This document shows positions 1-64,000 of a DNA stretch of 64,000 bases, one piece after another. The stretch is from a phage. Position 1 is the stretch's first letter; each line of letters begins with the position of its first letter. The translations under genes and the position numbers were made by a program. Location of the stretch: assembly GCA_012441205.1 (NCBI GenBank), contig GCA_012441205.1_4705.1; one strand, written 5' to 3'. The notes under the pieces were generated by a model. The model searched no databases. It saw nothing but the letters and a program-made list of their open reading frames with translations, and was not told the DNA's origin.

Positions 1-18
1 GGTGGGGCGAACCCCACC
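1..18 (-). terminator. GC-rich hairpin 3' of CDS 44..469 (window-truncated)
   Basis: ggtgggg-cgaa-ccccacc palindrome; any U-tract would lie beyond the window start. Confidence 0.3.
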
Positions 19-43
19 AAAACGTCAGACACACGCGGGAAAA

Positions 44-469
44 TTAATTCAGTGATGCATATAAGGCATAACGACTGTAGATCTCAACCGCCGGTCCGTT
101 ATGCGTTAACAGACCGTCTCGGCTGTAATACTGGAAAAATGAATAACGTTTGTCGAAGTGATAAACAAAAGCAATGTCTTTGCCGTCAAAACCTGTGATG
201 CGTGGTCTGTTTTTATCTAGCAATGCTTTGACTTTTAACAGTGTTGCCGCACGTGCTTTAACGTTAGGGATCAAGCCATCACAATCGATATAAACAGTGT
301 AACCTGTTTCAGATGTTGCGACGGTCGTATTGCGATTGACGCGGAAGATTTTTGTTTCGTATGTACTATCTTCAAGAATTGGGTTTTGTTTTTCGTATTT
401 TCGTTTACGCAGAAATTCTACAACGGTGATATAGTTAGCGGTAATATGCCCGGTTATAGCTTGTAACAT
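44..469 (-). CDS. hypothetical protein (141 aa)
   Basis: ORF with AAGGA SD 7 nt upstream of ATG; preceded by conserved leader and promoter-like motif. Confidence 0.6.
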   Translation of the reverse strand: MLQAITGHITANYITVVEFLRKRKYEKQNPILEDSTYETKIFRVNRNTTVATSETGYTVYIDCDGLIPNVKARAATLLKVKALLDKNRPRITGFDGKDIAFVYHFDKRYSFFQYYSRDGLLTHNGPAVEIYSRYALYASLN

Positions 470-500
470 CTTGACATCCTTTTATATTGGATTGGTTGCA
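470..500 (-). promoter_or_regulatory. conserved 5' leader / translation-initiation region, copy 1
   Basis: about 28 of 30 nt identical to 28677..28707, immediately upstream of an unrelated start codon. Confidence 0.45.
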
Positions 501-537
501 ATTGTCTTAAATAGATGATAAGATATTTTGCTCTTAT

Positions 538-561
538 CACTAAGGTAATGTAGTCGCGAAA
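538..561 (-). promoter_or_regulatory. conserved promoter-like motif, copy 1 (TTTCGCGACTACATTACCTTAGTG on minus strand)
   Basis: 24-nt motif shared with 28742..28765 and 57488..57511, each 40-90 nt upstream of a minus-strand start. Confidence 0.45.
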
Positions 562-577
562 TAAACTGCGTTAACAC

Positions 578-640
578 GAAATAAAAAACAGCATAGAACC
601 CTCCTCCCACATCCTTCAAGAGGACGGTGGGAAGAGGGAG
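578..640 (-). terminator. putative intrinsic terminator after CDS 644..1045
   Basis: 12-bp stem CCCTCTTCCCAC/GTGGGAGGAGGG then T-rich tract on minus strand; loop is long (15 nt). Confidence 0.4.
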
Positions 641-643
641 AGA

Positions 644-1045
644 TTAAATGTCGTGGACGGCAATGCCGTTTAACCAGCAATACAGCTTAACGCGACAGGA
701 ATACCGCTTCGTTGCGGCAACCATTTCATCGCGTAAACGCTGGTATATTTCATCCTGGTGTTCACGATCAATGGGGTAATCAGCCCAACATTCGATCATG
801 ACGTCACCATTCGTCAGAATCGTCGTACGCATCCTGTCCTGGATACGGCGGTCTTTCCCGGCATTAGGGAAATACATTCCTTCAGTACGAATAAGGTCGC
901 CGCAAGGCATGACTAACCATTCGTTCGTTTTGCCGGTATTCTTATAATCCATTACAGCTTGCATTGCGGTGTCAACGCTAAAAGAAACATAATTCCAAAC
1001 GGATGTCCAACGATAGATTGCGGGTTGTTCGAGTGTTTCGTTCAT
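644..1045 (-). CDS. hypothetical protein (133 aa)
   Basis: ORF with AGGAAAAG SD upstream of ATG. Confidence 0.6.
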   Translation of the reverse strand: MNETLEQPAIYRWTSVWNYVSFSVDTAMQAVMDYKNTGKTNEWLVMPCGDLIRTEGMYFPNAGKDRRIQDRMRTTILTNGDVMIECWADYPIDREHQDEIYQRLRDEMVAATKRYSCRVKLYCWLNGIAVHDI

Positions 1046-1259
1046 GGAGTGCTTTTCCTATTTTTATTTTCTGCACAGGATAAATTCAACGGCATAAAGC
1101 CCTTCCCTGCCCTTATATGGGGCGGGAAGAGTTTATGACCGCAATGAGAATCTCTCACGACAAGCTCACGACGATTATCGCATCACCCCGCGAGTGAGGG
1201 AGATCAGGATCACCTCCTACGTCGTAACGACAGTAATCCCGTTAACGTCGCCTTAGGCA

Positions 1260-1886
1260 TTATGCGAAGCGACGCATGTAACCTGCCAGATAGTTACGTG
1301 TATCGAAGTAAGCAATTTCAGGAATTGCGATATTAAGGTCGATAGCACGGATTTCAACCTGGCGACGGCTTTCATCATAGATCGCATCCATCAGACGCAG
1401 TACTGTCAGGAAAGCCATGCGGGTATGGTAGTCCAGCGGCATGTTATCGATGCCACGATACAGATAACGGTTTGCATTAAATGCTCCTTCGCTGTTATCT
1501 TTCCAGATCTTCAGAATATCAGCAAAGGCGGTGCGGAAAACCTCAGGATTATCCACATCCAGTAACGCACGGAAGGCAGACATTAAAGACCGCTGATGGC
1601 GGATCAACGACTGCGGTGTTTGCGGCATGGTCGGACCCATTTCTTCCGCATATTTCTGGAACGGGGCAACCAGGGTTGCGGCACGAGAAGCCACGATAGA
1701 AACAGCAGGCGATTCTTTCACCGCTGGTTTCGCAGGCTTTTCTTCAACAACGGTTTCCTTCTTCTCAACAGCGACCGTTTCCGGCTGTGCTACAACATCA
1801 CCAACCGGAGCATCTGCAACGGTGGTTTCTACCGCAGTAATCTCCTCGTCCATTTTTGCAGAACGTTGGTCTTTATTCTTGCTCAT
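1260..1886 (-). CDS. hypothetical protein with acidic low-complexity N-terminal region (208 aa)
   Basis: ORF with AAGGAAA SD; E/V/A/P-rich N-terminus. Confidence 0.6.
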   Translation of the reverse strand: MSKNKDQRSAKMDEEITAVETTVADAPVGDVVAQPETVAVEKKETVVEEKPAKPAVKESPAVSIVASRAATLVAPFQKYAEEMGPTMPQTPQSLIRHQRSLMSAFRALLDVDNPEVFRTAFADILKIWKDNSEGAFNANRYLYRGIDNMPLDYHTRMAFLTVLRLMDAIYDESRRQVEIRAIDLNIAIPEIAYFDTRNYLAGYMRRFA

Positions 1887-1911
1887 GTTTATTTCCTTTC
1901 ATTTAACAAGG

Positions 1912-3213
1912 TTAACTAATATAAAGTTCGGGATCGTAAGGCGCTAACGATACACTGGCGTTATGCATTGCTTTCATCATAGTGTTCATGAAAACGTTGT
2001 TTACACCGGTGATCTCTGCCCCGATCGCGTCTGGGGTTGGAGCCATCGCGTTACCGCAACAGGTAGCACAGTATTCCAGTGGGCCTGCTTTACAACGTTG
2101 AGGATCACGTAACTTGATGGTCTGTCCTTCCAAGGAAGCAAGTAATTCAGCATCAATAAGTTTAAGCGCTGCGCCGTCGATCATGTAACGGCCGACAAGC
2201 AGCTTATCTTTGATATGATCGCGGTTTACCGTGAACAGAATATGTTCGTGGGTACCACAGTCGTCCATCGTGATTTTAAGGTTCTGTGTCGCACGTTGTG
2301 ATTCTTTCGCCGTCTGTCCCGCTAAAGCGGTCAGTGCGCCACGTGAGAACGAACCTGCACGTGCGCTGTTGTTGTACTCCGCCCAATGGTCGACACGCAT
2401 CCCTTCAGCCAGGCTGTGTGTGATAACGTTACGTTTACCAGGGTCAACGAAGTCGGCTTCAACCCCCATCATGATGTGCGTTTTCTTTCGAGTATTACCG
2501 AAACTCTTACCGGGGTTAATATAGAACCCTTCCGATTCATCACCCTTAAAGGATTCCTTATCCATTTTGGTCAGCGTGGCTTCGAGTTTGATCAGTTCTT
2601 CAGGCGTGAACTTACCTTCCTCTTGTAAGCGTGCTAACTCTTTATCGCGATAGGCAATAATATCATCATCGACCGTTAACGCTTTATCACTCATTGATGG
2701 AACAATTAAACGGTTGATAGCGGTTAACGCACTAATATTGTTGGTGAATTTCTTCACTTCGCTTGCGTACAACGGACCAATTGGACGTTCGTTAGGATCG
2801 GGTATTCCCTCTTCAGGATCGTCAGCGACGCGTGGCGCAATCAGTGACTCCAGTGTACCGCTGGTCAACCGTCCTGCCTGGTATTCAATCTGAATACCGA
2901 AAGCATCATAAAGGACGTACATATTGAACAACGCTTCACCGAAGGTTGTGGTGGTTGTATTCTTAACCGACGGTAGATCACCAGGTGCAAGCTCCAATGG
3001 CTCCCAGAAACTCAACAGGGGTTTTGTTGGCTCGGTTTCCCATTGGTGTTCTTCACCGTCGATGGTAACCGTAACGACGTTACCTTGACGACGTAATTTA
3101 GGCTGATACTTCTCAGCGCCGCCTTCCGTAAAAGCAAATGCGTCGTTAATCCATTCAAGATAACGGTAGTGCCCTTCACGCATCGCGTAAAGGAAATATT
3201 CACGAGGTGTCAT
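1912..3213 (-). CDS. hypothetical protein (433 aa)
   Basis: long ORF, AGGAG SD; no motif recognised. Confidence 0.65.
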   Translation of the reverse strand: MTPREYFLYAMREGHYRYLEWINDAFAFTEGGAEKYQPKLRRQGNVVTVTIDGEEHQWETEPTKPLLSFWEPLELAPGDLPSVKNTTTTTFGEALFNMYVLYDAFGIQIEYQAGRLTSGTLESLIAPRVADDPEEGIPDPNERPIGPLYASEVKKFTNNISALTAINRLIVPSMSDKALTVDDDIIAYRDKELARLQEEGKFTPEELIKLEATLTKMDKESFKGDESEGFYINPGKSFGNTRKKTHIMMGVEADFVDPGKRNVITHSLAEGMRVDHWAEYNNSARAGSFSRGALTALAGQTAKESQRATQNLKITMDDCGTHEHILFTVNRDHIKDKLLVGRYMIDGAALKLIDAELLASLEGQTIKLRDPQRCKAGPLEYCATCCGNAMAPTPDAIGAEITGVNNVFMNTMMKAMHNASVSLAPYDPELYIS

Positions 3214-3226
3214 GTAACAACTCCTT

Positions 3227-4105
3227 TTAAACCCGGGTCAGGTCACCGTGACATGAAACGAACTCTGATAACGCTCGGGTTGCTTCTTTGGATTCTTCAG
3301 CCATCGGGAAGTTTGCGGTAATAAGTTCTCGTAAGACAGGGACGAGTTCATTATCTTCGAGATCGGAAGCTAAGGCGAATGCAATCAGTTCTTGGGTGTA
3401 TGCATACGGTTGCTGACGTAATGCAGTAAGCTGATCCCGACACTGCGACATTAGCAGGTCCAGTGGAACCGCTATCGTACCCCCTTCATCAATATACTGG
3501 CTGAACACTGGTGGGAACGCATCGCTGATGACACGAATACGTCGACGAATATGATCCGGAATCTGGACGTTTTCTTCATCGACGACGTTTTCGCTATCTT
3601 TCTCCAGCTTCTTGGTCAGTACCTCTTGAATGCGTGGAAGTAAGCTTGAATGCACGAAACCGATTAATGGGGTTACGTTAACAGCATCAACGCCGTAAAT
3701 ATAATGCGCGCATTCCGCTAGCGCTTCAGCTGTGGTGTAGTCTTCATCTTCAACGATAGCGAGTAGAAAAGCGGTATCGTCGTGTGTTTCCAGGTCTAAT
3801 AACGTAGACGCTAGCGCATGAAGATATTTCAGGCTATCCAGAGTTAGCTGCCCTTCGTTAATTCGGATCCCGAAGGCAAGCAATTGTTGTTTATAAAGTT
3901 CGATACATCCGTTTGTTAAAATGATGTCTAATTCGTTTAAATCGTATTGTTCCCCAGCACCTGACAACATCGTACTGCAGAACGTTTCCAGTTGTTCACA
4001 TTTAAAATCTTGGTATAAACGATGTATGCAGTGCTGTAACAGCGTACGCCTTGTTTCAGGGATCTTACCTTCTAACAAAGCCAAGACGGAATCAATCATA
4101 TCCAC
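3227..4105 (-). CDS. hypothetical protein (292 aa)
   Basis: ORF with GGAGTGG SD; no motif recognised. Confidence 0.65.
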   Translation of the reverse strand: MDMIDSVLALLEGKIPETRRTLLQHCIHRLYQDFKCEQLETFCSTMLSGAGEQYDLNELDIILTNGCIELYKQQLLAFGIRINEGQLTLDSLKYLHALASTLLDLETHDDTAFLLAIVEDEDYTTAEALAECAHYIYGVDAVNVTPLIGFVHSSLLPRIQEVLTKKLEKDSENVVDEENVQIPDHIRRRIRVISDAFPPVFSQYIDEGGTIAVPLDLLMSQCRDQLTALRQQPYAYTQELIAFALASDLEDNELVPVLRELITANFPMAEESKEATRALSEFVSCHGDLTRV

Positions 4106-4195
4106 TCCGATGCGGTAAATGTCTACTAGCTCTCATAATCTATTGAAGAAACTACCAGCTTACGCCAACTTAGATTAATCAGGAGTAACCATCCC
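4106..4195. promoter_or_regulatory. divergent intergenic region between minus operon (3227..4105) and plus operon (4196..7263)
   Basis: 90-nt gap between divergent starts, each with its own SD; no canonical -35/-10 pair identified. Confidence 0.35.
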
Positions 4196-4669
4196 ATGCC
4201 AGTTTCATCCAAACCAAGAAAAAAATCCGTAGGAAACCCTAAAGCTCAGGAAACAACAGCAATTCGTTGGGACGAGTTACGTGAACCTATCGAAAACTGC
4301 GAATTGTTATTAGGTACCCTGGGTGCAGCTATTTACCAAGCGACGCAACCCTGTCGTTTACGATTAACCCAAAACAAACGTGATGAGTTCGTTGCATTAT
4401 CAACAAGCACGAATAAAGATCTGACCGAACTTCAAACCGAGTTGACGACGATCAAGAACTCCATCACGCCGATGTACGGTAAAGAAGTTGATGAACAAAG
4501 TATTCTGTTACAGTACAACTACGGGATGTCGTTAATGAACATCCTGGAACGCGCATCCGATATTCTGCGTCCTGACGTTGCACGCCTAAGCCAGCTGCGT
4601 GTCGAAGGGATGGAGAACCAGATCCGATTCGCTAACAGTGTTAAATCTCAAGGAGCCACCGAAGCATGA
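4196..4669 (+). CDS. hypothetical protein (157 aa)
   Basis: ORF with AGGAG SD; ATGA overlap with the next gene. Confidence 0.6.
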   Translation: MPVSSKPRKKSVGNPKAQETTAIRWDELREPIENCELLLGTLGAAIYQATQPCRLRLTQNKRDEFVALSTSTNKDLTELQTELTTIKNSITPMYGKEVDEQSILLQYNYGMSLMNILERASDILRPDVARLSQLRVEGMENQIRFANSVKSQGATEA

Positions 4670-6330
4670 GCGAACAAGAAAAAGAAGTCGTGACGAATCA
4701 GGAAGCCGTTGAGCGTTCAGAGTCGTCCGTTGAAACAACGATTCCGGCAAGTTCCGAGCCTGTTGGTTCCACACAGCAGGAAAGTAAAGACGAAGTAGTG
4801 GCTCCAGAAGCAACCCGTGAAGAAGAACCATCACATCCACCGCTGGTCGATTTCTCGAAGGCAACGATACGTTTCCAATGCGAAGACATTCGTCCTAAGA
4901 GTCCGAAGAAAACAAAACGTCAGCCGTTGGTGTTACCGCTGTATTCTCCACGTGTGCAGACAACGTATTACCGGGAATACATCAACGAAGCAATGGATAC
5001 CGTGCAAGCCATTGTCGCTCAACGCGGTAAACCGACAGACGAACAATTTGATAAATTCAGTAAAGCGGTGGTGCAATCGGTTGCTGATGGACAATATCAT
5101 CCGCGTGGCCCAGCTCACGATCGCGCCTTGGAACGTAAGGGCAGTCAGTGGACTAACGTACCCGTAGACTCATCGGGTGTTGGTCGCGTTATTCCTGGCA
5201 TTCCACAACCGAACCATATCCCTGATGATGTCGAAGCGCCGCTGACAGGAACCGATGCGATCTATTTTGCCATCCGTAATACGAAATCAGGTGCGCCTGC
5301 GGTAATGCCGTTATGGCATAGCGGTATTAAGCTGCAGTTTAATCCGCCGTCAAATGAACGTGTTGCAATTATGCACGAACGTATTGCACGCGATAAAATC
5401 CTGGGTGGACGTGATAGTACCGGTTTCCTGTTTTCAGCAACCTCGATTATCACCATGAAGCACGCTATCGAATTAGCATTAGAATGCTGCTACATGGCCA
5501 ACGTACCGAACCTGGATATCCAGCGTTTGAAAGACATTATTCCGGTTACCGATGTTCCAGCGTTATTGCTGAACGTGCTGGTAACCATGTACCCGTACGG
5601 ATATCCTTACGTACAGACCTGCTATCAGAATCCAGAAACCTGCGACTATCGTGTTGAAGATACCGTAAGCTTTGCAAAACTCTATCAAGTTGACAACAGC
5701 GCGATAACCAAACGTATGCGACAGATCATGACCGAAGGTCCGGTCATGACGGATGAACTTTTGCGTGAGTATGCAAACGAACTGGGTGAAACAAACTCCC
5801 GTACGCTGGATCTGTCCGACAACGGTTCTGTTATCATTGAACTTGAAGTACCGAAGATTTCACGTCAGATCGCCATGGGCGAACGCTGGTTAAGCGATAC
5901 CCTGGAAGATCTGCGTGATATTCTATCGCGTCCGTCAATGACCGAAGAAGAGCGTGATCGTGTTATTCGTGAACGTCAGTTCTATAGCTGGATGCGTCAG
6001 TATGATGCGTGGATCAAATCGATGCACGTGTCAGTAAACGGTACCATGCGTCGTGTAAGCGATGCAGATACGGCAACGGTATTAGCACAGCTGTCACGAG
6101 ACAGCGACCTTCGTGAACGTTATATTGACGGGTTGATGCAATTCATCGGTGATTCGACGATTGCGCTCGCAGCGATGCCTGCCTGGAAATGTCCGAAATG
6201 TAATGCCGATATTGCTGACAATCTGCGTGACCAGAAATACTACGATCTGATTGCTTTGGATGTACCCCAGCTTTTTTTTACCCTAAACTCCGTCCAATCT
6301 CTTCAGGAGGGGATGGACGCGGTATTCTAA
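4666..6330 (+). CDS. hypothetical protein with acidic N-terminal region (554 aa)
   Basis: long ORF; no motif recognised. Confidence 0.65.
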   Translation: MSEQEKEVVTNQEAVERSESSVETTIPASSEPVGSTQQESKDEVVAPEATREEEPSHPPLVDFSKATIRFQCEDIRPKSPKKTKRQPLVLPLYSPRVQTTYYREYINEAMDTVQAIVAQRGKPTDEQFDKFSKAVVQSVADGQYHPRGPAHDRALERKGSQWTNVPVDSSGVGRVIPGIPQPNHIPDDVEAPLTGTDAIYFAIRNTKSGAPAVMPLWHSGIKLQFNPPSNERVAIMHERIARDKILGGRDSTGFLFSATSIITMKHAIELALECCYMANVPNLDIQRLKDIIPVTDVPALLLNVLVTMYPYGYPYVQTCYQNPETCDYRVEDTVSFAKLYQVDNSAITKRMRQIMTEGPVMTDELLREYANELGETNSRTLDLSDNGSVIIELEVPKISRQIAMGERWLSDTLEDLRDILSRPSMTEEERDRVIRERQFYSWMRQYDAWIKSMHVSVNGTMRRVSDADTATVLAQLSRDSDLRERYIDGLMQFIGDSTIALAAMPAWKCPKCNADIADNLRDQKYYDLIALDVPQLFFTLNSVQSLQEGMDAVF

Positions 6331-6422
6331 TCGATCCGCGATACGGGTTACATGACGGACAACTTGTTCGTAATGATGAAAAAATCTGGGAATTGCTATT
6401 AGCCCGTAAAGGCGACGGTGGC

Positions 6423-6752
6423 ATGAAACTGAACATCGAAATGGGTATTGCGTACGATACCATGTTTGGCTTGTACGATCGTGTTAACGACTGGACGCCG
6501 TTGAAATGGGTTGCTCAGCATCCCGCTGAAGATCCCTGGGACAGATTGGGGATTAAACCCTTAATCGAAGATTATGTCCGATTCGGTATTAAAGAGTTCA
6601 TGACGCTGGATGCGTTTTTACAAGCACCGTATCCTTACGCGCAAACGGTACTCAAAATCGCACAAGACGAACTGCGGAAACGTAGTGCGGTACTGGACGA
6701 CGATGAGGACAAGTTACGACGAGAAGAAGAACGTTTACGAAACGGAAAATAA
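6423..6752 (+). CDS. hypothetical protein (about 109 aa)
   Basis: track ORF 6393..6752 begins at TTG; first ATG at 6423 has a GGTGG SD. Confidence 0.5.
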   Translation: MKLNIEMGIAYDTMFGLYDRVNDWTPLKWVAQHPAEDPWDRLGIKPLIEDYVRFGIKEFMTLDAFLQAPYPYAQTVLKIAQDELRKRSAVLDDDEDKLRREEERLRNGK

Positions 6753-6753
6753 A

Positions 6754-7263
6754 ATGGCGAGATTTACCAGTTTGATTGGGTTGGATATTTGGGAAACACC
6801 GGCTGACGTTCGGGTTATTCCTGTTAACACCGTCGGTGTGATGGGACGTGGTCTTGCCAAACAGGCAGCCGATCGTGTGCCTGGTCTTCTTGAAGCGTAC
6901 CGTAAGCAATGTCAAGATGGGTTTAAGGTGGGTGAAGTCGTGTCATATCAGCATGGCGAGAACGATCAGCTCACCTACGTGTTGTTTCCATCAAAATCGG
7001 ATTGGCGTGAAAGAACACGACGCGAGTATATCGTTAACGGTTTACTGGCGTTAAAAGCATGGTTACTGGAGCTTCAGTTCGAAAGAGACGGCTTCTCATA
7101 TCGGCGTCCGGCTGAACCGCTGATCGTTGCAATTCCTCCGGTCGGTTCTGGTTGCGGTAATATCGGTTACGGACAATCCGAAACAATCCAGCCTCAATGG
7201 GTACGCGCACAAATCAAACAGTATCTTGCCACCGTACCAAACGTTCATTTCTACTTGTTCTAA
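6754..7263 (+). CDS. macro-domain protein (ADP-ribose binding/processing family)
   Basis: VIPVNTVGVMGRGLAKQAA and IVAIPPVGSGCGNIGYG resemble the two macro-domain signatures; start set at ATG 6754 right after the upstream stop. Confidence 0.5.
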   Translation: MARFTSLIGLDIWETPADVRVIPVNTVGVMGRGLAKQAADRVPGLLEAYRKQCQDGFKVGEVVSYQHGENDQLTYVLFPSKSDWRERTRREYIVNGLLALKAWLLELQFERDGFSYRRPAEPLIVAIPPVGSGCGNIGYGQSETIQPQWVRAQIKQYLATVPNVHFYLF

Positions 7264-7278
7264 TGCAAAGGTAACATA

Positions 7279-7312
7279 ACCCTCCTCCAACCCGTAAGGG
7301 AAGGAGGAGGGC
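7279..7312. terminator. bidirectional hairpin between convergent genes
   Basis: ACCCTCCTCCAACCC-GTAA-GGGAAGGAGGAGGG hairpin; near-identical element at 12405..12434. Confidence 0.5.
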
Positions 7313-7320
7313 TTATGCTG

Positions 7321-7695
7321 TTAATGTTCGTTCCAGATGGCATCTTCCGGTGGAACAATAGGATCTTTCTTCGGCATTGACGGTACTTCATGACGATGCT
7401 TACGGAATTGCCTATCGATAACCTCACGAAGCCGGTACGCATCAACCCATGTTGATTTATTGAACAGCTCCAATGTCACAGTTAATCGTGTTCTTGACAT
7501 TGAATAGCTTTTCTTTGCAATCAAATTGGGATAATTCAGTTGAGCGAACCACGCACGTATTTGTGCTTCGGTAAAAGCGATGCTGTAATAACTAAGTTTA
7601 CCGTCATTAAAATCGTGCGCGTGGGTGTAACGTCCAGCGTAACGCCAGACAAGATGCACATTCAGATCGATCCATGGTGGGGTGGTATCAGCCAT
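7321..7695 (-). CDS. hypothetical protein (124 aa)
   Basis: ORF with GAGGGT SD. Confidence 0.6.
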   Translation of the reverse strand: MADTTPPWIDLNVHLVWRYAGRYTHAHDFNDGKLSYYSIAFTEAQIRAWFAQLNYPNLIAKKSYSMSRTRLTVTLELFNKSTWVDAYRLREVIDRQFRKHRHEVPSMPKKDPIVPPEDAIWNEH

Positions 7696-7704
7696 GTGTT
7701 ACCC

Positions 7705-8274
7705 TCAACGATTCTTCATCACTTTACCCAGGCTTTCGATATTATCCCAAAAGCGATTTTTACTTGGCGCATCGCCGACGATAACCGACATCAAATCACG
7801 ACGTTCGCGACTGATGATGCCTTGTGATTTCCAGATCACCATCGTCCAGCAAGCGGCCAGAACGAACAGATGGTTAATGCTCGGTTTGGTTTGCGCGATG
7901 AACGCAAGCCATGCCCAGATACCGGTGTATACTAGCGTCACTAAAAAGAGCGAGATTGTTGCAACGACAACAACGAAGTTTTGGACAGCGGGTTGATTAG
8001 CGTTATCATGAATAGCGGTAAGATCAGGAAGATTACCTTCAACTGAACTCGTTTCATCGATTTCCAATTCTTCGATTTCTTTTCGTGTGTCAGGAGCTAA
8101 TCCAGCATCATCGAGATGCTTTTTTAACCGCTGTATGCTTAATCGTTGACCGACAGGAATGTTGATGTTGTCGTAACTATTAAGCGCATCAACCAGGGAG
8201 CGTCCATCAACGAGAACCAAGCTCGCGGTACCCATCGTTTGCGGTTTTATTTTGTAAAGGTCTTTTACTTTCAT
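7705..8274 (-). CDS. membrane protein (189 aa, two predicted TM helices)
   Basis: GGAGGTGG SD; hydrophobic segment VVVVATISLFLVTLVYTGIWAWLAFIA. Confidence 0.6.
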   Translation of the reverse strand: MKVKDLYKIKPQTMGTASLVLVDGRSLVDALNSYDNINIPVGQRLSIQRLKKHLDDAGLAPDTRKEIEELEIDETSSVEGNLPDLTAIHDNANQPAVQNFVVVVATISLFLVTLVYTGIWAWLAFIAQTKPSINHLFVLAACWTMVIWKSQGIISRERRDLMSVIVGDAPSKNRFWDNIESLGKVMKNR

Positions 8275-8295
8275 GTAGACACCACCTCCAACGTG

Positions 8296-10908
8296 TTAAG
8301 CGTCCGGCGTAAAATCAAAAGGAATGTCCGTACGAATGATATCATAACGTTTTCCGAGGAAATAAAACTCTTCGGGAACCTGACCGGGAATAATGCTATC
8401 ACCGATGAACTGCGGATACGCCCAGATGTACTGAGTGAGTCCTTCGAACATATCCAGGTTATTTGCGTGGTTACCCATGATACGTTTCCAGAGTTCGCGT
8501 TTATACGGCGTTTTAACATCGAAACCATAAAGCGGTGCAAGATCTTCACCAGGAACAAATCCCAGGTAATAGTGAATCTGACTAACCGGGAAACCAAGCG
8601 TATCTCGCGGAATGGTGATCGCTTGCTCAGCTTTGGTGACATGCGTTTCAATAATCCAGTCGTAGCACTCTGAATAGAACCGATCGAATTTCTCTGGATT
8701 ATACCACGCTTTGGGAAGATTCAGTTTCTCCGTGAACGCATTCGACATGATCGTCGGTAAGAACGGAAGAACACCGGTTTTGATCTGCGTGTATTTCGAT
8801 TTTACCCGGTTAGCCAAATTCCAGCAACTGTATCCTAACTGTTCGTTACAAAACTCAACGTAGAGATCGTAATCACCGCCGGATAATGGGTTGTTGATAT
8901 CACCAATGTCTGCAGCGTATTTGTTGGGATATCGGTTATTGAAAGCCAGTTTGGTTTGGTAATCGTAGATACACGGTTTGTTGTTCGCTGTATTGATCCA
9001 CCACCAGGGTTCACCCACCTGTACACAAATGTCCTGGACATGAGGGTAAATAATATCGGCAAACGCGGTTAACACATCCCCTAACCACGCCATCGCCTGT
9101 TGGTTACATGGAGACAGCAACCAGGACGGTGGTGTATATCCGGTTGCTGCGATGTTTCCTTCCCAATCCTGCTGCGCCCACTCGAACGGGCAGGCTGTAC
9201 TCATCAATTCGTAACTTAAACTGATGGTGACAGAGAAATGGTGTTTTGCAGCATATGCGGCGAAAGCTTCATGCCACGCGATACAGGGTGGATTTAATAC
9301 ATCCGTGGTGTTCACCAGTAACTTACCCGCACTTGGCGTCCAGACAGTATCGTAGAAATGCGACATTCCAACATAATGCACTAATTCATCTTGATACCCC
9401 GCATAAACCAGGTTCTCAAATACACGCTCTGGCGTGATGTTGTAATGGTCATCGTAAGCGGTTATCGCACGAAGTTCGTGTGGTGTACAGTGGTGACGAT
9501 TAACCGTCATTTCCTGATACACCCCATCGATAGGAAGAATCTCGAGGGTTAAACCGAGGTCGATTGGCGTTTCCAGATAGGTCGTTTCAGTCGCACCTTC
9601 CTTATAATGTCGAGAACTCATGCTGAACATCAACGATGCTACCGATTCGAGTTCGATAGGCTCGTCAGCATAGAACCCCGCCATTGCGTCATTGAAATCG
9701 ATCGTTACGATTGCGCTTCTACCGTCTTCAGAGACATCGGTGGCGTATCGGGTTAATGAGATATACTGACGGCTATCGTCTTTGTGTACGACGGTTAAAA
9801 CCGGCGGGTTTTCGGTATCTGCAAAGTTACGCTGATCGCCAGTAAACGTGATCTTCGCTTTAAAGATCAAACCGAATAACGACGTCATGGGATCATACGC
9901 AATACAACCGTGATCCAGCGTATCCGTTGTCCGCCATTCTATCCCGACCAACCCGTTAGCGGTATGGCATCGCATATACGCATTAAGGACCATGTCTTCA
10001 CTGACAACCGCGAAGTTCTCTGTTGACTGACCGTTGATAATCCAATACATCGGTTGCCAGAGGTTACGCGTACCTTTTGCGTAGCGGTAGGTTGGTGCGC
10101 CTTTAGGGTTGCCGTTATTGAGATGGAATACGGCAGTACCTTGATAATGGTCGTTCGTATTAATCGGAACACTGTAAGCGTCACCGAGGTCCGTACGTTC
10201 CACCTTCGTGACCGTTGCGTTTTCAAATAACCCACGCAACGCTGGTAAACCGATATCTTCAGGCGCGTTTTCTCGACGAATCGCATCCGCGATGCGATGG
10301 GCTAAGGCGGGGTAAATAGCTTCACCCTGTTGTAGGTTTGCAAGACCTACAAAGCGATCAGGGTCGATACCAGCAATCAATAACTCAACATCACCCTTCG
10401 TTCTATCGTCGTTAAGATATTTCAGTCCGGTAAGGTCAAGATGCTGAATAAGCGACAACAGGTTGTATTTACGGTTTTCAACAGTTAGTACAAGATCGCC
10501 TGCCCAAACCAAACTTCCCTCATCCGCTGTTACTTTAACGGATTGTCGGCCTGTGGTAGACGTTGTTGTCGTTTTATTTAATTGTCCTTGTAGGAAGTCG
10601 GTTGCGAGGTCAAAGGCAATACCGTAACGGTCAGCGACCGCTTGCATGATTTCACGTAACTGGGTATCTTCTTCAATGATAATCTTGACAGGTATTCCCA
10701 GGAACGCTTTAGCGAGGTCTCGTTTAACCAACGAGACGAATACGGATTTGTAGTATCGGCTTCCATCTTTCCCTTTAAAAAGAATGGAGGTTGTTTCGGG
10801 TGCCGATAGAACACGTGCAAATTCAACATCGTCGAAAGTAAGAGAAAGTCCGTTTTTCTCGTTGACCAATCTTAGTATTTCATTTTGCGCGGTTTCATGT
10901 AACTTCAT
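8296..10908 (-). CDS. receptor-binding protein (tail fibre/spike) with conserved N-terminal anchor domain and large unique C-terminal domain (870 aa)
   Basis: N-terminal 150 aa align with four other proteins (17249..19003, 16563..17090, 22652..23482, 59837..61291); GAGG SD. Confidence 0.7.
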   Translation of the reverse strand: MKLHETAQNEILRLVNEKNGLSLTFDDVEFARVLSAPETTSILFKGKDGSRYYKSVFVSLVKRDLAKAFLGIPVKIIIEEDTQLREIMQAVADRYGIAFDLATDFLQGQLNKTTTTSTTGRQSVKVTADEGSLVWAGDLVLTVENRKYNLLSLIQHLDLTGLKYLNDDRTKGDVELLIAGIDPDRFVGLANLQQGEAIYPALAHRIADAIRRENAPEDIGLPALRGLFENATVTKVERTDLGDAYSVPINTNDHYQGTAVFHLNNGNPKGAPTYRYAKGTRNLWQPMYWIINGQSTENFAVVSEDMVLNAYMRCHTANGLVGIEWRTTDTLDHGCIAYDPMTSLFGLIFKAKITFTGDQRNFADTENPPVLTVVHKDDSRQYISLTRYATDVSEDGRSAIVTIDFNDAMAGFYADEPIELESVASLMFSMSSRHYKEGATETTYLETPIDLGLTLEILPIDGVYQEMTVNRHHCTPHELRAITAYDDHYNITPERVFENLVYAGYQDELVHYVGMSHFYDTVWTPSAGKLLVNTTDVLNPPCIAWHEAFAAYAAKHHFSVTISLSYELMSTACPFEWAQQDWEGNIAATGYTPPSWLLSPCNQQAMAWLGDVLTAFADIIYPHVQDICVQVGEPWWWINTANNKPCIYDYQTKLAFNNRYPNKYAADIGDINNPLSGGDYDLYVEFCNEQLGYSCWNLANRVKSKYTQIKTGVLPFLPTIMSNAFTEKLNLPKAWYNPEKFDRFYSECYDWIIETHVTKAEQAITIPRDTLGFPVSQIHYYLGFVPGEDLAPLYGFDVKTPYKRELWKRIMGNHANNLDMFEGLTQYIWAYPQFIGDSIIPGQVPEEFYFLGKRYDIIRTDIPFDFTPDA

Positions 10909-10930
10909 TAAAAACCTCAGCCCTTTAGAA

Positions 10931-11572
10931 TTAAATGTACTGCTTACCGCCCACGAAGGAAGTTAACCAGTTCCCGCTGACGAGTTGTGATACCCAGCCT
11001 GGAACGGCTCTACCATTCTGGCTCATGATGTTACCACACCAACCAGGGAATCCGGGACGGATGTAATAGAAAGTTAAATTGTAGAGATGGCAATTCCATA
11101 CCGCAACGTTATGTTTACCAGAAACCGCTTTAAAGACAAACGCGACAGGTAACGGAGACGATAACAATTCGGTCACAGGGACGGCTGACCAGTTCGCATT
11201 CGCGTTCCATGGTTGCCAGGTATGGCTGCGCGAGTCGCAATATACGTTACCGTTGTTACCGCGCCCACCCGCATTCCACCACAGCGACGGACTCATGTTC
11301 TTAAGTGAGGTAAATTGCTGCGGTGGAATATTAGGAATAATAACAGGGTTGGTACCTTGCCCATGTTTCTTTTCTTTTGCGTTCACATACCCGCTTATCG
11401 ATTCGAGGTATTTGACACCAGGATAATTATTCTGGACTTGTGTCGCAATATCACGAACATCGAACGTCCAGCAGATCATGGTGTTGTAGTAAGCATCGGT
11501 GTTGTCGTACCATGCGTTACCATCTTGTAAACGTGCGCCACTATTCGGTGTTTTATCTGTGTTTATAGCCAT
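10931..11572 (-). CDS. fibre-associated protein, paralog A (213 aa)
   Basis: C-terminal about 45 aa nearly identical to the protein at 11582..12349; lies between fibre genes. Confidence 0.6.
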   Translation of the reverse strand: MAINTDKTPNSGARLQDGNAWYDNTDAYYNTMICWTFDVRDIATQVQNNYPGVKYLESISGYVNAKEKKHGQGTNPVIIPNIPPQQFTSLKNMSPSLWWNAGGRGNNGNVYCDSRSHTWQPWNANANWSAVPVTELLSSPLPVAFVFKAVSGKHNVAVWNCHLYNLTFYYIRPGFPGWCGNIMSQNGRAVPGWVSQLVSGNWLTSFVGGKQYI

Positions 11573-11581
11573 AGTGTTGTC

Positions 11582-12349
11582 CTATACTGCGATGATTGAG
11601 ATATCGGATGCCGGATGTGTGTTGCCATCAGGTGGTACGTACAGAAACACCCACAGATAAAACAGTAGCTTCTCTAACTTCAATTTAATTGAAGTTAGAT
11701 ATTGTTTACCTCCAACAAACGACGTTAACCAATTACCTGAAACAAGTTGCGATGCCCAGCCAGGCACTGCCCTACCGTTCTGGCTCATCACGTTACCTGC
11801 CCATCCCGGAAAACCAGGTCGGAAAATATATACTTGAATATGTGTTAAAGCGTTATCATTACCACCGCCAACAGCAACGTTACGACTCCCAGATGACGGG
11901 AAATATTCTTTTAAGAACAGAGGATCGGTTGCTAATAAAGATGCGGGCCAAGGGTTCGCGGATGCATCAACATCGAATTCGGTCCATCGCCATTTACGTC
12001 CCGTGTCGAACCATGTCGATGTACCACCACCCCTCACGGCAAGATTGCGCGCATCACGGACATTATAAATTGATTCGATGTTACGCCATCCACCTTTTGC
12101 AGCGTTTGCTGCATAGCAAACCGCATTACCACCATTCTTCTTCTCGTAAACGGTTCGTTTGATATGAACACGGTCGATGAACGCTTCACCGTATTTGTTG
12201 ACGAGCGTTTGTGCGATATCACGAAGATCGTGCATGTGAAAAGCGATGTCTTCGTTATGGAACCATGTTGTCTGGTTCCAGACGGTACCGTTTGGTTCGG
12301 CACACATCGATCGGATATTGTTGCGTTGATTAATCGCGATAAAACCCAT
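11582..12349 (-). CDS. fibre-associated protein, paralog B (about 255 aa)
   Basis: homologous to 10931..11572 along its length; start set at ATG 12349 with GAGG SD (track ORF extends to 12436). Confidence 0.55.
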   Translation of the reverse strand: MGFIAINQRNNIRSMCAEPNGTVWNQTTWFHNEDIAFHMHDLRDIAQTLVNKYGEAFIDRVHIKRTVYEKKNGGNAVCYAANAAKGGWRNIESIYNVRDARNLAVRGGGTSTWFDTGRKWRWTEFDVDASANPWPASLLATDPLFLKEYFPSSGSRNVAVGGGNDNALTHIQVYIFRPGFPGWAGNVMSQNGRAVPGWASQLVSGNWLTSFVGGKQYLTSIKLKLEKLLFYLWVFLYVPPDGNTHPASDISIIAV

Positions 12350-12404
12350 TGTATACCTCGTTCCTATTCTCAAAAAGGAAATTTCATACGATGACGCCAT
12401 AGCA

Positions 12405-12434
12405 GCTCCTCCTTCCCTTACGGGTTGGAGGAGC
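12405..12434 (-). terminator. hairpin element, second copy of the 7279..7312 element
   Basis: reverse complement nearly identical to 7281..7312; no strong U-tract. Confidence 0.4.
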
Positions 12435-12442
12435 ATACTTAA

Positions 12443-12949
12443 TTACTCGCTGATAACCTCAACGGAATTGGGATCAGCGATCATCGCACGGTCAGTAGAA
12501 CAATTGAAGAAGACCATGCCGACACCATCGCCGTTCGAGTTCAGGGTTGAACTTACGTAAGACAGGGTTGGTTTATTCATGCGGTAGAAGCGTTCGCTGG
12601 TTGCGGTATTGAACCCCAGGTCAACGTAGTCTTTCACCGTGGTGTACAACTGTGTGGACTCGAAAACGGTTACCGGAGAGTCGACGGTAAATTGACTACC
12701 TTCGTCTACAACCAGAACTTTATCGTTCCAGATTTCAGTGGTTGAGAACTTCGGTTTCCAATGTTCGAATTCCTGGGTTGCACCCCAGCAAGAATACACA
12801 GCGAGATTGCTGTTCTTCTCAACAGGTTTCAACCCCACCAGTTGTGTCAGGTCTTTATCCAGGTTCGGTAAGCCTTCCAGCGTAGCACACCCACCCAGAG
12901 AAAGTACCATCAACATACCAAGAACGATCGCACAAAGTTTCTTCATCAT
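12443..12949 (-). CDS. lipoprotein (168 aa)
   Basis: signal peptide ending in lipobox LSLGGC; AAGGAAA SD; directly downstream of the long tail fibre gene. Confidence 0.65.
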   Translation of the reverse strand: MMKKLCAIVLGMLMVLSLGGCATLEGLPNLDKDLTQLVGLKPVEKNSNLAVYSCWGATQEFEHWKPKFSTTEIWNDKVLVVDEGSQFTVDSPVTVFESTQLYTTVKDYVDLGFNTATSERFYRMNKPTLSYVSSTLNSNGDGVGMVFFNCSTDRAMIADPNSVEVISE

Positions 12950-12997
12950 TAGATTTCCTTATGTGTTAACGGAAGTGACTTCCATAAGGATTGATGA

Positions 12998-15217
12998 TTA
13001 CTTTTTGAGCGCTTTAAGTTCTTCTTCCATCGCTTCCACTTTTGCCGTAAGCTTCTGTACTTGTTTGATTAATGGAACCACCAAACGTTCGTACATAACA
13101 CCTTCGGCGACGAGTCCGTTAGAAGAAACGATAGCGGGGTCATCTTCTTCGGTTGCATCACGCCAATGCACGTATTGTGGTGCGATCTCACCAACCTCTT
13201 CGGCAATCAACCCATACCAACCCCAATCCTTGTTGTCGGCTTCGCAGGTAGAACGATACCAGACAGGACGCATCTCCAATACTTTATCCGCTTGTTCATC
13301 CGTGATATTCTCGATATCTTTCTTATAGCGCCGCGACGACGTTGAACGAAACACATTGTTGATCCCAGCAGTAGGACTGATATACATATTAGCCCCGCTG
13401 GTTGTAGTGCTAATGTCCCATACCGCAAATCCGCCGTTACTCCCATTTCTCACGACCAACGTATTGGCAATAATATCCAGGTTATTGTTGTAACCGGTTA
13501 ACTGGTTTTCGGTGACAAAATCGGATAAGTTAACGGAGTAGTTCTTGCTGTTATAACAACGACGCCATCCTGGGCTGTTGGTGCTGCCATTATAGTTGTC
13601 GTAGCTATAAATGAACTCGGAGTTGGTTTTCGCACCACTGACGGAAGACGTGGTTGCGGTGGTAACACGGATAGTGTAGTTCGTCATCCCGAAGCTAACG
13701 ACCTCGATAACCGCACCAGCCAGAGGAATAATACCACATTTGGTTTCACTGTCTGGGATGTATGCGCTATCGGCAGCAGCGAAGGAGCAACGTGCGACCC
13801 AGGCACGGGTATTGAATGCACCTTGGTTCTGTAATAACGTAATAAACGATGAGGTCGTAATCGAGCTGTTATTATCACCTGTGATCAACCAGCCGGTTGG
13901 ACATGCGGTAGCACCAACGTTTTTCGCTGTTAGCGTGATGTTCTTCGATCCGTCGAAGGCTACGCCGCTGATGGTACGTGCAGTCTGTAGCTTCGTCGCC
14001 GTTGCCGCGTTCCCTGATGTGTTCTGGTTGCCTGTTGTATTCACACCCGGGATACTATCCTTAGATGTGTAGATCTGTGCCCATTCCGACCATTTCGCAT
14101 CGGTTGAATCACGACGTGAACGTAGGTAAGCTGGAGCGTGTGCACCCGAGGTACCTGACCATCCAATGAGGATTTCACCTTCGCCGACCGATGAAGCGCC
14201 TTTAAGATGAACAACGTTACCGTAGGCTGTAGGGTATCCGTTATTGTACGCTTCATACATCTGGATACCCGTATTGCTGCCCTGGGTCGCATTAGCTAAA
14301 GCGGTAACCCGTCCCTTGGAAGCGAGCACGTTAATGCTAAAGCTAATATCGGTTGTACCGTCAAAGGCGACCCCATTAATCCTCCGCGCTGTTTGGAGTT
14401 TCGTGGCAGTAGCCGCATTACCAGAGGTACTCTGATTGCCTGCTTTGTTCACACCTGGTAAATCAATGTTGGCGGTTCCATCAAAGGACACGCCCCCTAT
14501 GGTTCTCGCCGTCTGAAGTTTTGTTGCTGAACCAGCGTTTCCGGAAGTGCTTTGATTACCCGTCGCGTTGACACCTGGTAGGTTAATGCTAGCAGAACCA
14601 TCAAAAGAAACTCCACCGATCGTAATAGCTGTTCGCAACTTCGTGGCTGTCGCAGCGTTACCCGTCGTATTCTGATTACCAGCTGCATTGACGCCAGGTA
14701 ATGCGATATCAGCTGTGCCATCGAACGCGACACCTCCGATTTTACGGGCGGTTTGTAGCTTGGTTGCTGTAGCAGCATTACCGCTGGTATTTTGCGTACC
14801 GGCTTTATTTACACCAGGAAGATCGATGTTAGCAGAACCATCGAAGCTGACGCCACCTATCGTTCTTGCAGTAGCAAGTTTAGCGGCTGTAGCAGCGACG
14901 TTACCGACTTTTAACCATTCTCCCCATGGACCATCCACACCGTTCCATGATGCCGTTAAACTGCGCACGTATATGTTTCCTGTACGTACTGTGTAACGTT
15001 GTGTTCCACCGAATTGACCGGCTGGGAGCACTTCGATGTAACCTACAGCATTTGCTTCAGGGAAATTGTGGGCAGCATCGGCATTCGTTGATGTTTGTTT
15101 GGACCAAATACCCACAGACGCTTCAACCGGACCGTAGGTATCCAGATTTGCATCGGTGGGGAGCTGTCCTCGAAAACGTCGGAATAATGAAGCCGATAAC
15201 CCCAACGTTGTTTGCAT
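12998..15217 (-). CDS. long tail fibre, distal segment with tandem fibre repeats and C-terminal intramolecular-chaperone (S74-like) domain (739 aa from first ATG)
   Basis: about 40-aa repeats GNAATATKLQTARTIGGVSFDGSANIDLPGVN; C-terminal YKKDIENITDEQADKVLEMRPVWY...GLIAEEVGEIAPQYV; frame stays open upstream of the ATG to 15325. Confidence 0.8.
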   Translation of the reverse strand: MQTTLGLSASLFRRFRGQLPTDANLDTYGPVEASVGIWSKQTSTNADAAHNFPEANAVGYIEVLPAGQFGGTQRYTVRTGNIYVRSLTASWNGVDGPWGEWLKVGNVAATAAKLATARTIGGVSFDGSANIDLPGVNKAGTQNTSGNAATATKLQTARKIGGVAFDGTADIALPGVNAAGNQNTTGNAATATKLRTAITIGGVSFDGSASINLPGVNATGNQSTSGNAGSATKLQTARTIGGVSFDGTANIDLPGVNKAGNQSTSGNAATATKLQTARRINGVAFDGTTDISFSINVLASKGRVTALANATQGSNTGIQMYEAYNNGYPTAYGNVVHLKGASSVGEGEILIGWSGTSGAHAPAYLRSRRDSTDAKWSEWAQIYTSKDSIPGVNTTGNQNTSGNAATATKLQTARTISGVAFDGSKNITLTAKNVGATACPTGWLITGDNNSSITTSSFITLLQNQGAFNTRAWVARCSFAAADSAYIPDSETKCGIIPLAGAVIEVVSFGMTNYTIRVTTATTSSVSGAKTNSEFIYSYDNYNGSTNSPGWRRCYNSKNYSVNLSDFVTENQLTGYNNNLDIIANTLVVRNGSNGGFAVWDISTTTSGANMYISPTAGINNVFRSTSSRRYKKDIENITDEQADKVLEMRPVWYRSTCEADNKDWGWYGLIAEEVGEIAPQYVHWRDATEEDDPAIVSSNGLVAEGVMYERLVVPLIKQVQKLTAKVEAMEEELKALKK
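13936..14908 (-). repeat. in-frame coding repeats of the tail fibre (about 120-nt unit, about 5 tandem copies at 14344..14908 plus one distal copy at 13936..14047)
   Basis: repeats visible in both DNA and translation; copies are diverged. Confidence 0.6.
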
Positions 15218-15281
15218 CCCTTCAATGCTTGACTGCGATAGAAGCGCCCGAGCTGTCGACGTGATGGCCGCTAAAGCAACC

Positions 15282-16556
15282 TTATCCGTACCGGTAAAAA
15301 AACGGGAATTTGTTTGCTGATGTTGCTAAACCTGAAAGGGCGGTCAGTAATGCGTTAAGGGGTTGTTTCCCGGCTAGCGCGTTAGTCACAGTCGTTGCAA
15401 AGTTTGGATCATTACCTAACGCTTGAGCTAACTCGTTAAGCGTATTTAGCGCTTCTGGAGACGAGTCGATCAGCGACGCGATAGCACGCATCACAAATTC
15501 CGTGTTGGCGATCTGTTGACTGCTATCGTTCTCTGCAGCCGTAGGTGCTGCTGGGATACCGGTGAACACAGGGTTATTAAGATCCGCCTTAAGGGCGATG
15601 AGACGTCTAAGTGCTTCAACATCGACTTTCAGGTTTTCCCATCCGACGAGATAACCATCACCGGTTGTGTGATAACGGTTGTACCAAAAATCGCCATTAA
15701 CGCCAAAATAAAATATTCCCTTCTCTTCGTATTGTGGGCCAGAACTGTTCCGTGATGAGCTAATGTATTTTATTTCGATAAGGCCGTTGAATACCACTCC
15801 TGGGATAATTTTGTCGTTTCCAGACGATTGCGATACCTGGTAAGCCCCCGGTGTTGTGGCTCTAACCCAAGTCAAGAATTCTGATGTTCCAGCGTTACCG
15901 CTAAAACGCTTGACGTCGGTAAGTATCGCACCAAAACCGAACATACCGGGTAAAGCAACTCGCCCATCGGTACGGTCACGAATATCTGTTGCAACAACAG
16001 GCAACTGCTTACGAACATCATTAACTGCTTTAGGTGTCGCTGATTTTGTCTCATCGTCGCTATCGATATCACTGCTCAGGATGGTCAGTCCTCGAGTATC
16101 TGTGGTTGCATCAGGAAGAAACGCGTTATCTAACACCTTAAGCTGTATCGCATCCGTGTTATTAACAACAACATACACTTGACAGTTAAGAACGCTGGTT
16201 GCGCCTTCGGTAGGCACAGGCTTGTATCTTTCTGGTGCACTGCATACGGCGACCAGAACACCTTGATTGTCATACAGACCGATCTCACGTACCCAGAACC
16301 CACCTTGACTGGCAGGAATAATACCCTCAACAATAATCCTGGTTGTGTCGTCAACATCAATACGGATGTTGGAAACTTCCCCACGATAAACTTCGTGTAC
16401 AAGTGCTGTTTGGCTAGCATCGGGGGTTGGTGTAGAACCGTTGCCATCACCAACGGCAAAATGCGTAATTCTTAGTTTCTCACCGTCAGGAAGTAATGCT
16501 GCGGTGATACGTTCAGCGCCTTTATCGGTAATGACCGTTTTATAAGTTGTACTCAT
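15282..16556 (-). CDS. tail fibre, N-terminal segment (P2 gpH-like tail-collar fibre domain), ends prematurely at the T7 run (424 aa)
   Basis: MSTTYKTVITDKGAERITAAL...ITHFAVGDGNG...QTALVHEVYRG...GGFWVREIGLYD matches the P2 H / tail-collar fibre N-terminal domain. Confidence 0.85.
   Translation of the reverse strand: MSTTYKTVITDKGAERITAALLPDGEKLRITHFAVGDGNGSTPTPDASQTALVHEVYRGEVSNIRIDVDDTTRIIVEGIIPASQGGFWVREIGLYDNQGVLVAVCSAPERYKPVPTEGATSVLNCQVYVVVNNTDAIQLKVLDNAFLPDATTDTRGLTILSSDIDSDDETKSATPKAVNDVRKQLPVVATDIRDRTDGRVALPGMFGFGAILTDVKRFSGNAGTSEFLTWVRATTPGAYQVSQSSGNDKIIPGVVFNGLIEIKYISSSRNSSGPQYEEKGIFYFGVNGDFWYNRYHTTGDGYLVGWENLKVDVEALRRLIALKADLNNPVFTGIPAAPTAAENDSSQQIANTEFVMRAIASLIDSSPEALNTLNELAQALGNDPNFATTVTNALAGKQPLNALLTALSGLATSANKFPFFYRYG
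15296..15302 (-). other. T7 homopolymer (A7 on plus strand) at the frame change joining the two tail fibre segments
   Basis: removing one T fuses ...ANKFPFF to TGTDKVALAAITSTARALL... in frame. Confidence 0.55.
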
Positions 16557-16562
16557 GGCGTT

Positions 16563-17090
16563 TTATCCCGGGTAAATAGTGATGACATCACCGATGACAG
16601 TTGCCGCACCGACGCAAAGATACGCTGGTGATGTATCACGCTGGTTTGTCACGATAAGATCCAATTGCCCACGCCAAACCATGGAGGTATTCGCGATGGG
16701 AATCGAGATCTTCTTGGAAGTATCGTCACGAAAATTAATGGCGGTAGCAAGGGTAGCTGAATCAAAATCAACGTCGGGTTCAAAGTTGAAACCGTATTGA
16801 TCCGAAATAGCTTGAATAACCGCTCTTATGGTTGTTGTTTCAACCGACTCCAAAACGATTTTTATCGGTATTCCTAGAAATGCTTTCGCTATATCACGCC
16901 GTGTGTAAGTGATAAAACTTTCACCACACCACCTTGTTCCTTCATTTGCTGTGACGATCACTTTTGCCCTGTTAACACCAGAACTCCCATCCAGGGTTAA
17001 AGTGAGATCGGAGTTGCTGAATACACTACTGTTACGTTGGTTTATCAACGTAATAAGTTCGTCTTTCCATGGTGGGTAAAGTGAACGCAT
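16563..17090 (-). CDS. anchor-domain protein, short paralog (175 aa), immediately upstream of the tail fibre gene
   Basis: MRSLYPPWKDELITLINQRN...RRDIAKAFLGIP aligns with the conserved N-terminal domain; start set at ATG 17090 with GGAGGAGGG SD. Confidence 0.65.
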   Translation of the reverse strand: MRSLYPPWKDELITLINQRNSSVFSNSDLTLTLDGSSGVNRAKVIVTANEGTRWCGESFITYTRRDIAKAFLGIPIKIVLESVETTTIRAVIQAISDQYGFNFEPDVDFDSATLATAINFRDDTSKKISIPIANTSMVWRGQLDLIVTNQRDTSPAYLCVGAATVIGDVITIYPG

Positions 17091-17195
17091 AAGCGCACCC
17101 TCCTCCAACAATCGAATTAATATGCAAAAACGCCTCGAAACAGGAGTGCGATTCGAGGCTAACGTAAACAGTCTTAACGACCGCATAAAATTCCG

Positions 17196-17240
17196 CGCAT
17201 ATTGCCCCTCTATCCCGACAAAGCGAGATAGAGGGGAGGA
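17196..17240 (-). terminator. hairpin after CDS 17249..19003
   Basis: 10-bp stem CCCCTCTATC/GATAGAGGGG with 12-nt loop; weak U-tract. Confidence 0.35.
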
Positions 17241-17248
17241 TAATACGA

Positions 17249-19003
17249 TTATGCTGCTACATATCCAGGCCAACGTTCTCTTGGCCAGTTTGTTGCGCCC
17301 TGTCCAACGTTGTCCTTACCAGAAATTACATTACTTACGTCCCAACCACTAAGATCCTGGTTAAATGCGGTGTTGTTACGCATCATGAGGTCGATATTAC
17401 GTAATGATTGGGTATTCCAGCCGGAAATGTCTTGGTTGAATGCCGTGTTGTAAGCAAACATGTTAACAACGTTTTGTAATTTTGAAGTGTTCCAGCCGCT
17501 AATATCGCCATTGAACTGCATGCTCGAGAACATACTGCTAGCATCGATAAGACTATCTGTTTTCCAGTTAACCAGCTTGTTTTCATCAAGTGCGTTGCAA
17601 CTACTGAACATGTAACTCATGTTGTTAACTTTGGATACATCCCATTTATCTAACCCGTTACCAACGAACTCGTAACAAGCTTGGAACATCCAGCTCATGT
17701 CGGTAACCTGGCTCACATTCCATTTGCTAAAGTCGAGGTTGAGTTTTGCGCATCCGGAGAAAGTTTTATACATACTGGTGATACGACTAACATCCCATTC
17801 TTGAATGTTAGGATCATTAAGTATAGATAAGAATTGGAACAATCCGTCTAACGACGTCCATTTCTCTGGAATACGGTTTGGTACTGTACGGAGCGATGAA
17901 AGGTTATTGGTTGACGGAGAGCGGAACATACCGTTATCCCAATTTACGATTTCCGTAATGTTGTACCCACGGATCGTTTGGCGTCCATTACCATTATACA
18001 CAGACCCTGTTGCAGTTATTGTATATTCGTTTGTATCAGCATACGTATGTTCAGCCTGTGTAGGCCACTCACCTATTACATCCCTATTCCCATCACCCCA
18101 ATCGATGGAAATATTTGTCCAACCATCAAGATCTAGGGTAACGGTCCCGCCATTGGTCTTCAGGATGTATTTACCTGCATTGTCGGTATAATAACAAACG
18201 ATCATCGCACCGTACAGGTTACCAATTTGCCAATCATCCTTTTGAGTTACCGCGATATGTGCTGTGCCACGTTGTAGGAAAAGAACCGTACGGTTCTCGT
18301 CAGTCTGTAATGTGGTTAATGCTTGAGCCTTATCATCGTCGGTAATTTCACCAGCTTCCACTAAAGCACTTAACATTCTTTCGAAGTATTCGATGGGTAA
18401 TTGGTGTCCTACAGACATATCAACTGATGGAACAGCGAGATCATCCAATGCGGCGGCAGTTGCAAGCACTAATGATCCATTGGTGGTGTCTGTTTCTTGG
18501 AGGTAATGCAGTCCCGTAATCTGGTACGCTTGAATGATTGTAATCAGATCCAGCGTATCGTTAATGACCTGTACTTGTAAATGTCCAGACCAAACATAGC
18601 TGCTTTCAGCAATCGGTAATTCGACCGACTGAATACCCGATGTTTCAAAACTGATCTTCTTATTAAGATCGGCTTCCAGGAAATCAACCGCGAGGTCGAA
18701 ATTTATACCGTACTTTTCAGCGATGGAATCTATGATGTTCCTGAAAGCAACATCGGTACTTACGATGAATCGTAAAGGGATTCCTGTGAACGCATTAGCA
18801 ATATCTCGACGAACATACGTAAGTGATTGTTCGAAGAAATAGGGACTGTTATCTCCAGGTTTGATGGTTACCTGACACATTTCAGGATGTTCAGCTGGGA
18901 TGAACGATTCAAATTTAACATCGGATTCCTTCAACGAAAGCATGTTCTTCCGGTTTACCAGCGCCAGAAGATCGGCTTTCCATCCAGGATAAACAGTAGA
19001 CAT
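17249..19003 (-). CDS. receptor-binding protein: N-terminal anchor domain, PKD-like motif and C-terminal BspA/DUF285-type repeats (about 584 aa)
   Basis: anchor alignment; ISIDWGDGN...HTYADTNEYTI; repeats WDVSxVTxMxxMFxxCxxFNxDISxW; start set at ATG 19003. Confidence 0.7.
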   Translation of the reverse strand: MSTVYPGWKADLLALVNRKNMLSLKESDVKFESFIPAEHPEMCQVTIKPGDNSPYFFEQSLTYVRRDIANAFTGIPLRFIVSTDVAFRNIIDSIAEKYGINFDLAVDFLEADLNKKISFETSGIQSVELPIAESSYVWSGHLQVQVINDTLDLITIIQAYQITGLHYLQETDTTNGSLVLATAAALDDLAVPSVDMSVGHQLPIEYFERMLSALVEAGEITDDDKAQALTTLQTDENRTVLFLQRGTAHIAVTQKDDWQIGNLYGAMIVCYYTDNAGKYILKTNGGTVTLDLDGWTNISIDWGDGNRDVIGEWPTQAEHTYADTNEYTITATGSVYNGNGRQTIRGYNITEIVNWDNGMFRSPSTNNLSSLRTVPNRIPEKWTSLDGLFQFLSILNDPNIQEWDVSRITSMYKTFSGCAKLNLDFSKWNVSQVTDMSWMFQACYEFVGNGLDKWDVSKVNNMSYMFSSCNALDENKLVNWKTDSLIDASSMFSSMQFNGDISGWNTSKLQNVVNMFAYNTAFNQDISGWNTQSLRNIDLMMRNNTAFNQDLSGWDVSNVISGKDNVGQGATNWPRERWPGYVAA

Positions 19004-19041
19004 AAGCACTCCAATCATGGGGCGGTAACCGCCCCCATCAG

Positions 19042-22000
19042 TTAAATTGTCGGTTTCACGTCGCGTAATAGGGCAATATAATAGCCTAATCCTCGGAGGA
19101 TCTCCCCACTCCAGAAACCAAAATACATTCCGTCTCTGCCGAGATTAGCACTATCTGGTGCAGGACTCCACCCACCATTCATTGCGTCATCAACGGTGTA
19201 GCGGTTGATGTAGTTTTCAACGATTTCATTATAAACGTTAACGGCAACAGGATAGCCTTTATCGTTGGGATGCCCATACAACATCGCTAACGACGCACCC
19301 GCTAACCATAATCCTGCCATATGACCAGTAAAGTCATTAGGGATAAAAGCAGGGGGTTTATCCATCGGAAAATCCGTAGGAGATTGATAAGCGTTTTCCT
19401 GTTGATACGTAAACAAGAAATCGATCCAATGGCTGATGTAAGTGGTTAACTTCTCAGGGACAGCCAAACCATGATCGAGCAGTCCGGCATAAAGCCTCAC
19501 CGCTGAAAAGAAAGCCCTCGGCTGATAACCAGACCATGCTGTCTGATCGCCGAAGTGGTACATCGTAAAATCATTAACTTTCGATCCGCTTGGCGCATCC
19601 CAACGATCCCACACGTACGCACTTGCTCCTGGCCCTAAAACCCCGAATTTCTGATAATACCACTGCTGCGAGTCATACCAGAAATTCACAACATTCTGAA
19701 TCATGAGGTCACGTCGTTCAGCCGATACGTCCATATCCAGGAAGACCCATGGATGTTGGTAGCCGGGATAAGGCTGACCACGCCAGCTGTCGAACGTCGG
19801 TGCGTTAGGGATATAGTTGTTCGAGAACGGAATAATACCCGGAGTATAAGGCAATGGATCCAGACGTTGGTTGACAATCGTACAATCGCCAACACGCAAT
19901 GTGCCCTCTGCCTCAAAGATTGCTTTTAACGTAAACAGCATGGTATATCCGTCATCCGTGGTGTAAGTTGACGGTGGATTGTTGATGGCGTAAAGCTTAA
20001 ATACCCCTTCAGCGATATCGCTGTCATCAGGCAAGAACAGAATTTCAGTTGAACCGTCGCCCCACACAGGTGCGGAAGGTTTAGGGTCAGTATCAGCATG
20101 GCCAGGTTGATACCCTGAGAGCCTCCATCCGTTCGCCGAAAGCGTCAATGTATTTCTTGCTGTGGTGGCCGGTAGCATATACCACCATCGCCAACCATTT
20201 GCATCTTCTACACGAACGTTGTAGTCAATCGACGCGAAATAACTGACCTGCCTTACGATCTGTTTTGCGGTTGGATTGAATTCAAATTGTCCGCCTGCCG
20301 CAGTAAGCTGCGCTTTTAGGAACAACCCATCCCAGGAATCTTCCACTGCTTCGCTGAATTCTGTTGTGATTGCGATATCGTCTTTCCAGCCGACTTTATC
20401 AGCCGACATCAACACCGAACCTGTAACAGCATCACCGGTTGGTATTGAAGCTTCATCAACCGCATCAGCGGGAATCAACGAGCCTATTTTGAAATCCCAT
20501 CCTTTCGGTTCAACGCTGGAAGGTAATACCAGCTTGTACGTTTTGGCTTTCGCTTCGGTTTTGTCCAAAGAAAGCGATAATGAGATCTCAACCGGAATTG
20601 CAACGCCTGTCGTATCTTTACCGCCGCAGGTTACCCGAAGAATTGAATCACGATTGACGCGGAACGGAATGGCCTGCTGTTCAAGGTAAATTTGTGCTGA
20701 AGATGCTTGAATCACGATCCAACCATCGGTATCACGCGTGATTGTGAACGGCGCTTTCGACGGGTATGTATACGTGTAAGCGATACCGTCGGTGTCGTAA
20801 CGATCGGTTCCTTTTACTTGACGGAAGAACTTATCGTTAGCGTCAATACGGGTATATTCTTCAATCGTAAACAAAGACGCCTTGTACGCTTTCTGATAAC
20901 GCTCCTGCTGCGTTAAACGGTATAAGGTGTAGGCTGCTTCACAAAACCACTGTTCAGCGTCTGACGCGTTTCCCATGTAGTCTCTGGTGACTGGTACCTG
21001 GATCGGTCGGTTATGCTGACACTCGTTCGTTTTGATGAGGTATCCGCCATATTCAACAGGAACACGCGGTGCCCATGCAACCAAGTAAGAACCGTTGACG
21101 GATTTATCTTTGAGTACGATAGTACCTACTTCATCGTCAGTACACGCTTCAAGATCGTCCCCGTCAGCACTTACGTAACGTTTTGTGCGTAACGCAACTT
21201 TCTCGATAGGGAACACCGTACCCTTTGTATCCCAGTCAATCGTCCCATCATCATTGGTTTTGAACACATCCGCGTTCAAATTCTGCCAGCCGAGTTTACC
21301 TTCATAGACCTGAACAACAAGATCCATGTATTCCCCGAACGTTGGTGCCCCATGTGTTATTTTCCCGATACCGTTGGTGAATGTAACCGCTGTGTCATGG
21401 AAACCGCCATGTGTTGGGTAATCGTCTTTTGCAAGAGGATAATGGGCCAACACAGGTTGTTTACCATTAACAATCCAGTTAGCGATCCAGCGTGCCGGTG
21501 TATCCGGTGGTTCAAGGCCTGCATAGAACGCTTTTATATACGCATCGAACGATGCCTCTGCTAATGTGAGATAGTGCGCTTTAAGCTTGGTATCATCCGT
21601 TGTATGACTGAATATACCCGCACCCAGAATTAACAACGACTGTCCTTCTGTTGTTGCGTCACCATCCGGTTGTGCTTCTTGTCGTGTTGCTGCAATGAAA
21701 TGACGGTTGTTTACCATGACCCCGCTTTCATTTAACACGTAATGATCGGTTTCTGGGTCGGTAAACGTTCCTGTGTTTCGGGTTAAGAATCTTGCATGGC
21801 CATAACCAACGAAATTAACCGGCGACGCTGTAATCATCCATTTACCGATAAGTTGAGCAACATCATTATAACGCTCGGATGCGGTGATTTGTTTCACGTA
21901 CCAGTCTTTATGGTTAAATGTCCAAAGCAGGAAGTAATAAGTTGTATCGATTTCCATCACTGGGAACGTCGGCGTTAACGGCTCCAGCGTTAAGTAGTTG

Positions 22001-22638
22001 CTCCAGTCAATCTGTCCGCCAACCACCGATGGGGTAATCTCTAATAACTGACACCATTCATAACGGTCCGGTACACTACTGGACGTTGTTGGTAAAGGTA
22101 ACTTGTATACGCCAGTACGATTCAGATCGAACGCTTTTCTAGCCGATCCTAAATCAACATAAATACTCGATGATGCGCTTGCACTATATGCCCCCAAAGC
22201 ACCTAGCGTTGACCGATACATTGAGATGAACAACGTATCTTTCCAGTAAGGGTTATCCTTGGTTGGTTCTAAAGCGATTTGTGCGGAGATGCTGTTCCAT
22301 GTCCCTAACTGGTATGTCGCATTTAAAGATTCTTCTGTGAAATAACTTTCTGCAATCGTCAGATGGAACTGCTCGTTCAATAACGCGAGTGCGGCGCGGC
22401 CAGTAACATCCTCGTTACCGGTTTCTTTTTTCACGATCGCGCCGAACGGAAACAGTGTCGCGAATGACCGTTTTGGTTTATTAACCGTAACCGTCCCTGT
22501 GTAATTTCCAACACCGTCAAGTTTTTGACTATCGCCAACAGCAGTGACTGCGATACCATCAGCCGGGATATTTGTTTTATTTAGTACATTGAGTTGGTCA
22601 ACCAGATCCTGCTTATCGTCAGGTAAGAATGTCGCCAT
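19042..22638 (-). CDS. large tailspike-like protein, possible depolymerase (1198 aa)
   Basis: very long ORF directly downstream of an anchor-only gene; AAGGTGGAG SD; no catalytic motif recognised. Confidence 0.65.
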   Translation of the reverse strand: MATFLPDDKQDLVDQLNVLNKTNIPADGIAVTAVGDSQKLDGVGNYTGTVTVNKPKRSFATLFPFGAIVKKETGNEDVTGRAALALLNEQFHLTIAESYFTEESLNATYQLGTWNSISAQIALEPTKDNPYWKDTLFISMYRSTLGALGAYSASASSSIYVDLGSARKAFDLNRTGVYKLPLPTTSSSVPDRYEWCQLLEITPSVVGGQIDWSNYLTLEPLTPTFPVMEIDTTYYFLLWTFNHKDWYVKQITASERYNDVAQLIGKWMITASPVNFVGYGHARFLTRNTGTFTDPETDHYVLNESGVMVNNRHFIAATRQEAQPDGDATTEGQSLLILGAGIFSHTTDDTKLKAHYLTLAEASFDAYIKAFYAGLEPPDTPARWIANWIVNGKQPVLAHYPLAKDDYPTHGGFHDTAVTFTNGIGKITHGAPTFGEYMDLVVQVYEGKLGWQNLNADVFKTNDDGTIDWDTKGTVFPIEKVALRTKRYVSADGDDLEACTDDEVGTIVLKDKSVNGSYLVAWAPRVPVEYGGYLIKTNECQHNRPIQVPVTRDYMGNASDAEQWFCEAAYTLYRLTQQERYQKAYKASLFTIEEYTRIDANDKFFRQVKGTDRYDTDGIAYTYTYPSKAPFTITRDTDGWIVIQASSAQIYLEQQAIPFRVNRDSILRVTCGGKDTTGVAIPVEISLSLSLDKTEAKAKTYKLVLPSSVEPKGWDFKIGSLIPADAVDEASIPTGDAVTGSVLMSADKVGWKDDIAITTEFSEAVEDSWDGLFLKAQLTAAGGQFEFNPTAKQIVRQVSYFASIDYNVRVEDANGWRWWYMLPATTARNTLTLSANGWRLSGYQPGHADTDPKPSAPVWGDGSTEILFLPDDSDIAEGVFKLYAINNPPSTYTTDDGYTMLFTLKAIFEAEGTLRVGDCTIVNQRLDPLPYTPGIIPFSNNYIPNAPTFDSWRGQPYPGYQHPWVFLDMDVSAERRDLMIQNVVNFWYDSQQWYYQKFGVLGPGASAYVWDRWDAPSGSKVNDFTMYHFGDQTAWSGYQPRAFFSAVRLYAGLLDHGLAVPEKLTTYISHWIDFLFTYQQENAYQSPTDFPMDKPPAFIPNDFTGHMAGLWLAGASLAMLYGHPNDKGYPVAVNVYNEIVENYINRYTVDDAMNGGWSPAPDSANLGRDGMYFGFWSGEILRGLGYYIALLRDVKPTI

Positions 22639-22651
22639 TATTTACTCCACC

Positions 22652-23482
22652 TTAATCGTAACTAAAATAAAGTTTGCTGCTGACGCCGCTATCGGAATGA
22701 GGTTTTAACACCAGAACAGAGCTTCCGAACGACGGAAGTATTGGAACATCTAAATCGTTCGCATCGGCAACTTTTCCATTATAAACGACATTGGCTGTTG
22801 TGATGAGTTCCCAGGCTAAGGTATAACTCATTGAAATCAGCGACGAGGCTAAACGGAATGCATTGTATCCTTCTGGAGTATCTCCAACCGACATCGTACG
22901 TATCGCATCTTGCGGCGGTAAATTTAGCTTGATGCCGTAGGTGCTGAATGTGTGGAAATCCCCTTGTTTACTATCTTCTGGATAATACGAGGTTAGCGGT
23001 TCTCGCACCGTAATCAGTTCGCTAATATCGGTACTTACCGCTTTTCGGGCGAGGAATTGAAACGTACCGTACCACGATGCTGATGTATCAGAATGAACGG
23101 GAACAGCTATGGTTTTCTCGTCGCTTTCAAATTTAACCTGCGACACTAACGCTGAAGAATCAAAGATCGTTAAATCGATCTTCAACCCATACTTCTTAAA
23201 CAGCTGCGTTAAGCAGTCTGCTATCGTCGTCTTATCAGCAACGACAATAAAAGGTTGGTGTTTGATAAAGAGCTTATTAATGTCTCGACGTTGAAGATAA
23301 ACCTGTACGGGGTCTTCGATATAGTAAGCCGATTGTGGTGCGGGGACTATAGAAAGGCGTAACCGACCTGATGCACCATACCAGGCTGGCGTTAACGTAA
23401 CGTCTGACAGAGACAACGGGTGCTGGAGATAGGCGTTTATTTTAGATAACACTTCCTCCTGCCATGATGCTTCAGGATACAT
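22652..23482 (-). CDS. anchor-domain protein, divergent paralog (276 aa); first gene of the fibre operon
   Basis: W..EVL..IN...LSLSDVTL...YYIEDPVQVYLQRRDINKLF...YGLKIDL aligns with the conserved anchor domain; GAGG SD. Confidence 0.65.
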   Translation of the reverse strand: MYPEASWQEEVLSKINAYLQHPLSLSDVTLTPAWYGASGRLRLSIVPAPQSAYYIEDPVQVYLQRRDINKLFIKHQPFIVVADKTTIADCLTQLFKKYGLKIDLTIFDSSALVSQVKFESDEKTIAVPVHSDTSASWYGTFQFLARKAVSTDISELITVREPLTSYYPEDSKQGDFHTFSTYGIKLNLPPQDAIRTMSVGDTPEGYNAFRLASSLISMSYTLAWELITTANVVYNGKVADANDLDVPILPSFGSSVLVLKPHSDSGVSSKLYFSYD

Positions 23483-23540
23483 GCTGACCTCATAGATGAT
23501 CGTTGATAGGAAAGAAACCTAATTCATACCATGGGAGCCT

Positions 23541-23606
23541 CAAAAAAAAAAAAAAAAACGAAAAAATAGGAAAACGGTGTTCATCCTTTTTAGGGATGAA
23601 CACCGC
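23541..23606 (-). terminator. intrinsic terminator after CDS 23626..24201
   Basis: 11-bp stem GGTGTTCATCC/GGATGAACACC followed on minus strand by a T-rich tract including T17. Confidence 0.6.
23542..23558. repeat. A17 homopolymer (T17 on minus strand)
   Basis: read directly. Confidence 0.9.
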
Positions 23607-23625
23607 GTACCGTTATATCGAACGA

Positions 23626-24201
23626 TTAATGAGGAATCAGATCGTTAAGCTTTTCTTCTTCAATGACAAAGAAGTTGTTCTGGTCGTCTAAATCTGTTAA
23701 CAGGACTTGTCCGACAGTAAAGCACGTACCGCCCTTCTTAGGCACCCATACCGGCTCATTCGTTACCTTATCGGGATACCATTTGAAACGATTGGTATCC
23801 AAGAAGAACGCTGCTTTGTTTGCTTTATCGGTTGAACGATAGCTAACCAATGCAGGCCACTCAATCCAGGTGTTTGTGCATGGTACATGTAAAGGATACC
23901 ATGCGCGCCAGCGTTTGCCCGGACTGTTAGGATCAACCCAATACTCGGCAGTCAATACAGCATCTTTATAATGTTTCTGCATTAACATTTCGAGCACAAG
24001 CTCATTGCCTTTTGATGCGTCTAAAGTCACTTCCGTCATATAAAGAGATTTAGGTAATTCAGACTGTTTTGCGGGTGTTACAACACCGGTAACCAACGGT
24101 CTGCTCGGTTTACGTTTCTGTTCTTTCCGACGTGTGTAAAAGAATAGTCCGATAGATACAGCAACAAGTATAATAAACAACACTACCTTAATCCAATTCA
24201 T
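23626..24201 (-). CDS. membrane-anchored protein (191 aa)
   Basis: N-terminal TM helix WIKVVLFIILVAVSIGLFFY; GGAGA SD; ATGA overlap with upstream gene. Confidence 0.6.
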   Translation of the reverse strand: MNWIKVVLFIILVAVSIGLFFYTRRKEQKRKPSRPLVTGVVTPAKQSELPKSLYMTEVTLDASKGNELVLEMLMQKHYKDAVLTAEYWVDPNSPGKRWRAWYPLHVPCTNTWIEWPALVSYRSTDKANKAAFFLDTNRFKWYPDKVTNEPVWVPKKGGTCFTVGQVLLTDLDDQNNFFVIEEEKLNDLIPH

Positions 24202-24947
24202 TCGTCAATATCTCCTTCCACAAACAGAGTCAATTTGATTTCAGGATCATAGAACATGGTAATCACATCATCTTGCTCTACTGAACGCTGTGCTGTCCAT
24301 ATTAACTGTTCATCCCGAATATCAAATTTATGTCGTTCGTCACTCACCACAGCTTCCGCATCAACGTAATGGTAAACATCACCGAGAGGATTCTCAATCC
24401 AGCCGCGTACCATCAAACGTTCTTTTTGTTTACGTGTAAAGAAGCGATAGGGATCTTCGCACGTGCGCCATACGTCCCCCTTCTCGCTAACCAGTTCATC
24501 ATAAACTTTAGAGAGTTCGTCAGGCACCGGAATCAAAATGTTATCTTGATAGTTCGACCAGAAACGACGTACGTCTTGGATCAACTCATCGTCTGGGAGT
24601 TTAGTCGCTATGTTACTATAATCGATTTCAACAGTATCGATATCAAGACGGGTAAACGGAAGAGCGTCTAGGTTTCCCACCATGACCTCGATCTGATCAT
24701 GATGGACACGAATCCATCCATCGAACCATCTGTACCCATCAGCTTGATATAACGTTGTGTGATAAGTGACGACGTTAATATCCTCGAACGATTCTAATAA
24801 GGCTTTAGCGGCTAAAAGCGGTGAAAAGTTCTTCGATTGTCCTGGTTTACGTATTTCTTCTTTGATAAACAATTTACCGAGCAGTGGGTGTTCGATAACA
24901 AAACCACAGGAAAGCATGATGCTTCCTTGATAACGTGCTTCTTGCAT
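24198..24947 (-). CDS. hypothetical protein (249 aa)
   Basis: ORF with AAGGAAT SD. Confidence 0.6.
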   Translation of the reverse strand: MQEARYQGSIMLSCGFVIEHPLLGKLFIKEEIRKPGQSKNFSPLLAAKALLESFEDINVVTYHTTLYQADGYRWFDGWIRVHHDQIEVMVGNLDALPFTRLDIDTVEIDYSNIATKLPDDELIQDVRRFWSNYQDNILIPVPDELSKVYDELVSEKGDVWRTCEDPYRFFTRKQKERLMVRGWIENPLGDVYHYVDAEAVVSDERHKFDIRDEQLIWTAQRSVEQDDVITMFYDPEIKLTLFVEGDIDE

Positions 24948-25122
24948 TTTTTATTCCTTAAACAAAAGATTGTCTTTTACGCGACATGATTACAAGTACA
25001 CAGGTTACTGAATTTCTGTAAAAGTTAATTTTCGTAAACTAAAAGAAAATGTATCCGTGTTTCCTGGTTCTTCCCCTCCACAGCCTCAGGAAGAGAAGAA
25101 CCGTTTGCTAAGTTGTTATGTA

Positions 25123-25371
25123 TTAAAATGCATTGATTGGACTGTTCAACGCTTTATCACGGATTTGAATCGCCGCCAGCATTGCTTTCTGGTACGAATC
25201 GTAGGCATCGACAGAAACAGTCGTATCAACCAATTCCTTTAATGCGGATTCAGCCGCTTTTACACGGACGCGGAACTTGGTGATTGCGTTATCTTTGTTA
25301 CGATAAACCGTGATGTGGTGCAGCGGTTGAACTTTGGTTTTAACGGATTTAGTTGCTTTGATCGTTTTCAT
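25123..25371 (-). CDS. hypothetical protein (82 aa)
   Basis: ORF with AAGGAAA SD. Confidence 0.5.
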   Translation of the reverse strand: MKTIKATKSVKTKVQPLHHITVYRNKDNAITKFRVRVKAAESALKELVDTTVSVDAYDSYQKAMLAAIQIRDKALNSPINAF

Positions 25372-25464
25372 GATGATTTCCTTCTTTATTAGGATGATTA
25401 CATTTAGTCAGTTTAACAGCATAAGCCCTTCCCACCTTACGCAGGAAGGGCATACGGATTTGTT

Positions 25465-25962
25465 TTACGTGTGTCGTCGTTTACCAAAGAAAATGTGGCT
25501 ATCTACCACGGTGATATTGGTAGCATGTTTTCTGAAATGTTTAGGGCGAAGATGTTTCGCGTTAAAGAATACGGCTCCTCGTGTTGGGTCGGCTTTATGG
25601 TAAGCCGCAATGTCAGTATAACGTAATGTTGCGACCTCTCGTGCTATTGCTCTTGCTCGCTCAAAAGCAGCATGATCGCGTATGACAATACGCCTTTGTT
25701 TTGTCCAGGGGAATTGACCTCTTTGCAGTACGACGTCTCTGACGTTCGTAGGGAATCGGTAGTCCATAGATCGATTATGTATTAAAAACGCCACGGAGTA
25801 TTGCCCTTTTACAGATTCGCCTCTGGCTTCCATATACACAGCGCATGCGACGATCTCTTTCCGGCAATCGATTCTAGGTCCTGCGTTCACCGATGCTTGA
25901 CTGAACGGTGTGATAAGCAACATAACAAGCCCTAAAATCAACGTGTGTAAAATACCTTGCAT
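25465..25962 (-). CDS. secreted cell-wall hydrolase, SleB/CwlJ family (165 aa)
   Basis: signal peptide MQGILHTLILGLVMLLITPFSQA; AVYMEARGE...GQYSVAFLIHNR...FP...GQF matches the family signature. Confidence 0.6.
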   Translation of the reverse strand: MQGILHTLILGLVMLLITPFSQASVNAGPRIDCRKEIVACAVYMEARGESVKGQYSVAFLIHNRSMDYRFPTNVRDVVLQRGQFPWTKQRRIVIRDHAAFERARAIAREVATLRYTDIAAYHKADPTRGAVFFNAKHLRPKHFRKHATNITVVDSHIFFGKRRHT

Positions 25963-26215
25963 CTTAATAACCTCACGATAAGGTGCTGTCCACTGGCGTC
26001 TTGATAACGCATCCCGTCTATCGGGTTGTTCTATTCAGCGGGCAGCAGGTTAGCGTCAGATGTTTGCCCGACATCCACGACAGAAATAAACGGTACTGAA
26101 AATACGGTCTCCTCTGGTTTGGCAATAAACATAACGTTGGATAACAGAACCCATTTCCCGCATCCAACGCGGTAAAGGTGTACATCGTTTGAAGTCATAT
26201 AGTTTCTCAAAGATG

Positions 26216-26536
26216 TTAACCTCTACCGTCGAGCCATAGGTTGTATTTATCCCGAACATACGGCTCACGATAAATACGTCGATAGACTTGATGCGGTATA
26301 AACTTGCAATGTACGAGTTCGTCGCTTAATTTATGCCGTCGCTCCATACCGTTGTGAATACGACGTATCTCCCGGATATTAAAGGTTGTTTTATTCAAGA
26401 GAATAGACATAATGGCGGATCGATGATCCAGATTAAAGATCGCCATCACGCTTCGTATCTCGCGTAAAACAACTTCTCTATCGACAAGGATGCGATTAGT
26501 TAACTTAAGATTCTCCGTGATACCCATAACCTTCAT
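26216..26536 (-). CDS. hypothetical protein (about 106 aa; start uncertain)
   Basis: track ORF 26216..26620 overlaps the upstream gene; internal ATG with SD chosen. Confidence 0.35.
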   Translation of the reverse strand: MKVMGITENLKLTNRILVDREVVLREIRSVMAIFNLDHRSAIMSILLNKTTFNIREIRRIHNGMERRHKLSDELVHCKFIPHQVYRRIYREPYVRDKYNLWLDGRG

Positions 26537-26876
26537 CCTCGACACGTCGACACATCGGTAAAAATAAACACCAGCTTGTTGCACTGAGGACCGCCGTTGC
26601 GACGATATTTGCGATATCACTCAATCGAGCATCGGCTTGCCACATAACAAGCATGAAAAGAACGTACGCGAACCCATACACGACAAACCGTTTTATGTTA
26701 CGCGTCGACCATGTACAAATATACAAAAGGGGAAGCTGCCCTATAACACAAACGATGGTTCGGATAACGTAATAAACGCGTTCCGTCGTTGTTTCAAAAT
26801 CGATATTCGTTGCAGAAATCCCAATCATTATAAAAGTGAAAATGAAATAGATTTTTGCGTATGTCTTTAAACTCAT
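26505..26876 (-). CDS. integral membrane protein (123 aa, about 4 TM helices)
   Basis: hydrophobic segments; GGGAAAAG SD. Confidence 0.5.
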   Translation of the reverse strand: MSLKTYAKIYFIFTFIMIGISATNIDFETTTERVYYVIRTIVCVIGQLPLLYICTWSTRNIKRFVVYGFAYVLFMLVMWQADARLSDIANIVATAVLSATSWCLFLPMCRRVEDEGYGYHGES

Positions 26877-26892
26877 GGCTTTTCCCGATCGT

Positions 26893-27087
26893 TTATTTGT
26901 GTTTTCCTACATTCCTCAACAAGGTAACGATAACGAATACCGCTATCATCAAGAAGACGAACCATAACCCTACGTTAATTCGGGCAGCAGGTTCATCGAC
27001 CATGAAGAACATCATCCCACAAAACCCAATGACCATCCATGCTAGAACCATCCCCGTTAATCCCCGTAGTAGCATATGTCCCATCAT
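26893..27087 (-). CDS. small two-TM membrane protein, holin-like (about 64 aa)
   Basis: two hydrophobic helices and basic C-terminus; track ORF starts at TTG 27126, ATG at 27087 chosen. Confidence 0.4.
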   Translation of the reverse strand: MMGHMLLRGLTGMVLAWMVIGFCGMMFFMVDEPAARINVGLWFVFLMIAVFVIVTLLRNVGKHK

Positions 27088-27260
27088 GAACTCATTCTTA
27101 CTTTTTCTGATAAAGCGATGATTCAAATTTTAGAAACATCACTAACGCGAATGCGAGTAATAACGCACGTACCCACATACCTCCTTGACAACTGTTGTAC
27201 AACATAAAGACCAGAGCGATGCCGCCCATATGCAGGCGGCACTTATCGAACAGTGTTGGT

Positions 27261-27470
27261 TTATACATAAGAGATCAATCGTTGAATGATTTTTACTTTG
27301 CCTTTGCCTGGACCTTTCTTGCGGCGATTCAACAGACGGATACTGTTTCCAGTTACGGTGTCGCCATCATAATCAGCCCGGAACTGTGATAAAAAAGCAG
27401 GTTGTATCTGATCGACACCAGGATTGCTGTGGAAAGGATTGAGACTTAAAAGAGGGTTAGCTGGAATCAT
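27261..27470 (-). CDS. hypothetical small protein (69 aa)
   Basis: track ORF starts at TTG; ATG at 27470 with AAGGA SD. Confidence 0.4.
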   Translation of the reverse strand: MIPANPLLSLNPFHSNPGVDQIQPAFLSQFRADYDGDTVTGNSIRLLNRRKKGPGKGKVKIIQRLISYV

Positions 27471-27488
27471 CGTATTGTCCTTACTCAA

Positions 27489-27839
27489 TTATTTACCCAG
27501 ATAGAGATATTCAGCGCCCTGAACAACGCCGGTTGTTGGATCAACCAGTACGCGAACCCGTGCGTAGGTCTTGAAAGAGGGATTGAAAACTTCGAAGTCG
27601 GCCACTTTCAATTTCACGCTGGGATTGATAGGGTTCTTAACTCCTGGAAGTTCTTTCGGTAATCCGAAGTCGACTCCATATTCTTCAAGGTCTGCTGGCG
27701 TCATGCTCTCCATGGCCATGTAGACCGCTTTTGCTTTATCGTAAACTTCCGGGCTATCCAACAATCCAGCCTGCGCTGAACCGACAACACTACCGAACAG
27801 AATAGCAACAGCAACAAACAATTTAGTTAACGTTTTCAT
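27489..27839 (-). CDS. secreted protein (116 aa)
   Basis: signal peptide MKTLTKLFVAVAILFGSVVGSAQA. Confidence 0.55.
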   Translation of the reverse strand: MKTLTKLFVAVAILFGSVVGSAQAGLLDSPEVYDKAKAVYMAMESMTPADLEEYGVDFGLPKELPGVKNPINPSVKLKVADFEVFNPSFKTYARVRVLVDPTTGVVQGAEYLYLGK

Positions 27840-27877
27840 GATCGTTTCCTTAATAACTTAAATAAACCAATTTAGTA

Positions 27878-28300
27878 TTAACGTACGGCCGCTACACTGT
27901 TAGCGCATGCCTGAATATCATCGGTATTTACGATGATGGTTTCGTTAAACGCACGAATACGCGCACGACGTGCTTCTTTAAGGCTGGCGATTGCGTTAGC
28001 AGCTTGATCTGTATTCGCAAGGCTAATAACTGGGATCAAGCGCATGTCCGGACTGCAGATATTCAATGCCTGGTATACACGTCCATTGATTCCTACGGTA
28101 TCAGACATCGGATAGTGCGCACGGCATTGAAATTGACCCATGACAACAAGCGAACGATCTGAGATACCAATCTGATAACGACCATCTTCACTGTAGGCGT
28201 AGCAGTTATTCCCACGAGCCATCCAGTTAGCCTGTGCTTGCGTGCTAACAAAAGCCAGGGTGGTGACGATAGCGAATACGATATTTTTGAACAGTTTCAT
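27878..28300 (-). CDS. secreted cysteine-containing protein (140 aa)
   Basis: signal peptide MKLFKNIVFAIVTTLAFVSTQAQA; start set at ATG 28300 with AAGGA SD. Confidence 0.55.
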   Translation of the reverse strand: MKLFKNIVFAIVTTLAFVSTQAQANWMARGNNCYAYSEDGRYQIGISDRSLVVMGQFQCRAHYPMSDTVGINGRVYQALNICSPDMRLIPVISLANTDQAANAIASLKEARRARIRAFNETIIVNTDDIQACANSVAAVR

Positions 28301-28358
28301 GATAAAGATCCTTATTGAAATAAAATCGGTATAAAGGCCCCCATTTAGGGGGACCTGA

Positions 28359-28676
28359 TTAGTTTGCACGTAAGAAATGACCTAGAACCGTTACAATTGG
28401 AAACAGTCCTGTAACCGTATTATCACCAGAAAACATCATCTTTGAGTCGTTAACGGTGATGAAACGGATGTCGGTTGCGGATCCGTCGATAGCGACAAAA
28501 CGCATTGAGTTCGGTGGAAGATCCTCAACAACTTCCACGAGGTGTTCACGATTTTCAAAGGCTTCTTTAACACGACGCATGAAACGAATCAATGTTCCTT
28601 CAGCGTCGGCTTCCAAATGACCTAAGATATCGCGATTATTGCGAATAGCGAATACAGACATTTTAAACATACACAT
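28359..28676 (-). CDS. hypothetical protein (105 aa)
   Basis: ORF preceded by conserved leader and promoter-like motif. Confidence 0.5.
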   Translation of the reverse strand: MCMFKMSVFAIRNNRDILGHLEADAEGTLIRFMRRVKEAFENREHLVEVVEDLPPNSMRFVAIDGSATDIRFITVNDSKMMFSGDNTVTGLFPIVTVLGHFLRAN

Positions 28677-28707
28677 CTTGACATCCTCTTATATTGGATT
28701 GATTGCT
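28677..28707 (-). promoter_or_regulatory. conserved 5' leader / translation-initiation region, copy 2
   Basis: near-identical to 470..500. Confidence 0.45.
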
Positions 28708-28741
28708 AATAATTCAAGGTGAAGCTGATTACTGCATTGCT

Positions 28742-28765
28742 TCACCTAGGTAATATAGCCGTGAA
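28742..28765 (-). promoter_or_regulatory. conserved promoter-like motif, copy 2 (TTTCACGGCTATATTACCTAGGTG on minus strand)
   Basis: matches copies at 538..561 and 57488..57511; followed by an 8-bp hairpin. Confidence 0.45.
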
Positions 28766-28784
28766 AATTAATGCATTAATTTAT

Positions 28785-29738
28785 TCACGACTTCGCCATG
28801 TAGGGTTGAATCGCATGGAAGCGTTTAACCACAACTTCAGGAAAAAGTTTGATGATTTCATCAGGCGGTGCTGCACCTTCTGTCCAACGATAGCGTTCAA
28901 CCTTCTCGATGCGTGGACTCCCTCCGACGTCAGCGATACGAAAGATACAGGCGATGCCTAAATCAAAACACACGCTGTAAATATCTTCCGTGCCTCCTTT
29001 ATCAGCAAGTATTTTCGCAAAATGCTCGTTATCAGGAAGAATGGCTAAATTACGTATACGCCAAACATTATTACCCATTTCTTCAAGGATTGGGTATGTT
29101 AAAGTGTGTCCGTGTCGTGTTAACCATCGATGATTTTCGAGGTAGAAGTCCTTATCCCCTGGCCGGTAACCCATAATCACTCCCGTGTAGAAGAGATTGG
29201 GCATATCGAGCAGTTCTTGAATCGTTGGGCCGGTATACTCCCAGAGACAGATTTGTTTGCGGTCTATATCGTAATCTGTAACGTTACTCACCTCCCAACT
29301 TATCGTAAGTTCGTCGATAACATGCCAACCTAAAGTGTGTTCGCAACAAAATAGATTAACAATGGCTGATATCTCATACTTGTCAAATACCCCCAAATTA
29401 CACGGTGGTTGCATCGTACGTAACGGCTCCCATAACGCACTGTAATCATAGAGCAAGTGCCGACACAAACTTTTTGTTAGTGGTGTCTGTTCAGTAAACA
29501 GTGGAAGAATCACCTTATCCAATAACAGACGTAACGGATGGTCGTCTGGTGGTAGAGGAGCAACTAGACGACCTCCTTCTTTAGGGTAATCAGGGCCAAA
29601 CCCGTAACGCTCCGAAATGAGTGCAATCAACACTTTTGCTACGCGATTACGTAGCATGCGATGGATATCATCACTGTAACTGAATTTCGGTTTATTTCCG
29701 CAAACGAAGGTGAAGTATCTAGGTGATAGCTTAACCAT
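28785..29738 (-). CDS. hypothetical protein (about 317 aa)
   Basis: start set at ATG 29738 with AAGGA SD (track ORF extends to 29810, overlapping the upstream gene). Confidence 0.6.
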   Translation of the reverse strand: MVKLSPRYFTFVCGNKPKFSYSDDIHRMLRNRVAKVLIALISERYGFGPDYPKEGGRLVAPLPPDDHPLRLLLDKVILPLFTEQTPLTKSLCRHLLYDYSALWEPLRTMQPPCNLGVFDKYEISAIVNLFCCEHTLGWHVIDELTISWEVSNVTDYDIDRKQICLWEYTGPTIQELLDMPNLFYTGVIMGYRPGDKDFYLENHRWLTRHGHTLTYPILEEMGNNVWRIRNLAILPDNEHFAKILADKGGTEDIYSVCFDLGIACIFRIADVGGSPRIEKVERYRWTEGAAPPDEIIKLFPEVVVKRFHAIQPYMAKS

Positions 29739-29748
29739 AATCTTTTCC

Positions 29749-30195
29749 TTAATCCAAATAGTACGTGATGGATAGGTCTTTTCCATTGAATACAATATCC
29801 GTACAGTCATGGATCGTCGGTAATACCATTTTGGCGGCTATCGGAACATACGCCTGCAACTCCATGAAGTTATCCATACGGAATGCACGACGCACCATCA
29901 ACGGTGTTAGTGTAAACGTTACGCTGACGTTACCGCCCGGAGTCAAGTGCATTATCGCATGCCCATGATCGCACCAACAATGGTTTTCGATCCATCCAGT
30001 GTAAATCAGAATATTTTTATCCTCATCGTAATAAGCAATGCCAGTCTGCTTTAAACGGCTGGTAAATCGAGAGGCCTGCTCATAGCCCGCACGCAACATT
30101 CGAGCAACCAGGCGAGTGTTGTTAGCGATTCGATTCTGTTCGTTGGTTTTTGTGGTTTTGAAAAGTTCGATACGTTCTGCTTTTGTAATTTGCAT
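29749..30195 (-). CDS. hypothetical protein (148 aa)
   Basis: ORF. Confidence 0.55.
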   Translation of the reverse strand: MQITKAERIELFKTTKTNEQNRIANNTRLVARMLRAGYEQASRFTSRLKQTGIAYYDEDKNILIYTGWIENHCWCDHGHAIMHLTPGGNVSVTFTLTPLMVRRAFRMDNFMELQAYVPIAAKMVLPTIHDCTDIVFNGKDLSITYYLD

Positions 30196-30200
30196 GATTA

Positions 30201-30614
30201 CTAACCTAATGAATTGCGTTTAAATAATTGGATGTATGGGGTACCAAATAAAGGACTGTATGAATGTATTCGGTTCTCCTCTGATTCGTAATACTCGATA
30301 GGCCACGATATTGGTTTAGGTAAACGATCTAACGCTTGCAACACGGCGAGTTTAACGCTATTACTTTCGATCGGATACGGAAGTACCGTTGACGAACAGA
30401 ACACACGTGTTCGATGTAAATAAATGAGATGCTGCTGTAGCTTAGACAAACGCCTACGCTTGATTAAGAAACCAGTTACGCGGCAATCGGAGTGATCGTA
30501 GTGATAACGTGCGCTATCGAAATAAACCTGTTCTCCTCTAACAATGAGATACTTTATCGCTTGCATGAAAGAGTAACGGCGTAATTCTCCATTAGCCAAC
30601 ATGACACGAATCAT
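30201..30614 (-). CDS. hypothetical protein (137 aa)
   Basis: ORF; start abuts upstream stop. Confidence 0.5.
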   Translation of the reverse strand: MIRVMLANGELRRYSFMQAIKYLIVRGEQVYFDSARYHYDHSDCRVTGFLIKRRRLSKLQQHLIYLHRTRVFCSSTVLPYPIESNSVKLAVLQALDRLPKPISWPIEYYESEENRIHSYSPLFGTPYIQLFKRNSLG

Positions 30615-31213
30615 TACTTATGTTCCAGTGTTGGTCCAAACAACCAGAATGTCAGGCGCTGATAGACCTGTTCGCTGACCGCGGCTTCTGTTTGCTCTTC
30701 TAGTGATTTCCCTTTTTTATGCTGTATTTCTGGCGGGATGTCGCCCGTGTAAACATACCCTGTTGAGAAGTCCCACGCCAGCCGTTTACCGAATGTGGGT
30801 AAGAATACCTCTTCGAATCGGAACGCTTTCGAATTCCAATGAAGCAGCTGATCGGATTCAACACGTAATGCTTTATTACGTTTGCTTGGCATGTTTCCGA
30901 AGTACTGAACGATGGCTGACTTCATAACCCGATCAGCGAAGTCTTTGGCTTCGGTCTCATCGAGGGGAGGCAGGCGATGCGATAGATTCAGCTTGCGTTG
31001 TTCAACATCAATCTTACGCATCGCTTTAATCAAATCACTAGGGACGATTTTACCCTTATGTCCTTCCTGTCGGTGTATGAAACACCCCTGGAATAACACG
31101 CAAAGTTCTTGAGGTGCGGTACTTTCCATTCGTCCGTAAGCAACGATCACCGAACGGCGACGGTCGATAACTTCGCGGATAAACCGCGGCTCAGTAATAC
31201 TCACCACTGTCAT
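30614..31213 (-). CDS. hypothetical protein (199 aa)
   Basis: ORF. Confidence 0.55.
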   Translation of the reverse strand: MTVVSITEPRFIREVIDRRRSVIVAYGRMESTAPQELCVLFQGCFIHRQEGHKGKIVPSDLIKAMRKIDVEQRKLNLSHRLPPLDETEAKDFADRVMKSAIVQYFGNMPSKRNKALRVESDQLLHWNSKAFRFEEVFLPTFGKRLAWDFSTGYVYTGDIPPEIQHKKGKSLEEQTEAAVSEQVYQRLTFWLFGPTLEHK

Positions 31214-31257
31214 TTAAAGCCCTCTTTATCTTTTTCCATTTCTCTTTACATAACCAC

Positions 31258-31944
31258 TTAAGACGTTGCCATCTTATCTTCCAGAGACTTCTTCGGTAAA
31301 CCATGGATAACTCCTTCCGGGGTTAAGAACACACAGTCTGGATTCTGCGTTCGCGAACGGTCGTCTGGAGTGTTCAACGAGAACAACAACGCAGAAATAC
31401 CTTTCGTCCGGTTTAACGTCGCTACGATCACGTCAAGCTGCCGTAGTGCATCCGATACCGTTCGATGAGGAACGATACGTGACTGTTTGAAGCTGGCTAA
31501 CCGCCAAGTCTCGAACAAACAACGCAGTTTAAACACGTCAGACGGAACAGCAGTAGATCCCTGTTCGATAACCTCAACCCGATCAGCTTCAGGATAACCT
31601 ACGGCAACCGCACTAAAGTGTCTTACCCCATTATGAAAATCATCGATAGATGCTTCAGCGTATTTACATACCGTGCCAGAAACGACCATCACTTTTGCTA
31701 AACCGCGATAATTGATCGTCAACGGAATACGAAATACACGTAAAGCATGTTCCGGATTTAATGAGACGTCGTTAACCTTCGTTGCGGTCAGCTTACCACG
31801 CTCGTAACGTGCGGTGAACGGCAGCCCGTCATAAACGGGATTGATTACAACGCCCCCTGGGGAGGCGTTAGCGTTAAGATGGACATTAAGCCAATCGGAT
31901 ACTTCCTGTCTACTAGTTACGATTAACATAAAACGGTCCTCCAT
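31258..31944 (-). CDS. hypothetical protein (about 228 aa)
   Basis: start set at ATG 31944 with AAGGA SD (track ORF to 31983). Confidence 0.5.
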   Translation of the reverse strand: MEDRFMLIVTSRQEVSDWLNVHLNANASPGGVVINPVYDGLPFTARYERGKLTATKVNDVSLNPEHALRVFRIPLTINYRGLAKVMVVSGTVCKYAEASIDDFHNGVRHFSAVAVGYPEADRVEVIEQGSTAVPSDVFKLRCLFETWRLASFKQSRIVPHRTVSDALRQLDVIVATLNRTKGISALLFSLNTPDDRSRTQNPDCVFLTPEGVIHGLPKKSLEDKMATS

Positions 31945-31954
31945 TTCTTTTCCT

Positions 31955-32605
31955 TTATTCATGACGAGTATCTTCCAAATCATCCCTTTGTTTTGTAAAT
32001 TCTGATTGCTTGCGATAAACCGTCCACGAATCGTATATGCCGTGAAAGTTCAAATGACGTGCATTTAAGTTAACGGTGAATTCTTCCACAGAGGAGAAAT
32101 CCGAACGAAGCATCGAATGGAAGGCGTCATCTCCGGTGCAGCCCCCGTATCCCTCACCCTGATAGATCAAAAGCTGATGTGGTTGAATACGCGCGGCAAC
32201 CAGCGCAGCTTGTGGTTCGCAGTAAGGCGGCCACGACAGTAAAATAACATCGTACTGTGAAAGATCGATGTTCGTGTAGTCGACCTGCTGAATGTCCTCG
32301 ATAAACGGGTGGGGATGTAATTCCGTATCGTAGGCGGTAACGTCCTCAACACCAAGTTTACGTAGTACATAAGTCAGGTAACCTGTCCCACAACCCAAAT
32401 CAGCGACACGTCGCCCGTAACAGATATTCGCTAACTGGAGCGCGGTATCCATGGTTAACAACGACCATCCAATGTGCTGGGTACATTCTTCACGCACACT
32501 CCATTGTTGATGGTACGTCATGGGTTCTATGATACTAGCAAGCTGCTGGTACGGCAATGGCATTCTGGTTTCGCCTTGCGTGAGTAATGCAATAACGTTG
32601 TTCAT
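31955..32605 (-). CDS. SAM-dependent methyltransferase-like protein (216 aa)
   Basis: motif I-like VADLGCGTGYLT and SWPPY resembling the (S/N/D)PPY amino-methyltransferase motif; substrate unknown. Confidence 0.4.
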   Translation of the reverse strand: MNNVIALLTQGETRMPLPYQQLASIIEPMTYHQQWSVREECTQHIGWSLLTMDTALQLANICYGRRVADLGCGTGYLTYVLRKLGVEDVTAYDTELHPHPFIEDIQQVDYTNIDLSQYDVILLSWPPYCEPQAALVAARIQPHQLLIYQGEGYGGCTGDDAFHSMLRSDFSSVEEFTVNLNARHLNFHGIYDSWTVYRKQSEFTKQRDDLEDTRHE

Positions 32606-32631
32606 TTTGTTTCCTTTTTTATCAGCATAAA

Positions 32632-32650
32632 CCCTCCCGTGCCGGGAGGG
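32632..32650 (-). terminator. hairpin after CDS 32656..33084
   Basis: CCCTCCCG-tgc-CGGGAGGG; TTTAT follows on minus strand. Confidence 0.4.
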
Positions 32651-32655
32651 TACGA

Positions 32656-33084
32656 TTATTCATTTTCAATAACTTTAAGATTCGGCGTACCGAGTGTTTT
32701 CTTGACCAACGCCTCAGCAACGCGTTTCTCGATGAAATCGGTCGCATTGCTTCCGTCTATCGTGCGCATGTCACCACGGAAGTTATTGAAGACCATAAAC
32801 AAGTCGCAACCGTCGATAGGTATCGCAAGATCATAACTGACTTGTGATGCCGTGAAATGGACACCGACGACAACGGCGGGAACGAATTTAACCGCTGCGT
32901 TATCTCCTTCTTCTCCGGTTCCGAACGGAAGCTCAACCCGATCACCGATAGAAAATTGCGCAACATCACCAATGATGCGAGTTAATGCTGCTCGTTGCAT
33001 GTCGGCGATATTTTCCTTATTCGCGTCGCAAGGTAGGTCTAAGACTTCTTCCAACGTGAAGAATTTACGATCGAACCAGCTCAT
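32656..33084 (-). CDS. hypothetical protein (142 aa)
   Basis: ORF. Confidence 0.55.
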   Translation of the reverse strand: MSWFDRKFFTLEEVLDLPCDANKENIADMQRAALTRIIGDVAQFSIGDRVELPFGTGEEGDNAAVKFVPAVVVGVHFTASQVSYDLAIPIDGCDLFMVFNNFRGDMRTIDGSNATDFIEKRVAEALVKKTLGTPNLKVIENE

Positions 33085-33085
33085 G

Positions 33086-33619
33086 TTAAGCTCCTTTCTG
33101 TTTGATTGATGATGTTAACCACGATGATCTTACCGTGAAACCCTCGGACTCGTAGAACGCCTGGGCTTCGTCGTTATCAGCACGAACATCCAGGCCGATA
33201 GAATGCCCGCCGCATCGGTAAGCGATGTTACGTGCTTCGTTCATCAAGGCGTGGCCGATCCCGCGTCCACGGTATTCCGGTTTTACAACAATCGATGTAA
33301 CATCATGAATGCCCATATGGCTCTCTGTATTCACTTCCAAGAGGCCTACCGGTATCGAAGCGATGGTGTCGATCATAACGACCAACTTTGCGGTGTCCGG
33401 TAAACGCTTCTCTAATTCTAAGGCATCGTACTCGCGTTTTAAATCGGGGATATTCTCAAACATAAACGTGGTTGCCCATGCCTCTGATTCTACATCATCG
33501 AGAATACGGTACAGCTCACGAATCTGTCGTTTATGTGGGTAAAGGTGTGGATCGGCAGCCGTTGAGGCGATAACGCAATAGAACGGCCGTTCATTAATAA
33601 CTACTGTTTTGATGCTCAT
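33086..33619 (-). CDS. GNAT-family N-acetyltransferase (177 aa)
   Basis: VKPEYRGRGIGHALMNEA ... FYESEGF acetyl-CoA-binding signature. Confidence 0.6.
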   Translation of the reverse strand: MSIKTVVINERPFYCVIASTAADPHLYPHKRQIRELYRILDDVESEAWATTFMFENIPDLKREYDALELEKRLPDTAKLVVMIDTIASIPVGLLEVNTESHMGIHDVTSIVVKPEYRGRGIGHALMNEARNIAYRCGGHSIGLDVRADNDEAQAFYESEGFTVRSSWLTSSIKQKGA

Positions 33620-34122
33620 GCTAAAATTCCCTCATTACCTAACAGTCGATTACGGTGACGTCGGTACATTTGACAAAGTGTTGTGATTTGATAAAGTTTG
33701 TTATAACGTAATTCGATACGTTTTTGCACCTCTTTCCATGAAAGTTTATCATATTGCCGATAACGATGGATTTCATTCAACATCCGAAGACGCGTAGGAT
33801 CGGTATTCTTTATTGTTACGAGCTTCACGCGTTGGTATCCGCGCTGCAACCCCGATTCAGAATACGTAATGCCGAACTCATCCTGAATGATAGTAATGAT
33901 CTCCCGCCATCGGCGCTTCTCGCCGTCACGTAAATGGACAACCCGCGATAAGATATCGTTCCGATTACGATGACTCAGTTTAATGTTAAGCATTGAAGCA
34001 ATCGCGCTAATTGCTCTCTGACTCCGCCCTAACGCCTCACCGATCTCTTTCGATGTCATGACGCCAGCGTTTCGACGTATGAATGCGATTTCGGTTGTTG
34101 TGTATTCTTTACCTGCCGCCAT
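33616..34122 (-). CDS. HTH DNA-binding protein, paralog 6 of tandem array (168 aa)
   Basis: TEIAFIRRNAGVMTSKEIGEALGRSQRAISAIASMLNI and a second HTH-like repeat. Confidence 0.55.
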   Translation of the reverse strand: MAAGKEYTTTEIAFIRRNAGVMTSKEIGEALGRSQRAISAIASMLNIKLSHRNRNDILSRVVHLRDGEKRRWREIITIIQDEFGITYSESGLQRGYQRVKLVTIKNTDPTRLRMLNEIHRYRQYDKLSWKEVQKRIELRYNKLYQITTLCQMYRRHRNRLLGNEGILA

Positions 34123-34586
34123 TTCTTACCACGCGTGTTATAATAGTAACGTTGACAAAGATGTGTGTGATGGTACTCCCGTTTGAACTCGACATTGATA
34201 ATGCGAGCAACTTCTCTCCAGCTAACCCCTTCATGTCGAAGTGTCGTGATACGGTCTGAAATTTTGCACCATTCACCAGGATCGTATCGTCGCAGTTTAT
34301 GACGTCGTATTACGGAGGCGACGCTCGCTTTCGAGCGACCAAGATGATTCGACATTCGTTTAATCGAGTATCTATGGATATTATCGCGAATATAGGAAAG
34401 CTCGTTGTCTGTATACGTCGCGTTGGTTCTCGGCGAAGGGAACAATACGTATAACTTATTCTTAATCGCGCTTTCCGTGCGTTGAAACACGGTAACCAGT
34501 TCACTAATCGATGGTCTAGGTATTTGATACGCGTAATTCTCGAGGCGTGAGAGTTCCTCATCTGTCCAGCGGCGGTATTTGCGCAT
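34056..34586 (-). CDS. double-HTH protein, paralog 5 (about 176 aa)
   Basis: WTDEELSRLENYAY...ISELVTVFQRTESAIKNKL and YTDNELSYIRDNI...IKRMSNHLGRSKASVASVIRRHKL; start set at ATG 34586 with AAGGAG SD. Confidence 0.6.
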   Translation of the reverse strand: MRKYRRWTDEELSRLENYAYQIPRPSISELVTVFQRTESAIKNKLYVLFPSPRTNATYTDNELSYIRDNIHRYSIKRMSNHLGRSKASVASVIRRHKLRRYDPGEWCKISDRITTLRHEGVSWREVARIINVEFKREYHHTHLCQRYYYNTRGKKWRQVKNTQQPKSHSYVETLAS

Positions 34587-35052
34587 GGGCAACTCCTTTG
34601 TTTTTCGTGTAATAACACCAACGTTGATACAACGCATGTTTATTCGTTGTAATCCCAAATTTAACAACAACGTCGTATGTGATAATATTCCAATTTTGGG
34701 TGACGTTAAGTCGTTCCGCGATAATCGCTTCCCGTTCTTGCTTGGTTAACGCACGACGAATTCCATTAAGCCGTATAAACTGACGAACCGAGTCATACGA
34801 ACGGTTTAAATCATACGCAATCTCCCTCAGCGATTTTTGTTTGATTACGGACTTGATGTACGCACGTTCTTCTTCCGTATACGGTCGATGCTTCTGGCGT
34901 TGACGTATTCCCAAACGCCCCAGACACGCGTCGATGCTGGCGTATGTTCGTCCTGTCCGTTGTGCGATTTCATCAATCGTCAGCGGCGTGTTCAAGTACA
35001 TGTGTGTAACATCTTTTAACTCATCGTTACGCCACGGCCGAGGTCGTCCCAT
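34558..35052 (-). CDS. double-HTH protein, paralog 4 (164 aa)
   Basis: WRNDELKDVTHMYLNTPLTIDEIAQRTGRTYASIDACLGRLGI and YTEEERAYIKSVI...LREIAYDLNRSYDSVRQFIRLNGI. Confidence 0.6.
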   Translation of the reverse strand: MGRPRPWRNDELKDVTHMYLNTPLTIDEIAQRTGRTYASIDACLGRLGIRQRQKHRPYTEEERAYIKSVIKQKSLREIAYDLNRSYDSVRQFIRLNGIRRALTKQEREAIIAERLNVTQNWNIITYDVVVKFGITTNKHALYQRWCYYTKNKGVAHAQIPPLDR

Positions 35053-35530
35053 CTTGTATCCCTCTTTTCTTTCTATGATGCCACCAACGCTGATAAACAG
35101 CTTGCTTCGTCCGTGTTATGCCAAAATGCGCATTAACCCGTTCAGCAATGTGGTACCAATCCTGCGTTTCTTCTAACAATGCATCAACGAAGGCTATGAA
35201 GATCTTAGTATCATCCTCGCTTAACCGCTTGAAGCCATGGCGGTGTGCTATTGTTCGAATACTGTTTGGATCTCTGTTTAAATCGCGTGCGAGCTGTTTG
35301 TAACTTTTGTGCTTACAGTGTAGTCTGATATGTTCTAATTCATCGACGCTGAAACGTTTATGCGGTTTACGGCGTTCGACGTTTAAGTACCTCAACCTTG
35401 ATTCGATTGCACCGTACGTCGTTTCCATGATTTCCGCGATTTCACGGATTTTTAATTTCGGGCGACGATCGTATAGTTTCAGCAACTGCTCATCGTACTT
35501 ACGATTCCATCGTCGTACTGGGGGTTTCAC
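35027..35530 (-). CDS. double-HTH protein, paralog 3 (167 aa, GTG start)
   Basis: WNRKYDEQLLKLYDRRPKLKIREIAEIMETTYGAIESRLRYL and FSVDELEHIRLHC...YKQLARDLNRDPNSIRTIAHRHGF; AGGAGAAA SD before GTG. Confidence 0.55.
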   Translation of the reverse strand: MKPPVRRWNRKYDEQLLKLYDRRPKLKIREIAEIMETTYGAIESRLRYLNVERRKPHKRFSVDELEHIRLHCKHKSYKQLARDLNRDPNSIRTIAHRHGFKRLSEDDTKIFIAFVDALLEETQDWYHIAERVNAHFGITRTKQAVYQRWWHHRKKRGIQDGTTSAVA

Positions 35531-35532
35531 AA

Positions 35533-36012
35533 CTAGATTTCTCCTGTTCTACGCGTTTTTAATGCTTGAGTGTAGTAAAGGGTATGAACACCGCTTAACG
35601 TGTAATGGGTGTTAAATTCGTTATTGATGATATTCTGTATTCTCTCCCAGGTTTTCTTCTCTTTTCTAAGAGTATGTATTCGGTGATAGATCATCTCTCG
35701 ACGTTGCGCTTTGCACGCGATAATACCGTAGCGGTAGCAGAGTTTAGCGATCGCATCCACGCTACGATTGAACATTACCGCGGCTTCTTTCACGCTGTGC
35801 GTCTTGAGATAATCGGCTAACATCACGCGTTCTTCGAAACAACAATAGCGGTGACGCGACGTGAGTTTCCAGCGCTTGCGATTACGGTTAATTCGACCTT
35901 GAACCGAACCTTCCGTTCGGCCAAGTCGTACCGCAATATCTTGCATCGGTATACCGTTTCGGTACAGGGTAATCAACATCGCATCTTCTTCGGGTGTCCA
36001 GTCCTTGACCAT
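35533..36012 (-). CDS. double-HTH protein, paralog 2 (159 aa)
   Basis: WTPEEDAMLITLYRNGIPMQDIAVRLGRTEGSVQGRINR (SANT/Myb- or GcrA-like) plus second repeat; GGGGTGG SD. Confidence 0.6.
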   Translation of the reverse strand: MVKDWTPEEDAMLITLYRNGIPMQDIAVRLGRTEGSVQGRINRNRKRWKLTSRHRYCCFEERVMLADYLKTHSVKEAAVMFNRSVDAIAKLCYRYGIIACKAQRREMIYHRIHTLRKEKKTWERIQNIINNEFNTHYTLSGVHTLYYTQALKTRRTGEI

Positions 36013-36024
36013 AATGCCACCCCA

Positions 36025-38688
<2,664 letters not shown>

Positions 38689-38795
38689 GTTGTCGTTTCC
38701 TCCATACGAAACCAAAAAATTGTCAAAATGTACATCGGCATAACGCCCGTGCCCGCCCGTGATGGGAGGGACACAGGCAATACGCTTTTATTTCA

Positions 38796-39404
38796 TCAAG
38801 ACTTCACAACGCATTCGACTTCGTCGTTCATATAGGCTTCGTATAAAGACAGTACTTCCTTCATTTTAATTTCAGGTAACGCAACAGAACGAATCGCTTT
38901 CAGGATATTCCGTGTCTGATGATGTTTAACCTTCGCTTCACGTAGTTTACAGAATTGACGGATGCAGGTATTAACTTTACCACCTTCCGCACGTTCGAGG
39001 GCGACGTGCAGTTTCAGATCCAGTAATACTTCCGTGAGTTCCTGGGTGGCAGGATCGTTACGAATAAGTCGCACCGTCCGTTCATCCGGATTCAACATCG
39101 TGAGGAACTGAAGCTTGATCTGTTCAGGTACGGGTTTCGTGTTCATCATGATGGCGTCAAACTGTTCCTTAACATCCAACTCATTGAACACATAACGTTC
39201 GATGTGTACGACGTGTGCTTTTCCCGACTCACCGTAAATCGCCATCGCACGATAGTCATCGAACAACACGACATACATCAGATCTTGTTCCGGTCCGATG
39301 GTACCATCCATGAGCTTCGGGGCGTGTTTCCTAAAGAAGCCGTAGCGAACCGCTTCATCCGGCATGAGCGTCCACGCATTAACGGGCTGTTTTACGAGTT
39401 CCAT
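38796..39404 (-). CDS. hypothetical protein (about 202 aa)
   Basis: start set at ATG 39404 with GAGGTG SD (track ORF to 39428). Confidence 0.5.
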   Translation of the reverse strand: MELVKQPVNAWTLMPDEAVRYGFFRKHAPKLMDGTIGPEQDLMYVVLFDDYRAMAIYGESGKAHVVHIERYVFNELDVKEQFDAIMMNTKPVPEQIKLQFLTMLNPDERTVRLIRNDPATQELTEVLLDLKLHVALERAEGGKVNTCIRQFCKLREAKVKHHQTRNILKAIRSVALPEIKMKEVLSLYEAYMNDEVECVVKS

Positions 39405-39687
39405 GTAACACCTCATCAAGATTATCACTTACGCCAGGCGGTACCACAATACCGGTACGAATCACAGCAGCAACTTCCTGCATGCCCTTACCCTTCAACG
39501 CATAGGTTTCATGTACCACATTACGTCGAGTCGTTAATCCAACAAATTTACATACAACCATGTTGTTTTCTGAAAGATAAGCGGTGTCGAGTTCACCGTG
39601 CAACAATTCTTTTTCTTTGGTATCAATACCTAATAACGCAATTTGATAAGCAGAAAGTTTCCAATAACGCATAATCGTCCTATTCAT
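39379..39687 (-). CDS. hypothetical protein (102 aa)
   Basis: ORF; start overlaps the dam stop. Confidence 0.45.
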   Translation of the reverse strand: MNRTIMRYWKLSAYQIALLGIDTKEKELLHGELDTAYLSENNMVVCKFVGLTTRRNVVHETYALKGKGMQEVAAVIRTGIVVPPGVSDNLDEVLHGTRKTAR

Positions 39688-40507
39688 AAACTATCAAATA
39701 TTCTGAAACCAAGTTTCTTGTTTCTACTTTTGCCGAAATCGTTCTTCGTACAGTTACAGGGTACAATTTTGTCGCCGAACTATAAATCTCTTCAGTCAAC
39801 GCACAAGCACTGTTGCTAATGATTGTAGGAATTCCCCGCGAGCGCAAGTTGTCAGCCTTTTCTGCAAGATAACGATGATCGTCTAATGTAAACCCCTCTT
39901 GAGTATAGCCCGTAAACGATGCGGTGGGGGAAATGGGAATATAAGGAGGGTCGCAATAAACGACGTCACCCGGAACCACCTTTTCAAGATGCTTCTGGAA
40001 CCCACCACTTACAATTTCTACCCCCCCCCCCTCGACGAAGGCAGCCTGAAGATGGTTCGCTGCCAGACGCAATTCCTGTTTCGGGAAATAGACGGTCTTA
40101 TACCGCCCATGCGCAACATTAAATAAACCATCACGATTATAACGACATAAGCCATTGAAACCGTAACGGTTTAAATACATGAAGCAAACTGCGCGTTCCC
40201 ACGGATCTTCAGCGCGGTTAAAACGTTCACGTATCTCGTAGTAGCTTCTGACGTCGGTAGGATCCGTTTGAAAAAGACGTTCCACTTCTTCGATGAAAGA
40301 TTCTGGACGCGCTAGCAACGCAGACCATACTGAGAGAATATCCTCATTCGCATCACCTATCGAATACGCTGGGTACTTAAGAGCAAGCGTAACAGCGCCG
40401 GAACCAACGAATGGTTCAACAAGACGCTTTCCTTTAGGTAACACTTTTTCAATCTCAGGGATAAGCCTGGTTTTGTTCCCAAGCCATTTAAGAAATGTTC
40501 TGCTCAT
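39680..40507 (-). CDS. dam: Dam-type DNA N6-adenine methyltransferase (275 aa)
   Basis: WLGNKTRL, SAM-binding EPFVGSGAV, catalytic DPPY. Confidence 0.85.
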   Translation of the reverse strand: MSRTFLKWLGNKTRLIPEIEKVLPKGKRLVEPFVGSGAVTLALKYPAYSIGDANEDILSVWSALLARPESFIEEVERLFQTDPTDVRSYYEIRERFNRAEDPWERAVCFMYLNRYGFNGLCRYNRDGLFNVAHGRYKTVYFPKQELRLAANHLQAAFVEGGGVEIVSGGFQKHLEKVVPGDVVYCDPPYIPISPTASFTGYTQEGFTLDDHRYLAEKADNLRSRGIPTIISNSACALTEEIYSSATKLYPVTVRRTISAKVETRNLVSEYLIVYE

Positions 40508-40922
40508 CGATTGGCGTTCCGATAATGTTGATGACTATTTCCGTTCGAACCGGATTGGTCAGTACGGCCTGCATGCATTCAAGCATTGTTGGGTTATCCG
40601 TAACCACCACATCGGCGTAACACAACGGATGGCTTTCGAACGCTTCGGTATCACTTACTAACAGAACACCCATCACATTTACGTATTGCGGTATGCGACC
40701 ACGAATGCGTTGCCACATGTCTTGAGTAAGGTCCTCGCTTTCTAATGCAACCACAACAACAGGACTGATATTTACCGGAAAACGCGGATGCACCGTACGA
40801 CGAAATGTTATCCAGTTTTCGATGTGGGATAATGCAAGTTCGAGAGAACAGCATTTTGGAGAAATCTGTATGTTTATTTGTTGAATCAATGAAAGGGGGT
40901 TTTGTACAGTCGCTTCAGCCAT
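40488..40922 (-). CDS. hypothetical protein (144 aa)
   Basis: ORF. Confidence 0.5.
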   Translation of the reverse strand: MAEATVQNPLSLIQQINIQISPKCCSLELALSHIENWITFRRTVHPRFPVNISPVVVVALESEDLTQDMWQRIRGRIPQYVNVMGVLLVSDTEAFESHPLCYADVVVTDNPTMLECMQAVLTNPVRTEIVINIIGTPIDEQNIS

Positions 40923-41900
40923 TTACTTTTTCCTGAAAATTAATGTTGGTAAGCCGTTTCTTACAGCATAATACAACACTAAGAGGTTAATCTTACCTGC
41001 GGATACCGTAAGCATTTTACGACGACGTGGTAAACTAACCGGTACGGTAGATGCCATCGTTGCGCTGTTCTTGAACGTTTGGGAATAACGTCGCAGCGAC
41101 GCTTCACCTAACAATGGAAGGAACAGATCCTCAGTAAGAATATCATCGCAGATATACGTAATCGCAAGTAACGGTGGATTCCACTCGTTCAGGAACTCGA
41201 AAATCTCGTTTGCGATACCCAGCGCGTTATTGGGAAGCGGAACCTCACGAACGTATTTCTGATTGCCTTTATCCAGCAGGATTCTTGACATACAGTAATC
41301 GTGGATTATACCCGCAACATCATCCGCTGTTTCTGCGTTCTGCATCAACGCCCGTGCTTCTTCCCAGGTCAGCTGACGTTTTGTTTCGTAGTAGGTTGGT
41401 TTCAAAACCGCGTAAAAATCGTGGATTAAGCGACCAACATCCCCACGGGTTTTCTCTGCCAACGCGATCGCGTACGCTTTCTTCTCCGCATCCGTTAAGA
41501 TCTGATTACGCCACAGTTCGTATTCGTCTAACAGCTCGGTGTATTTGGCTGTCCATTCAGAGGAAAGATAATAACCAATACTGTCAATCAATGCGTGCGT
41601 TAAAACACCCAGACGCTCGCGTTTTGGATCGACTGACGGCTCATAGACAAAAGGTAGCTTCGGTTTTTCAAAGCCGCTGGCTACGACGGTATCTGAAAAA
41701 GCGTTAGCGAAAACACCCATCGGTTTCCATGACGTAAGGAGATCCTGATATAGCATCGGATGAACGTTATTAATCGCTGTGAGTTTATCATCGAAAAGAC
41801 TCACGCTTGGATGTTCAGCATTCGCAAGCTCAAAATAAATTCTTTCGAGCAACGCCTTTACCGCATCGCGTGTCTTATCGATTGGGCCAATAGAAGCCAT
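40923..41900 (-). CDS. hypothetical protein (325 aa)
   Basis: ORF. Confidence 0.6.
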   Translation of the reverse strand: MASIGPIDKTRDAVKALLERIYFELANAEHPSVSLFDDKLTAINNVHPMLYQDLLTSWKPMGVFANAFSDTVVASGFEKPKLPFVYEPSVDPKRERLGVLTHALIDSIGYYLSSEWTAKYTELLDEYELWRNQILTDAEKKAYAIALAEKTRGDVGRLIHDFYAVLKPTYYETKRQLTWEEARALMQNAETADDVAGIIHDYCMSRILLDKGNQKYVREVPLPNNALGIANEIFEFLNEWNPPLLAITYICDDILTEDLFLPLLGEASLRRYSQTFKNSATMASTVPVSLPRRRKMLTVSAGKINLLVLYYAVRNGLPTLIFRKK

Positions 41901-41914
41901 GTAAATTATCCTCG

Positions 41915-42181
41915 TTAAAAAGTACCCATGATCGATAGGGCAATATGGTCTTTGTTCACACGCGCATTTAACGACATATCGAGACCGTTTTTCTTAATAT
42001 GCCAGCGTGCCACCAGTTCCGGTTGGTCAACGGAATACAGCCCTTCTCGATGTTGATTCAACCATTTAGCAATTGGATGCAGTTTATCGGGATTGACCAC
42101 ACCCAATTCCAACCCACCGGGTGTTAATGGTTTAGAATAAAAGTCAAGTGCGTTCCGTAAAAAGTCATCCTCGATGCTCAT
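41915..42181 (-). CDS. hypothetical protein (88 aa)
   Basis: ORF; ATGA overlap with upstream small ORF. Confidence 0.5.
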   Translation of the reverse strand: MSIEDDFLRNALDFYSKPLTPGGLELGVVNPDKLHPIAKWLNQHREGLYSVDQPELVARWHIKKNGLDMSLNARVNKDHIALSIMGTF

Positions 42182-42294
42182 CGTAGCATACCTACCATGC
42201 CGATTACAGCAAACAGTACGCCGACAGCGCTATACGCAAGCAGCGCTTTAGCAACCCAAGATTTTATTTCCGTATACTCTTCATTATTCACCAT
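42178..42294 (-). CDS. small single-TM peptide (38 aa), not in the ORF track
   Basis: ATG preceded by GAGGTGAGAC; encodes MVNNEEYTEIKSWVAKALLAYSAVGVLFAVIGMVGMLR; stop overlaps next start. Confidence 0.3.
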   Translation of the reverse strand: MVNNEEYTEIKSWVAKALLAYSAVGVLFAVIGMVGMLR

Positions 42295-42371
42295 GTCTCA
42301 CCTCGTTCGGTTATTGTCTGATCTCATACCTTTACTTAAGCGTATCCCCCGTCATTAAGACGGGGTGTTTA

Positions 42372-42746
42372 TCACCAGAGACGATTACCTTCCTCGTCCC
42401 ACCAAGCAATCGCTCGTGTCGACTCGAATGTGTTAGGGCGTAACGTCATGCCCTTGCGGTCAACGATTAACCGCAACTCAGTACCGAACCACTCAATCGA
42501 GATAAACAAACCCTTCCGAATGATTGCTTGATAACCTGATAGCCGCTCAAAGAGTCGTTGAAAGATCTCATCATGCCCACACGACACTAATGCTTCTGAA
42601 TAGCGTCGCATCGATTTTGCATCGCTAGGTAAACGTGTTTTACAATCCCACCATAACACAGCGTACATCAGTGCAGCATTACGCAATCGTAACGATTGAA
42701 CTGGTGTTAGCTGTCGTCCTTCAACATCATCGATAATGACATACAT
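42372..42746 (-). CDS. hypothetical protein (124 aa)
   Basis: ORF. Confidence 0.55.
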   Translation of the reverse strand: MYVIIDDVEGRQLTPVQSLRLRNAALMYAVLWWDCKTRLPSDAKSMRRYSEALVSCGHDEIFQRLFERLSGYQAIIRKGLFISIEWFGTELRLIVDRKGMTLRPNTFESTRAIAWWDEEGNRLW

Positions 42747-42979
42747 CGCATCTTATTCCGCGCTTGTTTCCTTAACATGGACACATTCCGCATCGATAGT
42801 CACACCGGTAGAACGATGGGTCTCGTTGGTAGAATCAAATCCGCTGTTGAACAACACTGCGAATGTGTTATTATCCATACGAGCAAAGGTCTCCGCAATA
42901 CGATCGGGATGAAAATCAGTGCGGCTGATGGTCGATTTCACAAAAACTCCTATAAACAATTTAATTATTGGTATTAAGA

Positions 42980-43465
42980 TTAAAGCAGGATCTGCGGACA
43001 GCAGCATGATTCGTAACCACCTTCATGTGGTAACGTATTGCTGGTGTCAGGCCAAACGAGCTGAATACCCGCAACCTTTTTACCATATCGAGCGAAAGCC
43101 GCTATCGCATACACTTCGTTGAAGGATTCAATATCCTCTATTTCACGCACGTCAAGACGCAAGGTTTCACCCGTACCTTTCAGAGTTAGATTGCCATCGA
43201 ACGCGCCTAACGGGATGGTCTTTGCCTTCACCATGAAGTTACCCAGTTTGTTGATTGCTGAACCGAGAGCAGGGCAATAACCGGATACGAAGATTTCCGG
43301 CATTCCGTGTTCGGTTAGACCAACAGTATACATAAAGCCAGGCTCGTCGCTTCCCTCATCAGGAGCGACACTGATAATAGCCCATTGCTTTTTCTCGATA
43401 TATTCTTCGATAAAATCGTCCAGTTTTGAAAAATTGTTTTCATTAAGTTTAACTGTGTTACTCAT
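42980..43465 (-). CDS. hypothetical protein (161 aa)
   Basis: ORF with AAAGGA SD. Confidence 0.55.
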   Translation of the reverse strand: MSNTVKLNENNFSKLDDFIEEYIEKKQWAIISVAPDEGSDEPGFMYTVGLTEHGMPEIFVSGYCPALGSAINKLGNFMVKAKTIPLGAFDGNLTLKGTGETLRLDVREIEDIESFNEVYAIAAFARYGKKVAGIQLVWPDTSNTLPHEGGYESCCCPQILL

Positions 43466-43751
43466 GTTCTTTATCCTTTAATGCGTTTTCTAACCAGCGG
43501 ACATAACTTTCACGATAAAGGTGAATATGTCTTTTACCGTCGCGAAAGTTAGGGTCAATAAGATGAATCGCAGCATGGGTTGAGGTCGTCGCATGCTGTA
43601 AATGTTTTCGTGTTAATCGCCCAAGTTTTACCCAACGTTGAATATACCGTGCGTCTGCCGCTAAACAGGTACGTTCATCGATGAAAGGTACCAATACCTG
43701 AACGATACTACCGTAATACACCATCGAACTGTTGAACATCTGCGTCTCCAT
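43458..43751 (-). CDS. hypothetical protein (97 aa)
   Basis: ORF. Confidence 0.5.
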   Translation of the reverse strand: METQMFNSSMVYYGSIVQVLVPFIDERTCLAADARYIQRWVKLGRLTRKHLQHATTSTHAAIHLIDPNFRDGKRHIHLYRESYVRWLENALKDKEHE

Positions 43752-43769
43752 GCAAATGGATGGGGCGGA

Positions 43770-44078
43770 TTAGTGAAGAATTACCGTTTGCGATCCGTTC
43801 TCGTATTCGGTAAGTAACTCGTCATACCGACGATCGACTACCTTGATTGCATTATCGATCTCTGTCGTGTCTGATACAACAGATCGTTTCGCTTCCAGTC
43901 GATATACTAACGCATCACGCATACCCTCGGCTGCAGCGAGTTCACAGGTTGCTTGATGTTTATTATCCGAAAAGACGAAGAATGGTTTGTTCTCTTCATC
44001 GGCCAGGAAGTAGTTACGAATCTCAACCAACCTTTCATCTGGAACCAGTTCACATTTGTTTTCGTTCATTTTCATCAT
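43770..44078 (-). CDS. hypothetical protein (102 aa)
   Basis: ORF. Confidence 0.5.
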   Translation of the reverse strand: MMKMNENKCELVPDERLVEIRNYFLADEENKPFFVFSDNKHQATCELAAAEGMRDALVYRLEAKRSVVSDTTEIDNAIKVVDRRYDELLTEYENGSQTVILH

Positions 44079-44083
44079 CTCTC

Positions 44084-44416
44084 TTAAAGTTTTAACGTAT
44101 TGACGCCGCTTATAAAGGCGTTGATTTCATTGTCAATATTACCAGTTTGCTCGATAATCTTCTCCACGGTCAATCTTGGTTTGTTGTAAGCGATACATAC
44201 AGCATCGGGACCATTTCCATACATGCTCGCGACGTAAATTCGAAGTTCTTTTAAACGATCAAGTAACAACTGTGTGATATCCAGAACTTCTTCTGTGGCG
44301 GTCTGTGTGTTGCATTCGCGTAACTTGTGTTCTAACAGCGAAGTCGCAGCATCGAGCATGGATGTGTATTTACGGTAGTTATAAATATCAATTATAGCTG
44401 TCTGATTCATATACAC
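44084..44416 (-). CDS. hypothetical protein (110 aa)
   Basis: ORF. Confidence 0.5.
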   Translation of the reverse strand: MYMNQTAIIDIYNYRKYTSMLDAATSLLEHKLRECNTQTATEEVLDITQLLLDRLKELRIYVASMYGNGPDAVCIAYNKPRLTVEKIIEQTGNIDNEINAFISGVNTLKL

Positions 44417-44421
44417 GTTAT

Positions 44422-44790
44422 TTATTTATCGGGGTCTGGAAAATAGTAAAATCGCCAATGCAACATAGAAATCGCATTTCTTATTCGATTCGCACGAACA
44501 CGGCGTCCGAGAAAGGACTTGTAGCAAGAATCGCAATCCATAAACAACTCATGGCTCGATTTCATCAGAACCACGATATCTCTTATATACGAATTGCAGT
44601 ACTCGATAAACGGGTCTGTATCGTACGTATATTTCCTCGCACTACCTATCCCCAACCCTCTATTTAACTCACGACAATTTATCATGAGCTTCACATAACG
44701 GATAAGCCGAACGAAGTCACGTAAATTACGATTAAACCAATATCGATACCAAAATGACTGTATACTCCGAACAGTTCTATTTAACTTCAT
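44422..44790 (-). CDS. hypothetical basic protein (122 aa), in AT-rich island
   Basis: ORF; R/K/Y-rich. Confidence 0.45.
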   Translation of the reverse strand: MKLNRTVRSIQSFWYRYWFNRNLRDFVRLIRYVKLMINCRELNRGLGIGSARKYTYDTDPFIEYCNSYIRDIVVLMKSSHELFMDCDSCYKSFLGRRVRANRIRNAISMLHWRFYYFPDPDK

Positions 44791-45418
44791 TGATACCTTC
44801 TATTAGTTGTACAGCAACTTCTTTTTCGGTGCTATAAAAGAACTTGCGATGGAACTGAACAAGAAGTTTTTCGAATTTACATTGAACGATCTTTTTGCGT
44901 TCGATATGACCCAGGGAGAGCAAAGCACCCATGCAACGTACCGCTTGTTCGAGAACTTGTTTCGCGGTATCGTGATCGTCCGGTAACGGTAAATCTTCCT
45001 CATCGTCTTTAGCGATAAGGCGTCTGATGATGTTATCGATACGTATCTCATCACCGTTAATAAAAGCCCCCTTCTCCCAGTCATCGAATCGTTGATGGAT
45101 TCGACGTTGTAAGTTGGCCCTGTCTTCCATTAACTCTTTCAACTGGCTTTCTAAATGGGATACGGTACGGCGGTCGGTTTCAGTGAAGTTTTCCGATTCT
45201 TTGTACCACCAATCATTACGCGATAGTAAATCGTTAACGCGCGAAATCGTCCGACGACACTCACTAACAAGCCCGTCACCATTCGGTAGCTCTGTACCAA
45301 AATAGCATTTGTATTTATAACGCATAACACGGATTAAACGTTTCGCTAGAAAACCTTGCCTTTCCAGTTTCTTCTTCAGTTGTGTGTATTTCTCTTCTTT
45401 TGTTTCCATTAATTCCAT
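44777..45418 (-). CDS. hypothetical protein (213 aa), in AT-rich island
   Basis: ORF. Confidence 0.5.
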   Translation of the reverse strand: MELMETKEEKYTQLKKKLERQGFLAKRLIRVMRYKYKCYFGTELPNGDGLVSECRRTISRVNDLLSRNDWWYKESENFTETDRRTVSHLESQLKELMEDRANLQRRIHQRFDDWEKGAFINGDEIRIDNIIRRLIAKDDEEDLPLPDDHDTAKQVLEQAVRCMGALLSLGHIERKKIVQCKFEKLLVQFHRKFFYSTEKEVAVQLIEGINEVK

Positions 45419-45807
45419 GATGTTGTACCTCGTTCAGCAATCAGGAGAGTCGTGGTTGTGCTTTTCACTAATCTATTAAAGTCTTGATATATCCGCCTGA
45501 GGGATGATTTCAAATCACAATAACGGCTGAAATAAACCTTCAAGTCATCTTTTGTCACAGTCTCCGTATTTATTTTCGTAGAAACACCGAGATCGATAAA
45601 CTCTTTTCTTAATTGGGATAATTCATCAAGAAGTCGATGATGGCTTAGATAAATAACAGATTTATCGGATAACAACTCGCCGGTTATCCGGCTCTGGCGT
45701 TCATCGAAATATTGGAGCCGCCATTCAATTCGCTTACGTAATTTATCAAGTAAATCAACAAAAGCGGTATAGCTGTTAACGGCTAGGTTAACTTGACTCG
45801 TTATCAT
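45409..45807 (-). CDS. hypothetical protein (132 aa), in AT-rich island
   Basis: ORF. Confidence 0.45.
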   Translation of the reverse strand: MITSQVNLAVNSYTAFVDLLDKLRKRIEWRLQYFDERQSRITGELLSDKSVIYLSHHRLLDELSQLRKEFIDLGVSTKINTETVTKDDLKVYFSRYCDLKSSLRRIYQDFNRLVKSTTTTLLIAERGTTSWN

Positions 45808-46154
45808 TCCACTTTCTCCGTTATATGCTTTAAACTGTTACGTATACTTTTCAATCGATGGTTAAATCCGGAACGATAACATTTCCGTACATCCCGTGCT
45901 GATCGCGCTTTATTCGCCTGATTAAGCTGCTCATTCACCTGCGACGCTATACGTAAACGCTCTAATAAAGACCTCAACCGAACGACAACCAACGGCTGTT
46001 CTTTCACCTTCTCTAGTTTGAGTAAAGAGTCAATATGAAACTTTATTTCGATAATCTGATTCCTGTTTTTGCGGTACTGATGAATATACCAACATCGACG
46101 AAAATAGGCGATGTTTAGCATCGGGTAGATCCTTTTCAACGCTACCTCCAACAA
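45804..46154 (-). CDS. hypothetical basic protein (116 aa), in AT-rich island
   Basis: ORF. Confidence 0.4.
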   Translation of the reverse strand: MLEVALKRIYPMLNIAYFRRCWYIHQYRKNRNQIIEIKFHIDSLLKLEKVKEQPLVVVRLRSLLERLRIASQVNEQLNQANKARSARDVRKCYRSGFNHRLKSIRNSLKHITEKVE

Positions 46155-46339
46155 TACATCGGATTAGGCGCTTTATGGTATTTATAGATACCTACTTTCT
46201 TCTGTCTGCCTTTACCCGGGCCTCGTTTAATACGTTTGTTATAAACACGATCCAAATATCGATCAACGATAAATCGGGATAAATACACCGGATCGATATA
46301 AGCCAGGGTACCCGCTTCTGTTTCTTCGAGACATTGCAT
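46142..46339 (-). CDS. hypothetical small basic protein (65 aa); possibly a fragment
   Basis: short ORF; next ORFs follow in shifted frames. Confidence 0.3.
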   Translation of the reverse strand: MQCLEETEAGTLAYIDPVYLSRFIVDRYLDRVYNKRIKRGPGKGRQKKVGIYKYHKAPNPMYCWR

Positions 46340-46365
46340 GCGTAACCTCTCTTTCCTCTAAAAAG

Positions 46366-46572
46366 TCAGTCCAACATAAGCCATGGCATCGCTTTCGCGA
46401 TAGAATCCACCGCAGCATTTGCGATCCTTCGTTCGGTGGTTGGTACCACATGCGCCACGAACCGTTTTCCTTTATTGCAACCTTTCTTGTGTTTTCCTTT
46501 GACTAAACGAACACCAATCATGTCGTTGATAACATGATTTAGTATATGGCGCTGTAGAGAATTAATCATCAC
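46366..46572 (-). CDS. hypothetical small basic protein (68 aa); possibly a fragment
   Basis: short ORF. Confidence 0.3.
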   Translation of the reverse strand: MMINSLQRHILNHVINDMIGVRLVKGKHKKGCNKGKRFVAHVVPTTERRIANAAVDSIAKAMPWLMLD

Positions 46573-46738
46573 TTTTACTCCAGGCCGAGAAGATTCTCGG
46601 TTTTAGTTCTATCTGTCCGCATATCCAGGTGTATCTCCATTTACCTTTACGAGGACCTTTCTTATTTTTAACACCTATCAGAATACGATAGGGATATGAC
46701 CAAGCCATTCTAAACTCCTAAAATAAATCTCGATATTC

Positions 46739-47032
46739 TTAATGCAGTTGCTTCTTAAAACCTAATTTAAGAAGCGTCATTCTCTTGTCGATGGTATCTA
46801 ATGCTTCCAGCAAGGATTCACGCTGTTCTTTCGTAAGCATATCGACGCGTAGACGTTCGTTAATTTCCGCTTTAAGCTGTATAGGAAGGGTTTGTGTAAG
46901 TATGCTATCAGCCTCCATCTCGTAACTATTTTTCGGTGTGGGTAATGCTTCAGTAACACCAGTGAGATAAAAACCGATAGTGGTTACTCGTTCATCCATT
47001 GCTTCTAGCAGTTCAGAACTTACCTCATCCAC
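46739..47032 (-). CDS. hypothetical protein (about 97 aa, GTG start)
   Basis: track ORF start lies inside the thyA terminator hairpin; GTG at 47032 has GGAGAA SD. Confidence 0.45.
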   Translation of the reverse strand: MDEVSSELLEAMDERVTTIGFYLTGVTEALPTPKNSYEMEADSILTQTLPIQLKAEINERLRVDMLTKEQRESLLEALDTIDKRMTLLKLGFKKQLH

Positions 47033-47048
47033 GATAGTTCTCCGTATT

Positions 47049-47068
47049 AGGGTGGGCGTACCCACCCT
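47049..47068 (-). terminator. hairpin after thyA
   Basis: AGGGTGGG-cgta-CCCACCCT. Confidence 0.4.
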
Positions 47069-47079
47069 CAGTTGTTAAT

Positions 47080-48099
47080 TTACACCGCCACCTTAGCCTT
47101 GATAGCGGGGTGTGATTGATATCCGACGAACACAAAGTCTTCGTAACGGTAATCCGTAATACTTTCTGGTTTACGTACGATTGTTAGCTTCGGTAATGGA
47201 TACGGCTCACGACTAAGTTGTTCTTTAACCTGTTCGAAATGGTTGTGATAGATATGACAATCTCCACCTGTCCACACGAACTCACCAACGTCCATATTCA
47301 GCTGTTGGGCAAGCATATGTGTTAACAACGAGTATGATGCGACGTTAAAGCTCCAACCCAAGAGCGTGTCGCACGAACGTTGATAAAGCTGACAGGATAA
47401 AGCACGTGTTGGTACGTTATGCGCATTCAACCAGAGTTCTGTTTCACTGTGTCGTACATCATCCGTAACCCACTGGGTTCTTAGTACGTCATTGCGCTGG
47501 ACATAATCAACGCGTTCATCGATCGTGAGTTCGTGGGTATAGAACTGATAGAATGAATGGCACGGAGCGAGATGCATATCGTCTAAATCACCTACGTTCC
47601 ACGCGCTAACGATGATTCGTCGAGAATCAGGATCTTCTTTGAGTTGACGCATCATGTTTGCGATTTGGTCGTGGTGTTTAACATACAAGAGATGTTTGAC
47701 CATACCGGCGTCAACAACACCGCAATACTCATAGCCGCGTTGCATCAACTCACGAGTACGTTCTGTATCATGCGGAACAACCACTTTGTAGTCAATCCAT
47801 TCTCGCCATTGTCTGCCGTAAATCGGTCCTAGATTCCCTTCCTTATCAGCCCATTCATTCCAAATACGAACACCGTTATCTTGAAGATAAGCAACGTTTG
47901 TGTCGCCGTTAAGAAACCAGAGCAGTTCGTGGATAACGCTCTTAAGGTGAATCTTCTTGGTGGTTACCAGCGGAAATCCTTTCTTCAAGTCAAAACGCAT
48001 CTGACGCCCGAATACCGAACGGGTCCCGGTGCCCGTGCGGTCGGCCTTATCGCGACCGTTATCCATGATGTCTTGCAAAAGGTCCAAATACTGTTTCAT
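47080..48099 (-). CDS. thyA: thymidylate synthase (339 aa)
   Basis: active-site PCH motif and [11 protein letters not shown]...[14 protein letters not shown] signature. Confidence 0.9.
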
Positions 48100-48299
48100 T
48101 TTAATCCTCTAAGTGTTTCGAGTAGTTCCTGAAATTTATAACGATATTTAGGATTGCTTAACGTGTAACAGCAGCCATGTAACACGTTATACGCGTAATC
48201 AACTTGTAAACCATGAACCTTCGGATCCGATGATAGATTCAATGGCACATCATCAAAAATCCACGCTTCAATGTTCTTCTTAGATTCCTTCGTTAACAT
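48096..48299 (-). CDS. hypothetical protein (about 67 aa)
   Basis: track ORF starts at GTG 48308; ATG at 48299 has GAGGTGA SD. Confidence 0.45.
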
Positions 48300-48372
48300 C
48301 GTTTTCACCTCGTAGTAAAAATAAATAGAGTTTTTGTCGAGACGCCCTAATTACTTACAACGTAGGTTATCC

Positions 48373-49257
48373 TCAATAACGACCGTAGCGTTCCTCGAGC
48401 CGTTTTGGTTTTCTCAGAAGGCTATCTTTAAGTGGTACGACGTCGATATCAACACTCTCTGAGTAATAGCCGTTAGAACTACCATACCAACGGATAACAA
48501 CACAACCCTTTGCAGTACGGATATGGTAAAATGTCCATTGTATACGTTCGCTGTAATAACCGTAGTTATCGGTTCTTTCCTCGGTTCTTTCTTCAGCACT
48601 GAGTATCTTTTCACCGATGATATCATTAATATCGCCGTCAATGTCTTCAAGATACACCTCTTCGCAGCAATCCTGCTGATGACAGAATTCGACAACGTTT
48701 CCATCACCACGATAGAAAAGAAGGGCGATACCGTTTCGTAATTGCTCGCTCGTTACATCAGACACACAATGCAAACTTTTATCGTCGGTAATCACCAAGA
48801 CGTTGTTGATTACATGTCCGGCAAGCGCTCCGATCTTATTTACCGTGATAATCGGACGAACCGGTTCAGATTGAACGATAGGAATACGGACACAACCAAT
48901 TAAAGCCATCCGTCCTTTCTTTGGTCTAACCGCAAGGTAAGGTGATTTTCTTGGGTGGTTATGCAGACGTATTTCTAATTCGTCAAATTTAATCCCGTAT
49001 ATACCTAAGAAACGATCGAACAACCGATGAAACTCATCTGTTGCTTCTTCCAACGTTATGGTGTCTACCGTGAGTTTATGTCCCCTGAACACCCGGGTTA
49101 TATCGATAACGTCCAGTGTTTTAAAATGTATTTCCGTAAGGGGGTGATTTGTATTTTCCAGGTAAGTAATTGTTCTTTGAACCACGATTTTAGGTTGCGC
49201 ACCTTTAAAACGTTTCAGGTATTTAACACGATAGCGTGTATGATCTGATGTTAACAT
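48373..49257 (-). CDS. hypothetical protein (about 294 aa)
   Basis: track ORF start lies inside an upstream terminator hairpin; ATG at 49257 has GGAGAGGAG SD. Confidence 0.55.
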   Translation of the reverse strand: MLTSDHTRYRVKYLKRFKGAQPKIVVQRTITYLENTNHPLTEIHFKTLDVIDITRVFRGHKLTVDTITLEEATDEFHRLFDRFLGIYGIKFDELEIRLHNHPRKSPYLAVRPKKGRMALIGCVRIPIVQSEPVRPIITVNKIGALAGHVINNVLVITDDKSLHCVSDVTSEQLRNGIALLFYRGDGNVVEFCHQQDCCEEVYLEDIDGDINDIIGEKILSAEERTEERTDNYGYYSERIQWTFYHIRTAKGCVVIRWYGSSNGYYSESVDIDVVPLKDSLLRKPKRLEERYGRY

Positions 49258-49319
49258 TTTAATCTCCTCTCCCGACTTCAGAGAATTCTTAAAATCCGTT
49301 AGTTTTGATAGATAGGGTA

Positions 49320-49353
49320 AGACGGCATAAAAGCCTCCCATTACGGGAGGCTT
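49320..49353 (-). terminator. intrinsic terminator after CDS 49365..49634
   Basis: AAGCCTCCC-GTAAT-GGGAGGCTT followed by TTTTAT on minus strand. Confidence 0.5.
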
Positions 49354-49364
49354 CATTAATCAGC

Positions 49365-49634
49365 TTATTTCACGTTAGAATCGAGAACCTCACGAACGGT
49401 TTTATCCGTACAACCACGAGCGATGTATGCATTAAGATCATCACGTAATTTACGCATCGTTGTTTTATCCGCATCAGAAACATCTGACTTGGTAAGACGG
49501 AATGCGATTGCATCGCGAATTTTATTCAACGTTGCTGGGTTATTACGCTGTTCTGCAAATACCGCTTTGATGAACTTATCGCTATCTTTCGAAGCAATAG
49601 CAGCATCAAGAATCTCAATATGCTTTTCAGACAT
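49365..49634 (-). CDS. hypothetical protein (89 aa)
   Basis: ORF. Confidence 0.5.
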   Translation of the reverse strand: MSEKHIEILDAAIASKDSDKFIKAVFAEQRNNPATLNKIRDAIAFRLTKSDVSDADKTTMRKLRDDLNAYIARGCTDKTVREVLDSNVK

Positions 49635-49685
49635 CTTCTTTCCTTTATTAAACGATCATCGTCATATTCATTGCGCGTGACGTCG

Positions 49686-50915
49686 TCACTTCAGAAGCTT
49701 AGACATCGCCATGCTTCGCGCCTTCGCAACGTCATACGCATCCATGATCGCGTCACCGATAGCGGTATGACGGATCAACGGAATACCCATATCTGGATAC
49801 TCTTTGGTACCTAAGATGGATACCGGTTTGTCTTGATATGCGGCAATCATCGAACGGATATCCTGAACCTGGTTATAACGACAAACTGGCTTAAAGCCTG
49901 CTTTACGGAACCAATGCTCTAATTGAGGCCAATCTGTTTCACCGCGAGCAAGATAATAGAAGGTATCCTTACCGTAGTAATCAGTAAACACTTCACGAAT
50001 TGTGTTAATAAACTCGTTTACTTCGGCGATGGCTTCTTTATAATCCATCACTTTACTATGTTGAAAACAATAGTCACGCGCTTCCTTCGGTGCTTTGGTT
50101 TGCCACCATTCTACCGTTGATTCACTGATACGACCACCGTCGGCGATTTGACCGTGAACGTCAGGGAAGATATCTATACGTGGACCGTTAGCGATGGATT
50201 CCGGATTAGCTAGATCAAAGAACACCATACCGATTTCCAGCAGTACCCCGTTCTTTTCCAGACTGAGATTCTCAACATCCAGACAAAAAGCGGGTTTCTC
50301 TACCGTTGAAAGATCAAAACGTCCCTCATATCGTGGTGCTGGCTCGGCACCAAGGAACGTCTCTCGGATGAACTGTGAGAATGTTATATTCTCTGCTACT
50401 AAATCAATACCCAATTTACTTAACAAAGGTATAAGTTCACGATCGTTCTGCTGAATTAGCAACATTACTTGGTCGTTGACACAACAACTAATTGAGTAAA
50501 AGAGATGAACGATATCTAACGGTTTGTACGGAGCCTCAAAAATATGTGTCCGGAACGATTGGGCTAGCGCCTTATGCGTTTCTTCGCGATGATTCATCAG
50601 TCGGTAAATAGCGCAGCGCAGATAATGTCGAAGTGTTATCTCGTGAAGATGTGACGTATCTTCTTGAAATAACGTCATGAAACCGTGATATGTATAATAC
50701 TCTCCTCTTTTAATTTCTTCGTGGAGTTCTTTGTTCCCCTTTATTTCTTCTGGTGTTATCGGGTCGATCTGATCATGGATAACGTTGAGTAGATCATCGC
50801 CGTGTACCTTAAACAGTTTTTCAACGTCAAGATTAGGTAATGTCGCAATCGCCGCGTACATTAATGTTTCTGCGGGATTAAGTTCTTTATTGTCGATTGT
50901 GATGGTTAAAGCCAT
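49686..50915 (-). CDS. protein with C-terminal DEDDh-type 3'-5' exonuclease domain (about 409 aa)
   Basis: FCLDVENLSLEKNG (Exo I-like D..E) and HTAIGDAIMDAYDV (Exo III H-x-A-x-x-D); N-terminal half unassigned. Confidence 0.5.
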   Translation of the reverse strand: MALTITIDNKELNPAETLMYAAIATLPNLDVEKLFKVHGDDLLNVIHDQIDPITPEEIKGNKELHEEIKRGEYYTYHGFMTLFQEDTSHLHEITLRHYLRCAIYRLMNHREETHKALAQSFRTHIFEAPYKPLDIVHLFYSISCCVNDQVMLLIQQNDRELIPLLSKLGIDLVAENITFSQFIRETFLGAEPAPRYEGRFDLSTVEKPAFCLDVENLSLEKNGVLLEIGMVFFDLANPESIANGPRIDIFPDVHGQIADGGRISESTVEWWQTKAPKEARDYCFQHSKVMDYKEAIAEVNEFINTIREVFTDYYGKDTFYYLARGETDWPQLEHWFRKAGFKPVCRYNQVQDIRSMIAAYQDKPVSILGTKEYPDMGIPLIRHTAIGDAIMDAYDVAKARSMAMSKLLK

Positions 50916-50959
50916 TTTATTATACCTCATCGAAATCAAATTAGTTCAGTTCTGGTTTA

Positions 50960-51295
50960 TCATTCCGGTCTATCAGCAGCCAGACCAAGTCCAGTCAGCA
51001 TCACGTAGTCGTACCAAGCTTTTACTTTTGCTTTCGCCTCATCTAAACTGAATGCGTTGATGTGCGGAAACTCATCGTTGACCGGGAAAGGTAAATCGCA
51101 GTCGTAGCTTGTATAGTCTTTCCAACCTTTCCATTCGATAGTTAGAGAACCAAAAACGGTCTCAGCGACAACATGGTTATAGCGACATTCTTCACACGGC
51201 GAGCGCTCTTCCGACCAAACAAGCTCATGCTGCGCTAAAAGTTGTTGTATGACCGATAACGGCTGCTCTTCATTAAGTTCGATGCTGTCTATCAT
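50960..51295 (-). CDS. hypothetical protein (111 aa)
   Basis: ORF. Confidence 0.5.
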   Translation of the reverse strand: MIDSIELNEEQPLSVIQQLLAQHELVWSEERSPCEECRYNHVVAETVFGSLTIEWKGWKDYTSYDCDLPFPVNDEFPHINAFSLDEAKAKVKAWYDYVMLTGLGLAADRPE

Positions 51296-51888
51296 CGTAT
51301 ACCCTCCTTTTCCTTATCGTAATCGCTGCAAATATTGACAAACGCAGTATTATCAGACAGCGTGGCGACCATCTGACGGATTGCGTCCAACGGTTCAAGT
51401 TTAGGATTGATTGATTCACCGGTCAACGCGCTTATTGCTCGTGTGATCTCAACCAAATCAACGTTCGGGTCATTATCATCGATGATGAGCAGACTCTTCG
51501 CCGGTTTCTGACGACGTTTGACGATCAACAAATACGTGATGAGGTTCTCACGCCAAGCGTCAGAATCCAGATTGCGTATTACGGTTAACGCACGACGCTC
51601 TTCCGCCCATGATGGTTTCTCACGGATAACAGGCATGTAAGATAACTGCTCAGCAAGTCCTTTCAAACTGACACGGTTGGTACCACCAGGATGCTCACTA
51701 ATCCGCAACATCTCGGTTAACAGACGGACATAGGCGGCTGTTGTCGAAACACCCCTCAACGGCAGGAACACATTATATCCTGGGACACCATCGTGACTCA
51801 GCGGTGCGATATACGCCATGAATCGCCGAATATCATCATCGGTCTGTTCTCCAGCAACGAACTTAAACGCTTCACGTAAAACGCTCAC
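51292..51888 (-). CDS. hypothetical protein (198 aa)
   Basis: ORF; ATGA overlap. Confidence 0.5.
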   Translation of the reverse strand: MSVLREAFKFVAGEQTDDDIRRFMAYIAPLSHDGVPGYNVFLPLRGVSTTAAYVRLLTEMLRISEHPGGTNRVSLKGLAEQLSYMPVIREKPSWAEERRALTVIRNLDSDAWRENLITYLLIVKRRQKPAKSLLIIDDNDPNVDLVEITRAISALTGESINPKLEPLDAIRQMVATLSDNTAFVNICSDYDKEKEGIR

Positions 51889-52174
51889 TATGAAGTCTCC
51901 TTAATGTTTCTTGTATACGCAGTCTCTCCGGCAGGTACAGACGTTTGTATAGATCAATTAACAGATAACGCATAACGGAAGCAACCACCAGGTATTCACC
52001 TTCAGCTTCCGAATAACGTATCATGTTAATTGGGTAGTTCAAATAAGAATAAGAAAAGAGATCATCGTTGGTAAGGTGATGATCTTCAAGATACTGACGA
52101 AACAATTTTGCTAAGGCATCGTACTCCATTCCGTAGTAACACAACGACACCTGTCTTGCAGATAGTCGTTTCAT
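51872..52174 (-). CDS. hypothetical protein (100 aa)
   Basis: ORF. Confidence 0.45.
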   Translation of the reverse strand: MKRLSARQVSLCYYGMEYDALAKLFRQYLEDHHLTNDDLFSYSYLNYPINMIRYSEAEGEYLVVASVMRYLLIDLYKRLYLPERLRIQETLRRLHSERFT

Positions 52175-53013
52175 GCTGGGTTACCTTTTAGTTTTCCACG
52201 TATCATGTCGACAACGCGTGAGGGATCAGAAATAACATTGGCGATAAGATGATCGATAGGTAGGTCGAGAATGATATTCTTCAGCTGGAAAGCCGTATCT
52301 TTACGACGCACGCCGTAGAACACGCCATCTTTAAACACAACCTCGTACGAAATGGGGAGCTGGCTAATAACCGTGTTAGCGTAATCACCCAACCACATCG
52401 ACCCCGCCATCAGATGCGCACAAACCGCATGACTAATACGCACATCTTTGTTCTTCCGGCTAACGTCTTTGGTTTTCGACATGGTAACCAGAAGCTCACC
52501 GATCTTACTCAGCATATCGTCGTATACCCCAAAGAACTTAATCAGTTGTCGGGCACCTAACGATATATATGTTTCTCGTGGTAAGACACAACACACCTGC
52601 GGTAACGTTCCAACCCCATAGACACAACTGTGTGGCGATAATGGGAGCAAATCAGCAACCGCGTTCTTGATGTTGTTATACTCAACGATATCGTTGAACG
52701 GTGAAAGGCCTTTCGTAATCGGTTTATCGAGCGTTACATCAAACTCCGCGAATGTCCATGCTGCTTTACGGGTTTCCCCCTTCTGGTACGGTGGAGCCAA
52801 TACCGCAACAACGCGAAGCCGATATTCGTGGGTATCACGTAGCTTAAGTTGTATACCATCATCGTCGCCTTTACGCACCAGTAGGTAGCGGCTCGCACAA
52901 CCATCGCAGACCACCGTTGGTTCATGTTGACCGTATGCTGCAAGCATCGGTTTACTAAGATCTTTATCGCAATGACCGCAGCGATGATCCTGTTCCTGAT
53001 AACTGATTTTCAC
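52171..53013 (-). CDS. zinc-ribbon protein (280 aa)
   Basis: N-terminal CGHC...CDGC. Confidence 0.55.
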   Translation of the reverse strand: MKISYQEQDHRCGHCDKDLSKPMLAAYGQHEPTVVCDGCASRYLLVRKGDDDGIQLKLRDTHEYRLRVVAVLAPPYQKGETRKAAWTFAEFDVTLDKPITKGLSPFNDIVEYNNIKNAVADLLPLSPHSCVYGVGTLPQVCCVLPRETYISLGARQLIKFFGVYDDMLSKIGELLVTMSKTKDVSRKNKDVRISHAVCAHLMAGSMWLGDYANTVISQLPISYEVVFKDGVFYGVRRKDTAFQLKNIILDLPIDHLIANVISDPSRVVDMIRGKLKGNPA

Positions 53014-53029
53014 GTTGTCAACTCCCTTA

Positions 53030-53992
53030 TTAGTGAAGTACGCGATTGGTAGGAACGGTCACCGAACCGCAAGGGTTCAGATTCGTTGTTTCACGATCTG
53101 GGCTGAAACGGCGACTATTTTCTTCGTGATGTTTAACCGGATCGTCTTGCATCACGATTTCGATAGCTTCCTCAAACGACAGTTCCCGGTATCCGGCACG
53201 ATACAAGAACAACGGCCCGTCGGTTTCCAAACCCTCCACAAAACCCTTCGATAACCAAACACTACCATCGGCACTGTAAAGAATGGGTTCGACATCATAA
53301 TCGAAAACGTATTGGTACCAGTAATTAAACAGTTGGGCGATCCAACGATTGCGCAATAAATAATCGATTACTACAGCACTTTGTAGAATATGACTCCAGA
53401 TTATCTTTTCATTTTCCGTCTTCTGTAATAGCACACCACTTGTTGCTTGATGTACAGTGTACTTAAACAACCAAGCAAGGTTGGTGGCAAAAGCTGCAGC
53501 CAGATTTATATCTGGGAAATAACGTGCGGGTAAAACCAGATGTGGACGGTAAGCAGCAATCAGCGCTTCGTTAACTTCATCGCCTTCGACACAGATAACT
53601 CCATTTGTGGTCAGATGCCCCTGGTTCAATGATTGATCGATATAAAGATTACCTATCATTTCAACATGTTCAGTGCTTCCTAGAGGCAGTTCCGACATAA
53701 ATCGATCAAGGTCGACCTCTAACGTCGTGTTTACGACAAACGGATTGACCGGCCGGTTTAAATTAGGAAAAGTAATCGACCAAACCGCCTCGTGCTTCTC
53801 ATCAGCACTAACAAAGGAAACCCGGCGTTCAGCGTCACAATCGAGAACATAAGGTCTTAGTGTTTGATGACAATTCGAACAAACGTAACGGGCATCACGG
53901 ATAGGTGTGCTCGATATTACTTCGTAACGAATGGATGAAAGCGGGATTTCACATTCACAATGCGGGCACTCATTTTTGATGGTTATTTTCAT
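53030..53992 (-). CDS. zinc-ribbon protein (320 aa)
   Basis: N-terminal CPHC...CSNC. Confidence 0.55.
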   Translation of the reverse strand: MKITIKNECPHCECEIPLSSIRYEVISSTPIRDARYVCSNCHQTLRPYVLDCDAERRVSFVSADEKHEAVWSITFPNLNRPVNPFVVNTTLEVDLDRFMSELPLGSTEHVEMIGNLYIDQSLNQGHLTTNGVICVEGDEVNEALIAAYRPHLVLPARYFPDINLAAAFATNLAWLFKYTVHQATSGVLLQKTENEKIIWSHILQSAVVIDYLLRNRWIAQLFNYWYQYVFDYDVEPILYSADGSVWLSKGFVEGLETDGPLFLYRAGYRELSFEEAIEIVMQDDPVKHHEENSRRFSPDRETTNLNPCGSVTVPTNRVLH

Positions 53993-54222
53993 TGTTGAAT
54001 TCCTTTTGATAAGAATAACTGAATATCGGTAAATTGTTCTTCAGGAACATCGTCGGCAGCCGTTAGAACCTTAGGGCCATGTTCGTTGAGGTAAGCTTCC
54101 CGTTGAAGATGATAAAGTCGATTGGCTTCTTGGAACTCAGTGTCTATCATGTAAACCAGCGTAAACTTCGAACGTTTATTCGGATTATATCTCTTATTAC
54201 GTTTCTTTGGTTTCTTCGTCAT
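53989..54222 (-). CDS. small basic protein (about 77 aa)
   Basis: track ORF start lies inside a hairpin; ATG at 54222 has ACGAGG SD. Confidence 0.4.
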   Translation of the reverse strand: MTKKPKKRNKRYNPNKRSKFTLVYMIDTEFQEANRLYHLQREAYLNEHGPKVLTAADDVPEEQFTDIQLFLSKGIQQ

Positions 54223-54233
54223 AATAGCCTCGT

Positions 54234-54263
54234 GAAGGTGGATGGGTACACCCATCCACCTTC
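54234..54263 (-). terminator. hairpin after CDS 54271..54792
   Basis: 13-bp stem GAAGGTGGATGGGT/CCCATCCACCTTC; no U-tract. Confidence 0.35.
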
Positions 54264-54270
54264 CTCCATG

Positions 54271-54792
54271 TTAAAGTGCGTTCAATTCTTCAGGTGTACG
54301 TACGGTACGCGTGTTGGGATCAACCATTGCTGGCACACCCGCTGGACATTTACGGACATCGATCCGCATCTCCGGCTCGATCGGACGAACGCGATACGTT
54401 TTGCCGTCATCGGTTAACACCGAAATGGTCAACGCTTGGTTCAATTCACTAACGAAGTTCACCAAACGCTGTTGTCCGCCCTTCGACCAGAAGTTAAGAT
54501 CGGTTTCTCCATTGAAATAACTGATTCCTTCCGCGGTTCCAATCGTGATTTTAACGATACCCGGATAGTCACGAAGAAGAGGTGCCTGATAACCTTCATC
54601 TTCCGTATCCAGTTTTACCCACGCGCCTCCCGTAGACAAACAGTTAACTTCCAAGGCGGTTGGTGCGCTGACTTCCGCCGATGACCAGGTATACATCGTG
54701 CCTAGTTTAGCGTGTCCGGTTTCCAGCTCGCTGTAATCCCAAGCATGTGCTGATGCCGTAATAAATAAAGCCGCAAGAAACAACTTTTTCAT
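54271..54792 (-). CDS. secreted protein (173 aa)
   Basis: signal peptide MKKLFLAALFITASAHA. Confidence 0.55.
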   Translation of the reverse strand: MKKLFLAALFITASAHAWDYSELETGHAKLGTMYTWSSAEVSAPTALEVNCLSTGGAWVKLDTEDEGYQAPLLRDYPGIVKITIGTAEGISYFNGETDLNFWSKGGQQRLVNFVSELNQALTISVLTDDGKTYRVRPIEPEMRIDVRKCPAGVPAMVDPNTRTVRTPEELNAL

Positions 54793-54847
54793 TCTTTTCG
54801 ATTCCTATTAAAAGTGACCGATTTCTGTGGTCGAGATTGCTAATAAA

Positions 54848-55309
54848 TTAATTCCGGTTTTGTTTCCGTATTGCACGGTTACGTTTACGTTCTTGGTCTT
54901 TGATGGCACCAAGAAACTTCTTTAATTCCGACGGTTCAAGCGTACCCTCACGTACCACACCGTTTTGTTCGATATGGTACGACCAATAACCAACTTCAGC
55001 CGTTAAGGATAACGTTGTCGGCTGCTCATCGGGTAACGATCGGGGTGAGAAAATAAAGAGTAATTCAAAAGGCGTTTCTCGGCTGATGATGGGACGGATA
55101 CTAACATCAAGCCCCTCCCATCGCTGAGGTTTAAATATTCCTCCAGCCGCGACGATTGTCTCCGAGCGTTGTTCTACAAGCTCGGCTAATTCACGATCGT
55201 CATTGAAATAAATATCGTGAAGGATATCCGTATCGATAAAAAACCCGCGATCCGAATCGTGACGAACAATGGAATTCTTCATTCTAACGCCTTTGTTGTT
55301 TGTTTTCAT
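54848..55309 (-). CDS. hypothetical protein (153 aa; start uncertain)
   Basis: ORF. Confidence 0.5.
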   Translation of the reverse strand: MKTNNKGVRMKNSIVRHDSDRGFFIDTDILHDIYFNDDRELAELVEQRSETIVAAGGIFKPQRWEGLDVSIRPIISRETPFELLFIFSPRSLPDEQPTTLSLTAEVGYWSYHIEQNGVVREGTLEPSELKKFLGAIKDQERKRNRAIRKQNRN

Positions 55310-55358
55310 GTCCTATACGAACATGAAAAACCGTTAATTTTTACCATAGCCGCATGCG

Positions 55359-55634
55359 TTAAAATTCCACACCGCGACCTGTCATCGACGAAGGAACCGC
55401 TCGATAATAGAAGTAGATGTAATGGTCACGATGGCTAAAATAGTTTTTGCAAGCATAGAACTCTCCAGATCCAATGAATGATTTAATACGTGTAACTTGA
55501 GGGTGTCGTGCGATTAACGCCTGTATGACGATTTCCATTTGGTGTGCGCTCAAGCCTGGTCGAGCTGCAACATGATAATGAAGCTCCCTAAGAAATTGTT
55601 TCCAGGGGTCGTGGTGTGTCGATGATCGAGACAT
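55359..55634 (-). CDS. hypothetical protein (91 aa)
   Basis: ORF with AAGGAG SD. Confidence 0.5.
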   Translation of the reverse strand: MSRSSTHHDPWKQFLRELHYHVAARPGLSAHQMEIVIQALIARHPQVTRIKSFIGSGEFYACKNYFSHRDHYIYFYYRAVPSSMTGRGVEF

Positions 55635-55664
55635 CTTTATCTCCTTAACATGTGTTGGTAACGC

Positions 55665-55690
55665 AGCATAAACCCTCCCCGAAGGGAGGG
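55665..55690 (-). terminator. intrinsic terminator after CDS 55701..56258
   Basis: CCCTCCC-TTCG-GGGAGGG followed by TTTAT on minus strand. Confidence 0.5.
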
Positions 55691-55700
55691 TGGTTGACGA

Positions 55701-56258
55701 TTACTCCATCCATACTTCTTCGTCGTAATGATTTTCTATCGCATTACGCCAAAAACGTACGGTGTCCAAACTAATCGGTGCGTAAAAATGTTGGTCAACG
55801 CCGACGTTAAGTCCGTTGGCCTTCGCTAACATACAACGATGAATATGCCCGAATAGATTAAAGTAGCCTGGGTTTCTTTCGCTGGGTTTATGGCATAGCC
55901 AGTAGGATTCGTCATTGCTAATCGGCAACACCAACGGATGTTCATAAACAGCAGCAAACCCCATACCGAGCAGTTTATCACGCCACGCTTCGAAGCTTAA
56001 TCCTGTCGCTTTGTATGCGTCTTCGTCCCAATTCCCCATTACCAATTGAACCTGGATATCAGAACGAATGGCTTCAATGAACTCGAACTTGCCCCAATCA
56101 CCCAGATGCCATAACACACTGTTCTTTGGAAGATTGTTGATGGCTTTCAGCATATGCTGGTTCATATCGGCGACGCTTGCGAACGGACGGCGTGAATACG
56201 TCCATGTACGCTCGCTATCAAAATGGGTATCCGACATAAAGAAGATGGGTGGGGTCAT
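55701..56258 (-). CDS. calcineurin-like metallophosphoesterase (185 aa)
   Basis: motifs SDTHFD, GDWG, GNWDE, GHIH. Confidence 0.7.
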   Translation of the reverse strand: MTPPIFFMSDTHFDSERTWTYSRRPFASVADMNQHMLKAINNLPKNSVLWHLGDWGKFEFIEAIRSDIQVQLVMGNWDEDAYKATGLSFEAWRDKLLGMGFAAVYEHPLVLPISNDESYWLCHKPSERNPGYFNLFGHIHRCMLAKANGLNVGVDQHFYAPISLDTVRFWRNAIENHYDEEVWME

Positions 56259-56737
56259 TGATCTAATTGCTCCAGAAATGCACGACCCGATTTACTTGCT
56301 TTTAAATGCTGTTCTGCGGAAATAAGCAGAAGATCGGTTGGCGTGAACGCAGCGCTACCTTTCCACTCTGTTTTCAGTTTACCCTCTTCGATACTGAACT
56401 GAATCAGTTGTTGGGTACCGAAGTTAAGCGTGTTCGTCGCGGCGCTAAATACGCCACCCATCATGCTGTAACCAAAGACTTTCACGTTTTCCGTGTAGAA
56501 GTCATTGTCGATCAATTTGTTCTGGAGCTCGAGTTGGTCGGACGGCAGCAATCCTCCGTCAAAGACACTTAAAATACCAGCCAGGCGATACATACTCACC
56601 TTTCCTGAAACGCCCACCACGTAATTGCCGTACAGTGTTTCTTCCAGTTTAGCAACAACGGTGCGATCGTCGGAGGTTTTCATCGAAACCTCAATACCAT
56701 CACCAACTTCTGTTAACGTTAAATCAACGATACTCAT
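56255..56737 (-). CDS. hypothetical protein (160 aa)
   Basis: ORF; ATGA overlap. Confidence 0.5.
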   Translation of the reverse strand: MSIVDLTLTEVGDGIEVSMKTSDDRTVVAKLEETLYGNYVVGVSGKVSMYRLAGILSVFDGGLLPSDQLELQNKLIDNDFYTENVKVFGYSMMGGVFSAATNTLNFGTQQLIQFSIEEGKLKTEWKGSAAFTPTDLLLISAEQHLKASKSGRAFLEQLDQ

Positions 56738-56759
56738 TCATTATTCTCCGCTTTCATGT

Positions 56760-57446
56760 TTAACACATGATTTCACCATGTTTCTTTTCAACATACGTAT
56801 AAACATCATCCAAATAAGCAATGAGTTTATCACGATCCGCACAGAGCGATTTAATCATCGCAATCTCTTTCATATAAAGCTGCTGACCTAACGCCGGATA
56901 GGTAATCCAAGCGTAGCCGTCAGGCGCAAATTTAGAAATAAGATAATCGGCGGTTTCCTGTAATGCGAACTCTTTGCTCATCTGGCCGTAACGATGTTCG
57001 ATTGCACGGATACCAAAACGTTCGCTATCGAGACGGCCCATATCCGCCAGACGAAGCACTTGAGAGGCAACCGAACTACGTGGACCAGAATACGAGGCAC
57101 GATGTTCAGCAATAAGTACGCGTATCTCCTCGATGTCTTCCGGTGTGAAAATATGCTGCTCGTTACGAAGCAGGATAACCGATGCACGAATACCCCCGAT
57201 AAGGTGGTGGTATGTTCTGTTTTCGTGGCAAGCGATATCATGCATAAATGCAGCGGTTAATAGACGACGACGTTCCGTGGGTCTGATGATCCCAACCACA
57301 TCAGCAAGTTCATTTGCCAGTTCAACAACGGCAAGCACATGTTCTTCTTGATGTGCAAGATCGTTCTTCCGAATATTTTCAATTACTTCAGCGCGAGTTT
57401 CCCGAGATAAGAAATTTAAACAATCCAACGAATATAAAGATTTCAT
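56760..57446 (-). CDS. HD-domain phosphohydrolase (228 aa)
   Basis: H...HD motif (EEHVLAV...FMHDIACHE). Confidence 0.6.
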   Translation of the reverse strand: MKSLYSLDCLNFLSRETRAEVIENIRKNDLAHQEEHVLAVVELANELADVVGIIRPTERRRLLTAAFMHDIACHENRTYHHLIGGIRASVILLRNEQHIFTPEDIEEIRVLIAEHRASYSGPRSSVASQVLRLADMGRLDSERFGIRAIEHRYGQMSKEFALQETADYLISKFAPDGYAWITYPALGQQLYMKEIAMIKSLCADRDKLIAYLDDVYTYVEKKHGEIMC

Positions 57447-57487
57447 TGCACGTACCTCTTTGAATCTATTAATAAATTTTCTTTACT

Positions 57488-57511
57488 CACGTAAGTAATA
57501 TAGCCGTGAAA
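57488..57511 (-). promoter_or_regulatory. conserved promoter-like motif, copy 3 (TTTCACGGCTATATTACTTACGTG on minus strand)
   Basis: 22 of 24 nt identical to copy 2; 42-65 nt upstream of the HD-domain gene start. Confidence 0.4.
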
Positions 57512-57590
57512 GGATTTGTGTTGGTCCGTTTCGATACCCATCGTATTTTATGGATTGTCGAATGACGTCATTTTAAGGGACATCCCCGGC

Positions 57591-57626
57591 CTCCTCCCCA
57601 GGAAAGGTGTGGGGAGGAGTTTTTAT
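57591..57626 (+). terminator. hairpin plus T-run on plus strand, in the divergent intergenic region
   Basis: CTCCTCCCCA-ggaaaggtg-TGGGGAGGAG then TTTTTA. Confidence 0.35.
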
Positions 57627-57654
57627 CATACATTCTATTAAATCGAGCGCGATT

Positions 57655-59736
57655 ATGTTGGATAGAATCAATCGTTTAATGAACCGAATAGCGGTTAAAA
57701 ATCAGAGTAACAATACCGTGCATATCGGGGGTATCGATGCCTGGCGTCTTTCAGATGACATTCAGCGAATATGGGGTACCTCCCGATTTATGAAACACAT
57801 GTTTCGTAATTTCTCTTCCAGTGGTCTCAGTCTCCACAACTTTTACCTTCCCGATTTCGTTTATATTCTCGAAACGATCATCGAGGCAAAGAATACTCGC
57901 AGTAATAAACGCATGCTGAAACACCTTATTGAGGTACTGCTGCAGGAAACCTGGTTGCAAAATACCACAATCGAGCAACCTGCAATCCTCGATAAAGCAC
58001 GCATGAACAAAATGCTAACGCTCTCCCTGTTCGATTATCAAGATGAGTTTATCGACATCTATAACCGTAACGTACCTAAATATCGACTGAAAGGATACGT
58101 GTGTGCGATGGGTGCGGGTGCCGGTAAAACAATCACCGCGTTGGCTTTAAGCGCCGCAATGAACGTCGACGTATTTGTGGTCTGCTGTCCTAAGAACACC
58201 ATGCGTTCAGCATGGCAATCCGATGTAAACAAAGCCATCGTTGACCCCGCAACAGAAACCGCATTCTGGTCAGATACAATGCCACCGTCACAGCTGCAGA
58301 AAAGCGATAAGTATTATTTTCTGCATTACGAGTCGATGGGTTTATTAAACGATGTAATGATCAAGCATAAACGCACCGCGAAGCGCGTGTTGATCGTGGT
58401 TGATGAAAGCCATAACTTCAACGACAAGAACAGCCAACGTTCCCAACGACTGGTTGATCTCGTACAGACGATGCGTCAGACCATGAATGCGGATGTGCAT
58501 GTCTTGTTTATGTCGGGTACGCCCGTTAAACAGATGGGTTCTGAGATGATCCCCTGTTTAGGTTGTATTGACCCGATGTTCCAAGGACAGGTGGTCGATA
58601 GCTTCAAAGCAATTTACGGTTTAACCAGCAGCCGCGCTAACGATATCCTCAGACATCGTCTTGGGTTCATGATGCATGTTGTACCTAAAGAGGCTTATCG
58701 TAAAACCCGGCCGGAAGTTCAGGACGTTTACGTGAAGCTCCCTAACGGTAGCGATTATACCATCTCGAGTATCCGCGACGACATGGCGATATTCGTACGC
58801 GATCGGGCGAAGTATTACAAGGATAACTGGGGGCATTACAGAAAGATTTTTGATGACGCCTTGGACTACTATCGTAAGACTATTCGTACCGATGGTGAAC
58901 GTAAAGAGCTATCTCGATACGAATCGATTGTTGCTCGTTTCCAGAAAGGTTACGACCCCGTCAGAGACAAAGAAGATGCGATGTTCTGCAACGCGTTTGA
59001 AAAACGTTCTATTATGCCGGTTCTTCCTTCTGATTTAAGGGTTGCTTTCAAAGACGCCAAGAGCGTCATCAAGTACGTTGGGTTGAAAATTCAGGGTGAA
59101 GCGTTGGCGCGTGTTCTAGGTGCAGCCCGCATTCGGTGTCATGTCGACATGGTGGAGTACATCGACTTCGAAGGGTACATCAATAACGCTGAAGCCAAGG
59201 TGTTGATCTTCACGTCGTACGTTCAGGTGGTTGAGCGTGTCGACAACATGCTTCGCGATGCCGGTTTCTTACCGGAACCCATTTACGGGAAGACCAACAA
59301 GAACATCAACCAGATACTTGCTCGCTTACGCGATGATCCTGACAGCGGTCCCGCTATCGCAACATTTGATAGCTTAGCCGAAGGGGTTCCGATGTTGATG
59401 TGTAACGTGGGTCTCTTCTTGAACAACCCATGGCGTTCATCCGATGAAATCCAAGCCATCAGCCGTCTCGATCGTGTAGGGCAAACGCAACCTGTTCGGA
59501 TTTATCGTTTCATGTTAGATACAGGAAGCGAGGGTAACGTTTCTACACGTAGCCACGAAATCATGGAGTTAAGTCGACAGCTTGTTGAAGAAATCACAGG
59601 CGTCAAATACGTGGTGAACAAGCAAGATGCTGTTAACTTGCAGGAAACGTTGGCGATGGAAGGATACGATCAATACGTTACCGTAAACACCACGGAATAC
59701 GATATTAAACCACGACCTGCGTTCTTGGAATGGTGA
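57655..59736 (+). CDS. SF2 helicase (DESH-box, about 693 aa)
   Basis: Walker A GAGAGKT, Walker B VVDESH, motif III MSGTP, motif VI QAISRLDRVGQ; track ORF begins at GTG 57607 inside the hairpin, ATG 57655 preferred. Confidence 0.7.
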   Translation: MLDRINRLMNRIAVKNQSNNTVHIGGIDAWRLSDDIQRIWGTSRFMKHMFRNFSSSGLSLHNFYLPDFVYILETIIEAKNTRSNKRMLKHLIEVLLQETWLQNTTIEQPAILDKARMNKMLTLSLFDYQDEFIDIYNRNVPKYRLKGYVCAMGAGAGKTITALALSAAMNVDVFVVCCPKNTMRSAWQSDVNKAIVDPATETAFWSDTMPPSQLQKSDKYYFLHYESMGLLNDVMIKHKRTAKRVLIVVDESHNFNDKNSQRSQRLVDLVQTMRQTMNADVHVLFMSGTPVKQMGSEMIPCLGCIDPMFQGQVVDSFKAIYGLTSSRANDILRHRLGFMMHVVPKEAYRKTRPEVQDVYVKLPNGSDYTISSIRDDMAIFVRDRAKYYKDNWGHYRKIFDDALDYYRKTIRTDGERKELSRYESIVARFQKGYDPVRDKEDAMFCNAFEKRSIMPVLPSDLRVAFKDAKSVIKYVGLKIQGEALARVLGAARIRCHVDMVEYIDFEGYINNAEAKVLIFTSYVQVVERVDNMLRDAGFLPEPIYGKTNKNINQILARLRDDPDSGPAIATFDSLAEGVPMLMCNVGLFLNNPWRSSDEIQAISRLDRVGQTQPVRIYRFMLDTGSEGNVSTRSHEIMELSRQLVEEITGVKYVVNKQDAVNLQETLAMEGYDQYVTVNTTEYDIKPRPAFLEW

Positions 59737-59740
59737 TTAA

Positions 59741-59785
59741 GAAGCTCTGCCTGATGTCAGGCAGAGCTTTATGCTGTATTTGTTG
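59741..59785 (+). terminator. intrinsic terminator after the helicase gene
   Basis: 12-bp perfect palindrome AGCTCTGCCTGA/TCAGGCAGAGCT followed by TTATGCTGTATTTGTTG. Confidence 0.6.
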
Positions 59786-59836
59786 CAAGATCGTATGACG
59801 TATATGCGTCGTAATTATTAAAATAGGGCAAAATAC

Positions 59837-61291
59837 ATGAAACTCAAACAAAGCTGGAAAGACGAACTTCTCGCGTTAGTAAACAGCAAAAACAGTTTAC
59901 AACTGACATTAGACGATGTAAAATTTGAACTAACGGCACCGGTAAGCGAAGTGCCTGGAACGGTCGTTGTTACAATCAAACCGAACGATAATAGTCGCTA
60001 CTTTAACGAGCAGTCTCTGACCTACATCCGTCGAGACATCGCTAAAAACTTCACCGGGATCCCGTTACGGGTTATCGTTAAGCAAGATACCGCTGTAAGG
60101 GATATCATCAATACGATTGCTGAACGTTACGGATTGGTATTTGACACAGCCGTCGACTTCCTCGAATCCGAGCTGAATAAACAAATTACGTTCGCAGACA
60201 CCGGTATTAAAGACATTACGGTTCCGGTTGCAAACACGTCTTATGTTTGGGCGGGTAATCTTCAGTTCAATATTGCTAACGATACGTTAAGCTTGATTAC
60301 TATCATCAAGAAAACCGATCTTACGAATCTGGTTTATCTGGATGGTGTTGAAGCTGACACATCTGGTTCGTTACTATTAGCAACCGCAGCACTTGTTAAC
60401 GAACACGTAAATGAACCGATGGTTGAAAACGAAGATATCGTTAATGAATTTATTAACGTTCTTAATACTCTAGCCAAATATGGTGACATAACCGGCGATG
60501 AATTAGATGCCGCCTTACAAGCGTACGATGAAGCAGAAAACAGGAATAAAACCACGGTAATAACTCTTGGTGATATCCAGTGTGTTGCAACAGAAAAAGA
60601 CGATTGGGAAATTGGACGTTTACGCGGTCAGATGGTTCTCGCGCTCAAATCCGATAAATACCCGGAGCCCGATAACACGTTCAGGTTGTTTACGAATGGT
60701 GGTGACGTATCGCTAACGTTAAACACAATGAAAGATATAAGTATCGATTGGGGTGATGGGAATAAAGTAACGTTGGATGCTGAAGAAAGATACGCGCACC
60801 ACACATACGCCGACAATAACCAGTACCAAATCGAAATTGTGTCTCGTACGGACCCAGATGTGCTGCGACCAAATTATATTTCTGGGAGTGAGATAACCGA
60901 AGTAATTCACTGGGCTACTACTTCAACAATAGCTCTGAATTTTGTTGGATGCGATAATTTAGCGACTGTTCCAGATGAGATCCCAACTTCGTGGACAACG
61001 TTGGACAGCATGTTTGAAAGTTGTACGAATTTGAATGATCCGTCTATCTCTAACTGGAATACAAGTAACATCACATCAATGAATGGTATGTTCGGCGGAT
61101 GCACTAAATTTAACCAACCTTTAGCTGCCTGGGATGTCAGCTCAGTAACTGACATTGGTGGTATGTTTAACGGATGCAACAGTTTTAACCAAGATTTAAG
61201 TGGGTGGCGATTACCGTCAGGAGTAACCCACGACAATTACGATAGTGGTGCTTTCTCGTGGCAGACGGAACATAAACCGACGTTCCAGTAA
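59837..61291 (+). CDS. receptor-binding protein: N-terminal anchor domain, PKD-like motif and C-terminal BspA/DUF285-type repeats (484 aa)
   Basis: anchor domain aligns with 17249..19003 and others; ISIDWGDGNKVT...HHTYADNNQYQI; repeats NWNTSNITSMNGMFGGCTKFNQPLAAWDVSSVTDIGGMF. Confidence 0.7.
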   Translation: MKLKQSWKDELLALVNSKNSLQLTLDDVKFELTAPVSEVPGTVVVTIKPNDNSRYFNEQSLTYIRRDIAKNFTGIPLRVIVKQDTAVRDIINTIAERYGLVFDTAVDFLESELNKQITFADTGIKDITVPVANTSYVWAGNLQFNIANDTLSLITIIKKTDLTNLVYLDGVEADTSGSLLLATAALVNEHVNEPMVENEDIVNEFINVLNTLAKYGDITGDELDAALQAYDEAENRNKTTVITLGDIQCVATEKDDWEIGRLRGQMVLALKSDKYPEPDNTFRLFTNGGDVSLTLNTMKDISIDWGDGNKVTLDAEERYAHHTYADNNQYQIEIVSRTDPDVLRPNYISGSEITEVIHWATTSTIALNFVGCDNLATVPDEIPTSWTTLDSMFESCTNLNDPSISNWNTSNITSMNGMFGGCTKFNQPLAAWDVSSVTDIGGMFNGCNSFNQDLSGWRLPSGVTHDNYDSGAFSWQTEHKPTFQ

Positions 61292-61352
61292 AAAAAAAAA
61301 TAGTTAGCATATCTTCCTCCCTACCCATAACGGGCGGGGAGGAAGGTTTTAT
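61292..61352. terminator. bidirectional terminator between convergent genes
   Basis: A-run after the plus-gene stop, 9-bp stem CTTCCTCCC/GGGAGGAAG, then GTTTTA. Confidence 0.5.
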
Positions 61353-61363
61353 GGCGTTATGAC

Positions 61364-61702
61364 TTAGAACCAGAGTTCTTTCATGAAGTAGGCTTCCGTA
61401 TCGTAGATAAGCCACCCATCGGGGATTTCTAAAGGATCGTCTTCGGTTAAGGTGAGCATGTGCAGGGCGAACGCACGCTTAATATCTTCCAACAGCTTAT
61501 CATCACCGTAACCTTCGGGTAGTTTACGGTCAGCCAGCTGAGTTTGTTTATAGACATCGCGGAACGCTTCAGGATTATGTTTATCCATCGGGAATTGTTC
61601 AGCAGCCTGAACCATCGAAAGCGTCCAGCTTACAACATTGTAACGCTCACCGTTAATTTCACTGAACTGATCATCGATTAAACAGATTTGTTGTATATTC
61701 AT
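61364..61702 (-). CDS. hypothetical protein (112 aa)
   Basis: ORF. Confidence 0.5.
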   Translation of the reverse strand: MNIQQICLIDDQFSEINGERYNVVSWTLSMVQAAEQFPMDKHNPEAFRDVYKQTQLADRKLPEGYGDDKLLEDIKRAFALHMLTLTEDDPLEIPDGWLIYDTEAYFMKELWF

Positions 61703-62592
61703 TCATTTTCTCCATTCTTATCTTGGTCGCAATCACACTCTTCGACGTCTTTCTTACTTAAACGTAAGACACCGAGTGCGGCATGCTTGAGTTCTTGCAA
61801 CGCGCTTTTCAGCTGACCTTCTTCATCGAAATCAAAATACTTCTCGTTGTAGCTTAATGCTGGAATCATATTTACGAGAGGCTCGATGGCAGGCATCAAC
61901 ATTTCGATGACGACCTTAGGATCAACAAAGCGATCGAACCCTTCAGGAAGTTTGCTCGCTACAACCTTATCGTTCTTGATGAAGAATTTGTTCTTGAACA
62001 AATCGTCAAGAATAGCGTTCTCTTCATCCGTACGTTTTGCGTGGGGACGATCGATCATCTGAACGAAAACACCACTCAACGCTTCAGGCAAAGTCGGATT
62101 TTCACGAAGAGAAGTTCCAGCCGGAATTTCAATATCGATCTTTGCCCACTCAACAACCTGGTGATCTCGTGTGTAGATAACGTCTACTTCCCACGCCAGG
62201 CCGTCCGGACTTTCCACGGTGTAACGTGTTTTCGCTTGACCTTCCGGAGCCATACGCTCAATGGCATCAAACATCTCGACTGGAATTTCTACCTCGCTTT
62301 CCGTTGCATCACCTGGACCACGATACACCTTCGTGGTCATGATGTATTTCGGTTCTTCGTTATCGATCTGTATAGCTCGTGCTCGTACTTGACCTTTCAC
62401 ACCACCAACGGCCGTGTTATCAAACAACCATTGATGTTGCACCATATGTTCAATTTTTGATGCTACTTGACGAAGACGTTCAACACCATCCTCAGCCAGT
62501 TTGCCAAAGAAGACCAACTCACGTTCCTGCTGTGTCTCACCACTTAACATCATTAAATTGGCGATTTGTTTCACGCCTCTTACTTTTGACAT
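61699..62592 (-). CDS. hypothetical protein (297 aa)
   Basis: ORF with GGAG SD; ATGA overlap downstream. Confidence 0.55.
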   Translation of the reverse strand: MSKVRGVKQIANLMMLSGETQQERELVFFGKLAEDGVERLRQVASKIEHMVQHQWLFDNTAVGGVKGQVRARAIQIDNEEPKYIMTTKVYRGPGDATESEVEIPVEMFDAIERMAPEGQAKTRYTVESPDGLAWEVDVIYTRDHQVVEWAKIDIEIPAGTSLRENPTLPEALSGVFVQMIDRPHAKRTDEENAILDDLFKNKFFIKNDKVVASKLPEGFDRFVDPKVVIEMLMPAIEPLVNMIPALSYNEKYFDFDEEGQLKSALQELKHAALGVLRLSKKDVEECDCDQDKNGENE

Positions 62593-62607
62593 ACATGCTC
62601 CGGTTAT

Positions 62608-62629
62608 AAGGGCCTGCTTCGAGGCCCTT
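62608..62629. other. GC-rich hairpin in intergenic region
   Basis: AAGGGCCT-gcttcg-AGGCCCTT. Confidence 0.3.
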
Positions 62630-62660
62630 CATTGATTTTTGATTCCACCAAACGCTATCG

Positions 62661-63968
62661 TTACAATTCAAAATCTTCATCGATAACGCGCTGGGTAAGC
62701 ACTTTGTCGCTGAAGAACTCCACCTTGCGCTGATGGTATTTACGATGTGCTTCTATCGAAGTACATACCAGATACCAGAACGTTGGTGTCATTCCTTCAA
62801 ACTTCCCTTTCAGCTGACGTAGCCGTCCCAACACCTGAATGTTACCGGTTCGTGACCCCATCGCTAACGTCATGAACGTCATCACCAAGTCAGGAAGGTC
62901 GATGCCCGTACCTGCCGATTTCACGGTTGTAACGCTAATATCGTTATCCAACAAGACCATGAAATCTTCTTCAGCAGTATAAGGACCAATCTCTAACTCA
63001 GGAATACGTTCACTGAGATAATGCGACAACGACTTACACATATCGACGGTTGCACAATACACCAGCATCTTCATACCTTCCTGATACTGGTTCATGAAAC
63101 CTTTGATTATAACGGTATAGATGAAGTTAAAGTACGCGAGTTTGAGTTGCTTGTTCTTCATGATAGACTGTTCGAATATCGTGTGAGAATAAGAACCCCC
63201 AAAGCCTTTGTATCTGACTTTATCTGTACTGCGTAGTCGATACGTCACGGCATTTACCGCAATGTATTTCTTGTATTCGCATTTCGCATAACGTGCTTCT
63301 TTCGGATACATCAAATACAACATCCGCTCGATGAACGGATCGTCGGACACCGCCGTTGCTGACAGATAGATGATTTCCGGAATATTCGCGTAGCACTTCA
63401 CTTTGAACAAGAAATGCAAAGCTTCGTGACATTCGTCATGGATTAACAACCCAATGCCTGTTTTCTCCCAGAACTCGACTGGATGGAAAACATACGGTGC
63501 GACACAGTTGTTCTTTTCATAATCGGTTATGTATCTCTGAAACATGTTCAGTGAGAATAACGCAATTTTGAAATCCAGCTCACCTTGTTCCACCAACATC
63601 TGGAATTCCAGCATGCTGTAACGAGGAATGTCGGGATGCGGTGGGTCAGATTGGGCTGTACCGCGTATCTCGATAACATCACCTGGTTCCATACCGAAGA
63701 AACTTAGCAACGAGCTGCGCCATCCAGGCATGTATCTCGGTGACAGAATAATGCCCGTCCGTACACCACGTCGGAAAGTGATCTCCTGCGACATGGCTGT
63801 TTTACCACTGCCCGTGCCTGCGGTGTTTAGGCTCATTCTGAAGGGGGTATCCTTACCCCCGTCCATGTACTCCAACCATTCTTGCTGATCTTGACGCCAT
63901 GGAAACTTCCATTTCTTTACGAACTCCACTTCTTTACCTGGTACCGGATCGTGATAGACGATTTCCAA
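62661..63968 (-). CDS. SF2 helicase (DECH-box, 435 aa)
   Basis: Walker A AGTGSGKT, Walker B HDECH, motif III SAT, motif VI QVLGRLRQ. Confidence 0.7.
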   Translation of the reverse strand: MEIVYHDPVPGKEVEFVKKWKFPWRQDQQEWLEYMDGGKDTPFRMSLNTAGTGSGKTAMSQEITFRRGVRTGIILSPRYMPGWRSSLLSFFGMEPGDVIEIRGTAQSDPPHPDIPRYSMLEFQMLVEQGELDFKIALFSLNMFQRYITDYEKNNCVAPYVFHPVEFWEKTGIGLLIHDECHEALHFLFKVKCYANIPEIIYLSATAVSDDPFIERMLYLMYPKEARYAKCEYKKYIAVNAVTYRLRSTDKVRYKGFGGSYSHTIFEQSIMKNKQLKLAYFNFIYTVIIKGFMNQYQEGMKMLVYCATVDMCKSLSHYLSERIPELEIGPYTAEEDFMVLLDNDISVTTVKSAGTGIDLPDLVMTFMTLAMGSRTGNIQVLGRLRQLKGKFEGMTPTFWYLVCTSIEAHRKYHQRKVEFFSDKVLTQRVIDEDFEL

Positions 63969-64000
63969 CCACTCTTTTCGTATCCCTCGAGAAAAGATAA

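Follow-up and report, generated by a model that had tools for sequence, protein, structure and literature searches.

Two proteins encoded in the DNA of a jumbo phage, here termed A and B, carry repeats of a kind shared with bacterial surface proteins, which raises the question of what they do for the virus. The 64,000-nucleotide stretch analysed (the window; GenBank assembly GCA_012441205.1) belongs to an E. coli jumbo phage related to Goslar, a nucleus-forming phage, and is 87-96% identical to Goslar across conserved genes. Nucleus-forming jumbo phages evade many DNA-targeting defences and are attractive for therapy, and their host recognition is poorly understood. In the best explanation, to which we assign a probability of roughly 0.6, A and B serve this Goslar-like chimallivirus as accessory adhesins associated with the virion, and their C-terminal module binds a ligand on the host surface. 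The underlying finding is correct and mostly not new, given that proteins of this kind, combining a DUF7941 domain with an LRR module, were already described for Goslar in 2026.

Gene organization and relationship of A and B

Gene A (17249..19003, minus strand) encodes 584 aa and gene B (59837..61291, plus strand) 484 aa. Both open reading frames are present on opposite strands as originally predicted, with a separation of 40.8 kb, close to the 40 kb first given. Translation of A starts from an ATG at 19003, with GGAG five bases upstream, in agreement with its 584-aa homologues. Its reading frame, Pfam matches and AF2 model divide the protein into a DUF7941 N-terminal domain, a linker, a helical/beta middle region, a PKD-like cap and a DUF285 LRR solenoid. 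B, the orthologue of Goslar gp161, has the same architecture with a shorter LRR. The two proteins are 46% identical across 450 residues and, judged by sequence, are paralogues in which a DUF7941 attachment domain is joined to a bacterial-type LRR module (DUF285). Comparison of A with its orthologues yields dN/dS values of 0.06-0.16, indicating a functional gene under purifying selection. An origin from an E. coli prophage or plasmid was rejected, as neither PLSDB nor the complete E. coli genomes contained a match.

The N-terminal domain and its genomic neighbourhood

The anchor domain predicted to be common to A and B is confirmed by profile search as Pfam DUF7941 (PF25613), scoring 76.7 bits in A (E 2.7e-21) and 89.4 bits in B (E 3.7e-25) against a cut-off of 27. 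In A, this globular domain spans residues 1-148 (18560..19003, minus strand), is a proposed assembly or anchor module, and is the best-conserved segment of the protein (entropy 0.26 bits; dN/dS 0.03-0.06). Its sole significant PDB match by Foldseek is 9xqd_0, from the outer peripheral baseplate of phiKZ (E 3.8e-4, probability 1.00); the alignment has 24% identity over 148 columns and a TM-score of 0.39 on the target, and the AF2 model of the domain is of low confidence (pLDDT 35-70). A sequence-profile search of the PDB with the N-domain profile gave no match. The phiKZ outer peripheral baseplate structure (PDB 9XQD) includes the DUF7941 protein gp127 (PMC13250141), which we infer to be the matched chain.

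A lies within a fibre/baseplate module, beside three or four further DUF7941 genes. Paralogues on the minus strand include a DUF7941-only protein of 175 aa resembling Goslar gp91 (16563..17090), a 276-aa protein resembling gp93 (22652..23482), and an 870-aa protein resembling gp86 that combines a full DUF7941 with NCTSP_N and a TIM barrel (8296..10908). Also on this strand is a 1198-aa protein resembling gp92 (19042..22638), assigned to a tail protein PHROG; an N-terminal DUF7941 module has been reported for the gp92-like tail protein (Basu et al., bioRxiv 10.64898/2026.04.21.720040), and hhalign relates the copy in the window to DUF7941 only at E 0.021, which does not confirm the module. A separate true fibre, with a tail-collar N-domain, fibre repeats and an S74 chaperone, is encoded at 12998..16556. 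Downstream of A, a hairpin lacking a U-tract occurs at 17205..17236 (minus strand; -26.1 kcal/mol, z -5.0).

The DUF285 repeats and the PKD-like cap

The DUF285-type tandem repeats predicted for both proteins are recovered by PF03382 far above its cut-off of 25 bits (A 151.2 bits, E 1.3e-44; B 90.1 bits, E 1.2e-25), and by the model of the 26-residue PARCEL repeat, TIGR02167 (A 70.1 bits, B 50.7 bits; cut-off 30). The BspA-type LRR proper, LRR_5 (PF13306), has no match in A or B at E <= 0.1; 'BspA family' is the NCBI product name for DUF285 proteins. In A, residues 346-553 (17345..17968, minus strand) comprise two degenerate turns and six canonical repeats of 24-26 aa. These canonical units, of the form W(D/N)(V/T)S...MF...FNQD(I/L)SG, occupy residues 403-553, preceded by the degenerate turns and followed by a C-terminal cap. 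Structure prediction, which had been proposed as a check, was performed with AF2 and folds the DUF285 part of A into an LRR solenoid of ~24-residue turns that can be superposed on solved LRR proteins. B has two canonical units, lacking the ~100-residue block that holds the others of A. Autocorrelation at a lag of 25 residues in A exceeds that of all 500 shuffles, and in B, owing to the short array, reaches no more than z~2.3. No sorting domain for bacterial-type surface targeting was matched by Pfam in A or B, the N-terminus of which is instead DUF7941.

N-terminal of the repeats, residues 284-345 of A (17969..18154, minus strand) form a PKD-like segment (WGDG...HTY) that varies more than any other part of the protein. 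Entropy averages 0.98 bits across this segment and 1.7 bits at residues 311-320, with dN of 0.25-0.49; variability in A is thus greatest in the PKD-like cap, not on the LRR face. The PKD-like motif predicted for both proteins holds as a WGDG...HxY motif: among 31 sequences D-W-G-D-G and Y321 (of HTY) are invariant, and H319 is invariant or nearly so. It does not hold as a Pfam PKD domain, given that PKD/PKD_4 (PF00801/PF18911) covers about half of the profile at sub-threshold scores (15.5 versus 23.5 bits in A, 15.0 versus 27 in B). The PKD domains of ColH rank first in a PDB profile search with the segment, yet at E 0.08, and structure prediction gives a beta-sandwich of generic type. A bona fide PKD domain is not supported by these results, with scores below the gathering threshold. 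The WGDG...HxY unit also caps DUF285 blocks in bacterial homologues, where its partial match to the PKD profile exceeds the Pfam thresholds.

The A and B genes share an identical 22-nt block in the IDWGDGN core, and in one related genome a patch within the PKD-like segment is common to both. A diversity-generating retroelement behind the hypervariable segment was also considered and rejected for the window: no template-like repeat for either variable segment occurs in the 64 kb.

Distribution among relatives and exchange at the B locus

The original prediction had proposed that gene presence be compared across related phages; this comparison shows that the B locus is constant in all relatives examined and that A is missing from Goslar. 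Among uncultured Goslar-like phages, A is represented in about 50 protein clusters. In Goslar, the last 13 nt of the A reading frame are retained and directly abut the sequence that immediately precedes the A start, indicating a clean deletion; loss in Goslar is therefore favoured over a gain of A by insertion in the present phage. The gp92/93 and gp86 paralogues are likewise missing from some relatives.

B had been thought to look like an autonomous, possibly exchangeable cassette, a proposal that the comparison contradicts. Mobility of the whole gene was rejected: Goslar, GCA_961210045, SRR6504847 and a relative from IMG/VR all keep the locus and its flanks, and only the 3' ~900 nt diverge. 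Residues 1-182 (59837..60382, plus strand), comprising the DUF7941 domain and linker, are conserved at ~94-95% nucleotide identity to Goslar and GCA_961210045. Residues 183-484 (60383..61288, plus strand) constitute a swapped C-terminal module of middle domain, PKD-like cap and LRR, as delimited by sliding identity and protein alignment; here nucleotide identity to relatives falls to 40-65% with sharp boundaries, while neighbouring genes remain above 90%. Compared with gp161, the protein is ~97% identical over residues 1-180 and ~40% over the C-terminal 300. Exchange is hence limited to the C-terminal ~300 codons (60380-61280). In some contigs, B is split into reading frames of 276 and 193 aa. 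A low-sensitivity search for other C-terminal domains fused to the B N-domain yielded three proteins, two of which are split B genes and not new fusions.

Hairpins do exist on both sides of B, where strong terminators had been predicted, though they were missed by a simple terminator scan and were found by folding. The upstream hairpin, which follows the helicase gene (59741..59770, plus strand), has a 13-bp stem (-23.7 kcal/mol, z -6.2), and its counterpart in Goslar carries a terminator annotation. The second (61303..61355; -29.3 kcal/mol, z -5.1) lies between B and the convergent gene at 61364..61702 and, with U-runs on both strands, is likely a bidirectional terminator.

DUF285-type repeats were predicted to be uncommon in the fibres of enterobacterial phages. 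They are indeed rare, being found in 114 of 50,697 phage records, but precedents exist in Klebsiella phage N1M2, Serratia phage Yubaba, Kosakonia phage Kc263, Edwardsiella phage pEt-SU and Erwinia phage AH04. In the searches of this analysis, the DUF7941-DUF285 fusion was found solely in Goslar-like phages.

Proposed function and alternative explanations

The DUF7941 family has been proposed to form baseplate-anchored filaments assembled head to tail, as polymers rather than trimers. This proposal is supported by negative-stain images of purified gp22 filaments and otherwise by AlphaFold predictions, DUF7941 density being unresolved in the Goslar baseplate map (Basu et al., bioRxiv 10.64898/2026.04.21.720040). 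A and B are probably host-binding decorations of such filaments on the virion baseplate. By extension from the structural work on Goslar and phiKZ, the DUF7941 domain and linker would insert A and B into the filaments of the peripheral baseplate, or onto their ends. The filaments would then display the C-terminal module, in which a beta-sandwich with the WGDG...HxY cap precedes the DUF285 LRR solenoid, a combination that bacterial surface proteins also contain. This module may bind its host-surface ligand at the first, reversible contact. A receptor-binding role is plausible: a constant N-terminus and a divergent C-terminus separated by sharp breakpoints are a pattern typical of host-recognition proteins, and such a role fits the proposal made for the orthologue gp161 (Basu et al., bioRxiv 10.64898/2026.04.21.720040). 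The deletion of A in Goslar, the absence of the gp92/93 and gp86 paralogues from some relatives and the splitting of B indicate accessory status.

Specificity appears to diversify through replacement of the whole C-terminal module, as seen at B, through exchange of patches between A and B in the PKD-like segment, and through point variation, both there and at defined positions in every LRR turn. A more specific scheme, in which the two loci trade cap-loop patches via the 22-nt block and C-terminal modules are swapped between phages, is speculative and rather doubtful. Were it true, adhesin diversity would be generated combinatorially on polymeric, non-trimeric filaments, a route to altered host range unlike tail-fibre swapping or diversity-generating retroelements.

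Four other explanations were weighed. A and B might have a structural or scaffolding role in the peripheral baseplate or in attaching the fibre, with the LRR binding a phage protein such as the fibre encoded beside A. This is unlikely given that A is cleanly deleted in the viable Goslar and that B is split in some genomes. The replacement of the B C-terminus by one at ~40% identity, amid neighbours above 90%, is also hard to square with a fixed internal partner, and the adjoining fibre varies independently among relatives (834-1332 aa) while A stays 73-96% identical.

Somewhat less likely still is that A and B adhere to gut mucus, particles or flagella, raising encounter rates without setting host range (the 'adherence to mucus' model). 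Gut and faecal samples are indeed a source of Goslar-like phages, as are many assemblies labelled E. coli or Salmonella, bacterial DUF285 surface proteins have varied partners, and the DUF7941 filaments have themselves been proposed to form a micron-scale 'cloud' that increases encounter probability (Basu et al., bioRxiv 10.64898/2026.04.21.720040). Rapid mosaic change of the C-terminus is nevertheless more readily explained by an arms race against bacterial surfaces that vary than by attachment to conserved mucins.

Classical trimeric tail fibres or tailspikes, the conventional kind of receptor-binding protein implied by the original prediction, and for which the position of A in a tail-fibre module and the conserved N-terminus and variable C-terminus could speak, are very improbable: A and B are predicted to fold as LRR solenoids of one chain each, lacking any coiled-coil, triple beta-helix or chaperone domain, Pfam detects no fibre or tailspike domains in either while finding them in the true fibre encoded apart, and DUF7941 is reported as a head-to-tail polymer (Basu et al., bioRxiv 10.64898/2026.04.21.720040). 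Least credible of all are LRR effectors injected into, or acting within, the cell on host proteins in the manner of SlrP, IpaH or YopM, since matches to these reflect generic LRR geometry at 8-12% identity, A and B are of the surface-protein DUF285/PARCEL type and DUF7941 maps to the outer baseplate of phiKZ.

If DUF7941-LRR proteins are adhesins as preferred here, their modular C-terminal parts offer natural starting points for predicting host range or re-engineering it. The comparison of relatives locates both the border between anchor and exchangeable part, at codon ~182 in B, and the fastest-changing segment, at residues 284-345 in A.

Comparison with known systems

The DUF7941 proteins gp127 and gp126 of phiKZ (PDB 9XQD; PMC13250141) resemble A and B through the Foldseek match of the N-domain, made with a low-confidence model, and differ in that no LRR module has been reported for them. 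DUF285 repeats are shared with the jumbo-phage proteins OBP_145 (1713 aa), N1M2 gp118 and AH04 gp170 (PHROG 17273), the genes of which also lie beside baseplate genes. Unlike A and B, these proteins are about 1,700-2,000 aa long; OBP_145, the one member of the group scanned, contains no DUF7941 by Pfam.

Bacterial DUF285/PARCEL surface proteins, including those of Flavivirga and Teredinibacter, Mycoplasma lipoproteins and the 26-residue-repeat proteins of Listeria (Roske et al. 2010, PMC2996958), have the same repeat of 24-26 residues and a WGDG...HxY...YTV cap N-terminal of each repeat block. A and B are 30-35% identical to such proteins over ~260-315 residues. However, the bacterial proteins possess secretion signals, lipoprotein or T9SS anchors (Por_Secre_tail) and many more repeats, whereas A and B have DUF7941 in place of the anchor and one short repeat block.

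The closest known counterpart is Goslar gp161 (YP_009820846.1), named 'BspA family LRR surface protein' in RefSeq. It is classed as DUF7941+LRR within the chimallivirus DUF7941 'fibre cloud' family, and MS of purified Goslar virions detected it at about 110 copies (74-174), a detection that concerns gp161 and not A (Basu et al., bioRxiv 10.64898/2026.04.21.720040). B occupies the same position as gp161, between the same helicase and 112-aa genes, and both A and B share its DUF7941 and LRR architecture. In contrast to gp161, B carries a different allele of the C-terminal module (~40% identity). The present phage also differs from Goslar in possessing A, which is 100 residues longer owing to a ~100-residue block of DUF285 repeats with no counterpart in the B type. 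Structural and proteomic work on the laboratory phage Goslar alone, which has no A, thus under-samples the DUF7941-LRR family.

Genomic context

Around genes A and B, the window matches a single entry of the phage collection, Escherichia phage vB_EcoM_Goslar, a nucleus-forming jumbo phage of 237 kb belonging to the proposed family Chimalliviridae. Identity to Goslar is 87–93% by megablast, rising to 96% across the gp92-like gene, and no match to the window was found among complete E. coli genomes or plasmids; the window is therefore part of a Goslar-like phage that is either uncultured or newly sequenced. Near-complete Goslar-like genomes of 235–248 kb are present in many public assemblies (Logan, ENA and NCBI contigs), some of them submitted under the name of E. 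coli or Salmonella, and the diversity of the clade is far above that of the one cultured isolate in the phage collection.

Domain architecture of genes A and B

Both reading frames lie at the predicted positions on opposite strands. Gene A (17249..19003, minus strand) encodes 584 aa from an ATG at 19003, with GGAG five bases upstream (a longer ORF to 19018 is unused in homologues), and gene B (59837..61291, plus strand) encodes 484 aa; the proteins are 46% identical across 450 residues. The shared anchor domain proposed for them is the N-terminal Pfam family DUF7941 (A, E 2.7e-21; B, E 3.7e-25). The proposed BspA/DUF285-type tandem repeats are likewise borne out, by C-terminal matches to Pfam DUF285 (E 1.3e-44 and 1.2e-25) and to NCBIfam TIGR02167, the 26-residue 'PARCEL' repeat (70 and 51 bits; cut-off 30 bits). 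Written in register, A contains six canonical repeats of 24–26 residues at residues 403–553, of the form W(D/N)(V/T)S..(V/I)..M..MF.....FNQD(I/L)SG, with two degenerate turns before them and a C-terminal cap after. B contains two, and is without the block of about 100 residues that holds A's other canonical repeats. Antisense reading frames cross A's N-terminal cap and first LRR turns (17805..18191, plus strand, 128 aa) and B's DUF285 repeats (60907..61236, minus strand, 109 aa), consistent with the 'palindromic' coding that has been described for PARCEL repeats.

The PKD-like motif of the original prediction is real, in that all of 31 sequences keep D-W-G-D-G and the HTY tyrosine unchanged; its assignment to a PKD domain was not supported. 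Isolated middle regions matched only Pfam PKD and PKD_4, at 15 bits, well under the cut-offs, and a PDB profile search ranked the PKD domains of collagenase ColH first with a non-significant E of 0.08. In bacterial DUF285 proteins (e.g. Flavivirga), the unit N.(S/T)V.WGDG...HSY...G.YTV.ITG directly precedes every DUF285 block and, unlike the phage copies, gives a partial Pfam PKD match above threshold. Because the same unit stands ahead of each bacterial block, the motif is the conserved cap at the N-terminal end of the DUF285 module.

In an AlphaFold2 model of A computed from an alignment of 31 sequences, pLDDT exceeds 90 through most of residues 200–584 and is 35–70 in the poorly modelled N-terminal domain. 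The modelled N-domain tentatively matches a chain of PDB entry 9XQD, the phiKZ outer peripheral baseplate, which includes gp127 among its proteins. phiKZ gp127 is a DUF7941 protein whose N-domain has been modelled beside the outermost gp139 dimer (10.64898/2026.04.21.720040). The matched chain may be gp127.

Distribution, variability and exchange

Gene A has no counterpart in Goslar, where gp91 and gp92 are adjacent. Since Goslar homology enters the 3' end of the A ORF by 13 nt and resumes just upstream of the A start, A was cleanly deleted in the lineage of Goslar. A is otherwise common: its homologues, clustered at 90% identity, form about 50 groups of proteins that are 62–96% identical to A and come from contigs as long as 247 kb, several bearing an E. 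coli or Salmonella label given by the depositor. Across 22 orthologues, the N-domain has a column entropy of 0.26 bits and residues 284–345 one of 0.98 bits, with a peak of 1.7 bits at residues 311–320, between WGDG and HTY. The 284–345 segment also has the greatest dN (0.25–0.49). Overall dN/dS is 0.06–0.16 (rough ratios, with dS saturated in several pairs), and A is therefore under purifying selection.

At gene B, the exchanged unit lies within the gene. Compared with Goslar and GCA_961210045, nucleotides are at least 85% identical (mostly >90%) up to ~60380 (codon ~182), 40–65% from there to ~61280, and 86–100% at the stop codon. B had been described as a possibly exchangeable cassette between two strong terminators. 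Exchange of the whole gene is contradicted by this internal boundary and by the constant position of B in all relatives examined. The flanking structures are present, with a terminator role that is predicted throughout: a 13-bp hairpin upstream (-23.7 kcal/mol, z -6.2), whose Goslar homologue is annotated as a terminator, and a downstream hairpin (-29.3 kcal/mol) bordered by an A11 run and by a U-rich stretch, probably bidirectional since it lies between convergent genes. With hairpins on both sides, B is likely a monocistronic unit. A comparable hairpin downstream of A, without a U-tract, is equally a putative terminator.

Two variants occur at or near this locus. In a contig of SRR6504847 (locus L011, 5001-6452) and protein cluster P0122, B is split at the same locus into a 276-aa DUF7941 ORF and a 193-aa DUF285 ORF, suggesting either that B is dispensable or an assembly error. 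The helicase gene downstream of B in L011 (7822-10452) encodes 876 aa, with a weak LAGLIDADG match, vs 524 aa in relatives, suggestive of a homing-endonuclease or intein-type insertion.

Contig CAUIQD010000007.1, from a related genome, carries both A (locus L003, 10001-11755) and B (locus L004, 4001-5443). These share a 241-nt patch (nt 833-1073) of 88.8% identity vs ~66% elsewhere, and over A residues 296–345 this B is 92% identical to A of its own genome vs 49% to the best other B. The patch indicates exchange between the two loci, ~40 kb apart; a second case, P0058, is weaker. In the window, the only common stretch is a perfect 22-nt block over the IDWGDGN codons (18085-18106 and 60743-60764), directly upstream of the hypervariable segment and within surroundings only ~66% identical, which could serve as a recombination anchor. 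No DGR-type template repeat was found within the 64-kb window. Most worth pursuing are the exchange between A and B and, in B, the module swap with its sharp boundaries.

DUF7941 paralogues and the tail module

Five N-domain copies were found in the window by tblastn. B, the counterpart of Goslar gp161, is one; the other four lie within one minus-strand module, namely A, a gp86-like protein (8296..10908, 870 aa), a gp91-like protein (16563..17090, 175 aa) and a gp93-like protein (22652..23482, 276 aa), the last three corresponding to Goslar gp86, gp91 and gp93. The gp86-like protein combines a full DUF7941 with NCTSP_N (the Pfam 'non-contractile tail sheath protein' N-domain) and a TIM barrel, and is likely a glycan-degrading family member. 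The module also encodes a 1198-aa gp92-like tail protein and a true tail fibre with tail-collar N-domain, fibre repeats and S74 chaperone. The DUF7941 gene set varies among Goslar-like phages: the gp92/gp93 pair is missing from GCA_961210045 and ERZ19210725, and gp86 from GCA_961210045. The tail fibre encoded between these genes varies from 834 to 1332 aa across relatives.

The fibre gene (12998..16556, minus strand) is split into ORFs of 424 and 739 aa by an extra T in a T7 run (~15297-15303), where relatives read CCG-TATTTT in a single ORF of 834–1332 aa; the frameshift either stems from faulty sequencing or assembly, or is genuine and inactivates or splits the fibre. Just downstream, a 168-aa ORF (12443..12949, minus strand) with a signal peptide and lipobox-like LSLGGC is kept at the fibre in all relatives examined, even with a different fibre, a position reminiscent of that of Llp, the receptor-blocking lipoprotein of phage T5. 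Neighbouring minus-strand ORFs of 213 aa (10931..11572) and 284 aa (11582..12436) have a nearly identical C-terminal block of ~45 residues, FRPGFPGW.GN.MSQNGRAVPGW.SQLVSGNWLTSFVGGKQY; Goslar has the 213-aa gene only, and relatives have a second copy of 220–255 aa or none.

Proposed role and relation to known systems

On the best-supported reading, with a probability of roughly 60%, genes A and B encode accessory, virion-displayed adhesins. Each protein would dock into baseplate-anchored filaments through its conserved DUF7941 N-domain and linker, and would touch a ligand on the host surface with its cap and LRR module. This fits the conservation pattern, the module swapping, the accessory distribution and the presence of gp161 in virions. 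Rival readings would make A and B an internal scaffold, an adhesin with a non-host target, a classical trimeric fibre or an injected LRR effector.

The original observation is confirmed and its interpretation supported in part, and the core of the idea is already published for the closest relative, in an April 2026 bioRxiv preprint on Goslar. Goslar gp22, 23, 31, 33, 34, 86, 91, 92, 93 and 161 are described there as a chimallivirus-specific family, of which purified gp22 forms long filaments; head-to-tail assembly is predicted, and a phiKZ gp126-gp127 dimer was fitted in peripheral-baseplate density (10.64898/2026.04.21.720040). gp161, classed as DUF7941 plus LRR, was found in purified virions at an estimated 74–174 copies, and a 'fibre cloud' anchored at the baseplate was proposed to serve in the initial recognition of the host (10.64898/2026.04.21.720040). 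A is thus a new member, and B a new allele, of a kind already described.

The repeat was predicted to be uncommon in fibres of enterobacterial phages. By tblastn, A's C-terminal 289 residues match 114 of 50,697 phage records, which agrees with rarity. Jumbo phages and cyanophages predominate among them, frequently with several copies per genome; yet the matches include the enterobacterial jumbo phages Klebsiella N1M2, Serratia Yubaba and Sureiya, Kosakonia Kc263, Edwardsiella pEt-SU, Erwinia AH04, Pantoea Survivor and Citrobacter Tr1. In OBP, N1M2 and AH04, the repeats lie within proteins of about 1,700–2,000 aa adjoining a baseplate gene, and DUF7941 was not detectable in OBP_145, the one such protein scanned. 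Among all hits, the DUF7941–DUF285 fusion is found in Goslar-like phages only, and the cap and repeats are common to phage and bacterial DUF285 proteins as one unit.

Follow-up and report, generated by a model that had tools for sequence, protein, structure and literature searches.

A DUF7941-only protein and a candidate DUF7941-tethered glycosidase encoded by adjacent genes of a Goslar-like jumbo phage

The gene pair and its genomic context

The window, a 64,000-nucleotide stretch of phage DNA, belongs to a phage closely related to Escherichia phage Goslar, with 96% nucleotide identity. Two adjacent minus-strand ORFs in it, each opening with ATG, code for proteins of 276 and 1198 residues (p276 and p1198; Table 1). 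The TAA stop of the p276 gene is followed by a 13-nt spacer, ggtggagtaaata, and then directly by the p1198 start; the GGTGGAG of this spacer is a Shine-Dalgarno-like site placed 6 nt 5' of that ATG. The ORF listing and this site confirm the arrangement given in the original prediction, namely an anchor-only gene followed after a short gap by a 1198-residue ORF with its own ribosome-binding site. Both are real genes, and two relatives that have diverged further, L005 and L006, possess the same pair, with gaps of 10-13 nt and a second gene coding for exactly 1198 residues. Upstream of the p276 gene we observed a terminator-like hairpin with a 13-bp stem (23606..23574) and a T19 run, while inspection of the sequence between the two genes revealed no terminator; their co-transcription is therefore plausible.

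The direct orthologs of the pair in Goslar are gp093 and gp092 (YP_009820778.1 and YP_009820777.1), genes that are already annotated and discussed for that phage. They have the same order and spacing, gp092 likewise has 1198 residues, and the two pairs share 96.4% DNA identity, with p1198 and gp092 being 97-98% identical in amino acid sequence. Stand-alone orthologs of p276 are 273-281 residues long, with identities ranging from 92% down to 60%. The gene order, in which the pair is followed by a gene combining DUF7941 with DUF285, a 175-residue DUF7941 protein and the tail fibre, is kept in L005 and L006. The DUF7941-DUF285 gene is syntenic in both of these relatives and absent from Goslar, from which the present phage thus differs by this additional gene directly downstream of the pair and by a split tail-fibre gene. 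It is this downstream fibre that forms the variable part of the locus.

Table 1. Features of the locus, all on the minus strand; coordinates are those of the window
Feature	Coordinates	Strand	Basis
Terminator-like hairpin and T19 run, dividing the unit from the upstream gene	23540..23606	-	sequence
p276 gene, putative adaptor or chain unit, ortholog of Goslar gp093	22652..23482	-	ORF, Pfam DUF7941
p276 N-terminal globular domain, residues 1-150	23033..23482	-	AF2 pLDDT 66-91
p276 linker (~151-194) and C-terminal domain (~195-276)	22655..23032	-	invariant residues in ortholog alignment
Intergenic spacer, 13 nt, with GGTGGAG ribosome-binding site	22639..22651	-	sequence read directly
p1198 gene, ortholog of Goslar gp092	19042..22638	-	DUF7941 N-terminal domain, linker and glycosidase-like module
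p1198 divergent DUF7941 N-terminal docking domain, residues 1-142	22213..22638	-	hhalign, secondary structure
p1198 disordered Ser/Ala-rich linker, residues 143-192	22063..22212	-	pLDDT <50
p1198 β-rich segment, residues 193-258	21865..22062	-	pLDDT 50-68 (low), alignment A4
Predicted barrel part 1, residues 259-388, with TTE331GQS	21475..21864	-	helices 260-287, 330-346, 350-371
Inserted β-sandwich, residues 389-555	20974..21474	-	DSSP all-β, pLDDT 77-97
Predicted barrel part 2, residues 556-617, with NASD560AE562QW	20788..20973	-	conservation, BcsZ alignment
Inserted CBM-like β-sandwich domains, residues 618-922	19873..20787	-	DSSP, Foldseek
Predicted barrel part 3, residues 923-1198	19045..19872	-	six long helices
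589-residue protein, DUF7941 N-terminal domain and DUF285/PARCEL (BspA-like) repeats	17249..19018	-	next gene in cluster
175-residue DUF7941 protein, gp091 ortholog	16563..17090	-	last of four-gene DUF7941 cluster

DUF7941 docking domains in both proteins

Over its full length p276 consists of the DUF7941 module alone. The Pfam profile (PF25613) matches residues 56-275 across profile positions 63-274 of 276, with 38.3 bits (E 1.4e-9) against a gathering cut-off of 27 bits. A Foldseek search of the PDB with the N-terminal domain recovered a sole match below 1e-3, chain 0 of 9xqd (written 9QXD in the preprint cited next), from the outer peripheral baseplate of phiKZ (E 8.6e-6, probability 1.00, 146 columns). 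This 150-residue chain is the N-terminal domain of phiKZ gp127 (Basu et al., 2026, bioRxiv 10.64898/2026.04.21.720040), which makes the latter a structural homolog of the p276 domain at 18% identity; a sequence-profile search with p276 gave no match to the same chain. The AF2 monomer model has low confidence in the linker and C-terminal domain. The linker carries a PLTS-YPED motif at 162-170 that is invariant in the ortholog alignment, and its D170 is unchanged in all paralogs encoded in the window. The anchor-only character proposed for this protein is thus borne out by a full-length DUF7941 match and by an N-terminal domain resembling a phiKZ baseplate chain.

In contrast, the proposal that p1198 is a spike lacking an anchor of its own does not hold, as its N-terminus is a divergent DUF7941 domain. 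Profile-profile comparison of residues 1-144 with the DUF7941 N-terminal domain (hhalign, alignment A4 against A3) gave a probability of 96.7% and an E-value of 3.9e-10. Residues 1-142 have the same H-E-E-E-H-E-H-H-E-E order of elements as the p276 N-terminal domain. The Pfam model itself matches residues 45-142 below threshold (18.2 bits for a cut-off of 27, E 0.0019), and five of the six members of the p1198-domain family match it at E<=1, the best at 5.7e-6. The linker that follows is the least conserved segment of the protein (62-74% identity in the L005 and L006 orthologs, as against 93-100% for the C-terminal module), and its similarity to the p276 linker is non-significant (E 0.24). Residues 193-258 showed no alignment to the DUF7941 C-terminal domain with hhalign; this segment is common to P0002, P0003 and P0105 and is 91-100% conserved among orthologs. 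In another jumbo phage, a canonical DUF7941 is fused to the same C-terminal module within a five-gene DUF7941 cluster.

The glycosidase-like module of p1198

Pfam, NCBIfam and PDB sequence searches recovered no family spanning the module. On the basis of its structural model, it is confidently predicted to form an (α/α)6 barrel interrupted by CBM-like β-sandwich domains. For the inserts as a group, Foldseek returned CBM-type jelly rolls, namely CBM11 (1v0a, 6r31; probability 1.00, target TM 0.43-0.52) and a CBM22 tandem (4xup), and phrog_23426 matches residues 788-891. The predicted fold contains no right-handed parallel β-helix, p1198 shows no sign of a trimeric spike, and the module is probably monomeric. 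Hence, of the enzymatic spike originally envisaged, the carbohydrate-active fold sought by Foldseek is predicted, leaving the fold-based expectation standing, while the β-helix has to be given up.

The module belongs to a large family: the phrog_2871 'tail protein' profile matches residues 279-1190 over its full length (E 1.5e-296), and we retrieved 93 homologs and 520 phage records at a coverage of at least 80%. Homology extends over the whole of residues 281-1198, at 36-48% identity for most members and 28-31% for the rV5-like and Vibrio phages, with dozens of invariant residues. The members include rV5 ORF42, proteins of Phapecoctavirus/phi92-like phages, Rosemountvirus, phiEa21-4, N4-like Philippe and SPN3US-like phages, and 940-residue proteins of E. 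coli prophages; unlike p1198, most of them begin about 20 residues ahead of the barrel, without DUF7941. Their place in the tail differs among the myo-, sipho- and podoviruses that encode them. Among them we found none with a tested activity in the literature that we searched.

Within the genus, the module is the most conserved part of p1198 (93-100% identity across Goslar, L005 and L006), and barrel part 2 is 100% identical in every ortholog. In the divergent L005 and L006, identity falls to 58-76% for the adaptor and 62-85% for the anchor and linker of p1198, a pattern that contradicts an exchangeable enzyme. These data bear on the possibility that p276 is an anchor-only adaptor for an exchangeable, trimeric β-helix-type depolymerase of capsule or O-antigen that sets serotype host range. 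The short gap between the adjoining genes, the docking module standing alone in p276 and the carbohydrate-active fold of p1198 would all accord with it. However, the predicted fold is an (α/α)6 barrel with β-sandwich inserts, p1198 has a DUF7941 domain of its own, the module retains 93-94% identity even in a relative from a Salmonella assembly, and the variability of the locus lies in the tail fibre instead. Moreover, homologs that share about 40% identity and retain the invariant residues come from Gluconobacter genome assemblies as well as from phages infecting Vibrio, Erwinia, Aeromonas and Stenotrophomonas. With these residues unchanged in over 500 phages whose hosts differ widely, the target is unlikely to be a hypervariable capsule or O-antigen, which tells against the candidate capsule or LPS depolymerase of the original prediction. 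Fold and conservation pattern together largely refute a β-helix depolymerase tailspike, which we regard as highly improbable.

Several of the conserved residues recall those of GH8 (clan GH-M). E331 of the TTE331GQS motif, at the N-terminus of helix 330-346, is kept in 37 of 38 homologs, D560 and W564 in all 38, and E562 in 37. The two motifs TTE331GQS and ASD560AE562 are colinear with TSE55GQS and ASD116GD of E. coli BcsZ, with E331 aligning to E55 (position 55 is Q in the BcsZ structure 3qxq, an E55Q variant). The barrel part 3 motifs PYPGYQ, WDRWD, WSGYQPR, TGHM and FWSGE1179 are likewise conserved and located at helix N-terminal ends. p1198 thus resembles GH8 in having a predicted (α/α)6 barrel and an [ST]EGQ glutamate that opens an inner helix, while it differs in the two large β-domain insertions that break the barrel; its identity to GH8 proteins such as BcsZ, C. 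thermocellum CelA and CPF_2247 (3ren) is 8-14%. None of the 38 module family members gave a match to any Pfam model, that of GH8 (PF01270) included, and hhalign comparisons with BcsZ or with an alignment of seven GH8 sequences were not significant (P 0.05-0.24). It is conceivable, though quite improbable in our estimate, that the module belongs to another (α/α)6 class, such as the GH88/GH105 unsaturated uronyl hydrolases, the GH76 mannanases or the AGE-type epimerases/isomerases, and, instead of being a GH8-like endo-glycanase, acts on mannans or on the products of lyases.

A further alternative is that the module has no catalytic function and serves as an adhesin or as a structural part of the baseplate, an old glycosidase fold having been kept for glycan binding or protein-protein scaffolding without hydrolysis. 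In a low-confidence extended hhalign alignment, the GH8a base, D243 of BcsZ (YDAIRV), pairs with Ser1045 (SAVRLY), and no CAZy-type family shows significant sequence similarity to the module. The rV5 homolog is encoded immediately behind the baseplate genes and that of an E. coli prophage immediately behind the tail-tube gene, positions that hint at a structural slot, and the very high conservation is also compatible with structural constraints. Against this, near-invariant acidic and aromatic residues are grouped at the N-termini of every second barrel helix, on what is canonically the active-site face. Retention of the proton-donor motif is near-universal among the homologs, and the single divergent paralog, P0105, has lost it together with many neighbouring residues; furthermore, the GH8a, GH8b and GH8c subfamilies place the catalytic base at different positions. 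We deem a purely non-catalytic role unlikely.

A candidate baseplate sub-complex and its relation to known systems

Our preferred reading, in which we have moderate confidence, is that in a Goslar-like chimallivirus p276 and p1198 are DUF7941 host-recognition components located at the peripheral baseplate, with p276 tethering an enzyme that binds and probably hydrolyses a glycan. DUF7941 modules would join in a head-to-tail manner, each protomer using its linker and C-terminal domain to bind the N-terminal domain of its neighbour, such that p276 would link p1198 either to a DUF7941 chain or to the peripheral baseplate. The tethered module may then bind, and probably hydrolyse, a surface or matrix polysaccharide conserved among hosts rather than a serotype-specific capsule, with E331 as a GH8-like acid acting alongside D560/E562. 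The p276-p1198 contact, the catalysis and the substrate are all three what we infer from the above observations.

The docking step follows the published Goslar/phiKZ model, a non-peer-reviewed one built on AlphaFold (AF3) predictions and on gp22 filaments formed in vitro (Basu et al., 2026). In that work, a phiKZ gp126-gp127 head-to-tail dimer was fitted into neighbouring density, the peripheral baseplate density of Goslar is left unassigned, both Goslar orthologs are among ten DUF7941 proteins of that phage, and peptides of gp093 and gp092 were detected in purified virions (Table S4), at about 4.8 and 4.9 copies, respectively, by rough label-free mass spectrometry. From these estimates near 5 we infer about six copies each of p276 and p1198 per virion. 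That preprint gives no separate attention to gp093 and gp092 as a pair or to their equal copy estimates, nor to the GH8-like motifs and the pattern in which the module is conserved.

More tentatively, and as a speculation that may well not hold, the phrog_2871 module (~920 residues) could be a new GH family distantly related to GH8, carried by phages in the hundreds, among them myo-, sipho-, podo- and jumbo phages. Its substrate would be a glycan conserved across Proteobacteria or Enterobacterales, for example biofilm cellulose or another β-linked matrix or common-antigen polymer. In Goslar-like phages the module would be displayed at the six baseplate corners by a defined, stoichiometric DUF7941 hetero-chain running from p276 through p1198 and p589 to p175, instead of in the random 'fibre cloud' suggested to date.

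Little is understood of how nucleus-forming jumbo phages recognise their hosts, and neither Goslar nor phiKZ has a model of its peripheral baseplate as yet. The pair offers a concrete candidate sub-complex, comprising a DUF7941-only adaptor and a DUF7941-tethered putative enzyme at equal low copy number. As the module family is very widespread in phage tails, lacks a Pfam model and has no characterised member that we found, knowledge of its substrate would shed light on many groups of phages employed in therapy, such as the rV5-like, phi92-like and Rosemountvirus phages.

Among known systems, phiKZ gp127 and gp126 differ from p1198 in being without an enzyme module. In CBA120 and G7C, attachment is branched and involves several proteins. 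Classical tailspikes such as P22 gp9, the K1F endosialidase, the CBA120 TSPs and the phi92 colanidase are likewise virion-borne and carbohydrate-active and have an N-terminal adaptor domain. However, they are trimeric β-helix or β-propeller proteins in which the anchors are conserved and the catalytic parts vary strongly, whereas p1198 is predicted to have an α barrel, is probably monomeric, has a flexible tether, and its putative catalytic part is the conserved one.

A conserved gene pair with DUF7941 docking domains

The region studied shows 96.4% DNA identity to Escherichia phage vB_EcoM_Goslar, a nucleus-forming jumbo phage. Its 276-residue and 1198-residue proteins, hereafter p276 and p1198, are the orthologs of Goslar gp093, annotated as 'hypothetical protein', and gp092, annotated as 'tail protein'. 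The window is colinear with Goslar at 19007-25030, while 17262-19006 is an insertion compared with that phage. Both genes, their DUF7941 domains, their presence in the virion and the predicted glycosidase and carbohydrate-binding domains have already been reported for Goslar (Basu et al., 2026; bioRxiv 10.64898/2026.04.21.720040). The present analysis adds a study of the GH8-like motifs, the case, made from equal stoichiometry and synteny, for gp093 and gp092 forming a pair, and the conservation pattern along p276 and p1198.

Features of the locus and of related contigs
Feature	Location	Strand	Remarks
276-aa gene (p276)	window 22652..23482	-	ORF list, ATG start
1198-aa gene (p1198)	window 19042..22638	-	ORF list, ATG start
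Terminator-like hairpin, 13-bp stem	window 23606..23574 (whole element including T19: 23540..23606)	-	upstream of 276-aa gene
589-aa gene	window 17249..19018	-	DUF7941 N-terminal domain and DUF285/PARCEL (BspA-like) repeats
236-aa TTG ORF	window 16563..17273	-	overlaps upstream gene; homology from Met62 on
175-aa gene (gp091 ortholog)	window 16563..17090	-	most likely the real gene
Split tail fibre, two ORFs (424 aa, 739 aa)	window 12998..16556	-	
Adjacent 213-aa and 284-aa proteins	window 10931..12436	-	mutual paralogs, 35-38% identity, E 1e-32
870-aa gene (gp086 ortholog)	window 8296..10908	-	full DUF7941 module, then NCTSP_N and TIM-barrel_NCTSP Pfam domains
Five consecutive DUF7941 genes	L002 (233-kb jumbo-phage contig) 5446..14340		515, 160, 153, 1072, 1010 aa
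rV5 ORF42	L003 8956..11553		stand-alone module homolog
E. coli prophage (lambda-like) gene	L013 9001..11823		940-aa stand-alone module homolog

Both minus-strand reading frames are present as originally predicted, and the 13-nt gap and separate ribosome-binding site proposed for the larger gene are confirmed by the junction, which reads ...TAC GAT TAA ggtggagtaaata ATG GCG... and holds a Shine-Dalgarno-like GGTGGAG within the spacer, 6 nt 5' of the p1198 start. The two genes are not separated by a terminator. Ahead of p276, after the 191-aa gene upstream, comes a strong hairpin with a run of 19 T residues on its 3' side, an element that is probably a terminator bounding the DUF7941 gene cluster as a separate late transcription unit. 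The 16-25 kb interval of the window yielded no Rfam families and nothing meaningful in a repeat scan. Plus-strand ORFs within the two genes (e.g. 20276..20689) were dismissed as spurious shadows of the conserved minus-strand genes.

Downstream, the 589-aa gene is inserted after the gp092 ortholog and before that of gp091, a position at which Goslar does not have it. Since two more divergent Goslar-like relatives (L005 and L006) carry it, the gene was probably lost in Goslar. For the gp091 ortholog the shorter, 175-aa form was preferred because homology begins only at Met62 of the 236-aa ORF. The tail fibre that follows is split: its 424-aa ORF corresponds to residues 1-420 of the single-chain fibres (Goslar gp090 and those of L005 and L006), and its 739-aa ORF matches the L006 fibre from about residue 446 and ends in a Peptidase_S74 intramolecular chaperone domain, where Goslar has a separate tail-fibre-assembly gene instead. 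Possible reasons for the split are a frameshift or stop, an error in the assembly, or two genuinely separate genes. The 213-aa and 284-aa proteins have no Pfam match, and the colinear Goslar region apparently encodes just one of them. The gp086 ortholog is a second DUF7941-tethered enzyme-like protein in the window; NCTSP in its Pfam domain names stands for non-contractile tail sheath protein.

Docking domains in both proteins

p276 matches DUF7941 over its full length (Pfam PF25613, 38.3 bits vs a cut-off of 27), its orthologs (273-281 aa) are stand-alone, and its N-terminal domain has paralogs in the window at the start of the 589-aa, 175/236-aa and 870-aa proteins. PDB sequence searches with p276 and with the DUF7941 alignment (profile A3) gave no significant match. 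AF2 models just the N-terminal domain (1-150) with confidence, and the model has one significant match in the PDB, chain 0 of 9xqd (E 8.6e-6), an entry entitled 'outer peripheral region in the phage phiKZ baseplate complex'; this 150-residue phiKZ chain has been assigned as the gp127 N-terminal domain (Basu et al., 2026). Given the full-length DUF7941 match and the match to a peripheral baseplate chain, 'anchor-only' is a fair label for p276, a docking module and nothing else.

The large protein had in turn been taken as the anchor-less partner of this separate adaptor, a view that does not hold. BLAST found no similarity between p276 and the p1198 N-terminus, and neither did hhalign when a shallow profile of p276 orthologs was set against the p1198 N-terminus as a single sequence; a word-indexed homolog search starting from the first 285 residues returned near-identical fragments only. 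An exhaustive HMMER scan recovered three distant relatives, and the link to DUF7941 became detectable only once such distant homologs had joined the profile: the N-terminal family then matched the DUF7941 alignment over residues 1-144 with hhalign probability 96.7% and E 3.9e-10. Five of the six family members match Pfam DUF7941 at E<=1, p1198 alone being sub-threshold (E 0.0019). As its secondary-structure elements also come in the same order as in the N-terminal domain of p276, p1198 has a docking domain of its own, followed by a disordered linker (residues 143-192, pLDDT <50). The same conclusion on the docking domain was reached for gp92 (Basu et al., 2026).

Several observations bear on the two proteins acting as a pair. 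L005 and L006 share the order p276, p1198, DUF7941+DUF285 protein (about 585 aa), 175-aa protein and tail fibre, with a second protein of exactly 1198 aa in both. Published estimates per Goslar virion are 3.3/4.9/7.7 copies for gp092 and 3.2/4.8/7.5 for gp093 (Table S4 of Basu et al., 2026); gp086 is similar (about 4.5), while gp033 and gp161 reach about 110, the fibre gp090 about 43 and gp091 only about 1 (Basu et al., 2026). The gp092 and gp093 values agree with each other and are roughly six-fold, from which we infer one pair at each corner of the baseplate. Another jumbo phage (L002) has a cluster of five DUF7941 genes; its 1072-aa protein joins a canonical DUF7941 domain to the p1198-type enzyme module, and its 1010-aa protein has a faint DUF5122 match. 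Clusters in which short DUF7941-only genes precede DUF7941-effector fusions are therefore recurrent. By analogy with the head-to-tail docking model proposed for DUF7941 proteins (Basu et al., 2026), the linker and C-terminal domain of p276 could capture the p1198 N-terminal domain.

A GH8-like, probably enzymatic module

Residues 281-1198 of p1198 fall in phrog_2871 (E 1.5e-296), a large family with high conservation, for which there are 93 homologs at 28-48% identity and 532 phage records, most members being stand-alone proteins of 920-1000 aa. Those of rV5 (directly after the baseplate genes) and of an E. coli prophage (after the tail-tube gene) occupy different structural slots and have almost no N-terminal anchor. 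No family in Pfam (window proteins and 38 homologs) or NCBIfam covers the module, the sole Pfam match at E<=10 being GH47 at chance level, and PDB sequence searches with p1198, the family profile A1 and a 121-aa barrel segment gave nothing significant. The AF2 model of p1198 (pLDDT 83, pTM 0.73) has eleven long helices and a short one (260-267), read from the model as an (alpha/alpha)6 barrel broken up by beta-domains at 389-555 and 618-922.

With E. coli BcsZ as the GH8 reference, TTE331GQS of p1198 corresponds to TSE55GQS (residue 55 is Q in PDB entry 3qxq) and ASD560AE562-W to ASD116GD-W. The first of these is exactly the best local hhalign match between the module and GH8. Under permissive settings four of four GH8 motifs are colinear, but with P 0.05 this is not significant, and in the same non-significant alignment BcsZ D243 lies opposite Ser1045. 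The P 0.05 is that of a profile restricted to the barrel, compared with seven aligned GH8 sequences (E. coli BcsZ and plasmid homologs); formal membership in GH8 is not established. Among the homologs D560 and W564 are conserved in 38/38, and E331 and E562 in 37/38. The conserved motifs lie at the N-terminal ends of alternate helices, the canonical active-site face of such a barrel. By motifs and modelled fold the module is thus GH8-like, and probably catalytic. A divergent metagenomic relative (P0105, 1334 aa) combines an N-terminal DUF7941-like module with the barrel; because the TTEGQS Glu and many adjacent invariant residues have been lost, it may be a paralog without catalytic activity. 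The literature searched yielded no characterised homolog of the module and no phage tail enzyme of GH8-like type; its only hits were GH87 and GH89, false positives that share the prefix.

Conservation pattern and likely target

The enzyme module (259-1198) is the most conserved segment, with identities to the window proteins of 97-100% in Goslar, 95-100% in L005 and 93-100% in L006, the last from a Salmonella assembly. The corresponding values are 93-98%, 67-76% and 58-61% for p276, and 94%, 74-85% and 62-77% for the p1198 anchor and linker (1-192). The original prediction of an exchangeable enzyme is thus not supported, p276 and the anchor and linker being the parts that diverge in L005 and L006; what varies at the locus is the tail fibre further downstream. 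This pattern is the opposite of that of swapped receptor-binding proteins. Because of it, and of the about 40% identity among phages of many genera, a conserved glycan is a more likely target than a capsule or O-antigen type. A similar argument has been made in the BASEL paper for conserved fibre-locus genes of rV5-like phages (PMC8594841).

Follow-up and report, generated by a model that had tools for sequence, protein, structure and literature searches.

A conserved module of predicted envelope proteins around a putative exported SleB-type hydrolase with a structured RNA leader in Goslar-like jumbo phages

Introduction

SAR endolysin and pinholin pairs (phage 21 R/S, P1 Lyz) and the signal-peptide endolysin Lys44 of Oenococcus phage fOg44 employ a muralytic enzyme that the host Sec system exports ahead of lysis. 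Bacillus SleB requires muramic-delta-lactam. The lysozyme gene e of T4 reportedly carries a hairpin that sequesters its ribosome-binding site in early read-through transcripts.

For the Certrevirus protein CB7_83, the authors of the CB7 study described a signal peptide and toxicity on expression (PMC7344957). In phiKZ, the lysis cassette gp141/141.1/142/143/144 is clustered next to tail-fibre genes and includes a lytic-transglycosylase-type enzyme (Manohar et al. 2026, PMC12894885).

The DNA analyzed here is a 64,000-nt stretch (the window) whose close relative, at ~94% DNA identity, is Escherichia phage Goslar, a nucleus-forming E. coli jumbo phage. Goslar gp098 is already called 'putative cell wall hydrolase' or 'endolysin' in GenBank and RefSeq. 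In the Goslar records the accessory genes are all 'hypothetical protein', and a gene for a 56-aa protein and the leader of the hydrolase gene are both unannotated. New here are the leader RNA, the 56-aa membrane gene, the interpretation of two signal-peptide proteins, SP1 and SP2, as a putative split protein, and the synteny in a diverged lineage.

Results

Gene content and conservation of the cluster

All five open reading frames that a sequence-only reading had grouped as envelope-targeted are present within 25465..28300, all on the minus strand. The cluster genes are orthologs of Goslar gp098 and gp100-gp104, with gene order and strand as in Goslar (MK327938 / NC_048170); Goslar gp096 is missing from the window. 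The proposed clustering of envelope genes was borne out, as seven of about ten envelope-type genes fall within 13 consecutive genes among ~97 window ORFs (hypergeometric p 1.3e-5), with transmembrane (TM) and signal-peptide calls made by Kyte-Doolittle windows and the -3/-1 rule. The same clustering is found in the Goslar genome (p 8e-7; 2e-4 once corrected for position). Two more envelope genes of the unit, 27098..27268 and 23626..24201, had been missed.

In the related genomes compared, three to twelve per gene, every cluster gene is intact and shows purifying selection. The module is also syntenic in a deeply diverged jumbo-phage lineage, in which L028 and L029 keep the gene order. On sequence evidence, the block is a conserved module of predicted membrane and periplasmic proteins around a predicted exported wall hydrolase.

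Boundaries of the unit

28740..28779, minus strand: promoter-like motif of the chmA (early) type, TTCACGGC-TATATTAC-CTAGGTGA, from k-mer enrichment and a position weight matrix (PWM)
25425..25451, minus strand: GC-rich hairpin followed by TTATGCTG, right after the hydrolase stop, from sequence and hairpin energy
23574..23606, minus strand: strong intrinsic terminator with a 13-bp stem and a T-rich tail, from sequence

Between the promoter-like motif and the first gene downstream, that of the gp105 homolog, lie 74 nt. A de novo search for k-mers enriched upstream of Goslar genes returned TATATTAC, and an extended motif of ~30 nt occurs both ahead of chmA and at about 12 further intergenic positions. 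The PWM match at 28757 (51 bits) is one of only three in the window. From its likeness to the chmA motif, the unit promoter appears to be of early type, a label that also leans on what we take to be the phiKZ early consensus. The suggestion that the cluster encodes periplasmic host-modifying proteins fits such a predicted promoter.

The hairpin at 25424 (-20.9 kcal/mol) has similar elements at 32631 and 38743, and the pattern 'G-rich arm + TTTATGCYG' is found ahead of many Goslar genes, at sites that in part carry a terminator annotation there; by its sequence, it is a recurrent terminator-like element of the phage. The terminator at 23590 parts the unit from the DUF7941 tail-protein genes, of which 22652..23482, encoding a DUF7941 protein, lies downstream.

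The hydrolase

25465..25962, minus strand: predicted exported SleB-type (Hydrolase_2) peptidoglycan hydrolase, Goslar gp098, from Pfam, PHROG, PDB and AF2 comparisons

The assignment of this gene to the SleB/CwlJ type with a signal peptide was confirmed by Pfam Hydrolase_2 (E 3.7e-16; 60 bits, cut-off 27) and by an N-terminal export signal. In the N-terminus, MQGILHTLILGLVMLLITPFSQA|SV, an S-Q-A site of the AXA type comes after a hydrophobic core, and residues 1-23 are predicted to form a Sec-type signal peptide. A hydrophobic N-terminus and an AXA site are found in all homologs examined (Goslar-like, L028-L031, Arash, UPEC06 and DevonBitter), and the Goslar ortholog is 98.8% identical.

The catalytic Glu45 is intact, Cys33 and Cys40 form a conserved pair, and Y43, E45, R47, G48 and E49 are invariant in eight diverged phage homologs. 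A PDB sequence search matched solely SleB catalytic domains (4F55, 4FET), with the YxEARGE motif aligned, and the AF2 model (pLDDT 83.7) matches the fold of these domains only (TM 0.70-0.76). Family, intact active site and export signal can be regarded as established at the level of sequence, and the enzyme is probably a lytic transglycosylase.

The RNA leader

25963..26215, minus strand: structured RNA leader of the hydrolase gene, from conservation, covariation and fold energy

Conservation across the 5.6-kb cluster peaks in the 253 nt that precede the hydrolase ATG, with 0-1 variable columns per 60 nt compared to 5-10 elsewhere; across 12 genomes, about 12 of 256 leader columns vary. The leader comprises a hairpin H1 (apical AAUGG), a single-stranded block UUGCCAAACC, a hairpin H3 (loop CGGGCAA) and a long helix H4; the Shine-Dalgarno (SD) sequence GAGG of the hydrolase lies at the base of H4. 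Even where the hydrolases of diverged lineages share no more than 45-50% identity, the leader remains homologous at the nucleotide level, with invariant blocks.

In the covariation analysis 98.4% of cells were paired, compared to 26-42% in slid controls. Compensatory changes occurred in 7 leader pairs versus 3.5 +/- 1.0 in shuffles (0/500), counts that draw on only about four independent lineages. Independent folding of each lineage gave the same architecture, with fold z-scores of -2.55 and -2.86. A covariance model scored 140 bits on the sense strand and 16 bits on the antisense strand, and found one copy per genome, in sense orientation only. An Rfam search of the leader gave no match, and no internal late promoter was identified in it.

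Folding in silico places the SD in base pairs both of the long-range helix and of a competing local hairpin. Its pairing partners in that helix are invariant, which leaves this part of it with no covariation support. The RNA structure is established by covariation and the occlusion of the SD by in silico folding, and together they describe a previously undescribed conserved structured RNA that is predicted to hide the ribosome-binding site of the hydrolase. By such hiding, the phage probably controls when the enzyme is made.

Membrane proteins and the question of a lysis cassette

27098..27268, minus strand: orf56, a 56-aa small membrane protein with one or two predicted hydrophobic segments, from an intact ORF and its homologs
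26893..27087, minus strand: predicted two-TM inner-membrane protein of 64 aa (Goslar gp101), from two hydropathy peaks
26505..26876, minus strand: predicted four-TM membrane protein of 123 aa (Goslar gp100), from four hydropathy peaks
23626..24201, minus strand: Goslar gp094 homolog of 191 aa, with a predicted N-terminal TM (hydropathy 2.65) and then a basic run RRKEQKRK; last gene of the unit

The orf56 frame is intact in at least 10 Goslar-like genomes (82-98% identity) and has a homolog at the matching position in the diverged L028 (phmmer 2.5e-12; BLASTP 8.5e-13). Its ATG overlaps the 3' end of gp102, to which it is probably translationally coupled. The gp101 homolog had been described as a small two-TM holin-like protein, and its size and topology (predicted N-in/C-in, basic C-terminus) agree with this. 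It is kept at 80-100% in Goslar-like genomes, its multi-Met start MMGHM is not kept in L017, and L028 has at the same position a two-TM protein that lacks sequence similarity to it. The four-TM prediction for the gp100 homolog also stood, with four hydropathy peaks. This gene carries more non-synonymous (45) than synonymous (24) changes, has no counterpart in L017 or L022 and shares just 47-48% identity with those of L021 and L023; by these comparisons it is a variable, dispensable member of the cluster. L028 and L029 have a positional analog of gp094 with an N-terminal TM domain after the gp095 homolog.

The idea that the cluster is a lysis cassette is only partly supported. The hydrolase family, its export signal and the holin-like two-TM protein agree with it, whereas no lipobox ORF or spanin was found in or near the cluster, the promoter appears early-type and Goslar has an endolysin elsewhere. 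This endolysin, gp024, known from Goslar and outside the window, is a complete signal-less GH108 + PG_binding_3 protein (PHROG 315 E 3.6e-40, EGGY motif) of the classical cytoplasmic kind, encoded 90 kb from the cluster. A canonical endolysin/holin pair elsewhere was thus only half recovered, as no canonical holin was found anywhere in Goslar, which leaves the two-TM and 56-aa genes as holin candidates.

In a true lysis cassette, the exported SleB-like enzyme would be the endolysin, the two-TM or 56-aa protein would be a pinholin-type holin that depolarizes the membrane to activate it, the other membrane and periplasmic proteins would act as antiholin, in lysis inhibition or as a spanin replacement, and gp024 would be a tail entry enzyme. 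We consider this somewhat unlikely. The RefSeq name 'endolysin' and a match of the hydrolase to PHROG 938 'endolysin' favor it, as do the conservation of a two-TM protein with the size and topology of a class II holin, the lack of another recognized holin candidate in Goslar, and the overlap of a two-TM ORF with the end of the SleB-like gene in Vequintavirinae (PMC7344957). An SD-hiding leader would also suit a gene that stays silent until late. Moreover, gp024 is the last gene of a tail-fibre operon in Goslar and so could be a virion enzyme, leaving the cluster hydrolase as the only endolysin; the phiKZ lysis cassette also abuts tail genes (PMC12894885). However, a chmA-type promoter heads the unit, gp024 has full soluble-endolysin architecture, the two-TM proteins of different lineages share no sequence similarity, and homologs of phiKZ gp141-144 are absent from Goslar and the window. 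T5-like and rV5-like phages that carry homologous exported hydrolases have separate genes for holin, endolysin and spanin in addition (PMC3326045, PMC7344957).

Periplasmic and soluble proteins

28359..28676, minus strand: Goslar gp105 homolog, soluble, 105 aa, first gene of the unit, an ORF with an SD
27878..28300, minus strand: SP2 (Goslar gp104), predicted periplasmic, 140 aa, signal peptide ending AQA|N, from hydropathy and cleavage site
27489..27839, minus strand: SP1 (Goslar gp103), predicted periplasmic, 116 aa, signal peptide ending AQA|G, from hydropathy and BLASTP
27261..27470, minus strand: Goslar gp102 homolog, soluble, basic, 69 aa, motif KKGPGKGKVK, from ORF and hydropathy
26216..26527, minus strand: Goslar gp099 homolog, soluble, basic, 103 aa, directly upstream of the leader, from ORF and hydropathy
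25123..25371, minus strand: Goslar gp097 homolog, soluble, 82 aa, from ORF and comparison with relatives
24198..24947, minus strand: Goslar gp095 homolog, soluble, 249 aa, an ORF whose stop overlaps the next gene start (ATGA)

Two signal-peptide proteins had been proposed here. SP1 has a hydrophobic start and AQA|G, while SP2 has AQA|N and a hydropathy just below threshold. The mature part of SP2 contains four Cys. A word-based search with SP2 returned Goslar-like relatives only, whereas exhaustive HMMER matched the N-terminal half of proteins of 230-234 aa (E 4.5e-8). For SP1, homology lies with the C-terminal half of such fused proteins (BLASTP, P0005 residues 154-220, E 8e-5). By these matches, SP1 and SP2 are halves of one protein that is fused in remote relatives. 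A fused SP2-SP1 homolog lies, without a hydrolase, on a bacterial genomic island beside antirestriction, RadC, DUF932 and CbtA/CbeA genes, which points to a periplasmic function that stands on its own and can benefit mobile elements.

This island copy, the predicted early-type promoter and the presence of two periplasmic and several very small inner-membrane proteins would also suit an early envelope-protection or superinfection-exclusion module with the logic of T4 Imm (small inner-membrane protein) and Sp (periplasmic inhibitor of the tail lysozyme), blocking further phages or neutralizing muralytic enzymes, possibly the phage's own hydrolase. We regard this as unlikely: no exclusion or defence family was matched in Pfam, PHROGs, NCBIfam or PADLOC, the predicted structure of SP2 is too poor for comparison, and such a module leaves unexplained why a regulated muralytic enzyme is constant in both diverged lineages.

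Among the soluble proteins, the gp105 homolog shares 93% identity with its Goslar counterpart, and the codon changes between the two comprise 45 synonymous and 24 non-synonymous ones. In the diverged L028, the leader is immediately preceded by three tandem paralogs that share the K/R-G-P-G-K-G-K motif of gp102. The gp099 homolog varies (56-97% identity), and in database searches it matched only the CaiF regulator model, weakly (E 0.02). The gp095 homolog is kept in L028 (phmmer 8e-15) and gave no family match.

Discussion

We tentatively favor, with slightly less than even confidence, a conserved 'envelope module' of Goslar-like nucleus-forming jumbo phages that is not a complete canonical lysis cassette and whose hydrolase is translationally gated. 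A unit transcribed from a chmA-type promoter would make the split periplasmic pair and small inner-membrane proteins (two-TM, 56-aa and, optionally, four-TM), and would close with the hydrolase gene. The SleB-type muralytic enzyme, exported by Sec with its signal peptide cleaved, would need no holin to reach the cell wall. Premature synthesis of an enzyme of this kind would be dangerous, and its production may therefore be gated after transcription. With the SD base-paired in the predicted leader fold, translation would need an opener, which could be a phage protein, a processing event or a signal. We infer that the hydrolase acts late in infection to weaken or remodel the sacculus, in the role of an auxiliary lysin beside the predicted cytoplasmic GH108 endolysin known from Goslar, and that the small membrane and periplasmic proteins time its action or protect against it.

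The hydrolase might instead be a dedicated wall-remodeling enzyme, whose limited and regulated glycan cleavage lets the cell swell around the phage nucleus and virion bouquets. Goslar-infected cells do show 'characteristic cell envelope bulging' (10.1101/2023.09.20.558163, Extended Data Fig. 6 legend), and the predicted holin-independent export, the predicted tight post-transcriptional control and the existence of a separate endolysin candidate are consistent with such a role. Nevertheless, we judge it very unlikely, since the tie to bulging is purely circumstantial and homologs occur in about 1000 records of non-nucleus-building phages, T5-like and rV5-like phages included.

Comparison with known systems

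The hydrolase at the center of the favored envelope module shares with Bacillus SleB (4FET, 4F55; PF07486) the YxEARGE motif, the catalytic Glu and the predicted fold at TM 0.70-0.76. Bacillus SleB is a germination-specific lytic transglycosylase, whereas the window hydrolase lacks its N-terminal peptidoglycan-binding domain, scores 41.5 bits against a cut-off of 236.5 in the SleB equivalog model, carries a predicted Sec signal peptide and belongs to a phage of a Gram-negative host.

A signal peptide followed by Hydrolase_2 is also found, at 30-46% identity, in Certrevirus CB7_83 and CR3_087, rV5-like UPEC06, T5-like AKFV33 ORF81, Sugarlandvirus and Salmonella phage Arash gp62c, and in rV5-like phages a two-TM ORF overlaps the end of the SleB-like gene (PMC7344957). 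In these large virulent enterobacterial phages, however, the SleB-like genes sit among DNA-metabolism genes, and lysozyme/holin or spanin genes have been separately identified (PMC3326045, PMC7344957). The covariance model did not find the leader RNA in three tested loci of these phages, which also have no homologs of SP1/SP2 or the 56-aa protein.

Like the Goslar relatives, phiKZ is a chimallivirus, and its lysis genes are clustered, but its spanins, class III holin and signal-less soluble endolysin are absent here. The SAR endolysin and pinholin systems also combine an exported muralytic enzyme with a small two-TM protein, a functional pairing that is putative here; their catalytic family differs, and whereas the SAR segment is Gly/Ala-rich and uncleaved, the N-terminal segment here is rich in Leu/Ile and leads into an AXA cleavage site.

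With respect to the leader, T4 gene e is similar in that a wall-degrading enzyme lies downstream of an early promoter with its ribosome-binding site buried in RNA structure. In T4 the element is a short local hairpin, and late promoters within it allow it to be bypassed, whereas the leader described here spans ~250 nt, with several covarying helices and invariant loops.

A conserved unit of envelope genes

Megablast of positions 24000..30000 matched only Escherichia phage vB_EcoM_Goslar (94% identity), a nucleus-forming jumbo phage of 237 kb. All ORFs that the sequence-only reading had grouped here as envelope-targeted proteins exist, and they lie on the minus strand as homologs of Goslar gp098, gp100, gp101, gp103 and gp104. 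Kyte-Doolittle windows bore out its transmembrane (TM) and signal calls: the SleB-type hydrolase (25465..25962) and 27489..27839 (SP1) each have an N-terminal hydrophobic segment, 26505..26876 has four segments, and 26893..27087 has two; 27878..28300 (SP2) carries a typical signal sequence ending in AQA↓N, where the arrow marks the putative cleavage site. Two further envelope genes belong to the unit, and are listed here with its transcription signals.

Additional genes and transcription signals of the envelope unit
27098..27268, minus strand: small membrane protein of 56 aa, additional envelope gene, missing from both Goslar records
23626..24201, minus strand: 191-aa protein with an N-terminal transmembrane segment, additional envelope gene, gp094 homolog
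28740..28779, 57485..57524 and 535..574, minus strand: copies of TTCACG(G/A)C-TA(T/C)ATTAC-YTNNGTGA, the only three in 64 kb
25425..25451, minus strand: GC hairpin followed by TTATGCTG, right after the hydrolase stop codon
23606..23574, minus strand: 13-bp intrinsic terminator after the gp094 homolog

Seven of the roughly ten envelope-type genes of the window fall within 13 consecutive genes (p = 1.3e-5), and the same clustering is seen in the whole Goslar genome (p = 8e-7; 2e-4 after correction). Goslar gp096 (166 aa) is absent from the window, at 24948..25122, and from the Goslar-like contigs L022, L024 and L025; the other Goslar-like contigs have it, and we therefore regard it as a presence/absence polymorphism.

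The enriched k-mer in Goslar upstream regions is TATATTAC, an octamer that we take to be the phiKZ early consensus, and it extends to a motif of ~30 nt, TTCACGGC-TA(T/C)ATTAC-YTNNGTGA. Goslar holds ~13 strong copies, all on the gene strand and nearly all 30-125 nt upstream of a start codon, in front of chmA and about a dozen other operons. The chmA transcript is present by 5 min post-infection (10.1101/2023.09.20.558163). A literature search on the motif string returned nothing relevant. In this phage group the motif probably serves as the early promoter, read by the virion RNA polymerase. A perfect copy at 28757 lies 74 nt before the gp105 homolog; from this copy and the terminator at 23574 we therefore delimit the unit as running from 28757 to 23574, with the hydrolase ending its first part.

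The hairpin behind the hydrolase belongs to a class, hairpin plus (T)TTATGC(C/T)G, that recurs at 25425..25451, about 32600..32631 and about 38710..38743 (minus strand). Hairpin plus TTTATGCYG elements also lie upstream of many Goslar genes, some of these sites being annotated there as terminators, and the element may be a terminator, a promoter or both. A sigma-70 promoter scan returned fewer sites than in shuffles and is uninformative, as expected because the phage has its own RNA polymerases.

Just past the terminator, beside the envelope module, sit DUF7941 tail-protein genes (22652..23482, minus strand, and downstream). They diverge strongly (28-72% identity, or replaced) among Goslar-like genomes that are otherwise 90-95% identical (L012, L019 and L024), a pattern that suggests host-range module exchange right beside the conserved envelope module.

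A SleB-type hydrolase with a predicted export signal

The assignment of the hydrolase to the SleB/CwlJ family held. Pfam PF07486 (Hydrolase_2) matches it at 60 bits (gathering cut-off 27), with residues 48-159 spanning profile positions 1-100 of 100, and PHROG 938 'endolysin' matches as well. In a sequence search, its sole relatives of solved structure were the catalytic domains of Bacillus SleB (4F55 and 4FET), whose YGESRGE aligns with the catalytic Glu motif Y-x-E-x-R-G-E of the hydrolase (Y43-M-E45-A-R-G-E49), invariant in sets of 8 and of 13 homologs. An AlphaFold (AF2) model from 13 homologs had a pLDDT of 83.7, and the only Foldseek matches to it in the PDB were 4FET and 4F55 (prob 1.00; TM 0.70-0.76 normalised to target), structures described as germination-specific lytic transglycosylase. 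At the level of fold, the model places a SleB catalytic domain in the hydrolase, with lytic transglycosylase as its predicted activity.

The hydrolase is not SleB proper. The spore cortex-lytic enzyme model TIGR02869 (NCBIfam) scored 41.5 bits against an equivalog cut-off of 236.5, its match covering just the C-terminal catalytic half of the model (88-199), and Pfam found no N-terminal peptidoglycan-binding (PG_binding) domain. Annotation of the gene as a hydrolase is already public.

SAR endolysins carry an N-terminal, weakly hydrophobic transmembrane domain rich in Gly, Ala and Ser that stays uncleaved. This class was rejected for the hydrolase on its sequence, in which a Leu/Ile-rich segment, GILHTLILGLVMLLITPF (KD 1.97), is followed by SQA↓S. 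Over its whole length the N-terminus, MQGILHTLILGLVMLLITPFSQA↓SV, is rich in Leu and Ile and closes with a -3/-1 site, and the homologs inspected all have AXA-type cleavage sites (AQA↓K, VQA↓S, VLA↓S and TYA↓K). This design, shared by every homolog inspected, is therefore read as a cleaved Sec signal peptide rather than a SAR anchor. The hydrolase is accordingly predicted to be exported by Sec and freed by cleavage, with the caveat that Lys and Arg are missing from the n-region in the Goslar-type protein. A Cys33/Cys40 pair after the cleavage site, just before the catalytic Glu, is kept in the jumbo-phage lineages and in Salmonella phage Arash, and would fit a periplasmic protein.

A search by tblastn located the enzyme in 1035 phage records, mainly large virulent phages of enterobacteria. 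In Arash, the rV5-like UPEC06 and the T5-like DevonBitter, its gene lies among small early-type and DNA-metabolism genes, and in UPEC06 a 70-aa two-TM ORF overlaps the end of the SleB-like gene. The CB7 homolog is reported to have a signal peptide and to be toxic when expressed; a candidate class II holin overlaps the enzyme gene there, and CB7 also has a further peptidoglycan hydrolase along with a separate Rz/Rz1 pair (PMC7344957). The enzyme thus accompanies, and does not replace, a canonical lysis system in its other carriers.

Accessory proteins and a split periplasmic protein

Among 50,697 phage records searched by tblastn, SP1, SP2 and the four-TM protein had no relatives but Goslar, and no accessory protein had a match in Pfam, PHROGs, NCBIfam or PADLOC. 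With SP2 as the query, exhaustive HMMER searching turned up two proteins, 230-234 aa long, in which the N-terminal half resembles SP2 (E 4.5e-8) and the C-terminal half SP1 (E 8e-5).

Fused homologs of SP2 and SP1
L028, 8001..8693: fused SP2-SP1 protein on a diverged jumbo-phage contig
L027, 8001..8705: fused SP2-SP1 protein in a bacterial genomic island

The adjacent SP2 and SP1 genes (27489..28300, minus strand) are therefore one periplasmic protein in split form. The island copy has antirestriction, RadC, DUF932 and CbtA/CbeA genes as neighbours and no hydrolase close to it. On L028, an acetyltransferase gene is followed further along by the fused protein, a two-TM protein, a homolog of the 56-aa protein, another two-TM protein, basic proteins, the leader and the hydrolase, and then, after other genes, by a gp095 homolog, a protein with an N-terminal TM domain and a DUF7941 tail protein; the whole order is as in the window.

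A module of this kind could serve exclusion or protection in the manner of T4 Imm and Sp. We consider this unlikely, as neither the accessory proteins nor the fused protein P0005 matched Imm/Sp or PADLOC defence families in PHROG, Pfam, NCBIfam or PADLOC.

Of the small membrane proteins, the one of 56 aa is conserved best (phmmer 2.5e-12 to L028); all related genomes keep its gene intact, and L028 carries a homolog at the matching position (8978..9178). The four-TM gene (26505..26876, minus strand) is absent from the Goslar-like contigs L017 and L022, only 47-48% identical in two others and richer in non-synonymous than in synonymous changes, which together mark it as an accessory, fast-evolving member. 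An MMGHM 'dual-start' motif in the two-TM protein was discarded, being not conserved in L017. The gp102 homolog (27261..27470, minus strand) shares a basic K/R-G-P-G-K-G-K motif with three tandem paralogs in L028 (10517..11506) that directly precede the hydrolase leader; from this motif, the proteins are possibly nucleic-acid-binding. The AF2 model of SP2 (pLDDT 60.5) was too poor to use, and Foldseek with it gave no match at E <= 0.001 (TM <= 0.32).

A conserved leader predicted to hide the hydrolase start

The leader (25963..26215, minus strand), 253 nt that separate the gp099 homolog from the hydrolase ATG, is the most conserved stretch of the cluster. When the window is aligned with Goslar and with a metagenomic relative of 241 kb, the leader shows 0-1 variable columns per 60 nt versus 5-10 in the genes, and only ~12 of 256 leader columns vary among 12 Goslar-like genomes. 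A 55-aa ORF inside it, called as a gene in one metagenome assembly, was rejected and the leader taken as non-coding: a 1-nt loop indel removes its stop in half the genomes, and its substitutions are mostly at first and second codon positions and non-synonymous.

Diverged copies were reached through the SP2 search, as a remote relative of the module. In these four contigs (L028-L031), the hydrolases are just 45-50% identical to that of the window, yet a leader of 265-280 nt is retained, with the blocks TATGAC, TTGCCAAACC, CGGGCAA, CTGACGCTAACCTG and CACCTTATCGTGAGG invariant. The TATGAC(A) block at the 5' end was considered as a late promoter and rejected, because TATGACA is not enriched in Goslar (16 sites versus ~29 expected) and its sites there are mostly intragenic; no internal promoter motif was found in the leader. 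The leader fits no family in Rfam (release 15), which returned only mir-7147 (14 bits, E 7), and no tRNA genes were found. With a covariance model of the leader, each genome yields a single copy, which lies on the sense strand (140 bits versus 16 bits antisense). No copy turns up at the SleB loci of Arash, UPEC06 and DevonBitter, in the lysis region of phiKZ or elsewhere in Goslar.

The leader folds more stably than its shuffles (z -2.55 as a whole, -2.86 in its 3' half), and the leader of each lineage, folded independently, gives the same architecture. The stems of hairpin H1 differ between lineages and its apical AAUGG is kept; in hairpin H3, four different perfectly paired stems surround the loop CGGGCAA; and the long helix H4 contains the Shine-Dalgarno sequence (SD) within its base. 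In the aligned 3' half 98.4% of cells pair, and sliding the partners by 1-3 columns lowers pairing to 26-42%. Changes on both sides occur in 7 pairs, versus 3.5 ± 1.0 in column shuffles (0/500), counts drawn from only ~4 independent lineages. The nucleotides that pair with the SD are invariant, so the SD segment of H4 draws its support solely from conservation and energy.

In a competing local fold the SD pairs with an adjacent anti-SD (ACCUUA/UGAGGU); because the SD is paired in H4 and in this fold, it would be hidden either way. Another fold, CUGAC-GUCGG, appears when the 3' half is folded alone and was set aside, as the diverged lineages do not support it. The UUGCC of the single-stranded block and the GGCAA of the H3 loop are complementary, which makes a pseudoknot possible. 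By its modeled structure, with covarying helices and a base-paired SD, the leader is predicted to be an SD-sequestering cis-regulatory leader.

It is possible, but doubtful, that the leader is a new class of cis-regulatory RNA that serves a nucleus-forming phage as all or part of its lysis clock. Under such a scheme, the mRNA of a holin-independent, Sec-exported muralytic enzyme would be kept untranslatable until a specific late signal opened the leader. Candidate openers are an RNA-binding protein of the phage (for example the basic GPGKGK-motif proteins or gp099, encoded immediately upstream), a processing event and a small molecule; the sensor would consist of the two invariant loops, CGGGCAA and AAUGG, together with the block UUGCCAAACC, possibly through a pseudoknot. 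Goslar-like phages would then time wall degradation by translation, instead of or besides a holin. A conserved RNA that conceals the ribosome-binding site on the mRNA of a wall-degrading enzyme would also offer a compact, transferable control element for toxic lysins.

Lysis functions and the role of the module

The canonical Gram-negative cassette consists of a holin, an endolysin and either an i-/o-spanin pair or a u-spanin. Of the lysis cassette that the sequence-only reading had proposed, the muralytic part stood: on family, structure-match and fold evidence, the hydrolase would provide such an enzyme. The two-TM (64 aa), 1-2 TM (56 aa) and four-TM (123 aa) proteins had no holin-family match in Pfam, PHROGs or NCBIfam, and a scan of all ORFs in 22-30 kb, nested ones included, found no lipobox and so no spanin lipoprotein. 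Because spanins are lacking, the module is not a complete Gram-negative lysis cassette. A true cassette working with a pinholin-like partner is accordingly a somewhat unlikely explanation: there are no spanins, an early-type promoter heads the unit, and a classical endolysin is encoded elsewhere in Goslar.

This endolysin, gp024 (Goslar 17700..18335), lies at the end of a tail-fibre operon and is a complete GH108 plus PG_binding_3 protein, built as holin-dependent endolysins usually are. PHROG 315 'endolysin' matches it (E 3.6e-40), and it has a hydrophilic N-terminus and an EGGY motif. A canonical endolysin/holin pair elsewhere in the genome had been named as evidence against a lysis role for the cluster; gp024 supplies the endolysin half, but no holin, and no spanin either, appears in the whole Goslar annotation. 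Goslar also encodes a virion protein of 2252 aa, gp232, that contains a lysozyme-type domain.

Two further holin-type candidates lie outside the cluster: a 94-aa two-TM protein (38404..38688, minus strand; gp122 homolog) and an 84-aa protein with an N-terminal TM segment (42753..43007, minus strand; gp130 homolog). The only convincing lipobox ORF of the window is 12443..12949 (minus strand; start MKKLCAIVLGMLMVLSLGGC...), directly after the tail-fibre assembly gene, and that of the Goslar genome is its homolog gp088 (167 aa). In a 2026 preprint, mass spectrometry places gp88 among proteins with >200 copies per virion, odd for a lipoprotein. By analogy, a T5 Llp-like receptor-masking role for the gp088-type lipoprotein is conceivable.

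What the evidence from sequence shows is a conserved envelope module around a SleB-type, putatively Sec-exported enzyme, with a translation start that appears buried in conserved RNA structure. All functional statements made here are ones we infer. The account we favour, with a little under even confidence, is that the hydrolase acts as a post-transcriptionally gated, holin-independent auxiliary lysin or wall-remodelling enzyme, served by membrane and periplasmic factors for timing or protection. A remodelling that produces the bulging reported for Goslar-infected cells seems improbable.

Comparison with known systems

Lysis by nucleus-forming jumbo phages has only just been worked out, for phiKZ, whose recently defined cassette comprises an i-spanin, an o-spanin, a class III holin, a regulator and an endolysin (PMC12894885). 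Neither Goslar nor the window has a detectable homolog of this cassette. When phiKZ gp139-144 were compared by tblastn with the window and with the complete Goslar genome, only gp139, a structural protein, gave a match, and homology to the phiKZ cassette was rejected. No account of Goslar lysis was found in the literature searched. With Goslar lacking a homolog of any phiKZ lysis protein, the locus offers testable candidates in an E. coli model phage, namely a muralytic enzyme predicted to be exported, three small membrane proteins of which one is unannotated, a periplasmic protein split in two and a covariation-supported RNA element absent from Rfam. The exported SleB-like family occurs in ~1000 phage genomes (T5-like, rV5-like and others), and a clear Goslar phenotype would carry over widely.

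As far as the literature searched and Rfam show, the new points are the module view, the 56-aa gene left out of the annotation, the periplasmic protein that occurs split or fused and, most of all, the structured leader. The themes behind the locus, exported endolysins and SD-sequestering leaders, are known, and the leader shares its base-paired SD with T4 gene e-type leaders and with riboswitch expression platforms.

Follow-up and report, generated by a model that had tools for sequence, protein, structure and literature searches.

Downstream of thyA, a cluster of small open reading frames (ORFs) raises the question of whether it is the debris of a gene or mobile element or a set of working genes. 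We analyzed this locus in a 64,000-nt stretch of phage DNA (the window), which shares 93 to 96% DNA identity by megablast with the Escherichia jumbo phage Goslar; on this identity, its source is a close relative of Goslar, a giant, nucleus-forming E. coli phage. Seven minus-strand ORFs (o122, o213, o132, o116, oC65, oB68, and oA48) fill positions 44422 to 46708 (the island). An earlier note on this DNA had placed the island just downstream of thyA (47080-48099, minus strand), and this was confirmed, with a single acidic, conserved 108-aa ORF (o108; 46739-47065, minus strand) intervening. The island genes overlap or sit no more than 26 nt apart, an operon-like packing that extends to thyA on the upstream flank; judging from this spacing, the island would be transcribed together with thyA. 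Sigma-70-like sites were fewer in the array than in shuffled sequence, and strong-stem terminator-like sites were found neither in the array interior nor in the interval between thyA and the island. As detailed below, the island is best read as a cluster of intact small genes, ordinary in kind and changing fast, and as the wreck of neither a gene nor a mobile element.

Orthologous genes were identified in Goslar (vB_EcoM_Goslar, NC_048170, 129024-131585) as gp134 to gp140, with identical order and strand and 93 to 96% DNA identity, every one annotated merely as a hypothetical protein. Relative to Goslar, the window carries one gene more, the 132-aa o132, which lies between its orthologues of gp136 and gp135.

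The case for gene decay rested on three consecutive short ORFs, o116 (45804-46154), oC65 (46142-46339), and oB68 (46366-46572), all on the minus strand. Their coordinates do place them in three different frames, as the earlier note had stated (end coordinates modulo 3 of 2, 1, and 0), an arrangement that three successive genes adopt by chance 2 times in 9. The decayed gene itself did not survive scrutiny. A separate Shine-Dalgarno sequence and start codon serve each of the three, as well as the adjoining oA48 (46562-46708, minus strand): AGGAG 6 nt upstream of ATG for oA48, GGAG upstream of an ATG or GTG for oB68, GAGAGG upstream of ATG for oC65, and, for o116, either a TTG at 46154 (GGAGG 5 nt upstream) or an ATG at 46121. 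No frame-shifting indels were found between these ORFs and their counterparts in Goslar, and Goslar and the majority of ten metagenomic relatives carry intact versions of all four.

Substitution patterns point the same way. Across the island ORFs, dN/dS relative to Goslar ranged from 0.03 to 0.30, and oA48, oB68, and o116 showed an excess of synonymous changes in their own frame only, with dN/dS near or above 1 in the other frames. The 48-aa oA48 (Goslar gp139), a basic, aromatic-rich mini-protein of pI 10.2, had a dN/dS of 0.04 against Goslar. The most conserved gene of the island, found in all relatives examined, is oB68, which encodes a basic protein of 67 or 68 aa (pI 10.7); its dN/dS was 0.03 to 0.22, with P values for the synonymous excess down to 2e-7. 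For o116 (Goslar gp136), a very basic protein of 105 to 116 aa (pI 10.6) that, judged by sequence, looks helical, constraint was likewise confined to its own frame (P = 3e-6 versus the relative L003). Selection was least evident for oC65 (Goslar gp137), a basic 65-aa protein with a dN/dS of 0.16 to 0.45 against close relatives; against L003, the sole divergent relative that retains the gene, its own frame (0.48) was not distinguished from the other two (0.57 and 0.62). The result is mostly a clarification: the apparent broken gene is a set of real mini-genes under selection.

These observations bear directly on the proposal that the ORFs at 45804 to 46572, with or without oA48, are frameshift fragments of one ancestral gene, such as a homing-endonuclease gene left by a mobile element. 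The ORFs are indeed short, neighboring, and in three frames; the region is AT-rich; homing elements occur nearby in relatives; and single genes are truly decaying in some relatives, for example in L002 and L012. Yet besides the separate starts, the absence of frame-shifting indels, and an own-frame purifying selection that is clear for oA48, oB68, and o116 (for oC65 only against close relatives), an intact, longer homologue was found neither in Goslar nor in the ten metagenomic relatives, and the identical separate genes are kept in relatives down to about 65% protein identity. Nor were nuclease or other domains detected in the single ORFs or in the concatenations oB68+oC65 and oA48+oB68+oX62+oC65+o116. 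We consider descent from a single broken gene to be largely refuted already and give it hardly any credence.

The homing-endonuclease remnant suggested by the earlier note was not recovered either: Pfam, PHROGs, and NCBIfam gave no nuclease match in the island, in agreement with that note's own failure to find an intact nuclease motif, and Rfam gave no match there. The same Pfam library does pick up GIY-YIG and NUMOD3 in thyA of L003, which contains an intron-like intervening sequence with a GIY-YIG/NUMOD3 ORF; none of the Rfam group I intron models reached threshold on L003. In L005, thyA carries a Hint+LAGLIDADG intein at the catalytic Cys. The td gene of phage T4 carries a group I intron with I-TevI, and the interruption of thyA by a GIY-YIG insert or an intein in L003 and L005 resembles that case and that of LAGLIDADG inteins. 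However, the elements of the relatives lie in thyA, outside the island, and thyA of the window is uninterrupted. The homing-element idea applies to the neighboring thyA of relatives, not to the island.

Overlap between neighboring ORFs in different frames could also suggest that oA48 and oB68, possibly with oC65, are fused into one polypeptide by programmed ribosomal frameshifting. The two ORFs lie in different frames, their stop (oA48) and start (oB68) overlap by 8 to 11 nt, and this junction contains the A-rich AGTAAAAGTG. Against such a fusion, a canonical slippery heptamer is absent, oB68 has its own GGAG and start codon, the junction in L003 is another overlap of the ATGA type, and in L012 oA48 is truncated while oB68 is intact with its own start. 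Of the alternatives weighed here, we regard this one as the least probable, and we treat the ORFs as independently translated genes.

The earlier note had described the island as AT-rich, and within the window AT-richness does reach its maximum there, although the shift is small, about 4 points, and is partly general to small genes. GC content was 0.409 in the island compared to a window mean of 0.452 (standard deviation of 0.019 among windows of the same size); only 1.5% of same-size windows were as low, all of them overlapping the island. GC at third codon positions was 0.413 versus 0.455; among all runs of seven successive genes, this value falls in the lowest 4%. Across the window, small genes had a GC content of 0.433, compared to 0.459 for large genes. 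The description of the encoded proteins as small and very basic likewise holds in part. Six of the seven have a pI of 9.3 to 10.7, with o213 at pI 7.7, but by crude ORF calls a pI above 9 was found in 64% of small ORFs across the window, and eight basic ORFs in a row occur at 25123 to 27488, a longer run than that of the island. Since basic pI is common among the small ORFs of this phage, charge by itself says little about the island proteins.

Comparison with relatives showed where the island does vary. Between thyA and the next conserved genes, relatives differ by whole-gene gains, losses, and truncations. While oB68, o213, and o108 were present and intact wherever a contig covered their position, oA48 was present in Goslar and L002 to L007, intact in L013 as a diverged 51-aa form, extended to 93 aa in L003, and 5'-truncated in L012. 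An internal deletion disrupts oC65 in L002, and the gene is missing in L006. In L002, a CGA-to-TGA nonsense change follows codon 72 of o116. An additional HTH-like ORF follows thyA in L002, L006, L012, and L013. At the far end of the island, o122 (44422-44790, minus strand; dN/dS of 0.24) encodes a 122-aa protein that is basic (pI 9.9) and has many aromatic and arginine residues. It is 97% identical and intact in Goslar (L001, 3421-3789), where the coding sequence is missing from the reference annotation; it reaches 229 aa in L003 through an N-terminal insertion, measures 131 aa in L002, and is absent from L012 to L014.

The clearest case of turnover is o132 (45409-45807, minus strand), a 132-aa ORFan and presence/absence cassette, with the lowest GC content of the island genes (0.381; 0.361 at third positions). 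Goslar has about 10 bp in place of window positions 45408 to 45803. Of about 11 genomes, 3 had the gene (the window, L004, and L003); it was missing from Goslar, L002, L005 to L007, and L012 to L015. The ends of the insertion coincide exactly with an ATGA start/stop overlap on one side and, on the other, with the ATG of the following gene, o213, whose first residues differ along with the state of the cassette (MELME in the window and MKDIAE in Goslar). No repeats flanking the cassette were found, no homologue of o132 was recovered from a phage collection by tblastn, and no paralogy with o116 or o213 was detectable; paralogy between o116 and o122 was not detectable either. The presence or absence of o132 is clean; the gene lacks a nuclease signature and lies between genes of an operon-like array rather than in an intron or intein.

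The earlier note's suggestion that the island may be a horizontally acquired moron is partly supported, in the sense of an accessory region that was acquired. Large phages have plastic or hyperplastic regions and morons, for example in the variable periphery of T4-like genomes. The island resembles these in being a cluster of small ORFans between conserved genes, AT-richer than the core, with presence or absence of whole genes. Its composition differs modestly from that of the rest, o132 occurs in some close relatives only, and the island as a whole is an accessory region with gene turnover. However, a classical moron carries its own promoter and terminator, whereas the o132 insertion falls precisely where start and stop codons overlap in an operon-like array, and we detected neither: in a scan whose promoter search covered sigma-70-like sites, no such promoter and no strong terminator-like site bracketed o132 or the island. 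One minus-strand terminator-like site lies inside o132 (45692-45679), with a stem of only 5 bp.

Taken together, these data make it probable that 44422 to 46708 is a lineage-specific plasticity zone of seven tightly packed, independently translated small genes that form an accessory set, functional but individually dispensable. Lineages would gain, lose, and truncate island genes through recombination at gene boundaries and deletion. This comparison maps a gene-turnover hot spot beside thyA in a phage that serves as an experimental model for the nucleus-forming phages, and it points experimenters to the dispensable genes, namely, o132, oC65, and o122 and, to some extent, oA48 and o116.

To characterize the island proteins, we searched profile, sequence, and structure databases. 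Pfam, PHROGs, and NCBIfam gave nothing credible for the island ORFs, for o75 (a distant ORF described below), for the 93-aa L003 form of oA48, or for the concatenated ORFs. In the phage collection, tblastn with oB68, o213, and o132 returned Goslar alone or noise, and IMG/VR and an index of 5.8 billion proteins returned Goslar-like sequences only. In the literature searched, there were no functional, expression, or phenotype data on Goslar gp134 to gp140, and likewise no functional data on gp102. The 213-aa o213 (44777-45418, minus strand; Goslar gp135) is a near-neutral helical protein with a dN/dS of 0.11, and its homologues, down to 65% identity, are restricted to Goslar-like contigs. Its AF2 model (pLDDT of 78.8) consists of long helices packed as a bundle, for which Foldseek searches of PDB and BFVD retrieved only generic helical bundles (best E = 0.15). 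For oB68, the AF2 model had a mean pLDDT of 58, not usable for a fold search, with the basic loop at residues 22 to 42 unstructured.

One resemblance of oB68 was weighed in detail, namely, that it could have arisen by exaptation of the N-terminal part of a class I glutamyl-tRNA synthetase (GluRS)-like catalytic domain and could then mimic GluRS or titrate one of its partners. The top two PDB matches of the oB68 profile were both GluRS (E = 0.21 and 1.3), hhalign against E. coli GltX gave P = 3.8e-4 with residues 31 to 67 aligned to GltX 30 to 66, in N-terminal register, and tblastn gave E = 0.006. These matches are insignificant at database scale, however, and the score weakened against a profile of GltX, GluQ, and GlnS (P = 0.002). 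The HIGH motif is absent, the gapless register placing DMIG opposite HVGG, and oB68 ends at residue 68, far before KMSKS. In addition, oC65 does not continue the alignment, the Pfam tRNA-synt_1c model gave no match, and other parts of GluRS were undetectable in the region. We judge a synthetase origin of oB68 to be highly improbable. A resemblance of "PTTERR..." to bS21 was also dropped, since PDB matches at E values up to 10 included no ribosomal protein.

A recurring Lys/Gly-rich motif, K-K-G-[PC]-x-K-G-K, links several of the mini-proteins. It occurs, flanked by hydrophobic segments, in the adjacent oA48 (KKGPRKGK), oB68 (KGKHKKGCNKGKR), and oC65 (KRGPGKGR, 46205-46228) and in a distant ORF outside the flagged stretch (o75/o69; 27261-27470, minus strand; Goslar gp102), where RRKKGPGKGK follows ADYDGD. 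The six-frame translation contained four protein motif matches; by a rough estimate from composition, far fewer than one would be expected by chance. Within each family, the motif is invariant. By blastp, oC65 matched the ORF at 27261 to 27488 (E = 1e-3) over I[DQ]Px[YF]LS[RQ]F, a segment common to both that precedes the basic motif, and on this similarity oC65 is a paralogue of o75. For oA48, oB68, and oC65, homology beyond the motif was not demonstrable by hhalign (P = 0.007 to 0.14). A HMMER scan of 1.84 billion representative proteins with an oC65+o75 profile found only four Goslar-like small proteins and three repeat artifacts.

The underlying DNA recurs as well. The pattern AARAAAGG-N7-AAAGGNARA matched three times in the window, compared to 0.01 expected, and a 33-nt direct repeat, 73% identical, connects oA48 (motif DNA at 46640-46663, minus strand) with its sister copy in oB68 (46465-46488). 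Rather than a protein motif, the recurring element might be a DNA or RNA signal, AAGAAAGG-N7-AAAGG, acting, for example, as an internal ribosome-binding or pause site or as a site bound by a protein; its purine-rich, Shine-Dalgarno-like character, its excess over expectation, and the similarity of the two island copies would all fit. All three copies, however, are in frame and encode K-K-G-x-x-K-G-K; in relatives, Gly, Lys, and Arg codons have changed synonymously and the peptide is preserved, as is seen in the o75 motif codons between the window and Goslar; and oC65, the fourth copy, has the same peptide with different DNA. A nucleic acid signal is very unlikely in light of this conservation at the peptide level.

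Among nucleic acid-binding proteins, Lys/Gly-rich basic loops occur in the KOW motif (ribosomal protein L24 and NusG), in AT-hooks, and in HMGN-type segments, and the island motif is like these in being a short K/G-rich basic segment between hydrophobic segments that could form strands. The KOW/L24 resemblance was not supported: when the family alignments of oC65/o75 and of oA48 were compared with E. coli L24 by hhalign, P was 0.14 and 0.42, respectively, with the motif unaligned, and the Pfam KOW and AT-hook models had no match in the island ORFs. Unlike an AT-hook, the motif does not contain an R-G-R-P core.

By inference, the basic island proteins most likely bind nucleic acid as dispensable accessory proteins. 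A flexible basic loop would make the contact, with either nucleic acid or the acidic surface of a partner, in a host takeover or regulatory role during infection, and the invariant hydrophobic C terminus of oB68 (AKAMPWLMLD) would act as a protein-binding peptide. A more specific and speculative proposal, which we hold to be unlikely, is that oA48, oB68, oC65, and the gp102-like gene form an undescribed mini-protein family specific to Goslar-like nucleus-forming phages, in which the motif loop is a dedicated module for binding nucleic acid or for targeting (bringing small proteins to the DNA or RNA of the phage, for example, or to the phage nucleus) and MPWLMLD of oB68 docks on a partner. For these otherwise opaque ORFans, the recurring basic motif offers an inexpensive and testable way to approach function.

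The stretch at 44422-46708 is filled by seven ORFs, all on the minus strand and named here by length: o122 (44422-44790), o213 (44777-45418), o132 (45409-45807), o116 (45804-46154), oC65 (46142-46339), oB68 (46366-46572), and oA48 (46562-46708). The sole megablast match to 44000-47200 was Escherichia phage vB_EcoM_Goslar (genus Goslarvirus), a jumbo phage of 237 kb that forms a nucleus. Identity was 93.5% across 45804-48372 and 96.3%, without gaps, across 43000-45407; Goslar has no counterpart of 45408-45803. The island genes are orthologs of Goslar hypothetical proteins: gp135 to gp139 and one unannotated gene correspond to this stretch, all annotated products are hypothetical, and the literature searched reported no data on them. 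Goslar NC_048170 carries no CDS at about 129362-129730, yet the counterpart of o122 is intact there and 97% identical, leaving a gap in the annotation; this 122-aa product is conserved under purifying selection.

An earlier note had described an AT-rich island of very basic proteins. Island GC was 0.409, about 2.3 SD below the window mean of 0.452, and GC3 was 0.413 versus 0.455. Equally low GC occurred in just 1.5% of same-size windows, every one overlapping the island. No part of the window is richer in AT, yet the shift is only about 4 points; across the window, GC was 0.433 for small genes and 0.459 for large ones. Likewise, six of the seven proteins have a pI of 9.3 to 10.7, but so basic a character is common, being found in 64% of small ORFs (crude calls, window-wide), and a longer run of basic ORFs lies at 25123-27488.

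The three ORFs at 45804-46572 do occupy three different frames, which had suggested a decayed gene; three independent neighboring genes would do so by chance with a probability of 2/9. A Shine-Dalgarno sequence, properly spaced from the start codon, precedes each of oA48 (AGGAG), oB68 (GGAG), oC65 (GAGAGG), and o116 (GGAGG). Neighbors among them share a few bases or are separated by at most 26 nt, as in translationally coupled operons. Relative to Goslar, where all ORFs are intact, no frame-shifting indels were found, and Nei-Gojobori dN/dS was 0.03 for oB68, 0.04 for oA48, 0.16 for oC65, 0.30 for o116, 0.11 for o213, and 0.24 for o122. In more divergent relatives, synonymous changes were strongly in excess in the annotated frame (oB68 versus L006, P = 2e-7; o116 versus L003, P = 3e-6), with no such excess in the other two frames, where dN/dS was about 1 or more. 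The weakest case is oC65. Among divergent relatives only L003 retains it, and in that comparison dN/dS in the oC65 frame (0.48) was not distinguished from that in the other two (0.57 and 0.62). The ribosome-binding sites and starts, the lack of frame-breaking indels, and the own-frame constraint indicate that oA48, oB68, oC65, and o116 are separate genes under selection rather than pieces of a decayed one.

Searches with oB68 and o213 returned Goslar-like sequences only, and the comparison set comprised ten metagenomic contigs carrying matches to them (L002 to L007 and L012 to L015). Among these relatives gene order is kept and gene content varies. Wherever a contig covered their positions, oB68, o213, and o108 (a 108-aa ORF at 46739-47065) were present and intact. 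o116 is present in all relatives, but in L002 it carries a CGA-to-TGA nonsense change with the downstream sequence retained. In that contig (2112-2540), oC65 has an internal deletion of ∼140 nt, and the pair looks like genuine recent pseudogenization of two island genes. oC65 is missing from L006. In L012, oA48 lacks the start and the 11 initial codons; it is diverged yet intact in L013, and measures 32 aa as called in L015 and 93 aa in L003. o122 is absent from L012 to L014, and encodes 131 aa in L002 and, via an N-terminal insertion, 229 aa in L003. In L002 (1170-1454), L006 (1061-1345), L012 (8560-8835), and L013 (2516-2782), thyA is immediately followed by an additional ORF of 88 to 94 aa that has a helix-turn-helix-like segment at its C terminus (faint HTH_23 match); the window and Goslar lack this ORF.

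o132 is found in the window, L003, and L004 and is missing in Goslar, L002, L005 to L007, and L012 to L015. Its cassette has exact boundaries, the ATGA overlap with o116 on one side and the ATG of o213 on the other; the first residues of o213 covary with o132 presence (the exception, L006, has a MELME-type start without o132). In composition and presence/absence o132 resembles a moron, but it has no detectable promoter and terminator of its own. These comparisons point to a zone of plasticity made up of dispensable accessory genes, resembling the ORFan-rich, plastic periphery known from large phages; gene decay occurs in some lineages but not in the window.

The idea of a homing-endonuclease remnant in the island was rejected; it fits the neighboring gene thyA (47080-48099, minus strand) instead, a homing hot spot in relatives. 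In L003 (75-2202), an insert of about 1.1 kb with a gene for a GIY-YIG/NUMOD3 protein splits thyA after SCQLYQR; in L005 (1987-4032), the catalytic Cys of thyA is the site of a 342-aa Hint/LAGLIDADG intein. Two linked haplotypes span both sites: MHLAP-C with a particular 10-residue segment (window, L002, L003, and L005; in L003 the second site is split by the intron, exon 2 reading SADV) and MALPA-C with SCML[LT]ARSQD (Goslar, L004, L007, and L012). The two most divergent patches between the window and Goslar thyA fall exactly at the insertion sites and could accordingly represent endonuclease-resistant alleles or co-conversion tracts.

When the six-frame translation was scanned with a regular expression, K-K-G-[PC]-x-K-G-[KR] appeared in oA48, oB68, oC65, and a 69/75-aa ORF at 27261-27488, the counterpart of Goslar gp102. 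The DNA pattern AARAAAGG-N7-AAAGGNARA occurred 3 times versus 0.01 expected, always in frame, and the oA48 and oB68 copies share 73% identity across 33 nt. The motif is invariant inside each ortholog set while its codons change synonymously in relatives, which argues for selection on the peptide. Similarity among oA48, oB68, and oC65 is confined to the motif; between oC65 and the gene at 27.3 kb, paralogy extends past it (blastp E = 1e-3), with I[DQ]Px[YF]LS[RQ]F in common. In the latter (27261-27470, minus strand), KKGPGKGK is immediately preceded by ADYDGD, which resembles the RNA polymerase beta-prime metal-binding motif NADFDGD. This gene lies close to the ortholog of the Goslar endolysin, among genes for predicted membrane and secreted products, and a 96-aa metagenomic variant (P0022) has a different N terminus.

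The island ORFs had no matches in Pfam, PHROGs, or NCBIfam, and an exhaustive HMMER search, covering 1.84 billion representatives with a profile of oC65 and the ORF at 27.3 kb, returned only Goslar-like small proteins. AF2 folded o213 with fair confidence (pLDDT 79) into a bundle of long helices, for which Foldseek gave nothing better than E = 0.15 against PDB and BFVD. The model of oB68 is of low confidence (pLDDT 58), its basic segment unstructured between predicted helices. The best PDB matches of the oB68 profile were two glutamyl-tRNA synthetases (E = 0.21), and hhalign placed it in register with the N terminus of Escherichia coli GltX (P = 3.8e-4). We dropped this lead: the match weakened to P = 2e-3 against a GltX/GluQ/GlnS profile, the HIGH motif was absent, and oC65 did not continue the alignment. 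A suspected similarity to the L24 KOW motif was not supported by hhalign.

Together, these data support seven small genes, independent of one another and under selection, that form an operon-like array downstream of thyA within a zone of rapid gene turnover, and a conserved Lys/Gly-rich motif common to four mini-proteins; we consider this structural and evolutionary account probable. The products would be accessory proteins coexpressed with nucleotide-metabolism genes. The basic ones might use a flexible basic loop to bind nucleic acid or else an acidic surface, with the invariant hydrophobic C terminus of oB68 docking onto a partner. A specific nucleic-acid-binding role is considerably more tentative, and we regard it as rather doubtful.

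Elsewhere in the window, five large paralogous ORFs (8296-10908, 16563-17273, 17249-19018, 22652-23482, and 59837-61291) share their N-terminal 150 to 180 residues at 26 to 46% identity, two of them being alike across 450 residues. Four tandem paralogous ORFs of 115 to 205 aa occupy 34056-36372 (minus strand; neighbor blastp E of 1e-11 to 0.04). Across 42000-50000, sigma-70-like promoter matches were depleted (9 versus 18.9 ± 4.5 in shuffled sequence), consistent with a phage that uses its own RNA polymerases.
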